A stretch of DNA of 24,908 nucleotides from Nitriliruptoraceae bacterium (GTDB lineage Bacteria > Actinomycetota > Nitriliruptoria > Nitriliruptorales > Nitriliruptoraceae), in the NCBI GenBank assembly GCA_041633895.1, contig JBFJMP010000001.1, forward strand, positions 1-24,908, in the 5' to 3' direction. Shown here in pieces: positions 1-24,908 of the stretch. Positions within the stretch are counted from its first letter, which is position 1, and every line of letters starts with the position of its first letter. Both the position numbers and the translations under genes were made by a program. The notes under the pieces are model-generated. The model saw only the letters and a list, made by a program, of their open reading frames with translations, had not been told where the DNA came from and did not search any database.

Positions 1-2
1 CG

Positions 3-548
3 GATCCAGGGTCGTTCACCTTCAGGGCGGCGAAGGACCTCCAGCTTCTGGGGTCATCCATCAACGAGCCGGAGGTGAAGGAGGCCTTCATCAACCTCGA
101 CCTGGCCCACGTCCTGCACTTCGGCGACCACGTCCAGCAGCGCGTGGTCGCCGCGATCGGCACCGACTTCCACGGGGAACTGCTGGTGGGGCAGGCCACC
201 GTCGTGCGCACCGAGGATCCGCGCCAACCCTTCCTGATCGCCGCCCCGACCATGCGCGTCCCGATGCGCCTGCCACCGGACACCGTCAATCCGTACCTCG
301 CGATGCGAGCGGTCCTCCTGGCCGCGGCTCGCCATCCCGAGCCGATCCGGTCGGTCGCCGTCCCCGGCCTGGGCACCGGAGTCGGGCGCATGCCCCCGGC
401 CGTCGCGGCGCATCAGATGGCCAGGGCCGTCCGTCGAGTTCGGCACGGCGCCACCGGACCGCCCCAGACGTGGGACCTCGCCGTCCAGGAGCACGTCATC
501 CTGACAAATCGACAGGGTCCGTCCGTGCCGTCTACGTTCCCCACGTGA
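3..548 (+). CDS. Macro-domain (ADP-ribose-binding/Appr-1-p-processing family) C-terminal portion, 5'-partial; N-terminal segment does not look like macro
   Basis: Frame is open from base 3 to TGA 548 (the ORF track starts at GTG 75). HFGDHVQQRV..GELLVGQA..FLIAAPTMRVPM..TVNPYLAMRAVL..SVAVPGLGTGVG..AHQM matches the macro family, including the GLGTGVG loop. The upstream SPANSxGxMDGG-type motif is absent. Confidence 0.75.
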   Translation, partial: DPGSFTFRAAKDLQLLGSSINEPEVKEAFINLDLAHVLHFGDHVQQRVVAAIGTDFHGELLVGQATVVRTEDPRQPFLIAAPTMRVPMRLPPDTVNPYLAMRAVLLAAARHPEPIRSVAVPGLGTGVGRMPPAVAAHQMARAVRRVRHGATGPPQTWDLAVQEHVILTNRQGPSVPSTFPT

Positions 549-582
549 TCGCGAACGGGCACGCGATCCGCGGGGGCAGACC

Positions 583-2445
583 ATGATCGGGTTCGGACAG
601 GGGCAGGACCGCGCTGAGCGGCTGCTGACGCTGTCGTGCGTCCTGCAGGTCGGGCGTCCGCTGTCACTGCTGGACCTCCGGGAGCGCTTCGGTCTCTACG
701 CCGGCGGCAGCGAGGACGCCTCGCGCCGGAAGTTCGAACGGGACAAGGCCGACCTGCGCGAACTCGGGATCCATGTCGAGTCCATGACCCTGCGCGGCGA
801 GGAGGTCTACCGCCTGCCGACGCGACCGCCGTCCATCGCCATCTCATGGACGCCCGAGGAGGCGCTCGCCCTCGCGGCGCTCGCGGCCGCCGTGGGCGAC
901 GAGGTCACGGGTGGGGCCCTCGCCAAGACGTCGTTCCACACGGGCGACTACCCGGCCGAGTCCTCCGCCGCTCGCATCCGGCTCGACCTCGGCGTGTCCC
1001 CCGCCCTGCTCGACGCCCACGCGCAACGGCGGCGCGTGTCGTTCACCTATCGCAACGCCAAGGGCGAGGTGGCGGAGCGCCTGTTCGAGCCATGGGCCCT
1101 CGCAACGCGTCGCTCACAGTCCTACGTCACCGGGTACGACGTGGTCAGCGACGAGGGTCGGGTCTTCCGGCTCGATCGCATCGTCGGCGAGGTCACCGAC
1201 GTCGGGGAGGCCGTCCACGAGCGTCCAGCGGAGGGACTCGGCCTCCCGTTGGCCCCGCAGGTCCGGGCCACGGTCCACCTGCGCGTCCCCCACGCCCGCC
1301 TCGCCGATGCCCTCGCGATGGGTGCCGAGGTCGTCGAGTCGGACGAGGCCACCGTCGAGGTGCGCCTGACGGACATCCGCGAGGAGTCCGCGATCGGGTG
1401 GGCGCTGCGCCACCTTGCCGACGTCGTGTCCCCCGACCCGATCAGCGACGCGGTCGACGCACGGCGTTCGCGCATCGCGGACGTCCACACGGGACCGCCA
1501 TCGCTCGACCCACTCGACGAGCCCGCGGCCGCCCCGCGGACCCGACGAGCCGGCCTGTCCGAGGAACGGCTCGCGCGGCTCCTCGCGCTCCCGGAATGGC
1601 TGGCCGCGCGGCCCGGCGTCACCGTCGAGGAGGTGGCGACGGCCTTCGGCTGCGACCTGGACGAGGTCAAGGGCGAACTCGAACTGCTGGAGTGGCTGGA
1701 GATCCCGCGCCTCGGGTTCGTGGGCGACCTCACGATCGACGACACCAACGGCCAGGTCGAGTTCCGCACCCACATGAACGCGCCCCGGGCCGACCTGACG
1801 ACCGTGGAGGCCGTGCACCTGCTCTCGCTCGTCACCGCGGCACAGGCCCTGTTGCCCTCCGCGACCTCGTCCGTCCTCGAGTCGGTCGAGAAGCGACTGC
1901 GCGACGTGCTGCCTGACGGCATCGACGCGTGGCACCTCAACGACCTGGCGAACCCCGCGGTCGCCACGTTGCGGGACGTCGTCGGGACGGACGTCGTGGT
2001 GCGCTTCCGCTACCACGGTCGCCGCGACGCGGAAGCGACCGAACGTCGTGCGCGGCCGCTGCAGTTCCAGTTGACCGGTGGGGCGCTGTACCTGTCGGGA
2101 TTCGACGTGGACCGGGGCGGGGTGCGCAGCTTCAGGCTCGAACGGATGTCGGACGTGACCGTCGAGGGCGCCTCCGACGACGACGGCCAGGACGCCACGC
2201 CGATCGAGCCCGACTACGTGGCGGTGGACGACGAGGTCCGCGTGGAACTCCGGTTGTCCTCGCAGGCCACGTGGATCCTCACCCTGGTCGACGCAACCAC
2301 CTGCCGCGACCTCGGCGACGGTGCCGTGCACGCCGTCGTCCACACCGACGTCCCGGACTGGCTGCTGTCACACGTCCGCGCGGCTGGCGGCGAGGCCGAG
2401 GTGCTGCACCCCGACGCGCTCCGGCAGGCCCTCGCCGCACGCTGA
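583..2445 (+). CDS. pafBC: WYL-domain transcriptional regulator, natural PafB-PafC fusion (HTH-WYL-WCX twice), 620 aa
   Basis: PafB-type N-terminus (AERLLTL..RRKFERDKADLRELGI), first WYL (VSFTYR..EPWAL..SYVTGYD..RVFRLDRIVG), PafC-type HTH (ERLARLLALPEWLAARPGVTVEEVATAFG), second WYL (RFRYHG..LYLSGFD..RSFRLERMSD). Confidence 0.88.
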   Translation: MIGFGQGQDRAERLLTLSCVLQVGRPLSLLDLRERFGLYAGGSEDASRRKFERDKADLRELGIHVESMTLRGEEVYRLPTRPPSIAISWTPEEALALAALAAAVGDEVTGGALAKTSFHTGDYPAESSAARIRLDLGVSPALLDAHAQRRRVSFTYRNAKGEVAERLFEPWALATRRSQSYVTGYDVVSDEGRVFRLDRIVGEVTDVGEAVHERPAEGLGLPLAPQVRATVHLRVPHARLADALAMGAEVVESDEATVEVRLTDIREESAIGWALRHLADVVSPDPISDAVDARRSRIADVHTGPPSLDPLDEPAAAPRTRRAGLSEERLARLLALPEWLAARPGVTVEEVATAFGCDLDEVKGELELLEWLEIPRLGFVGDLTIDDTNGQVEFRTHMNAPRADLTTVEAVHLLSLVTAAQALLPSATSSVLESVEKRLRDVLPDGIDAWHLNDLANPAVATLRDVVGTDVVVRFRYHGRRDAEATERRARPLQFQLTGGALYLSGFDVDRGGVRSFRLERMSDVTVEGASDDDGQDATPIEPDYVAVDDEVRVELRLSSQATWILTLVDATTCRDLGDGAVHAVVHTDVPDWLLSHVRAAGGEAEVLHPDALRQALAAR

Positions 2446-2519
2446 CGTCGACCCCGACGGGGCGTCGGTACCCTCCGCCGCCTGCCCTCGACAGTCGGGC
2501 CGCACCACGCGAGGGACCC

Positions 2520-3026
2520 ATGATCACCCGCAGCGCGCTTGCGTTCGCCGTCGTCGCAGCGATCACGCTCACCGCCTGCACGGGCGACGACCCGACGCCC
2601 GACACGCCCAAGCCGGCCCCTGCAACGTCAACGTCCCCGGACCCCGGACCGAAGCCAGCAACGGGTGACGTCCCGGCACCCGACATGTTCGGCGAGTGGG
2701 GCGACTTCTCCCTCAGCGGCGTGTCCTACCTCGCGGTCGCGCGGTCGTGCCTGGTGACCGCGGACGACGCCCCGGACACGGCAATCGCCTTCGACGTGGT
2801 CGGCGGTGCCGTGAACAGCACGCTGCGCGTGGAACTCGTCACCCAGAACGGGATCGACTACCACGTAGAACTCGAACAGGTGGCCCCCGAGGGCGACCTT
2901 CCCGTCATCACCGGAACCGCGGAGGTCGAGGGGGAGGACATGGACCACACGTTCGCCGTGGGCACCTTCACGAACGGTGGCGCCTTCACGTTCTCGCTCG
3001 TGATCGCCGGCGCCCCGACCTGCTGA
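2520..3026 (+). CDS. Lipoprotein of unknown function, 168 aa
   Basis: ATG 2520 after GAGGGA; signal peptide with lipobox LTAC followed by a Pro/Thr-rich linker; in frame with track ORF 1929..3026. Confidence 0.8.
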   Translation: MITRSALAFAVVAAITLTACTGDDPTPDTPKPAPATSTSPDPGPKPATGDVPAPDMFGEWGDFSLSGVSYLAVARSCLVTADDAPDTAIAFDVVGGAVNSTLRVELVTQNGIDYHVELEQVAPEGDLPVITGTAEVEGEDMDHTFAVGTFTNGGAFTFSLVIAGAPTC

Positions 3027-3032
3027 CGCAGA

Positions 3033-3085
3033 CGAAGGGGGCGTGGCGGCGGCCCCTGTGCGAACCACCAGCCACGCCCCGTTCG
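3033..3085. terminator. Inverted repeat between convergent lipoprotein genes, likely bidirectional terminator
   Basis: CGAAGGGGGCGTGGC (3033-3047) and GCCACGCCCCGTTCG (3071-3085) pair at 14/15 positions around a 23-nt loop, between stops at 3026 and 3099. Confidence 0.7.
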
Positions 3086-3098
3086 GCGTTCCCCGGAC

Positions 3099-3584
3099 TC
3101 AGCAGTCGTCGAGGACCGACGTGTCGCTGATCTCGAGGACCACGTTGACGGCCGGAACGTCGTCGGAGGACAGCGTGGCCTCGTAGACCACGAAGTCGCC
3201 GACCTCGGACACGTCGAGGAGTTCGGTCTCGGCAACGGCGCCCTCGGCCGAGTACCGCAGGGCGACGCTGGTGTCGGTGCGGACCAGCTCGATGGTGACC
3301 TCGCCCTCCGTCGTGGCGGACACACCGCTGGCCGTGTTGCAGGCGACGGCGATGGGCACACGCTGGTCGTCGAACGTCAGGGCGATGGCGGCCGGCTGGG
3401 TGCCGCCGGCGGCGGCATCCCCGTCCGTCTCGGGATCGACAGCGGGCTCGTCGATGGCGGGCTCGTCGCCCATGCCGTCGCTCGATTCCGTGGGGTCCTC
3501 GATCGGGTCGCTCGCGTCGTCGCTGCACGCGGCGAGCGACAGGGACATGGCGAGGGCGAGCGCGAGGGCGTGGCGGGTACGCAT
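3099..3584 (-). CDS. Acidic lipoprotein of unknown function, 161 aa
   Basis: Signal peptide with lipobox LAAC, Asp/Glu/Pro-rich linker; AGGA upstream of the ATG. Confidence 0.8.
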   Translation of the reverse strand: MRTRHALALALAMSLSLAACSDDASDPIEDPTESSDGMGDEPAIDEPAVDPETDGDAAAGGTQPAAIALTFDDQRVPIAVACNTASGVSATTEGEVTIELVRTDTSVALRYSAEGAVAETELLDVSEVGDFVVYEATLSSDDVPAVNVVLEISDTSVLDDC

Positions 3585-3690
3585 GGGAGTTCCTGATGAT
3601 GGGGGGAGTCAGCGTGCGCCGAGCGGCGCTGAGGGGTCAGACGTGCGCGACGGCACTGCGGTTGCACGACCGCACGAAATGGACACGCGA

Positions 3691-6000
3691 TCAGCGCCCG
3701 ACCTGCTCCCCGACGCGCTCGGCGGACTCCGAGCCCCCTTCGACATCCAGCGTCGGCAGGACCCGGTCGAGCCACGCGGGCAACCACCAGTTGCGGTCCC
3801 CCAGCAACTCCATGGTCGCCGGCACGAGGAGCATCCGGACGATCGTCGCGTCGAGGAAGATGGCGACGGCCAGGCCCGTACCCATCAACTTCAGGACCCG
3901 GTCGGACTCCAGCAGGAACGAGCCGAAGACCACGACCATGATCGCGGCGGCGGCGGTGATGACCTTCGCCGTCGCGGCCAGGCCGTCCGCGACCGAGGTC
4001 TGGCTGTCACCCGTGAGCCGCCACTCCTCGCGGATGCGGGACAGCAGGAACACCTCGTAGTCCATCGACAGTCCGAAGACGATGGCGAAGAGCATCATGG
4101 GCGCCCACGGTTCGATGGGCGCGGGCTGGACGCCGGTCAGGTCGGACAGCCACCCCCACTGGAACAGCGCGACCACCACGCCGTACGCCGCACCGATGGA
4201 CAGCAGGTTCATCAGCACCGCCTTGAGCGGCACGAGCACCGAGCGGAAGACGAGCAGCAGCAGGACGAACGACAGGATCAGCACGGCCCCGAAGAAGTAG
4301 GGGTAGCGCGACGCAAGGAAGTCGGCGAAGTCCAGGGACACGGCGACCTGCCCCGTGACGTTCACCTCGACGCCGATCTGCTCCTCGATCGGCGGCAACA
4401 CGCTCGTCCGAAGGCGGCCGATCATCTGCTCGGTGTCCAGGTCCTGAGGGCCCGTTGTCGGCACGACCTGCCACAGCACCGCCGCCCCGTCCGGGCTGGT
4501 GACCGGGAACGACGCGAAGGCCACGCCCGGGTCCTGCCCCACCGCGAGGTTCACCTGCTGGAGGGCAGCGCCCGGATCGGTGCCGTCACCCAGTTCGGCG
4601 GTGAGGATGAGCGGCCCGTTGAAGCCCTCGCCGAAGCCCTCGACCAGGAGCTCGTAGGCCTGACGCGTCGAGGTGTCCTCGGCGTAGTTGCTCTCGTCCG
4701 AGAACCCGAGTCGGAGGCCGAGGACCGGAATCGTCATGATCGCCAGCGCGAGGGCTGCCGCGATCGCCGCGGTCCATGGGCGGTGCTGGATGACGCGGCT
4801 CCAGCGGTAGGCGACGGTGTCGCGCCGGTCCGGCTCGGCGCGATGTGGGACCTCCTCGCGCAGCGCGGGCACGAAGAAGCCGGCGATGAGCACGATGGCG
4901 GCGACCGGCATGCCGAGCAGCAGTGGTGTGAACTCCAGACCCACGCCGACGAGGCCCACCGCCACGAAGCCAGCCGCGATCAGGCCGCGCCAGCGTGTGC
5001 GTTCGATGCGTTCCCCAGCCAGGGCGAGCAGGGCGGGCAGCAGGGTCAGGGACGCAAGGATGGTCAGGAAGACCACGGAGGCGGCACCGACGGCGATGCC
5101 GTTGACGAAGCTCACGCCCATCAGCAGCATCCCGAGCAGCGAGATGACGACGGTCATGCCCGCGAAGGTGACCGACCGCCCGGCGGTGTCCACGGCGATC
5201 CCGATCGACTCGCGGGTGTCGTGGCCGGCATGGAGCTGTTCGCGGTAGCGCGTGACGATCAGCAGCGCGTAGTCGATGCCGACGCCCAGGCCGATCATGA
5301 TCCCGAGGAAGGTCGAGGTCTCGGGGATCGTGATGACGTTGCTGACCGCGGTGATCAGCGAGATCCCGATGCCGATCCCGAACAGGGCGACGCCGACCGG
5401 GAGCCCCATCGCCAGGACCGACCCGAAGGCGACGATCAGGATCACGATCGCGAAGCCGAGGCCGATGACCTCGGAGGAGGGTTGCTCGAACTCGGCGAAG
5501 ATGAAGCCGCCGAGTTCGATCTGCAGGCCGGCGAGGTCGGGCGCCGACTCGAGGATGGCGTCGCGGATCACGCCCGCACGGGTGAAGTCGAGGTCGTCGG
5601 GGACCTCGACGGCGGCGAAGGCGATCTGCCCGGCGGCCGGACCGCGGGAGGCGATCTGCTGTCCCGTCGGGTCGTCGTAGGGGCTCTGGACGCGCAGCAC
5701 GTTGTCGAGGGCGGCCACCTCGGCGAACAGCGTCTGCATGGCGGTTCGAACGGCCTCGTCGTCGACGCCCTGCTCGGCGCGGAACACGATCGTGCCGGTC
5801 GTGCCGGTGCCCGCCCCGCCGAAGTGCTCGTCGAGGATGTCGAAGCCGGTACGGGACTCCGAGTCGGGGAGGTTGAACTCGTCGCGGAAGGCGTTGCCGG
5901 CGATGCCGGACAGCGCGCCACTGAAGACCAGGGCCGCGACCCAGATCGCGAGGACTACCGTTCGGCGGTCGTGACAGGCATGACCCAAGCGGGCGAACAC
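3691..6000 (-). CDS. MMPL (RND superfamily) transporter, 769 aa
   Basis: Two repeats of TM plus extracytoplasmic loop plus TM bundle; motifs GLGVGIDYALL and FGLSMDYEVF; C-terminal LVPATMELLGDRNWWLP. Start placed at GTG 6000 after GGGAG (the track extends to 6081). Confidence 0.92.
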   Translation of the reverse strand: MFARLGHACHDRRTVVLAIWVAALVFSGALSGIAGNAFRDEFNLPDSESRTGFDILDEHFGGAGTGTTGTIVFRAEQGVDDEAVRTAMQTLFAEVAALDNVLRVQSPYDDPTGQQIASRGPAAGQIAFAAVEVPDDLDFTRAGVIRDAILESAPDLAGLQIELGGFIFAEFEQPSSEVIGLGFAIVILIVAFGSVLAMGLPVGVALFGIGIGISLITAVSNVITIPETSTFLGIMIGLGVGIDYALLIVTRYREQLHAGHDTRESIGIAVDTAGRSVTFAGMTVVISLLGMLLMGVSFVNGIAVGAASVVFLTILASLTLLPALLALAGERIERTRWRGLIAAGFVAVGLVGVGLEFTPLLLGMPVAAIVLIAGFFVPALREEVPHRAEPDRRDTVAYRWSRVIQHRPWTAAIAAALALAIMTIPVLGLRLGFSDESNYAEDTSTRQAYELLVEGFGEGFNGPLILTAELGDGTDPGAALQQVNLAVGQDPGVAFASFPVTSPDGAAVLWQVVPTTGPQDLDTEQMIGRLRTSVLPPIEEQIGVEVNVTGQVAVSLDFADFLASRYPYFFGAVLILSFVLLLLVFRSVLVPLKAVLMNLLSIGAAYGVVVALFQWGWLSDLTGVQPAPIEPWAPMMLFAIVFGLSMDYEVFLLSRIREEWRLTGDSQTSVADGLAATAKVITAAAAIMVVVFGSFLLESDRVLKLMGTGLAVAIFLDATIVRMLLVPATMELLGDRNWWLPAWLDRVLPTLDVEGGSESAERVGEQVGR

Positions 6001-6138
6001 GGCGCTCCCAACTCGTCCGGCGCGTCCCAAACCGCCGACGTGCCATCCATCATGGGGCCCCGGAGCGTCGCGCGCCACCATCCTGTGCGTTGGACCTCCT
6101 AGGGTCCGTCACGTCGGACGTCGCGGAGGGGTTCAGGA

Positions 6139-7284
6139 ATGCAGACGAGACGAATGGCCGTCGCAGCCCTGGTGGGCGCCGTTCTGGCCGCGCCGGGCGT
6201 GGCCTCGGCCGACCCGGCCACGGCCGTGACCCGCTCGGACGCCGACGTCGCGGTCACCAACCCGGGCGACGGCGAGACCTACGACCTCGACGGGTTCGTC
6301 GTGGGACCTGACGGCTGCGAGCCGACGACGGCGATCCTGCTCCTCCACGGGCTGAGTTACACCGGTGAGTCGTGGGACGTCGCCGGGTACTCGTGGACCC
6401 GGATGCTCGCTGCCCGCGGCTACGACGTGTACGCGATCGACCGCCTCGGCTACGGCGACTCGGTCCTCGACGACGGGTACGCCGTGTCCACGCACGGCCA
6501 TGCCGACATGGCGGCGCAGGTCGTGACGCAGTTGACCGAGTCCTACGACGACGTCGTGCTCGCCGGTCACTCGGCGGGGGCCGAGACGGCCATCAGCGCG
6601 GTCGGCATCAACGGGGCGCCCGTCAGCGCGTTGGTGGCGATGGGTTACCACACGTATCCGGACCCGCTGTTCATCGCCAACGACTACGCCCAGAACGAAC
6701 TCGACGCGCTCCAGGACGACTACGTCTACTTCCTGAGCACTCCCGAGCGTCGCGCCGAGATGTTCTACACCGCCGAGAACGCGGACCCCGAGGTCATCGC
6801 CGCCGACACCGCCGCCGCCGTGCTGACCCCGAGTGGCGAGATCATCACGATCACCTACCAGCCGGCCCGCATCGGTTCCGCGCTGGTCGGGGTCCCCACG
6901 ATGCTCCAGCTCGGCGAGGACGACCAGCTGTTCCCGGTCGAGTACGCACCGTTCTGGGAGGCGCAGTTCCTGCTGGCCCCGTCGGTGACGACCGACGTCG
7001 TCCCCGGGTCCGCCCACACCTACATGCTGCACCACGAGGGACCCGCCGCCGCCGAGCGCATGGCCGACTGGATCGGGGGCCCGGCCGGGCTGCCCGGCTG
7101 CGTCGTGCCCACGGGCACCGCGGCACCGACGCCCACACCGGACCCGGCGCCAGCGGATGAGTCGGCCGCGCCCACGACGGCCACCGCCGATCAGGGCTCG
7201 TTGCCGTCGACGGGGTCCGGGGCAGCCGGCGCCGCCCTGGCCGTGCTGATGCTGGGGACGGTCCTGCGTCGTCGCCTGGCCTGA
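6139..7284 (+). CDS. Secreted alpha/beta hydrolase (esterase/lipase-like) with LPSTG sortase-type anchor, 381 aa
   Basis: Signal peptide ending ASA-D; oxyanion LLHG; nucleophile elbow GHSAG; candidate Asp (GEDD) and His (SAHTY); Pro/Thr/Ala linker, LPSTG, hydrophobic stretch and RRR tail. Confidence 0.88.
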   Translation: MQTRRMAVAALVGAVLAAPGVASADPATAVTRSDADVAVTNPGDGETYDLDGFVVGPDGCEPTTAILLLHGLSYTGESWDVAGYSWTRMLAARGYDVYAIDRLGYGDSVLDDGYAVSTHGHADMAAQVVTQLTESYDDVVLAGHSAGAETAISAVGINGAPVSALVAMGYHTYPDPLFIANDYAQNELDALQDDYVYFLSTPERRAEMFYTAENADPEVIAADTAAAVLTPSGEIITITYQPARIGSALVGVPTMLQLGEDDQLFPVEYAPFWEAQFLLAPSVTTDVVPGSAHTYMLHHEGPAAAERMADWIGGPAGLPGCVVPTGTAAPTPTPDPAPADESAAPTTATADQGSLPSTGSGAAGAALAVLMLGTVLRRRLA

Positions 7285-7292
7285 ACCTCCAC

Positions 7293-7309
7293 CTCAAGTT
7301 CTGCTCAAG
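7293..7309 (+). promoter_or_regulatory. Direct-repeat box A: CTCAAG-N5-CTCAAG (OmpR/PhoB-type operator candidate)
   Basis: Perfect hexamers at 7293 and 7304 (11-bp period) in the intergenic region upstream of the stand-alone receiver; -10-like TACCGT at 7347-7352. Confidence 0.65.
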
Positions 7310-7381
7310 GCTCGCCGCGCCCCGACCGCACGATCGGCCGCACCGTTACCGTGGCGGTGATCCTCGACAGACAGCACCGGC

Positions 7382-7813
7382 GTGACCTCAGCAGGCGACA
7401 ACGCGACCCCGAGGGTCGGACTGCGTGTGCTGGTCGCCGAGGACAGCCCGGTCAACCAGATCCTGCTCACGGACTTCCTCGAACTGCGCGGGCACGAGGT
7501 GATCGTCGCTGACGACGGCGCCGAGGCGGTCCGCCTCGCACTCCAGCAGCGCCCCGACGTCATCCTCATGGACGTCCAGATGCCCCAGATGGACGGACTC
7601 GAGGCGACGCGGCGCATCCGTGCGACCGCGGACGGTGCCCACGTCCCGATCATCGCCGTCACGGCCCTCGCCATGGACGGGGACCGGGACCGCTGCCTGG
7701 CGGCCGGCTGCGACGACCACGTCAGCAAACCGATCGACCTGCCGGCGCTGGCCGACCTGGCGGAGCGCCTCGCCGGCCTCCCCCGATCAGGTGGACTCAG
7801 CGACCCGAAGTGA
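7382..7813 (+). CDS. Single-domain response regulator (CheY/DivK-like), 143 aa
   Basis: VLVAEDS..PDVILMDVQMP.MDG..VTALA..DDHVSKP, with phospho-Asp, Thr and Lys intact. Start codon uncertain because the RBS is weak. Confidence 0.9.
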   Translation: MTSAGDNATPRVGLRVLVAEDSPVNQILLTDFLELRGHEVIVADDGAEAVRLALQQRPDVILMDVQMPQMDGLEATRRIRATADGAHVPIIAVTALAMDGDRDRCLAAGCDDHVSKPIDLPALADLAERLAGLPRSGGLSDPK

Positions 7814-10427
7814 AGACCTCGACGCGGGCCCACTCGTCGATCTGGTCGAACTGGCGGTGCAGGTCCGCGACCGTGGTCGCCGCCTGGTCGAGGTCGTGGC
7901 GACGCGCGGACAGCTCCAGATCGCGGCACGTGTCGGCGAACCCTTCGGCTGCCACGTAGCGGCTGCTCCCGGTCAGGCGGTGGGCGATCTGGGCGACCTG
8001 GGCGGCGTCACGGGCCGCGACGGCCTCGTCGAGCGAGCGCATCAACCCACGCGCGTTGTCCAGGAACAGCAACAGCAGGTCACCCAACAGGTCCGTGTGC
8101 TCGTCGCCGTGGAGGGCGGCGAAGGCCGCCGTGTCGATCGGCCCCGACGGCCGGGCGGATCGACGCTCCGGTGTGGCCGCGGATGTCGTCCCGACGCCCG
8201 CCAGCGTCGTCGCCAGCTCCTCGAGTCGGACCGGCTTGCTGATGTAGCCGTCCATGCCCGCAGCGAGGAAGCGCTCACGATCGCCTTCGAGGGCGTTGGC
8301 CGTCAGCGCGACGATCGGTGGGTGGGCCCCGGGTCCCCACTCCTCGCGGATGAGCTGGGTGGCTGTGAGCCCGTCCATCTCCGGCATGTGCACGTCCATG
8401 AGGACCACGTCGTACGAACGCCGACGCAGCGCCTCGATTCCCTCGATCCCGTTGCCGGCGACGTCGGTCACGTGCCCCAGTCGCTCCAGGAGGTGCATCG
8501 CCACCAACTGGTTCACCGGGTCGTCCTCCACGAGGAGCACCCGCAGCGAACGTGCCTGCCCCGGGGGGAGCGCTGCCACCGTGTCGCCCGACGGCATGAC
8601 GACCTCGGACGCGGTCGAGACCTCGAGGTCGAGGTCGAGGCTGAACGTCGTGCCGCGGCCGACCTCACTGTCGACGTCGATCGCACCGCCGAGCGCGGTC
8701 GCGAGTTGCTGGCAGATGGCAAGGCCCAGTCCGGTGCCGCCGTACTTCCGGGACGTGGAAGCGTCCACCTGCGAGAAGGGTCGGAACAGCCGTGCCAGGC
8801 GGTCACTGGGAATCCCGATGCCGGTGTCGGCGACCTCGAACCGGACGGCCTGACGGTCGGTCGCCGCGCCCAACGCCCGGGCACGGACGACCACGGAACC
8901 GGTCGGGGTGAACTTCAGGCCGTTGGCGATCAGGTTGACGATGATCTGTCGGATGCGCGTCTCGTCGCCCACCAGGCTGGGTGCCACGTCCTCGTCGACC
9001 TCCCACCGCAGGTCGAGCGATCGTGCACCTGCGTCCTCGGCGAACAGGGCGATCGTGTCCCGCAGCAGGGCGCGGACGTCGAACGGACGGCTCTCGAGTT
9101 CGAGCTGGCCCGACTCCATGGCCGAGAAGTTCAGGACGTTGTTGATCAGGCCGAGCAAGAGGTTGCCGCTGTTGCGCGCGGTCTCGGCGTAGTGGCGCTG
9201 CTCGGACGACAGTTGCGTGTCCAGCAGCATGCCTGTCAGGCCGATGACGGCGTTCAGCGGTGTCCGGATCTCGTGGCTCATGCTGGCCAGGAAGTCCGCC
9301 TTCTCACGTGCGGTCTCCTCGGCGGACTCCTTCGCACGACGGAGTTCCTCCTCGTCGCGCTTGCGCTCCGTGATGTCGCGCTCGACGGCGATGAAGTTCG
9401 TGACGGCCCCGGCGTCGTCGAGGACGGGCTGCACCTCGACGGCGACCCAGTACGGCTGGCCCGATCGGGTGTAGTTGAGGATCTCGACGTTGAAGCCGTC
9501 GCCCGCCGTCAGGGCCGCCGCCATCTCCGCCACCACGGCCGGGTCCGAATCGGGCCCCTGGAGGAGTTCTCCGGGCTCCTTGCCGACGGACTCCTCGACC
9601 GTGAACTCGGTGACGCGGGTGAACGCGTCGTTGACCCATTCGATGCGCCCCTGCGCGTCGGTGATGACGACCATGTTGTCGGTGGCGCTGGCCACGAGGC
9701 TCAGCTTGCGGAGGTCACGGTTCAGGGCGACCAAGCGGTTTCCCGCATCGGCCCGCTGGCGGTCGAAGCGACGCCAGCCAAGGAAGGCCAACGCCGAGAA
9801 GACCAGCGACCCGGCCAGCACGACGCCCAGGCCGACCAGCATTCGTCGGGCGTCACCGAGCTGCTCGATCGTTGCGCTGTTGGCCTGGCCGGCGTTGCTC
9901 TTGCGGTTGATCTCGGCGCGGGACGCGAGGTCGTTGAAGCGGAGTTCGAGCCCTTCGAGCAGCAGTGCGACACGGGACGGGTCCGCGTCCGGCGTACCCA
10001 CGACGATGGCGCTGACGGCCGGCTCGATGTCGTCGGTCCAGACCTCGGCCAACTCCTGTGCCTCGTCGAGCAACTCCTGCGAACCGAGGGTCTGGAGCTG
10101 GTAGGGCAGGGACACCTCGCGCATCCGCTGGCCGACGAAGCCGCGATGCAGGTCGAGTTCGGCTCGATCGACGGGCTCCTCGCCGACGATGCTTCGTAGG
10201 CGCAGGATCTCGCGCTGGACCTGGCCGAGCGTGCGCACGTTCGCGTCGACGATGTCCTCGGTGACCGAGACGCTGGTCTCGAGGGCACGCGTCTGCGACC
10301 AGAGGGTCACGCCCAGGAACATGGTGGACCCGAGCAGGAGGACGATGGCGACGACCAACGCCACGCGTGCCCGGCGATCGTCCAGTCGGCCTGACCCGGC
10401 GTCGTCGTGCGGGCGAGGTCCCGGCAT
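7797..10427 (-). CDS. Membrane hybrid sensor histidine kinase: TM-helical extracytoplasmic domain-TM-PAS/PAC-HisKA-HATPase-REC-Hpt, 876 aa
   Basis: Two TM helices; PAS; H-box [14 protein letters not shown]; N-box [14 protein letters not shown]; G1 DTGIGI; G2 GGTGLGLAI; [11 protein letters not shown]; Hpt [11 protein letters not shown] 10427 follows GAGGTGGAG. Confidence 0.93.
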
Positions 10428-10432
10428 GCTCG

Positions 10433-11011
10433 TCACTCCACCTCGATCGAGGCGAGTTGCCAGATCCAACGGGCGTCGTAGATCGTGGCGTCGAGGTCAT
10501 GGGCATCGTAGGGATAGACGACACGGACCGGCCCGAATCGGTCCACAGGCATCCGCTCGCCGTCGACCGAGGTTGCGAGCAGGGCGTCGTACACGACGGC
10601 GTCCTCGATCGGGATGTCGACCGCATAGTCGTTCAGCGCGACGGTGTGCAGCATCGTGGCGTCATCGGCGGCGCCGGTCACGGCGAGCACGTCCGCGAGG
10701 CGGACGCCGCGGAAGGTCACGCGACGGCCTTCTGCCTGGTCGTCGTCGACCTCGAACTCGACCAGCCCCAGGGACTCGAGGGACTCGAGGTCGAAGGCCA
10801 CGACGCCATCCGCACCGGACGTGTCGATGCGACCGGACACGGTCAGGACGGTGTCACCGGTCGGCGCGGGGACGCGGTCGCCGGGTACGAGGCTGGCCTC
10901 GGTCACGACCTCGTAGGCCGCGGGCGCTGGCGCATCGGCGTCTTCGGAGCATGCCGACAACGACAGCGCGGCGGTGGCGATCAGCGCGGCGGCGAGCAGG
11001 GTGCGGTTCAT
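10433..11011 (-). CDS. Lipoprotein with molybdopterin-oxidoreductase (SUOX) fold lacking the Moco cysteine; PruR-like ligand-binding protein, 192 aa
   Basis: ATG 11011 after GAGGA; lipobox LSAC; VLTVSG.I..F.GV.L..VL..ALNDY...IP..LLA..DGE.M....GP..VVYP..WQL..IEV pattern; the lipobox Cys is the only Cys; stop lies 5 bp before the kinase start. Confidence 0.8.
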   Translation of the reverse strand: MNRTLLAAALIATAALSLSACSEDADAPAPAAYEVVTEASLVPGDRVPAPTGDTVLTVSGRIDTSGADGVVAFDLESLESLGLVEFEVDDDQAEGRRVTFRGVRLADVLAVTGAADDATMLHTVALNDYAVDIPIEDAVVYDALLATSVDGERMPVDRFGPVRVVYPYDAHDLDATIYDARWIWQLASIEVE

Positions 11012-11065
11012 CGTGGCTTCCTCGTGGGCAACGAGATCACCGTGCCCGGCCATCCCTGCGCTCCC

Positions 11066-11093
11066 CTCACCCAGACCTCAAGTTCACCTCAAG
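11066..11093 (-). promoter_or_regulatory. Direct-repeat box B: three half-sites CTCACC/CTCAAG/CTCAAG (plus-strand reading), upstream of the lipoprotein-kinase operon
   Basis: Hexamers at 11066, 11077 and 11088 (11-bp period); minus-strand -10-like CACGGT at 11044-11039, 32 nt from the 11077 half-site. Confidence 0.7.
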
Positions 11094-11105
11094 GACGGGG
11101 TGCCG

Positions 11106-12566
11106 TCACCCCAGCTCGGCACTGATCGCGGGCAGTCGCGCCCAGAAGCGCGTTCGTCCGTCGTCGGTCCGCCCCGCCCCGACGGTCCCGCCGGCCTCCT
11201 CGACGAGGTGGCGCGCAAGTGCGAGACCGAGGCCGAGGCCATCGTGCTGACCGGTCAGGTCCGACTGGAAGAATCGTTCGAAGATCCGCTCGGCGTCCTC
11301 CGGCGGGAACCCGTCACCGTCGTCGAGCACGGCGACGAGCAGGTCGTCGCCGTCCAGAGCGATGGTCACGTCGACGTGGTCGCCATGGCTGTGCGCGTTC
11401 CCGACGTACTCGTCGAGCACGGCCCGAAGCGGCGTCTGGCGGACCTGGACGGCGTACGGGAGGTCGATGGTCGCCGCAGCGATCACCGCCTGGGCGTCGT
11501 CGCCGACGAACGAGGCGAGCACGCCGGTGGCGGTGTCGGACGCAAGGCGGACGTCCGCGCGGTCTCGCCCCGCGGCGAGGTCGTCCGCGAACGCGAGGAC
11601 GCGCAGCAGCACGTCGTTGAGGCGGGTTGCCGATCGCACGGCGAGTCCACGCAGCGGCTCGTGGGCCGGGTCGATGTCGATCTGTTCCCACATCGTCATG
11701 GCCCCGCCGAGCCCGGTGAGGGGGGTTCGGACCTTGTGCGTGATGGCGCTGATGACGAGGTCGGACACCCGAGACGCACGCCGCTCGTCGGTGATGTCAC
11801 GGATCACGACGACTCGACGATCGCCGGTCACCGACGCCACCGAGGTCTCGATCGTCCGCAGCCACAGCGGGGCGCCGGTCGGACCCGCGTCCCGGTGCAA
11901 CAGGGCGACACGCTCCTCGTCGGCGGCAGGGGCGGCACCGGACCCCGGGAGCGTCCCCTCGAGGAGGTCGAACCCGACCGCTCCGTCGGCGAAGGTGTCG
12001 CCGATGGAGAGCCCCAGCAGCCGATGCGCTGCAGCGTTGACGTCCAGGCAGCCACCCTGAGGACCCACGACGACCACGCCGTCGCCGATTCGGCCGGTGA
12101 CCGCTTCCAACTCGCGGCGTTCGACCAGGGCCATGCGCGCCCGCGCCAGTCGACTCAGCGACCGGACACGCGCCTTCAGTTCGACGGGGTCGACTGGCTT
12201 GGCCAGCAAGTCGTCGGCGCCTGCCTCGAGCGCGCGGATCCGCGCCTCGCGGTCGCCGGCGGCCGTGAGGAAGACCAGCGGCAGGTGCCGCCACTCGACG
12301 TGGGTACGGACGCGATCACACAGGACGAAGCCGTCGTCACCCGGCATCATGACGTCGGACAGGATCACGTCCGGGCGACCGCCGTCCTCGAGCCACGCGA
12401 CGGCCTCACGCACGGACGTCACGCTGTGGACATCCATGTCGCTGGCCAGCAGATGGCCCTCGACCACGGCGACCGCGACCGGATCGTCGTCCACGACCAG
12501 GACGGTCAACGGGTCCGCCCCGTCGATCAGGTCCAGGGTGGGCTCGGTCATCGTCATGGTGTCCAT
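11106..12566 (-). CDS. Soluble REC-PAS-HisKA-HATPase histidine kinase with atypical H-box, 486 aa
   Basis: N-terminal PleD-like REC (VDDD..ILSDVMMP..FLTA..AKP); PAS-like region; H-box ITHKVRTPLTG; N-box YVGNAHSH; G1 DDGDGF; G2 GLGLGLA. ATG 12566 follows GAGG. Confidence 0.88.
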   Translation of the reverse strand: MDTMTMTEPTLDLIDGADPLTVLVVDDDPVAVAVVEGHLLASDMDVHSVTSVREAVAWLEDGGRPDVILSDVMMPGDDGFVLCDRVRTHVEWRHLPLVFLTAAGDREARIRALEAGADDLLAKPVDPVELKARVRSLSRLARARMALVERRELEAVTGRIGDGVVVVGPQGGCLDVNAAAHRLLGLSIGDTFADGAVGFDLLEGTLPGSGAAPAADEERVALLHRDAGPTGAPLWLRTIETSVASVTGDRRVVVIRDITDERRASRVSDLVISAITHKVRTPLTGLGGAMTMWEQIDIDPAHEPLRGLAVRSATRLNDVLLRVLAFADDLAAGRDRADVRLASDTATGVLASFVGDDAQAVIAAATIDLPYAVQVRQTPLRAVLDEYVGNAHSHGDHVDVTIALDGDDLLVAVLDDGDGFPPEDAERIFERFFQSDLTGQHDGLGLGLALARHLVEEAGGTVGAGRTDDGRTRFWARLPAISAELG

Positions 12567-12652
12567 GCTATGCCTCGCAGGAACGGGAGCGGGGGCTGTC
12601 GGGGTGACTTCTGCACTGTGACGTGCGAGTCCTGCCACGAGGTCGCCGGCAC

Positions 12653-12669
12653 CTCACGATCCCCTCAAG
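12653..12669. promoter_or_regulatory. Direct-repeat box C: CTCACG-N5-CTCAAG in the divergent promoter region between the kinase and the OmpR regulator
   Basis: Hexamers at 12653 and 12664; minus-strand -10-like CACAGT at 12620-12615 (32-nt gap); plus-strand -10-like TACGCT at 12718-12723. Confidence 0.65.
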
Positions 12670-12746
12670 GAGTGCATGGCGTCGCGATTCGTGCCGCTTG
12701 CCGGGAGGCCCGTGGCATACGCTCTCCACGTCGAAGAGGAGTTCCG

Positions 12747-13448
12747 GTGCCGACGAAGTCCGCGACCGTCGTCGTGATCGAGGATGCGCCAGAGATCCGG
12801 ATCCTCCTCGAGGACCTCCTGGCCAACGAGGGGTTCCGCGTCATCGCGACGGACAATGGCGAGGACGGCGTCGACCTGGTCGTCCAGGAGGACGCTGACC
12901 TCGTGGTGCTGGACCTGGTGCTGCCGGGCATCGACGGCTTCGAAGCGTGTCGTCGCATCCGTGAGCAGTCGGATGCCTACGTGGTCATGCTCACCTCGAA
13001 GGATGCCGAGATCGACAAGGTCGTCGGCCTCACCGTGGGCGCCGACGACTACGTGACCAAGCCGTTCTCCCCGCCGGAACTGGTCGCGCGGCTGCGAGCC
13101 ATGCTGCGGAGGCCACGCGCGGATGAGGGCAGCGACAGCCTGCGTCAGCACGGCGACCTCGCGATCGACCCGGATGCCCGCGAGGTGCGCGTCGCCGACC
13201 AACCCGTCGAGCTGACGCGGATCGAGTTCGACCTGTTGGAGGCGTTGACCGACAACCCCCGCCAGGTGAAGACCCGCGAGCAGTTGTTGAACCGCATCTG
13301 GGGACCCGGCTGGGTCGGTGAGGACCACCTCGTCGACGTCCACATGTCGAAGTTGCGTCGCAAGCTCGGCGACGACGCACGCACCCAGCGCTACGTGGTG
13401 ACCGTCCGGGGCGTCGGTTACCGGATGGGCGACCCGGCCGCGATGTAG
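12747..13448 (+). CDS. OmpR/PhoB-family response regulator (REC plus winged helix), 233 aa
   Basis: GTG 12747 after GAGGAG; VIED..VVLDLVLPGIDG..MLTSKD..GADDYVTKPF; wHTH LTRIEFDLL..VDVHMSKLRRKL..TVRGVGY. Confidence 0.95.
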   Translation: MPTKSATVVVIEDAPEIRILLEDLLANEGFRVIATDNGEDGVDLVVQEDADLVVLDLVLPGIDGFEACRRIREQSDAYVVMLTSKDAEIDKVVGLTVGADDYVTKPFSPPELVARLRAMLRRPRADEGSDSLRQHGDLAIDPDAREVRVADQPVELTRIEFDLLEALTDNPRQVKTREQLLNRIWGPGWVGEDHLVDVHMSKLRRKLGDDARTQRYVVTVRGVGYRMGDPAAM

Positions 13449-16111
13449 GCGCGCATGGCGGCGCTGGCCGCAGCCGCGCCGGTCCGCAGTGCGGCCACCC
13501 GTTCGCGGTGTCCGTCAGCGGTCGGGTTGGGTTCTGCCTCGACGGCCGCTGCGGCGTCGCCGAGCGCGGCCGCTCCGAGCGTGCGCGCGCTGCCCTTGAG
13601 CCGATGGGCGGCCTGGCGAACCGCTTCCTCGTCGTCGGACTCGCCGATCGTGGTGACGAGGCCGTCGATGGCCTCGAGGAAGGCGGACACGGCACGCTGG
13701 ACCGGCTCGCTGCGCCCACCCATCTCCTGCGTGAGCGCGCCCAGCGCCGCCGCGATGGACTCGGACACCAGGCGATCCGCCTTGGCCTGCTCGGCGTCCG
13801 TGTCCTCCGCGGTCGGCTCGGTGCGACGGGCCGTGGCGACCGCGACGGCCAGGTCGTCCAGCGCCACCGGCTTCGTGAGGTAGCCGTCCATGCCGGCGTC
13901 CAAGCAGCGTTGGCGGTCCTCAACGGTCGCCGCCGCCGTGAGGGCGATGATCGGCACGTCGCGCTCAGGGCCGGCCAGGCCTCGGATCGTCTCGGCAGCC
14001 TCGGGACCGTCCATCCGGGCGAGGTGGCGGTCCATCAACACCACGTCGATGCCGCCCTCCCGGACCCGCTCCACGGCGAGGTCCCCGTCGACGACCACGG
14101 TGACGTCGTGGCCGATTCGGTCGAGCTGCATGCGCAGGACCGTCCCGACCATCTCGTCGTCCTCGACCACGAGGACGCGACGACGTTCCCCTGGTGCGTC
14201 GGCATCCACCACGTCCGCTCCTGTGTCCACCCCGGCTGCAGCCCTCACGTCCAGCGGGAGGTCGATGACGAACACGGCACCGGACTGCGAGGGCTCCAGG
14301 GCAATCGTGCCACCGAGTTCGACGGCGAGCCGCGAGGTGATCGCCAGACCGAGGCCCGTCCCGCGCACCTGCCGAGGTCGTACCTGGGTGAAGGGCTCGA
14401 AGATGTCGTCACGACGGTCCGCCGGGATCCCCGGCCCGGTGTCCTCCACGCGGAACTGGACGGTGCCCGTCCCGTCGCGCGACGAATCCACGGTGACCTC
14501 GATCCACCCGCTTGGGGTGAACTTCACCGCGTTGCCGATCACGTTGACCAGGATCTGGCGCAGTCGCCGGGCATCGGCGACCACGGACCGCGGGACGCCG
14601 GGAGACACGGTGAGCCGAAGCTCGAGGTCCTTGTCCTGGGCCTCGATCGCGAACAGGCCCAGGGTGTCCTGGGCGATGCCCACCGGGTCGACCCCGTCCT
14701 CGACGAACAGGTCCGCGTGTCCGGACTCCAGCCGTGCGAAGTCCAGCACGCTGTCGACGAGGTGACGCAGCGAGGTCGCCGAGGTCTGCATGACCTGGAG
14801 CAGACGCCGGTGGGCGGGTTCGAGGTCCTCCCCACCGAGCAACTCGACGGCACCGACCAGCGAGTGCAGGGGCGTTCGGAGTTCATGGCTCACGGTGGCG
14901 ACGAACTCGGACTTGAGTTCGGACGCGCGAATGGCGGCGTCGCGGGCCGCCCCGGCCTGGACCTGCACCTCACGACGTCGGGTGATGTCGCGGTACAGCC
15001 AGAGGTGGCCGCGATAGGAGCCGTCGACGTGGACGGGTGTGTAGCTGCGTTCGAGGCAGCGCCCGTCGGCCATCTCGAGCTCCTCGTCCTGGACGGGCAC
15101 GCGCTCGGTGAGGATCTCGTCCACGCGCGCGACGAATCCCCCTGGGTCCGCGAAGAGGTGCTGGGCCTGTTCGGCCGCGCGAGAGCAGTCCTCGCCCTCG
15201 AGTTCGGCCGGGCTCGCGGGGATGCCGAAGAGGTCGGTCATCGCCTCGTTCGTCACGACGATGCGTCGGTCCTCGTCCTCGAGGAGCACGGCGTCGTGCA
15301 TGGACTTGATCAAGCCGGTCAGCCGGGCACTGAGGGTCTGCAAGCTCAGGAGCGAGTCGCGCTCACTCGTGATGTCCGTGAAGGTCGTGACCACCGCGTG
15401 CGGACGGTCGTGCCCGTGGCGCAGGAGCGGCCGCGCGTTGACCCGCAGCCACCGCAGTGTCCCATCCGGACGATGGATGCCCAGGGTCTCCCCCAGGACC
15501 GGTTCGCCCGCGCGCAGTGCCCGCATGGCGGGGTGGTCGTGTCCCGGGAGGTCCTTGCCGGCCATGTCCACGGTGCCCCACCGCGGGTCGTTCGACGAAC
15601 GCCCGTTCATCTGGTCGGCACTCAGGCCGAGGATCCGTTCGGCCGACGCGTTGCAGGCCAGGACCTCGCCGGTGGCCGCCTGTAGCACCACGCCCTGTTC
15701 GAGGGCCGCGACCACGGCCTCGTACCTCTGCTCGAGGTCGCTGCCCGAGGCCCTGTCCACCGGGAGGAAGACCCCGCCCTCCAACGTGATGATCGTCCAC
15801 GGGTGGTCGAGCACGCGGAAGCCGCCGATCGCCGTGGCGCGTTCGGGCGCGTTCGGGTCACGGGCTGGCACCACGAACCGGTCGAGGTCGCTCTCGCCAC
15901 TGCTGGTGACCGCCGCCGCCAGGTCGGGGGCGCCGAGTCGCTCGCTCAGGCGGGTGAGGTCGACACCGACGGCCAGGGCCGGATCGTCGGCTGCCCACTG
16001 CTCCCATCGGGGGTTGACCCGGAGCACATGGCCGTCGTCGTGGACCACGGCGGCCCGTAGGGCGACGTGCGCGAACACGTCGACGGGCCCGGGCTCAGGT
16101 CCTGCATCCAT
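13418..16111 (-). CDS. Soluble hybrid sensor histidine kinase: PAS x3-HisKA-HATPase-REC-Hpt, 897 aa
   Basis: ATG 16111 after GGAG; no TM helix; PAS repeats ending DIT; H-box VSHELRTPLHS; N-box NVIGNAVKFT; G1 DTGPGI; G2 GTGLGLAI; REC VLMDRHL; Hpt AHRLKGSA. Confidence 0.92.
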   Translation of the reverse strand: MDAGPEPGPVDVFAHVALRAAVVHDDGHVLRVNPRWEQWAADDPALAVGVDLTRLSERLGAPDLAAAVTSSGESDLDRFVVPARDPNAPERATAIGGFRVLDHPWTIITLEGGVFLPVDRASGSDLEQRYEAVVAALEQGVVLQAATGEVLACNASAERILGLSADQMNGRSSNDPRWGTVDMAGKDLPGHDHPAMRALRAGEPVLGETLGIHRPDGTLRWLRVNARPLLRHGHDRPHAVVTTFTDITSERDSLLSLQTLSARLTGLIKSMHDAVLLEDEDRRIVVTNEAMTDLFGIPASPAELEGEDCSRAAEQAQHLFADPGGFVARVDEILTERVPVQDEELEMADGRCLERSYTPVHVDGSYRGHLWLYRDITRRREVQVQAGAARDAAIRASELKSEFVATVSHELRTPLHSLVGAVELLGGEDLEPAHRRLLQVMQTSATSLRHLVDSVLDFARLESGHADLFVEDGVDPVGIAQDTLGLFAIEAQDKDLELRLTVSPGVPRSVVADARRLRQILVNVIGNAVKFTPSGWIEVTVDSSRDGTGTVQFRVEDTGPGIPADRRDDIFEPFTQVRPRQVRGTGLGLAITSRLAVELGGTIALEPSQSGAVFVIDLPLDVRAAAGVDTGADVVDADAPGERRRVLVVEDDEMVGTVLRMQLDRIGHDVTVVVDGDLAVERVREGGIDVVLMDRHLARMDGPEAAETIRGLAGPERDVPIIALTAAATVEDRQRCLDAGMDGYLTKPVALDDLAVAVATARRTEPTAEDTDAEQAKADRLVSESIAAALGALTQEMGGRSEPVQRAVSAFLEAIDGLVTTIGESDDEEAVRQAAHRLKGSARTLGAAALGDAAAAVEAEPNPTADGHRERVAALRTGAAAASAAMRAYIAAGSPIR

Positions 16112-16167
16112 GGATTCAACTCCGACGGCACGAACAGTAGGAGGTTGCACGCCGACCCGTCCCGCGT

Positions 16168-16560
16168 TCAGGACCGGCCGTACTGGTCCTCGAACCGTTC
16201 GATGTCGTCCTCGTCGAACGTCCCGAAGGCGATCTCGAGGAAGCGTGCGCGTCGGCCGACGCACGACACGCGGTGTCGGGTTCCGCGCGGGATCCAGATC
16301 TCGTCGCCCTCGGCGGCGCGGATGACCTCGTCGCCGACCTCGGCCACCAGGCCGTCGTCGAGCGCCACCCACAGTTCGTCACGGTGTTCGTGGCGTTGGA
16401 GGCTGAGGCTCTGTCCGGGTTCGACGGTGATCAGCTTGACCGTCGACACCTCGTTGAAGCTGTAGCGGCTGAAGCCTCCCCAGGGGCGGCGATCTGACAC
16501 GACCTCGACGCGTGGGTCGCGGCGTGCATCGAGGACCTGGGTGTGGTTGGTGTTCGTCAT
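16168..16560 (-). CDS. Stand-alone cupin, mannose-6-phosphate isomerase type II C-terminal-like, 130 aa
   Basis: RRPWGGF..VKLITVEPGQSLSLQRHEHRDELWV..IPRGTRHR..FLEI..EDDIERFEDQYGR matches the PMI domain of bifunctional ManC-type proteins. Confidence 0.85.
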   Translation of the reverse strand: MTNTNHTQVLDARRDPRVEVVSDRRPWGGFSRYSFNEVSTVKLITVEPGQSLSLQRHEHRDELWVALDDGLVAEVGDEVIRAAEGDEIWIPRGTRHRVSCVGRRARFLEIAFGTFDEDDIERFEDQYGRS

Positions 16561-16597
16561 CGTGAAGCCTCCGGTTTCCGGCCGTGGTGGTCCTGCA

Positions 16598-16634
16598 GCG
16601 GGCGACGACGGGGCCAGGTTCCGCCGTCGCCCGC
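16598..16634 (-). terminator. 14-bp stem-loop 12 nt downstream of the GT4 stop
   Basis: Minus-strand RNA GCGGGCGACGGCGG pairs with CCGUCGUCGCCCGC around a 9-nt loop; the single DNA mismatch is a G-U wobble only on the minus strand; no U-tract. Confidence 0.6.
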
Positions 16635-16646
16635 CTGACACCGTCC

Positions 16647-17819
16647 TCAGACGGTGAGCAGGAAGTCGATGTGCTCCAGGTACCAGTCCGCCACGTCCTC
16701 CATGGGGAGGCCGGCGGCGACGGCGTGGTTGCGCAGCCCCTGCGCCACGCGACGGGTGTCGTCGGACAGCAGGCGGTTGATCGCCGCTGCGAGGGACTCG
16801 GGGTCGGCTGGGTCGAACCACTCGGCGACGTAGCCCTCGGCCTCGACGAGGCGACGGAAGTCACCGATGTCCGGCATGACCAGCGCGCGGGAGTAGCTCG
16901 CAGCCTGATGGACGACGCCGGAGCTGCCGGTCGTCGCGACGTAGGGGAACACGGCGACGGTGGCGTCCCGGAAGACATCCGGGACGTCCTCCTCCGCCAC
17001 GTAGCCCGTGAACCGCACCGGATCCCCGGCGTAGGCGTCGCGGACGCGCTCCAGGTAGCCGGGTGCGTTCGGACTGTCCGTCCCCGCGACGACGACCTCG
17101 ACCGCGTGCTTCGCGGACAGGATGCGCGCGGCGTCGAGCAGGGGCTCGACCTGCTTGTACGTCCCGAACTTCCCGAAGGCCATGAGCTGCGCCGGGCCCG
17201 GAGGCACCGACGTGTCGGACTCCAGCGGCACGTCGAAGGTCCCGTGGGGGATCACCGCGACGTTGTCCGCCCCGTACTTCTCACGCAGGACGGTGACGTA
17301 CTGCGGCATGGTGACCGCGACGAGGTCCGCCTTGAGCACGAGCCAGGTCACGATCGTCCCTGCGAGCCGGATGATCCGTTCCACGAGGCGGCTGGTGCCG
17401 AAGCCCGCGCCCTCGAGGTCGATCGTCTCCATGATGTTGTGCAGGAGGACGACGCTGCGGGTGCCGGTCCCGCGGACCAGCAGGGGTGCGAGCAGTCCGA
17501 GTGCGGCGGCGACCCGGCGGTCACCGAAGGTCGCGAACTGGACGTTGAAGATGGCGACGTCCACGTCCTCGCGGACCACGGCCCGGCGGATCCGCCACGC
17601 GCTCCGCAGGGAGTTGAACCTCCAGCAGTCGACGAAGCGCGTGTGCGGCAGGTCGGGGTAGTGCTCGCCGTCCGGGAGGGTGTCGCCGAAGACGACCACC
17701 TCGTCGACCTCCTCCTTGAGGGCGAGCGAGCGGACCAGGTGCAGGCCGTACTCGTTGAGGGTCCCCGTGGACGGGGGGTGCGGCGTGATGACGCCGATGC
17801 GAAGGTTCGTGTCATGCAT
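16647..17819 (-). CDS. Glycosyltransferase family 4 (GT-B), 390 aa
   Basis: GTLNEYG..VAVIPHG..FGKFGTYK..FTGYVAEEDV..VFPY.ATTGSSGVV; overlaps the upstream GT2 stop (ATGCATGA). Confidence 0.9.
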   Translation of the reverse strand: MHDTNLRIGVITPHPPSTGTLNEYGLHLVRSLALKEEVDEVVVFGDTLPDGEHYPDLPHTRFVDCWRFNSLRSAWRIRRAVVREDVDVAIFNVQFATFGDRRVAAALGLLAPLLVRGTGTRSVVLLHNIMETIDLEGAGFGTSRLVERIIRLAGTIVTWLVLKADLVAVTMPQYVTVLREKYGADNVAVIPHGTFDVPLESDTSVPPGPAQLMAFGKFGTYKQVEPLLDAARILSAKHAVEVVVAGTDSPNAPGYLERVRDAYAGDPVRFTGYVAEEDVPDVFRDATVAVFPYVATTGSSGVVHQAASYSRALVMPDIGDFRRLVEAEGYVAEWFDPADPESLAAAINRLLSDDTRRVAQGLRNHAVAAGLPMEDVADWYLEHIDFLLTV

Positions 17820-18591
17820 GTGCGTACACCCCTTGGGCGTCGTTGCGGCGGATGACGCGGAGGTCGCGCAGGAAGCGCACCACCTCGCGTGAGGTGTCCA
17901 CCTTCGACCCGGGTGCGTCGATCCATTCGACCGGCACCTCGGCGACCTCCATGCCCAGGCGGGCCGCGAGGTAGAGCACCTCGAGGTCGAAGGAGAAGCC
18001 CTCGATCGTCTGGGCGGCGAACAGCCGCTGGGCGGCCGCTCGGGTGAACAGCTTGAAGCCGCACTGCGTGTCGGACAGGTCCAGACGCATGGCGCGCCGG
18101 ATCAGGGCACGGCTGGTGGCGCTGACGAGGCGTCGCGCGGCCGAGCGGTTGGCCTCGGTGGCGCCGTCGGCGGCGCGCGAGCCCACCGCGACGTCGAAGC
18201 CCTCGTCGAGGGCTGCCATCAGTCGGTCGAGTTCCTCGATGGGTGTCGACTGGTCGGCGTCGGCGAACAGGACGCGGTCGCCCCGTGCGGCGAGCATGCC
18301 ACGGCGGACGGCGTCGCCCTTGCCCGTGTTCGCCTCGGCGGACAGCACGCGGACGTTCGCCAGGCCCAACCGGTGGACGCGGTCGACGGTGTCGTCAGAC
18401 GATCCGTCGTCGGAGACGAGCAACTCCCACGGTCGGCCGTCACAGACATGGGCCGCGATGGCTCCGATCGTCGGGACGATCCGATCGCGCTCGTTGTACG
18501 CGGGGACGACCACCGACAGGACGGGATGGTCGACGGGTTCGCGTTGCCAACGCTCGAAGGCGTCGAGGACACCTGGCGTGTCGCTGTACAT
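17812..18591 (-). CDS. Glycosyltransferase family 2, polyprenyl/dolichyl-phosphate hexosyltransferase-like, 259 aa
   Basis: SVVVPAYNE..VSDDGSSD..NTGKGDAVRRG..FADAD..VGSR..DTQCGFKLF..FSFDLE..EVPVEW. Confidence 0.9.
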   Translation of the reverse strand: MYSDTPGVLDAFERWQREPVDHPVLSVVVPAYNERDRIVPTIGAIAAHVCDGRPWELLVSDDGSSDDTVDRVHRLGLANVRVLSAEANTGKGDAVRRGMLAARGDRVLFADADQSTPIEELDRLMAALDEGFDVAVGSRAADGATEANRSAARRLVSATSRALIRRAMRLDLSDTQCGFKLFTRAAAQRLFAAQTIEGFSFDLEVLYLAARLGMEVAEVPVEWIDAPGSKVDTSREVVRFLRDLRVIRRNDAQGVYAHA

Positions 18592-18606
18592 GAGGTTGCC
18601 TCTGGG

Positions 18607-19902
18607 TCAGGCCGTCGCTGAGGCGACGGTTCGGGTGGGACGGGTTGCCGGACGGGGTGCCGGTGTGGAGCGGGGACGGAACGCCCGGACCGCGATCAGG
18701 AGCACGGCCATGACGGCCACCTGGACATCGACGACGCGAGCCAGGTCGGCGCGCACGGCGATCACGGCCGCCAACTGGAGGCCGGCGCCCCCGAGCAGCA
18801 ACCAGGTCGCTCGGTACTCGCCGCGGGCCAACTGGTGGTTGGCCACGACGATGACGAGGGAGAACAGGACGGTGGCCATCGTGTAGCGCCACAGCAGGGG
18901 TTCGACGGCGGCGTACGCGTCGCCGAACAGGACCCCGACGACGAGGGACGGCGCGATGGCGGTGACCGCGACCGCGACGGCTCCGATCGCCGCGGTCGCA
19001 GCCAGCGCACGACGTACGACCGCGTTCTCGCGGCCGCCCTCGTGGAACTCGCGGGCAGCAAGGGGGAAGGCGACCTCGACGAGCGACCAGGTCACGTAGA
19101 AGACCGCGCGACCCACCAGGGCCAGCGCCGCGTACTGACCGGCAACCGCCGGGGAGACGGACGCCTTGACGACGAGCACGTCGCTGTTGGCGACCACGAT
19201 CTGGCCGAGGAGCAGGACGAGCGACGGTCCCAGCATGCGCTGCGCTGCCCGTCGGATGGACTGGTCGGTCACGGCCTGGACGACGGGGATCGAACGGTCG
19301 CGGGCGACGAGTCCGGCCGCGACGAAGCTGAGGGAGATCGCCGCGACGGCGCCCAGGACGCCCGCACCGAGGGCGACGAGGACGACGCCGACCACGAGAC
19401 GCACCCCCATCTCGACCACGTTCACGATCGCGAGGCGCCGGAAGCCGGCGCGTCCCTGGAGGAAGCCACGGTCGGCACCCAGCACGACGAAGAACGGCAA
19501 GCCGACGCCGAAGACGACGTAGGGCAGCGTCGAAGGGCTGTTGAACACGACCTGCCACACCGGGGCGCCGGCGGCGAGGACCACGCCCGCGACTGCCCCG
19601 GCCACCGCTGCCCGCCGACGCAACCATCCGTGGAGGTCGCGGGCGGCGTCGACGCCACGAGTGACGTCGAGCTCGGCGGTCGCCCTGGCGGCCACCAACT
19701 GCACCGTGTGCGTGACGACCGTCAGCATGAGCAACAGCGTCACGACGAGGTTCAGTTCGGCGAAGGACGACGGCCCCAGCATCCGGCTGAGGACGACGTT
19801 GAAGAGGTAGTTCCCGGCGTGGACCAGCACGGCCGTGACCAGGAACGCGGCCTCGCCGCCAGCACGCACGCCCGTGGGGCGTGCCTCGATCGCGGTGGTC
19901 AC
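18607..19902 (-). CDS. Wzx/MATE-like oligosaccharide flippase, 431 aa
   Basis: About 12 hydrophobic helices; GNYLFNVVLSRMLGP..F; RGFLQG..F; SDVLVVK..AGQYAA..VGR. GTG start overlaps the STAS stop (GTGA). Confidence 0.87.
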   Translation of the reverse strand: MTTAIEARPTGVRAGGEAAFLVTAVLVHAGNYLFNVVLSRMLGPSSFAELNLVVTLLLMLTVVTHTVQLVAARATAELDVTRGVDAARDLHGWLRRRAAVAGAVAGVVLAAGAPVWQVVFNSPSTLPYVVFGVGLPFFVVLGADRGFLQGRAGFRRLAIVNVVEMGVRLVVGVVLVALGAGVLGAVAAISLSFVAAGLVARDRSIPVVQAVTDQSIRRAAQRMLGPSLVLLLGQIVVANSDVLVVKASVSPAVAGQYAALALVGRAVFYVTWSLVEVAFPLAAREFHEGGRENAVVRRALAATAAIGAVAVAVTAIAPSLVVGVLFGDAYAAVEPLLWRYTMATVLFSLVIVVANHQLARGEYRATWLLLGGAGLQLAAVIAVRADLARVVDVQVAVMAVLLIAVRAFRPRSTPAPRPATRPTRTVASATA

Positions 19903-20216
19903 GCCAGCTCCGGCGCAGCCAGGTCGAACAGCTGGGCGAAGCGCGTGACCGCCAGCGTGTGGCGGACGCTCGGGGCGAGGGCCCCACAGATCGTGACCTC
20001 GACGCCGAGGGCGCGCAGGCGGCGGCGGGCGCCGACGATGCTGGACAGGCCAGCCGCGTCCATCTCGGTGACGGCCGACAGGTCGACGATCACACGCTCG
20101 GCGTGGATGCCGGCATCGAGGACGTGACCTCGGATCGTCGGGGCCGTCAGGGCGTCGAGACGACCCTCCGGGCGCAGGCGAAGGACGCGGATGCGCGTGA
20201 CGGTCGCGGCGCTCAT
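19899..20216 (-). CDS. STAS-domain protein (anti-anti-sigma fold) lacking the phospho-Ser, 105 aa
   Basis: GRLDA..VIVDLSAVTEMDAAGL; ATGA coupling to the upstream STAS gene. Confidence 0.85.
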   Translation of the reverse strand: MSAATVTRIRVLRLRPEGRLDALTAPTIRGHVLDAGIHAERVIVDLSAVTEMDAAGLSSIVGARRRLRALGVEVTICGALAPSVRHTLAVTRFAQLFDLAAPELA

Positions 20217-20557
20217 GCGGCCACCGCCACGCCCACGGAGGCGGGCGCCATCGGCGCGAAGTCCGTGACCATCCCGGCGCGGTGCGCCAGGTCCATGATG
20301 ATCGTCGCGGCACGGCTGGCCCGCGTGATCCGAAGGCTGCCACCGGACTCCGTCATGCGACGGCCGCGTTCGGCGAGCAGGCCGAGGGCGGCCCCGTCGA
20401 GGAAGCGGACATCGGCGAGGTCGAGCTCGACGTCGGTGCCGGTCGCGGCCAGGCCGTCGAAGGCCCCGGCCGCGTCAGCGATCTCGTGGGCGTCGAAGCG
20501 ACCGGCCAGTGCCAGTCGGCGACCGGTGCGGTTGATGGTGAGGTTTCGGCGGCGCAT
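20213..20557 (-). CDS. STAS-domain protein lacking the phospho-Ser, 114 aa
   Basis: LAGRFDA..VELDLADVRFLDGAALGLL..GGSLRI; AGGA upstream of the ATG. Confidence 0.85.
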   Translation of the reverse strand: MRRRNLTINRTGRRLALAGRFDAHEIADAAGAFDGLAATGTDVELDLADVRFLDGAALGLLAERGRRMTESGGSLRITRASRAATIIMDLAHRAGMVTDFAPMAPASVGVAVAA

Positions 20558-20625
20558 GTTCGTGGTCCTGTTGAGGTGACAGGTAGGACGCTACGAACCG
20601 GACCTTGCGGCCCCCTCGGGGCAGT

Positions 20626-20663
20626 CTCAAGGTCCTCTGACCGAACCTCAACGACGCCTCAAG
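20626..20663 (-). promoter_or_regulatory. Direct-repeat box D: CTCAAG/CTGACC/CTCAAC/CTCAAG (plus-strand reading), upstream of the STAS-flippase-GT operon
   Basis: Half-sites at 20626, 20637, 20647 and 20658 (spacings 11, 10, 11); minus-strand -10-like TAGCGT at 20593-20588, 32 nt from the 20626 half-site; partly overlaps the GH stop at 20648. Confidence 0.65.
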
Positions 20664-22312
20664 AACGACGTGCGCATGCGCCTCGGGATCGCGACCGACG
20701 CAACCGACACGACCACCAGCACGCCGAGGAGGAGGCGCCAGAACGGCTTCGCGAGGCGCAGGTCGACCGCGCCGGGCCGGGCGACTGCGGCCAGGTCCGC
20801 GTCCTCACCGACCACGGCGGCGGCAGGCTTCAAGGTGCCGTCCGCGCGGATCAGGCCCAGCGACGTCTCGGCGCCGACACGCCACGGGGACGACCCGGCG
20901 TCCGGCGGCGGCGTCGCGAGGTCGTGCAGGGTCCAGACCAGCGTTCCGGCGATACCCACCTCGTCGGCGACGGTGCGGATGTCCGCGATGTAGGCCGCCT
21001 GCTCGGCGTCGCCGTGACCGCCGGGCAGGAGGGTGTTCCACGTCGGCAGGCCGTACTCGCCCAGCACCACGGGGCGCGGACCGGCCGAGGCGATCACGGC
21101 GCTGGCTGCCTCGCGCAGCTCCGCGGGCGTGCCGTAGTGGTGGAAGGTGACGACCTCGACCACGTCGAGCAGGTCGGTCGCGCTGGAGGCAGAAGCCCAA
21201 CCGATGGTGCGGGGCGTCTCCGCGTCGAGCGACCGGACGGTGCTGCCCACGTGGCGCAGCCACGCGCGGACGGCCGCGGCGCCCTCGACCTCGTCGTCAC
21301 GGTCCGCTTCGTTCTTCAGGTCCCACGCAACGAGGGCGGGATGGCCGGCAAGGGTCGGCACGACCACGGCGAGGTGGCGGTCGGCATCGGGCCACGACTC
21401 GACCGCACGGTTCGTCCACCCGTCGAAGAGGGTGGGGACCACGCCGATGCCGCGCGCCTCGGCCAGGTCGAGGTAGGACACGACGTGGTCCAGCAGCACA
21501 GGGTCCGGGGCCGGGCCACCGAGTTCGAGATACGGCAGGAACACGCGCACCGTGTCCATGCCGAGGTCGCGCACGGCGTCGAGGTCGGCGGCCGCGACCG
21601 CGGGGTCGAACGCCATCCAGGTGTCGCCCCACGGCGTCGCCTGCGGGAGGTGGTTCACGCCCGTCCACGACGCGTCGGCGGGCGCGTACGCCGACGCGTC
21701 GCCCACCAGCGTGTCGGGCAGGACGTCCTCGCGGATGAGCTGTTCCACGCGCCACCGCCCGTCGCGCAGGAGCAGGACCGCGCCCCACGACTCGACGGTC
21801 TCGATGTGGACGGCGCCCCCGGCGCCCTCAGCCACCCGCACGAGCCGGAGACCGTGGTCGCGAAGCTCGATGATCGAGCCGTCGTCCGAGTAGAACTCGA
21901 TCTGCAGGTCATGGGCCACCGGGACCTGGCGAACGACGCCGGACGTCTCCCCCAGCACGTCCTCGACCTGCGTCAGGGCTGCCCCGCTCCACGACGTGAC
22001 GAGGTCCGTCGGGTCGTCCGAGCGCAGCGCGGTGTCGAGCCGGGCGAAGGCACCGACCCATGCCGCCTCGACGGCGACGCGGGTGGCCGGTTCGACGTCT
22101 CGCGGGCTCGGGACGTCGGGGCGCCAGTCGACGACGGGGTCGATTCCGACCGGGACGTCGGGCACCTCGTTGAAGGCGTCGGCCGGCGAGGCCCCGGTCA
22201 GGAACGCGCGATGCAGGCCGGTCGCCCACACGATGGCGCCGGCGAGGCCGAGGACCGCGATCCCGAGCAGGATGCTGGCGAGGAGGAGCTTGACGCGGTT
22301 GCGGTCCGTCAT
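20648..22312 (-). CDS. Membrane-anchored clan GH-A glycoside hydrolase (GH5/GH2-like, beta-mannanase/cellulase type), 554 aa
   Basis: GVNHLP..W..DL..MDTVRVFL..VPTLFD..AWDLKNE (acid/base)..TFHHY..VLGEYG (nucleophile)..WTLHD; hydrophobic helices at both termini; ATGA overlap with the upstream gene. Confidence 0.85.
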   Translation of the reverse strand: MTDRNRVKLLLASILLGIAVLGLAGAIVWATGLHRAFLTGASPADAFNEVPDVPVGIDPVVDWRPDVPSPRDVEPATRVAVEAAWVGAFARLDTALRSDDPTDLVTSWSGAALTQVEDVLGETSGVVRQVPVAHDLQIEFYSDDGSIIELRDHGLRLVRVAEGAGGAVHIETVESWGAVLLLRDGRWRVEQLIREDVLPDTLVGDASAYAPADASWTGVNHLPQATPWGDTWMAFDPAVAAADLDAVRDLGMDTVRVFLPYLELGGPAPDPVLLDHVVSYLDLAEARGIGVVPTLFDGWTNRAVESWPDADRHLAVVVPTLAGHPALVAWDLKNEADRDDEVEGAAAVRAWLRHVGSTVRSLDAETPRTIGWASASSATDLLDVVEVVTFHHYGTPAELREAASAVIASAGPRPVVLGEYGLPTWNTLLPGGHGDAEQAAYIADIRTVADEVGIAGTLVWTLHDLATPPPDAGSSPWRVGAETSLGLIRADGTLKPAAAVVGEDADLAAVARPGAVDLRLAKPFWRLLLGVLVVVSVASVAIPRRMRTSFLRRR

Positions 22313-23535
22313 GGCGTCACCTCCACCGAGCGCCCGCCGACCTCGACCCGAACGCGACCGACCGGTGCCGGGAGGTCGAAGCGGGCGCTGCCGTCGACGA
22401 GCCGTGCGATCCGCGTCAGGGAACCAGCGGACACGACCACGGCCGTCCCGTTGGGAACGTGGCTCCCCTGGGGGTCGAGGACCGGGCCTACGTCCAGCAG
22501 CAGGCGACCGTCGACCACGCGGGCGGTGACCGGGATGGAGGCAACTGCAGACGCGAAGGCGAGCGACGCCGGGTCCGAGGTCACACCGAGCACATGGGCC
22601 CGGACCTCGAGCGCGCCCGGTCGGCCGGGTGCGCGGACCTGCGCGGAGGCGATCCCGGCCACCGTGACCGCCTGGACCTGGCCGAAGCCCTCTGGACCGT
22701 CCACCTCGAAGACGACGGCGGTGCCGTCGGTGAGCAGGTTGCCGAACGCGTCGCGGAGGACCGTGGTCGAGACCGCGACCGTCGTCCGACCGTCCGCGGG
22801 GGCATCGGCGGCGTCGACGACCAGTGCGAACGGGACGGGGCGGCCGGCCACCTCGAGGACGTCGGCAACCGGGCCGGACGTCCCCGCGGTCAGCGCCCGC
22901 AGTTGCGTGCGACCCGCGCGGGTGCCCGACGTGATCCGCACCCACCCGAGGAGGCCGTCGGTACGTACTGCCTCGGTCAGGCGCTCACCGTCCACGCGAT
23001 CGGCGGTCACGGTCACGAGGGTGTCCTCCGCGACGGGGTTTCCGTGGTCGTCGACGGGGATGACCGTGACCATGGTGTGGTCCTCGCCCCCGGTCACGAT
23101 CGAGCGCGGCCCGACGTAGGGCGTCAGGGTCCGCACGGCGGTCCCGGGGGCGATGTCGACCCGACCGATCAGGCGACCGTCGACGTGCACGGTCACCACC
23201 CCGCGCACGCGGGCCATGGGCGCGGGCACGACCACCTCGGCCATGCCGGCGACGCCGACAACCGTGGCCGCATGGGCGCCCGCGGTGCCCGACAGCACGA
23301 TCCCGACGGCGCGGTCCGGCAACCCCTGCAGGGCCAGCGTGACCGGATCACCGGCGACGACGACCTCCGGGGCCGTCATGACCACGGACGTCGACGGCTC
23401 GGTCATGGCCTCAGCGGACACGTCACCGGGGGCCGCAAGCCGGAGCAGGGCGCTCGCCAGGGCCAGCACGAGGACGGCGGTTGCCGCCCCTGCCAGTCGG
23501 CCGGGGGACACATGGGCTGCGGGAGTACGTCGCAT
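22309..23535 (-). CDS. Exported protein with tandem Ig-like (Big_1/invasin-type) domains, 408 aa
   Basis: N-terminal hydrophobic signal; beta-rich repeats with VIPVDDHGNPVAEDTLVTVT, LRDAFGNLLTDGTAVVF and LDPQGSHVPNGTAV. Start is ATG 23535 or GTG 23538. Confidence 0.72.
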   Translation of the reverse strand: MRRTPAAHVSPGRLAGAATAVLVLALASALLRLAAPGDVSAEAMTEPSTSVVMTAPEVVVAGDPVTLALQGLPDRAVGIVLSGTAGAHAATVVGVAGMAEVVVPAPMARVRGVVTVHVDGRLIGRVDIAPGTAVRTLTPYVGPRSIVTGGEDHTMVTVIPVDDHGNPVAEDTLVTVTADRVDGERLTEAVRTDGLLGWVRITSGTRAGRTQLRALTAGTSGPVADVLEVAGRPVPFALVVDAADAPADGRTTVAVSTTVLRDAFGNLLTDGTAVVFEVDGPEGFGQVQAVTVAGIASAQVRAPGRPGALEVRAHVLGVTSDPASLAFASAVASIPVTARVVDGRLLLDVGPVLDPQGSHVPNGTAVVVSAGSLTRIARLVDGSARFDLPAPVGRVRVEVGGRSVEVTP

Positions 23536-24908
23536 CACGTGTCCTCCCGGCTGAACGTGTCGAGGTCGATCCGGACGGCAGCCACGGTGCCGGGCCCCTC
23601 GACCGGCACCACGACGGCGTTCGCCGCGAGGTCGCGTGTCGCCGCGACGCCGTTGCCGAAGGCACGACCGGTGTCGTCGAGGACGAGGACGTCCGCCAGG
23701 TCCAGCGCCACCTCGAACGCCGCTTCGGCCTGTGGCCGTATCGCGTCGGGGAGCCACTGGTGGTCGACCCACACGACCTCGCCTGCGGCGTCGAGTGCGG
23801 TCACGATGACGTGCGGCACGGTCGCCTCCGCCACGCCGTCGTTGCGGACCCTGCCCGACACGCGCACCGTCTCGCCGTCGCGCTCGACCTGGACGGCAGC
23901 CGCGGAGAGGGGGCGGTCGAGGTTGCGGGGCGTCACCAGGGCCTTCACGTACAGGTCGAACGTGGTGACCTCGGCCTCGTCGGGGAGGACCGGCGGGACG
24001 TACTCGTCCGGGTCGAACCCGCCGGCGGCCAACTGCGCCGCGGCCGTCGCCCCCGCGACGCCCTCGAACTCGATGCGGAACGGCGTGGTCTCGCCGGGGC
24101 GCAATGTGTGGAGGGTGATGTGCTGGGCGTTGTAGCTGGCCCAGGTCCGACCGTCGGGGCCACGCAACTGGCCGGTGATCGTCAGGTCCGCGGGGTCCAC
24201 GTCCACGTTGGCGACCTCGCCGACGATCACGTGGCGCCCGTCGACGACCACGAGGCGTGCGGATCGAACGAGGAGTTCGGGGCGGTCCAGCACGTCGCCG
24301 AACGCCGTACGACCGGTCGTCACCTGACGTCGCTCCGCGGCGAGGTAGTCGACCGCCACGCGCCGCCCCAACGTCTCGAGGGGCACGGTGGGATCACGGT
24401 CGACCGGGACGATCCGCCACACGCCCTCGCGCCGGACGAGCTCGTGGTGGTCCTCGACCTCGTAGGCCGTCAGCGATGTCACGTACGCCGCCGTGACGTC
24501 GACCGACGCCCGGTCGCCGTCCACGTCGACGTCGCGCGCCGTCAGCCCGTCGAGCTCGGCGTACGACGATCGCAGCCCACCGCCGTCCACGGACAGGCCG
24601 AGCACGAAGTCCTCCAGCGTCGGCCGCTTGTCGGGGTCGAGGAGGGCATGCGCGGCCTCGTGGTCGCGCAGGTCCATGGCGTCGTACCAGGCGATCAGCA
24701 CGTCGAACGGCTCGTCGGGAGCACGAACCGACCGACCGGTGAGCACCAGTGGCACGGCAACGATCCCGAGCGCCACAGCGGCCTGGACACGACGACGGGA
24801 CAGCGAGACGGGGCGTCGGAGTCTCGCTGCCAGTCGTTCGACCGCGGGCCGCCATGCCTGCCAGCGGGTCGGTCGGCCACCCGGACGGATGCGTGCCGCC
24901 TGCCTGCC
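23535..24908 (-). CDS. 5'-partial membrane-anchored exported protein with an NTF2-like region and two FxLYD-like Ig domains
   Basis: I translated 24777-24908 and found no stop, so the frame is open to the window edge. Basic stretch then TM (VALGIVAVPLVL); YDAMD..AAHALLDP; IVGEVANV..ITGQL and VSGRVRNDG..VIVTALDAAGEVV. Confidence 0.65.
   Translation of the reverse strand, partial: GRQAARIRPGGRPTRWQAWRPAVERLAARLRRPVSLSRRRVQAAVALGIVAVPLVLTGRSVRAPDEPFDVLIAWYDAMDLRDHEAAHALLDPDKRPTLEDFVLGLSVDGGGLRSSYAELDGLTARDVDVDGDRASVDVTAAYVTSLTAYEVEDHHELVRREGVWRIVPVDRDPTVPLETLGRRVAVDYLAAERRQVTTGRTAFGDVLDRPELLVRSARLVVVDGRHVIVGEVANVDVDPADLTITGQLRGPDGRTWASYNAQHITLHTLRPGETTPFRIEFEGVAGATAAAQLAAGGFDPDEYVPPVLPDEAEVTTFDLYVKALVTPRNLDRPLSAAAVQVERDGETVRVSGRVRNDGVAEATVPHVIVTALDAAGEVVWVDHQWLPDAIRPQAEAAFEVALDLADVLVLDDTGRAFGNGVAATRDLAANAVVVPVEGPGTVAAVRIDLDTFSREDT

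Follow-up and report, generated by a model that had tools for sequence, protein, structure and literature searches.

The reading of tandem repeats by winged-helix response regulators is a well-known principle, and the gene island described here is most likely a further example of it. In Escherichia coli, the OmpR sites F1-F3 and C1-C3 of ompF and ompC form arrays of 20-bp sites with two tandem half-sites each; the site closest to the promoter extends to about -40, and strong sites are occupied before weak ones in a hierarchical manner.

Two regulators named PhoP also offer close comparisons. In Streptomyces coelicolor, PhoP binds PHO boxes composed of tandem 11-nt direct repeats, and the number of units varies by promoter (PMC2275107). 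In the PhoP regulon of Salmonella, the distance between box and -10 element is fixed and in helical phase, and direct and reverse orientations constitute distinct architectures: the -10 element is 12 or 21-23 nt away from direct boxes, whereas reverse boxes are found 30-58 nt upstream of it (PMC3335776).

In this work, we analyze a window of 24,908 nt (contig JBFJMP010000001.1 of GCA_041633895.1, Nitriliruptoraceae bacterium; forward strand, positions 1-24,908). It belongs to a box-marked island of signalling and cell-surface-sugar genes, about 30 kb long, of an uncultured marine actinobacterium; a search for RNA runs retrieved, among the sequencing runs holding the locus, DNA only, from marine metagenomes. 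The boxes of the island resemble the OmpR sites of E. coli in being arrays of tandem half-sites in 20-bp sites, and differ from them in consensus, organism, and number of half-sites (two to four versus six). As in S. coelicolor PhoP, the repeats are tandem, direct, and 11 bp long, and their number varies, with an OmpR/PhoB-family binder that is here predicted. The island unit is CTTGAGG, in contrast to the GTTCACC-type unit of the PHO box. The putative regulator is also not PhoP, and it scores below the cut-off of all 25 listed NCBIfam equivalog families (best, MtrA, 217.5 bits versus 300); by these models it falls into none of the named regulons (PhoP/PhoB, MtrA, CseB, KdpE, and others), and whereas the PhoP regulon concerns phosphate metabolism, that of the island is a small cluster of signalling and glycan genes. 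Like Salmonella PhoP, the island has a forward class, with a 30-nt gap, and a tentative reversed class, at 37-39 or 48 nt; unlike in the Salmonella direct boxes, three helical turns separate the strong pair from the -10 element, with only a degenerate unit between, and the island promoters are predicted ones. The nearest solved structures are those of Mycobacterium tuberculosis RegX3 and MtrA, the best PDB sequence matches (E = 3.5e-51 and 8.4e-49). The domain architecture of the island regulator is identical to theirs; in contrast to these paired response regulators and histidine kinases, it is an orphan among hybrid kinases. In a full-text literature search, no relevant account of CTCAAG/CTTGAGG in connection with a response regulator, or of the MprA box, was found.

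The Box and Its Distribution

An earlier note on this DNA had proposed that a recurrent CTCAAG box marks four promoters of a local regulon. The 20-bp box, ACCTCAAGnTCnCCTCAAGG, which in the gene-ward direction reads CCTTGAGG-N3-CTTGAGG, occurs seven times in the 2.94-Mb assembly, always at 21 bits or more, while the reversed-genome control contained no site above this cut-off. A matrix trained solely on other genomes ranked the same seven sites first, at 20.9-32.1 bits versus a maximum of 18.3 in the control. The box is a genuine and rare element, and it stands in phase with a -10-like hexamer.

On both strands of the window, CTCAAG occurs 12 times versus 4.7 +/- 2.2 expected, a number reached in 0 of 100 shuffles. 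Seven copies are on the plus strand (7293, 7304, 11077, 11088, 12664, 20626, and 20658), and all of them fall within the four sites to which the earlier note had confined them; the remaining five are minus-strand copies outside these sites. The half-sites listed there were all in place, but those at 11066 (CTCACC), 12653 (CTCACG), 20637 (CTGACC), and 20647 (CTCAAC) proved degenerate. The exact arrangement CTCAAG-N5-CTCAAG is present three times in the assembly (two in the window, one on contig C430); the only exact pair at any other spacing from 7 to 20 in the whole assembly is one at 9. Each site consists of two to four units in register at 11-bp spacing, arranged as direct and not inverted repeats, with the 6-8-bp core and the period of about 10-11 bp of OmpR/PhoB-type operators. 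The shared orientation of the units reflects that of the genes, since the island is encoded almost entirely on the minus strand.

Four of the seven boxes are located in the window, two on C430, and one on contig C263. Since C430 continues the window, carrying the N-terminus of X and the promoter box of the X-Y-Z operon, six of the seven belong to a single locus of about 30 kb. The proposed local regulon extends past the window through the boxes on C430 and C263.

Promoter Geometry

Behind forward boxes, an nA-N3-T hexamer is found whose first base is 31 nt past the box, or 52 nt past it where two more units follow (Table 1). Among 22 sites from eight genomes, the offset is 31 in 13 and 52 in three (P = 9e-17, at a background frequency of nA-N3-T of 0.022 per offset); outside the window, the same offsets are found in 11 and two of 18 sites, respectively (P = 1e-14). 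With these hexamers as the predicted -10 elements, the box keeps a constant distance and helical phase to the core promoter. The three hexamers pointed out previously are present. For each, the distance to the start of a CTCAAG-type unit is 32 nt, and they precede the ATG codons at 11011, 12566, and 20557 by 27, 48, and 30 nt, respectively, in agreement with the distances given for them. The boxes at 11075, 12651, and 20645, three of the four window sites, fit one promoter architecture. No -35 hexamer is visible at the box promoters, where the array continues in the direction of the -35 position with a degenerate third unit; at S2, the weak promoter-proximal unit at 11066 reads GGTGAG in the gene-ward direction.

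Table 1. Boxes, predicted -10 elements, and genes of the island in the window.
Feature	Position	Strand	Remarks
Box S1	7291..7310		two exact CTCAAG units 11 bp apart; 31.4 bits
Candidate -10 TACCGT	7347..7352	+	receiver gene; 37 nt from reversed S1 edge; tentative
Stand-alone receiver (REC)	7382..7813	+	Pfam Response_reg, 1e-28
Hybrid histidine kinase PAS-HisKA-HATPase-REC-Hpt	7797..10469	-	second gene of S2 operon
Secreted Oxidored_molyb-like protein	10433..11011	-	first gene behind S2; PF00174, 5e-11
-10-like CACGGT	11039..11044	-	starts 31 nt after 20-bp S2 box
Box S2	11066..11094	-	exact units 11077, 11088; 33.2 bits
REC-HATPase kinase	11106..12566	-	S3 target; ATG 12566 gives 486 aa versus 487 aa in L190 orthologue
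-10-like CACAGT	12615..12620	-	starts 31 nt after S3
Box S3	12651..12670	-	CTCACG + CTCAAG; 28.6 bits
Candidate -10 TACGCT	12718..12723	+	regulator gene; 48 nt (37+11) from reversed S3 edge; tentative
OmpR/PhoB-family response regulator	12747..13448	+	REC + winged helix; PF00072 + PF00486
Second hybrid histidine kinase PAS-PAS-HisKA-HATPase-REC-Hpt	13418..16372	-	downstream of glycan genes, same strand
Operon behind S4	16647..20557	-	STAS1, STAS2, then flippase, GT2, GT1
GT1	16647..17819	-	distal gene of S4 operon
GT2	17812..18591	-	distal gene of S4 operon
Flippase-like membrane protein	from 18607	-	distal gene of S4 operon
STAS2	19899..20216	-	S4 operon
STAS1	20213..20557	-	S4 operon
-10-like TAGCGT	20588..20593	-	52 nt (31+21) after strong S4 pair; 32 nt after 20626 unit
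Box S4	20626..20664	-	four units: 20658, 20647 strong; 20637 weak; 20626 exact
X-Y-Z envelope operon	20648..24908	-	Z ~20648-22312, Y ~22309-23530, X C-terminal part 23535-24908

S3 is flanked by the divergently transcribed REC-kinase and regulator genes and is oriented for the REC-kinase. An alternative start of this kinase, GTG 12638, was rejected, as it would place the -10 element within the gene and the length of the orthologue favours ATG 12566. At S4, the distal end of the box 20645-20664 overlaps the final codons of the upstream gene, and the 11 + 21 unit spacing recurs at the STAS promoters of the loci L183 and L190/L207. S1 is situated 7 nt past the stop codon of a convergent hydrolase gene, and with respect to the receiver gene at 7382(+) its orientation is reversed; on its minus strand, there is neither an nA-N3-T hexamer at +31 (CGTCCC) nor a minus-strand gene downstream. 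S1 may belong to a second, reversed architecture. At reversed sites of other lineages, nA-N3-T occurs at 37-39 nt in five of six cases, an offset range picked post hoc, and we tentatively regard the reversed box, 37-39 or 48 nt from the -10 element, as this second promoter architecture.

Conservation in Related Genomes

Orthologous loci were drawn from a large protein collection and its contigs, and the relatives with conserved targets are GCA_041631995, GCA_041628775/G023, and G040. A protein-guided search of GTDB representatives and JGI metagenome contigs returned only relatives of at most 60% identity, with no box, and the exact CTCAAG pair occurs in only three of 143 genomes of the class. 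The unpublished genomes G028, G032, and G033 contribute to none of the claims made here. As the proposal of a regulon would predict, the same box is kept at the orthologous promoters of the STAS-flippase-GT operon, of the Mo-oxidoreductase-like lipoprotein with its hybrid kinase, and of the REC-kinase, and it is also kept at that of the large envelope operon. Each of these four target classes is conserved in two to four genomes, leaving a phylogenetic footprint in which boxes are 65-80% identical versus 23-48%, which is near-random, for the spacers. STAS2 and the flippase match the L183 genes at 57-58%, and the flippases of L183 and L207 match Polysacc_synt_3. In G023 (L207 6854-9720), the orthologous lipoprotein and hybrid kinase pair follows the box at L207 6830, the lipoprotein being the orthologue of the Oxidored_molyb-like protein. 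The regulon is small and clustered also in the two relatives whose assemblies are more complete.

Two further targets had been proposed, the receiver and the regulator gene itself. S1 is reversed to the receiver gene, but the receiver protein is 52% identical to the product of the gene behind the forward box L183b; only because of this orthologue with its forward box, together with the tentative reversed architecture, is the receiver a plausible target. Whether the regulator controls its own gene by way of the 12651 box is uncertain, since this box is oriented for the divergent REC-kinase. In relatives, autocontrol would take another form, as the regulator gene closes a box-headed operon, being the last gene of the X-Y-Z operon in L190 and G040.

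The Putative Regulator

The regulator encoded at 12747 carries the recognition helix HLVDVHMSKLRRKL and is the sole winged-helix regulator with that helix in the assembly, which is 76% complete. Boxes lie directly before or after its orthologues in L183 (70% identity), L190 (65%), and G040 (55%), which represent two families and in which a REC + Trans_reg_C regulator is encoded together with the sites. Around paralogues of the regulator, no box of at least 22 bits was found in 2.16 Mb. Box-carrying lineages have in common the helix HL[VIL][DE]VH[MVI]SKLRRKL, and orthologues with HVVAVHIANLRRKL are accompanied by variant boxes, CTTGACG/CTTGATG, in the same 31-nt phase. The SKLRRKL helix corresponds to CTTGAGG and the ANLRRKL helix to CTTGACG, CTTGATG, or CTTGAAC; since both helix and motif follow phylogeny, this co-variation is not independent proof. 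Judged by these comparisons, the box travels with one OmpR-family regulator lineage of common recognition helix.

It is unlikely that the box, though a real operator, is read by another protein, either a winged-helix regulator or an unrelated protein from the unassembled quarter of the genome, with the 12747 regulator as a mere neighbour. The genome-wide scans do cover an assembly of that 76% completeness, from which another regulator could be missing, and the G023 assembly contains boxes without a detectable regulator gene, which is present in its sister assembly. Moreover, three same-helix lineages have no strong box on their short contigs: P0014 (12.6 kb) and P0020 (3.3 kb) carry only a weak reversed site of 12.8 bits, and P0084 (5.3 kb) and P0003 (3 kb) carry none. 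This explanation is opposed by the box abutting the regulator orthologue in the three loci from two families (L183, L190, and G040) and by the lack of any other DNA-binding gene common to these loci. Also against it, the assembly yielded four further winged-helix regulators, and their recognition helices are different.

Proposed Mechanism

The best explanation as a whole, and in our estimation a probable one, is that the boxes serve as operators for the orphan OmpR/PhoB-family regulator encoded at 12747-13448. We infer, from sequence, both its binding to the boxes and the path of the phosphate. Hpt-bearing hybrid kinases would pass phosphate to the regulator, which in its phosphorylated form would occupy the tandem 11-bp units head-to-tail. 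At the standard spacing, 30 nt would separate the end of the strong pair from a weak -10 element (nA-N3-T) downstream, the degenerate third unit would extend toward the -35 position, and there the regulator would recruit RNA polymerase. Both the STAS-flippase-GT2-GT1 operon and the X-Y-Z envelope operon would be switched on, as would several sensors of the pathway itself (the lipoprotein with its hybrid kinase, the REC-kinase, and a GAF-PAS kinase), resulting in positive feedback. The action is probably activation, as judged solely from the weak -10 elements and the missing -35.

OmpR-family proteins repress at some promoters, and the 12747 regulator could act mainly as a repressor or roadblock, or its sign could differ between forward and reversed boxes, its phosphorylated form silencing the island. 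Besides this general behaviour of the family, the position of S1, past the stop codon of a convergent gene and without a phased -10 element, speaks for such a role, as does a single reversed half-site in the 5' leader of the STAS operon, between the -10 element and the ATG, which is kept in relatives. We consider it improbable, as the forward boxes end clear of the core promoter, and weak -10 hexamers with no -35 are the usual mark of activator dependence. It is very improbable that an alternative sigma factor reads the repeats as promoter elements, as could be imagined from the fixed distance to the -10-like hexamer and from partner switching, STAS proteins being classically anti-sigma antagonists, or that they are a mobile or structural repeat without regulatory role: a -35 element does not agree with the number of units (two to four in tandem) and their distance from the -10 element, sigma/anti-sigma genes are absent from all loci examined, a mobile repeat is excluded by flanks without mutual similarity, the sites are few and all adjoin gene starts or ends, and an Rfam scan of the whole window gave 0 matches.

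Significance

If the boxes are indeed operators of the 12747 regulator, a further reading is conceivable, though we hold it to be rather doubtful: the locus may be a compact, self-amplifying phosphorelay island, conserved across families of an uncultured marine actinobacterial class and acting as an all-or-none switch for surface remodelling. Several hybrid kinases would feed a single orphan OmpR-type regulator, which would induce nearly all of its upstream sensors together with two operons for envelope glycans, of which one begins with tandem STAS genes. Its promoters would follow two grammars, the distance to the -10 element being 30 nt for a forward box and 37 or 48 nt for a reversed one.

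For a regulator lineage that is uncharacterised and occurs in unculturable organisms, the island provides a regulon open to testing, with a predicted 20-bp operator, predicted -10 positions, and a few conserved targets (surface-glycan genes and sensors of the pathway itself) in hand. A small, clustered regulon was recoverable from one fragmented metagenome-assembled genome and a few contigs of relatives. The two box orientations, forward and reversed, may offer a model for the activation geometries of OmpR-family regulators in high-GC Gram-positive bacteria.

Occurrence of the box

All seven plus-strand CTCAAG hexamers of the window lie at the four sites S1-S4, to which an earlier note had confined them, and the further half-sites claimed there are degenerate units at exactly the positions given for them. 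In the whole assembly (2.94 Mb, 586 contigs, with the window as contig C1, 71% GC, rated 76% complete), three exact CTCAAG pairs occur at spacing 11, and the other spacings from 7 to 20 hold a single pair, at spacing 9. The third spacing-11 pair lies on contig C430, where a longer consensus, ACCTCAAGnTCnCCTCAAGG, is visible. A weight matrix returned seven sites of at least 21 bits genome-wide versus none in the reversed genome; a matrix built from other genomes' sites only ranked the same seven at the top, with 20.9-32.1 bits against a control maximum of 18.3. Four of these boxes, 20-bp tandem pairs of CTCAAG-type units with an 11-bp period, are in the window, two on C430 and one on C263.

Protein X (~1070 aa, weak PMT_2 match) is split, its N-terminus being the C430 minus-strand gene (L001 2-454) and its C-terminus the window's right end. 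Because both carry parts of this protein, C430 can be placed behind the window, across an unassembled gap of ~1.5 kb, and six of the seven boxes fall in one ~30 kb island. The two C430 boxes are inverted to each other in a divergent region, one for X (-) and one for a GAF-PAS-HisKA-HATPase kinase (+). The X promoter looks leaderless, with ATG 7 nt past TACGGT. The sole assembly box away from the island, that of C263 (28 bits), lies 78 nt upstream of a CAP/SCP-domain secreted protein gene, and its +31 hexamer, GACACA, misses the final T.

The 765-aa ORF at 20648-22945(-) corresponds to two genes, Z (~20648-22312) and, in a different frame, Y (~22309-23530). The left part of the window encodes a fused PafB/PafC-like protein (two WYL stretches, HTH_PafC, WCX), an MMPL transporter and a macro-domain protein, and no gene of these three carries a box. 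The window DNA is present in marine metagenome runs, and the nearest relatives are Actinomycetota MAGs.

Coordinates of genes and boxes in the window and in compared contig stretches (L numbers)
Feature	Location	Coordinates	Strand	Basis
Macro-domain protein	window	75-548		
PafB/PafC-like protein	window	583-2445		
MMPL transporter	window	3691-6081		
Alpha/beta hydrolase	window	6139-7284	+	domain search
Stand-alone receiver (REC)	window	7382-7813	+	domain search
Hybrid kinase, PAS-HisKA-HATPase-REC-Hpt	window	7797-10469	-	domain search
Secreted Oxidored_molyb-like protein	window	10433-11011	-	domain search
REC-HATPase kinase	window	11106-12566	-	domain search
OmpR-family regulator	window	12747-13448	+	domain search
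Second hybrid kinase with Hpt	window	13418-16372	-	domain search
STAS-STAS-flippase-GT2-GT1 operon	window	16647-20557	-	domain calls and homology
X-Y-Z three-gene envelope operon	window	20648-24908	-	domain calls and homology
Box S1	window	7291-7310		
Box S2	window	11066-11094		
Box S3	window	12651-12670		
Box S4	window	20626-20664		
C430 boxes	L001	497-516, 531-550		
C263 box	L002	3346-3365		
Reversed boxes	L211	4607-4626, 8442-8472		
Reversed box	L215	2555-2585		
Reversed box	L209	624-643		
Reversed box	L218	123-142		
Variant box (G021)	L203	1475-1494		
Variant box (G004)	L204	12501-12520		
Variant box (G018)	L205	9076-9095		
Three-box stretch (G040:C5)	L208	5455-12110		

Conservation at related loci

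Within the class, the exact pair occurs in 3 of 143 genomes. Among GTDB representatives and JGI contigs, the regulator's relatives were at most 60% identical and none had a box; closer relatives came from a large protein collection. In P0005 (70% identity), a box stands between the regulator and the STAS-STAS-flippase-GT2-GT1 genes that come after it, and another lies ahead of a gene that shares 52% identity with the window receiver. In P0006 (65%), boxes stand at the head of X-Y-Z-regulator, upstream of the STAS operon and, immediately past the regulator, ahead of a REC-PAS kinase and a GAF-PAS kinase. G023, a genome of the same species group, has extra boxes upstream of GT2-GT1 and of an Oxidored_molyb lipoprotein paired with a hybrid kinase, the latter pair being the counterpart of the window S2 operon. 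In G040, from another family and with a 55% identical regulator, one box lies between the regulator and a STAS gene that follows it, and another precedes X; elsewhere in this genome, the genes for a Peptidase_M73 protein, a 925-aa lipoprotein-hybrid kinase and a REC-EAL protein are preceded by three boxes that fall within 5 kb. The motif is conserved at orthologous promoters, the boxes being 65-80% identical versus 23-48% for spacers, with a calculated random-DNA identity of ~29% at this composition. The unpublished genomes G028, G032 and G033 are the basis of no claim.

Box anatomy and promoter phasing

In the direction of the gene that it serves, the box reads CCTTGAGG-N3-CTTGAGG(T/A), often with a degenerate unit (e.g., GGTGAG, CGTGAG) 11 bp past it. 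STAS promoters carry a further good unit 21 bp past the second, an 11 + 21 layout that the window, L183 and L190/L207 share without change. Eight genomes yielded 22 non-redundant sites. In 13 of these, an nA-N3-T hexamer begins exactly 31 nt past the 20-bp box, and in three it does so at 52 nt (P = 9e-17; background 0.022 per offset), every other offset having at most three sites. The 18 non-window sites, an independent test of the fixed -10 distance proposed in the earlier note, gave 11 at 31 and 2 at 52 (P = 1e-14). The phased hexamers (CACGGT, CACAGT, TAGCGT, TACGGT, TAGGGT, CATCGT, GACAGT and others) are predicted to be weak -10 elements; no -35-like element was found 17 nt upstream of them. 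If the hexamer occupies -12 to -7, the 31-nt spacing would put the strong pair at about -62 to -43 and the weak unit down to about -33.

A single reversed half-site, GTCACCTCAAC, lies at 20570-20580 in the STAS 5' leader, between -10 and ATG. It is conserved in L183 (GTCACCTCGAC), L190 (GTCATCAAC) and G040 (GTCAAC), and may act either as a second binding site or as an element of the leader.

The regulator as candidate binder

There is good, circumstantial evidence that the local regulator is the putative binder of the boxes. It is the only DNA-binding gene common to the compared loci and the only winged-helix regulator with recognition helix HLVDVHMSKLRRKL in the assembly, from which a quarter of the genome is missing. 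HL[VIL][DE]VH[MVI]SKLRRKL is found in all box-carrying lineages (the window, P0005, P0006, G040, P0009 and P0025). More distant orthologues (G021, G004 and G018; 50-53% identity) have helix HVVAVHIANLRRKL and variant tandem boxes, CTTGACG..CTTGATG and CTTGAGC..CTTGAAC, with nA-N3-T at 31-32; helix and motif both track phylogeny. These variant boxes precede operons of which the regulator is part, the first gene in G004 being a multicopper oxidase. In 2.16 Mb of paralogue surroundings, the best score was 21.5 bits and matches lacked a phased -10. The short contigs of three same-helix-type lineages (P0014/P0020, P0084 and P0003) showed no strong box.

The regulator fits no named family, as it scored below the cut-off of every NCBIfam equivalog model; among solved structures, RegX3 and MtrA are the closest to it. 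A CTTCAGG-N4-CTTCAGG pair (C392 2818-2837) beside another OmpR-family regulator, with helix NLVEVHVSALRRKL, may be that paralogue's own operator.

Reversed boxes and autoregulation

The earlier note had placed the receiver under box control. S1 (31 bits) is oriented away from that gene, and its minus strand has neither a phased -10 nor a gene to serve; such control is nevertheless plausible because the L183 orthologue has a forward box. S3 is likewise reversed relative to the regulator's own gene, and autoregulation in the window is uncertain; the box-headed X-Y-Z operon of L190 and G040 instead has the regulator as its final gene.

Other lineages of the regulator (L211a, L215, L209/L218) also have reversed boxes ahead of genes, with 107-116 nt between box and start codon. 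Five of six reversed sites, S1 with TACCGT 7347 among them, have an nA-N3-T at 37-39 nt from the edge of the box, a spacing seen after the fact in few independent lineages; at S3, TACGCT 12718 lies at 48 nt (37 + 11). Reversed boxes may represent a second promoter architecture.

Comparison with known systems and regulon scope

Full-text literature searches found no published description of this motif. It is most closely paralleled by the direct repeats of 11-nt units bound by Streptomyces PhoP (PMC2275107) and by the phased promoter architectures of Salmonella PhoP. Reverse-orientation boxes in the latter are 30-58 nt away from the -10 (PMC3335776), a parallel to the reversed boxes here. The box behaves as an OmpR/PhoB-type operator would, and there is very strong evidence that it is a functional, conserved cis-element. 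As the earlier note proposed, the regulon is largely local, and it is small: G040 (97% complete) and G023 (92% complete) have three to four near-exact, clustered boxes. Through the box before the REC-EAL protein, it reaches c-di-GMP turnover in G040. Judging only from promoter weakness, the sign of regulation is most likely activation.

Follow-up and report, generated by a model that had tools for sequence, protein, structure and literature searches.

The window, by which the whole 24,908-nt stretch of DNA analysed is meant, contains a gene for a small lipoprotein directly upstream of a gene for a hybrid histidine kinase, both on the reverse strand, together with genes for further phosphorelay proteins and short tandem repeats. 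The features are listed below.

7382..7813, forward strand: single-domain receiver protein (Response_reg, 1.2e-28), its gene is convergent with that of the kinase, the two sharing 17 nt at the kinase 3' end
7797..10427, reverse strand: DTB-type hybrid histidine kinase, 876 aa, with TM1, helical sensor, TM2, PAS, HisKA, HATPase_c, REC and Hpt
9840..10298, reverse strand: extracytoplasmic helical sensor of the kinase (residues ~44-196), a remote DcpA/DTB homologue by hhalign; AF2 model
10209..10235, reverse strand: R65-x3-Q69-x3-E73 of the sensor, aligned with the proteobacterial W-x3-Q-x3-E (WX7E motif)
10433..11011, reverse strand: PruR-family lipoprotein, 192 aa (PF00174, 5.4e-11; phmmer against the PDB; AF2/Foldseek)
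10460..10462, reverse strand: codon of W184, equivalent to A. tumefaciens W160, opposite face of the pterin sandwich
10625..10633, reverse strand: codons of N127-D128-Y129, with the equivalents of A. tumefaciens N102 and Y104 (ALNDY in the alignment)
10733..10741, reverse strand: codons of D91-Q92-A93, at the place of the P69-W70 PW motif (DDDQAEG versus TTPWHDG)
11064..11093, reverse strand: three CTTGAGG-like heptamers in tandem, repeating every 11 bp and lying 53-82 nt ahead of the lipoprotein ATG; candidate binding site of a response regulator
11106..12638, start uncertain, reverse strand: REC-(PAS-like)-HisKA-like-HATPase protein, directly upstream of the lipoprotein gene
12651..12669, reverse strand: second CTTGAGG-N4 box, located where the genes for the REC-kinase and the OmpR-type regulator diverge
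12741..13448, start approximate, forward strand: OmpR-family response regulator (REC and Trans_reg_C by Pfam); candidate terminal output

Between the TGA of the lipoprotein gene (10433..10435) and the kinase ATG at 10427 lie 5 nt. The open reading frames and translations agree with an earlier, sequence-only reading of this DNA, which had described a lipoprotein of the SUOX fold, free of cysteine beyond its lipobox, 5 bp upstream of a two-TM hybrid kinase; all protein strings quoted there were found in the translations. A Shine-Dalgarno-like GAGGAAG lies ahead of the ATG at 11011, the predicted start of the lipoprotein; the longer ATG at 11053 appears less likely because it would add an acidic N-terminus. 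For the kinase, the ATG at 10427 agrees with the aligned N-termini of homologues, and translation probably does not begin at the listed alternative, TTG at 10469.

The lipoprotein and its predicted pterin pocket

The lipoprotein consists of a signal peptide with lipobox LSAC, a linker of ~25 aa and a PruR domain (residues ~45-192). The signal peptide reads MNRTLLAAALIATAALSLSA and is followed by Cys21, the cysteine of the lipobox L-S-A-C (codon 10949..10951) and the sole cysteine among the 192 aa of the translation. This predicted signal peptide would take the protein to the extracytoplasmic side, the location expected of PruR. Proteobacterial PruR has a signal-peptidase-I signal and is soluble in the periplasm, whereas the actinobacterial PruR here is a lipoprotein. 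The lipid tether proposed earlier for the binder is borne out by the lipobox here and across the clade: a lipobox is present in 63 of 66 relatives of the actinobacterial lipoprotein clade versus 5 of 36 proteobacterial-type relatives.

By sequence, predicted fold and pterin-pocket residues, the lipoprotein is a PruR-family protein. In a phmmer search of the PDB, residues 47-192 match residues 6-149 of A. tumefaciens PruR (7kos/7kou) with E=1.2e-25, and the PruR structure 7rkb is matched with E=1.7e-22; identity to A. tumefaciens PruR is 40%. The AF2 model has a pLDDT of 92, and its top seven Foldseek matches are all PruR structures. Five Klebsiella and Agrobacterium PruR structures, including 7rkb, 7kos and 7kou, superpose on the model with TM 0.91-0.95 and rmsd 1.3-1.5 Å. 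The comparison of 10433..11011 with PruR structures that the sequence-only reading had proposed as a check, made here by sequence search and by Foldseek, came out in its favour.

The domain also carries the Pfam name Oxidored_molyb (PF00174, 5.4e-11), and relatives are annotated in databases as molybdopterin-dependent oxidoreductases, which would suit a small catalytic surface molybdoenzyme of the YedY/MsrP or sulfite oxidase type. The core fold of the Moco domain is indeed common to the lipoprotein and the SUOX-family molybdoenzymes (sulfite oxidase, SorA, YedY/MsrP), with Foldseek E values of 1e-4 to 1e-7. However, the domain of ~150 aa is a truncated SUOX fold with a truncated hairpin, as in PruR, and when normalised to the length of the catalytic SUOX enzymes the alignment with them has TM<=0.42. 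The lipoprotein lacks their dimerisation domain, deep cofactor cleft and extended hairpin, and it also lacks the Mo ligand, because the only cysteine is that of the lipobox, the predicted site of acylation. The NCBIfam models for sulfite dehydrogenase give 10-15 bits where their cut-offs are 420-600. A catalytic role is regarded as extremely improbable.

In A. tumefaciens PruR, structures and mutations demonstrate that N102 forms a hydrogen bond with the pterin while Y104 and W160 stack on its ring (PMC11194511). It can be observed that all three residues are kept in the lipoprotein, as N127, Y129 and W184. Among 46 aligned sequences N127, D128 and Y129 are nearly invariant and the W184 column is invariant; NDY occurs in 62 of 66 clade members. 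The PW motif (P69-W70), conserved across most PruR homologues (PMC11194511), is replaced by D91-Q92, and QA is present at this position in at least 49 of the 66 clade members. The TPW segment that the earlier reading had named for PruR proteins corresponds to this published motif. In SUOX enzymes, the Mo-ligand cysteine is located at the position of PruR W70.

Such a replacement could mean that the co-sensor logic is unchanged and that the D-Q-A-E-G loop peculiar to this clade has adapted the pocket to a ligand other than a pterin of the monapterin or neopterin type. Examples would be a lumazine, a fragment of flavin or folate, and a cofactor of the molybdopterin type or its breakdown product. 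The conservation of the loop within the clade, rather than its decay, points in this direction, as does the lack of pterin-branch genes near the loci: no PruA-like reductase, FolX or PTPS was found near any of the loci fetched from actinobacteria. The three contacts to the pterin ring are nevertheless kept, the identity to A. tumefaciens PruR is substantial with an almost superposable fold, and W70 is absent from the list of residues reported as ligand contacts (PMC11194511). Furthermore, no Rfam family, the Moco riboswitch included, was matched in the window, and no metal transporter adjoins any of the fetched pairs (L036-L039, P0125, L053 and L054 loci). A ligand of this other kind is considered unlikely. 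The genome encodes two FolE and one FolB; one FolE gene belongs to the common hpt-ftsH-folE arrangement and the other adjoins a gene for a flavoprotein of the ferredoxin-reductase type, offering no clue to a pterin branch.

The kinase sensor and the conservation of the gene pair

In the kinase, Pfam places PAS at residues 245-357, HisKA at 376-440, HATPase_c at 487-602, REC at 630-742 and Hpt at 783-866; neither GGDEF nor EAL, the output domains of PruR-DcpA systems, is found. The best partial NCBIfam matches are BarA and TorS, both under the cut-off. Pfam and NCBIfam thus indicate a two-component kinase output of the TorS/BaeS-like kind, in which PAS and REC are optional. The transmembrane segments lie at ~22-43 and ~197-220 with Arg-rich cytoplasmic flanks, and the extracytoplasmic domain therefore comprises ~153 aa. 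It is all-helical in the AF2 model (pLDDT 82.8), as the earlier prediction of a helical domain of ~150 aa had it. Published DcpA-type domains are given as ~138-150 aa (PMC11194511) or drawn as ~190 aa in a 2026 review (PMC13259868).

At the level of profile-profile comparison only, the sensor is distantly homologous to the periplasmic domain of DcpA/DTB proteins. Against a profile of 10 proteobacterial sensors whose genes all directly follow a PruR gene, hhalign gave a probability of 94.4% and E 8.5e-8 over 164 columns, versus E>=0.02 for reversed and shuffled controls; the periplasmic part of the sensor alone gave 63% and E 6.8e-5. Pairwise BLAST with the Bosea DTB sensor detected no similarity. 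Foldseek of the sensor model against the PDB returned nothing under E 0.05 and no DcpA sensor chain, the matches being generic four-helix bundles (NarX, KinB, Adeh_2942 and chemoreceptor sensors). The proposed kinship with DcpA is supported at profile level.

The published WX7E motif, whose Trp is reported as invariant (PMC11194511), is present in altered form. E73 and Q69 are aligned and conserved, while Arg occupies the Trp position (R65). R stands in 34, Q in 31 and E in 32 of 36 sequences with this sensor; proteobacterial partners have W in 9, Q in 8 and E in 10 of 10. W43-x6-E50 was considered as the motif and rejected: W43, right after TM1, varies among close homologues, and the counterpart is R65...E73. 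The P0173 sensor has Trp at the R65 position. Since both the PW motif and the WX7E Trp are changed, to D-Q and Arg respectively, the ligand or the docking may differ from known PruR systems.

An exhaustive HMM search with the sensor found 72 clusters among 1.84 billion representatives, whereas a word-index search gave 8 matches only. HATPase_c occurs in 44 of 47 members of the sensor family and GGDEF in none of the 47; a C-terminal Hpt is present in 5 of the 47. A back-translated pattern scan of genome contigs recovered three alphaproteobacterial loci only (including Bosea and Microvirga, DTB-type), and the actinobacterial relatives were obtained by separate genome and encoding-contig searches. 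In all nine relatives examined, a PF00174/PruR-like gene lies immediately upstream of a kinase with the same sensor, which supports the earlier expectation that the pair is conserved. The pair is present in L021, L022, L036-L039, L053 (Phycicoccus sp. HDW14) and L054; P0125 is uninformative, as its contig starts 230 nt before the kinase gene. GGDEF-EAL partners of the DcpA type in actinobacteria go with a different PruR clade (EPF / DDY / WIWS) in 7 of 7 loci tested.

Could the two genes be mere neighbours, the lipoprotein having its own surface role and the kinase sensing otherwise through its helical bundle or PAS? The cytoplasmic PAS could receive a separate input. Against this, the genes are tightly coupled, with 5 nt between them here and 4-nt overlaps in L036 and L039. 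Moreover, the order is kept across several actinobacterial families, in every relative examined, although the wider neighbourhood varies, and the same PruR-partner order is found in 11 of 11 complete proteobacterial loci. Cross-linking of PruR to DcpA has also been published, for the A. tumefaciens pair only (PMC11194511). Coincidental adjacency is judged very unlikely.

Repeat boxes and the proposed relay

We consider it quite probable that the locus encodes a lipid-anchored, actinobacterial form of the PruR-DTB extracytoplasmic co-sensors. PruR systems with kinase output were given this name by Greenwich et al. (PNAS 2024, PMC11194511); they account for 23-29% of 5,595 proteobacterial pairs, frequently include PAS and REC domains, and are reported, Dataset S1 entries aside, for Alpha-, Beta-, Gamma- and Deltaproteobacteria only. 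A review example is Ruegeria pomeroyi (PMC13259868). They share with the present locus a Cys-less secreted PruR directly upstream of a two-TM partner with a DcpA-type domain and PAS-HisKA-HATPase-REC, and response regulators nearby. They differ from it in that the carrier here is an uncultured member of Actinomycetota, PruR is a lipoprotein, PW70 reads D-Q, WX7E reads R-x7-E, and the kinase ends in an Hpt. The sequence-only reading had inferred a switch of output from c-di-GMP to a PAS-HisKA-REC-Hpt phosphorelay; the domains are there, but the switch itself was published in 2024 (PMC11194511). As this kind of system is already published, the locus extends known biology and does not establish a new principle.

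Two other systems are instructive. PruR-DcpA of A. tumefaciens (Atu3496-Atu3495; PMC4488946, PMC11194511) has a homologous binder in which N102/Y104/W160 have their counterparts here, the same gene order, a two-TM partner and a helical sensor of ~150 aa; its DcpA is a GGDEF-EAL protein acting through c-di-GMP, whereas the kinase here feeds a phosphorelay. TorT-TorS, which senses TMAO in E. coli, likewise combines a ligand-binding extracytoplasmic protein with a two-TM hybrid kinase of H1-D1-H2 layout and helical sensor. However, TorT has the fold of periplasmic binding proteins, which is unrelated to that of PruR, the TorS model scores 395.6 bits against a cut-off of 676.5 on the present kinase, and no similarity was detected between the two sensors.

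The CTTGAGG-N4 box has 5 matches in the window versus 0.06 expected, and the repeats are also found upstream of a STAS-headed glycan operon. The same box is located upstream of the pruR-like gene in L021, L022, L036 and L038; no copy precedes the pair in L037, L053 or L054. A scan of the window for consensus promoters and terminators gave nothing useful. The OmpR-type regulator gene is divergent from the string of REC-kinase, lipoprotein and kinase genes. Its product is 57% identical to the regulator encoded next to the PruR pair in L053 and 51% identical to the one in L039, and an orthologue adjoins the pair in three genomes. In Phycicoccus sp. HDW14, the full split relay is present as regulator, Hpt, PruR and kinase-REC. 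A functional link to the glycan locus, read earlier from adjacency, is suggestive only: the shared repeat box and synteny in one same-family genome favour it, but the wider neighbourhood is not conserved.

On this basis we infer the ligand's identity, the physical docking, the direction of control, the box-binding regulator and the target genes along the following lines. The lipoprotein would be exported, acylated at Cys21 and tethered to the outer face of the cell membrane through its ~25-residue linker. The probable ligand of its Cys-less truncated SUOX-type domain is a small pterin in unconjugated form or a bicyclic heterocycle close to it, held between Y129 and W184 with N127 as hydrogen-bonding partner, as in the solved PruR structures. 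The loaded lipoprotein would then dock on the helical sensor of the adjacent kinase, where the R65-x3-Q69-x3-E73 helix is at the place of WX7E, and docking would alter the ratio of kinase to phosphatase activity. HisKA would hand the phosphoryl group to the internal REC, from which it would reach the C-terminal Hpt and finally receivers on other proteins. The OmpR-family regulator at ~12741..13448 is the strongest candidate for the final output, and the likely DNA targets of the system are the tandem CTTGAGG-N4 repeats at the lipoprotein-kinase operon, the divergent regulator promoter region and the STAS-headed glycan operon.

Implications for PruR sensing

Pterin-responsive control through PruR has been demonstrated at the bench in Agrobacterium only, and genome surveys have reported it in Proteobacteria only. 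No earlier report was found for three points here: the Actinomycetota carriers, which include pairs of lipoprotein PruR and GGDEF-EAL proteins, the lipid anchor, and the altered motifs. A joint reading is put forward tentatively, as possible rather than probable: PruR sensing would reach beyond Proteobacteria, with two lipoprotein-anchored PruR lineages in Actinomycetota, one with GGDEF-EAL enzymes and one with hybrid kinases; a compensatory change of two tryptophans would mark the docking surface; and the relay would act on the CTTGAGG-N4/glycan operon.

Regarding the second element, both tryptophans are altered in the kinase lineage, the PW70 of the PruR hairpin to an acidic D-Q-A-E loop and the WX7E Trp of the sensor to Arg. 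If the changes are compensatory, they would pinpoint the PruR-sensor interface: the truncated hairpin would face the WX7E helix, and a salt bridge would have taken the place of an aromatic contact. Covariation of the PruR Trp with the sensor Trp includes L052, which pairs W with W; with three clades in three states it is statistically not meaningful. The clade nevertheless supplies natural variants at two "invariant" tryptophans, and thereby a testable guess at the docking surface. If the joint reading is true, the relay in this genome would drive the OmpR-type regulator onto the CTTGAGG-N4 repeats, which are also found in front of a surface-glycan operon.

Pterins in the fully reduced state are sensitive to oxygen. 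The enclosed periplasm of Proteobacteria can retain such excreted pterin; a monoderm cell lacks a compartment of this kind to protect it, which counts against the proposed scheme. The presence of PruR lipoproteins with kinases and with GGDEF-EAL proteins in Actinomycetota therefore indicates that the module is wider in distribution and able to work on an open cell surface, which prompts one to ask what ligand is read there, and in which redox form. Cultured carriers include Phycicoccus and Terrabacter. The compact relay of Phycicoccus sp. HDW14, with regulator, Hpt, PruR and kinase together, therefore offers a simple setting for the kinase-output class.

The lipoprotein gene and its relation to PruR

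The lipoprotein and the kinase encoded directly downstream of it are quite probably a co-sensor system of the PruR-DTB type, in which the pterin binder PruR is partnered by a kinase bearing a DcpA-type sensor, with ligand, docking and regulatory targets that we infer. The two genes are as follows.

Genes of the pair
10433..11011, minus: lipoprotein ORF, 192 aa, ATG at 11011, TGA at 10433-10435
7797..10427, minus: DTB-type kinase ORF, 876 aa, ATG at 10427, five nucleotides past the lipoprotein stop

The window has a G+C content of approximately 70%, and the ribosome-binding-like GAGGAAG stands ahead of the lipoprotein ATG. An alternative start at the upstream ATG 11053 is less likely, since it adds an acidic extension. 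The N-terminus, MNRTLLAAALIATAALSLSA-C, is a standard lipoprotein signal with the lipobox L-S-A-C, Cys21 being the sole cysteine of the protein, and a lipid anchor suits a cell that has no enclosed periplasm. The elements observed in the sequence-only reading were all recovered at their coordinates through ORFs, translation, Pfam and the AlphaFold2 model.

The lipoprotein is a PruR. In a phmmer search of all PDB chains, A. tumefaciens PruR (7kos/7kou, “Pterin Binding Protein”) matches the whole mature domain with E=1.2e-25, accompanied by Klebsiella PruR 7rkb (1.7e-22) and two Vibrio PruRs (1e-8 to 1e-9), and the best-ranked catalytic enzyme follows the PruRs at only 3e-4. The AlphaFold2 model, built with 46 homologues, has a pLDDT of 92, and its top seven Foldseek matches are all PruR structures. 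Five structures of Klebsiella and Agrobacterium PruR give TM 0.91-0.95 on target length with an rmsd of 1.3-1.5 Å over 147-149 residues, compared with TM 0.24-0.42 for sulfite oxidases, SorA and YedY.

Regarding the pocket, co-crystal structures and mutagenesis place the pterin ring between Y104 and W160, with hydrogen bonding from N102 (Greenwich et al. 2024, PMC11194511). Their alignment counterparts in the lipoprotein are Y129, W184 and N127, the columns of which are invariant or nearly so in the homologue alignment. The “TPW” segment given in the sequence-only reading was correct and matches P69-W70, a pair kept in most PruR homologues, with W70 occupying the place of the Mo-ligand Cys of SUOX enzymes (PMC11194511). 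The lipoprotein has D91-Q92 at the PW position, within the loop DDDQAEG, and Q-A is found at this place in at least 49 of 66 close relatives; the substitution is therefore a conserved trait of the clade and not decay. It is unlikely that the architecture is that of PruR-DTB and the ligand something other than a pterin, a reading for which the altered loop would speak and against which the retained Tyr, Trp and Asn are to be set.

The kinase and its sensor domain

Pfam domains of the kinase are PAS (245-357), HisKA (376-440), HATPase_c (487-602), REC (630-742) and Hpt (783-866). Approximately 153 extracytoplasmic residues lie between two hydrophobic segments (~22-43 and 197-220) with Arg-rich cytoplasmic flanks, and residues 1-235 are modelled by AlphaFold2 as all-helical, with four to five helices (pLDDT 82.8). 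From profile comparison, the sensor is predicted to be a divergent domain of the DcpA/DTB type. Such sensors diverge fast, identities being 21-29% even inside Alphaproteobacteria, and pairwise BLAST of the window sensor with that of the PruR-linked kinase of Bosea caraganae gave no similarity. The window-type profile comprised 36 representatives of the 72 clusters (E<=1e-3) that an exhaustive HMM search recovered among 1.84 billion cluster representatives; the proteobacterial profile comprised 10 sensors, each with a PruR gene immediately upstream. When these were aligned at full length with hhalign, the result was 94.4% and E 8.5e-8 over 164 columns with a score of 56, against E >=0.02 and a score <=22 for the column-reversed and 20 column-shuffled controls. 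Restriction to the periplasmic parts gave 63% and E 6.8e-5, the reversed control having E 0.17. Furthermore, the window-type profile aligned with the second actinobacterial sensor type, which is linked to GGDEF-EAL output, at 96% and E 1.9e-9, and this second type aligned with the proteobacterial profile at 25% and E 7.6e-4.

The published WX7E motif takes the form W-x3-Q-x3-E in the proteobacterial sensors (W in 9/10, Q in 8/10 and E in 10/10), to which R65-x3-Q69-x3-E73 is aligned; within the window clade, R occurs in 34, Q in 31 and E in 32 of 36 sequences. W43, located just after TM1, was dismissed as the relevant Trp because the residue is unconserved. Foldseek matches of the sensor model were generic four-helix bundles only, none of them significant and with sensor domains of NarX, KinB and chemoreceptors among them; no DcpA sensor chain was among these matches.

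Conservation of the pair and published PruR systems

The lipoprotein and kinase genes make up a genuine sensor module of two genes, intact and conserved. All window-type relatives examined (loci L021, L022, L036-L039, L053 from the cultured Phycicoccus sp. HDW14, CP049935.1, region 1,347,794-1,362,411, and L054) encode a PF00174 lipoprotein of ~200 aa immediately ahead of a kinase that bears this sensor, with a 4-nt overlap or a gap <=24 nt, in a wider neighbourhood that varies. Given this conserved pairing and the lack of any cysteine other than Cys21, the absence of direct interaction between the two proteins or an enzymatic role is, both taken together, very improbable. Among 47 window-type sensor proteins, HATPase_c is present in 44, REC in 27, Hpt in 5 and GGDEF in none. 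The named relatives all belong to Actinomycetota: they are Terrabacter, Phycicoccus, MAGs labelled “Actinomycetes bacterium” and one Ilumatobacteraceae MAG. At E<=1e-10, a PruR-like gene was found in 17 of 401 sampled genomes of this phylum, with a patchy distribution: 1/19 in the window's own family and 11/21 in another.

A second actinobacterial PruR clade consists of lipoproteins in 120 of 120 cases, with EPF replacing PW, DDY replacing NDY, and WIWS in addition. At all seven of seven loci (L023, L025-L029, L031; genomes G021, G254, G140, G150, G122, G069, G036), the gene after PruR encodes a two-TM (PAS)-GGDEF-EAL protein, the architecture of DcpA. This clade is abundant, with hundreds of near-identical environmental copies. 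The maximum-likelihood PruR tree separates the window-type (26 rows, support 91/87), proteobacterial (100/96) and GGDEF-EAL-linked actinobacterial (100/99) clades, the first being closer to the second; since the tree is unrooted, it gives no direction of transfer. Genome G327, from the window's family, encodes a PruR-like lipoprotein of the window type (L021) and a second one (L030), which sits on a long branch within the other actinobacterial clade.

The switch of output to a phosphorelay, put forward as the main novelty in the sequence-only reading, had already been published. PruR-DTB was defined in a 2024 paper and a 2026 review as PruR with a TorS/BaeS-like kinase whose periplasmic domain is of the DcpA type and in which PAS and REC are frequent, and represents 23-29% of 5,595 pairs, exclusively from Alpha-, Beta-, Gamma- and Deltaproteobacteria (PMC11194511, PMC13259868). 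In the Bosea and Microvirga relatives, which are of this type, PruR goes together with a two-TM PAS kinase and a LuxR-type regulator. Actinomycetota, Gram-positives and lipoproteins are not mentioned in the text of either article, and a full-text literature search for PruR gave no further reports. Apparently unreported are a PruR-DTB-type system in the phylum Actinomycetota, a lipid anchor on PruR, and the joint replacement of the two tryptophans regarded as hallmarks in the literature.

Neighbouring genes and candidate outputs

Further signalling genes and repeats of the window
7291-7309, minus: CTTGAGG-N4 repeat between the hydrolase and single-REC genes
7382..7813, convergent with the DTB-type kinase: single-domain REC of the gene string
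11064-11093, minus: three tandem CTTGAGG-like heptamers, 11-bp period, 53-82 nt upstream of the lipoprotein ATG
11106..12638, minus: REC-kinase of the gene string, between regulator and lipoprotein
12651-12669, minus: CTTGAGG-N4 repeat in the divergent OmpR-regulator/REC-kinase region
~12741..13448, plus: OmpR-family regulator (REC + Trans_reg_C, Pfam)
13418..16372, minus: hybrid kinase 2 of the gene string
20645-20663, minus: CTTGAGG-N4 repeat at the head of the STAS-glycan operon

The regulator gene is masked by longer antisense and out-of-frame ORFs in this high-GC DNA, and at its 3' end it runs into the stop region of hybrid kinase 2, to which it is convergent. Sites of the OmpR/PhoB family are laid out as seven-base repeats with four-base spacers. 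The two-repeat pattern CTTGAGG-N4-CTTGAGG has 5 matches in the window versus 0.06 expected, and the box upstream of the pruR-like gene also occurs in L021, L022, L036 and L038 and is degenerate in L039. The proposed link of the pair to a glycan locus is plausible on two indirect observations, namely the repeat box of the STAS-glycan operon and synteny with L021. At this locus, in a genome of the window's family, the pruR-like gene is immediately preceded by a 65% identical homologue of the window GT1 gene (16647..18101), and two further signalling genes present in the window are missing.

Elsewhere, the window encodes two proteins typical of Actinomycetota, a PafBC-like single chain with two WYL domains, HTH_PafC and WCX (505-2445, plus) and an MMPL-family transporter (3691-6081, minus). 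GTP cyclohydrolase I is encoded twice in the genome (contigs C248 and C338; loci L051 and L050), once in the usual hpt-ftsH-folE setting and once next to a MarR-like gene and the genes of an enoyl-CoA hydratase and a ferredoxin-reductase-type flavoprotein.

The window regulator, a candidate output of the relay, is 57% identical to the pair-adjacent regulator of Phycicoccus sp. HDW14, where the relay is distributed over a regulator, a stand-alone Hpt protein, PruR and a kinase-REC, and 51% identical to that of the L039 cluster. A REC-EAL protein adjoins the pair in L054 and L039. In the former, an Ilumatobacteraceae MAG (L054:4463-9448), its gene immediately precedes the PruR-like gene and the Hpt-bearing hybrid kinase. 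A feed from PruR-kinase relays to c-di-GMP was left as an open possibility in the 2024 paper (PMC11194511), and some relays of the present type probably do feed c-di-GMP turnover. At the metagenomic L039:750-11037, the pair shares a ten-kilobase signalling cluster with the OmpR-type regulator, an Hpt-bearing hybrid kinase, a GAF-HisKA-REC protein, a REC-EAL phosphodiesterase and an H-NOX (HNOB) protein that has a kinase to itself, which suggests that NO/haem and pterin-type inputs converge there on c-di-GMP.
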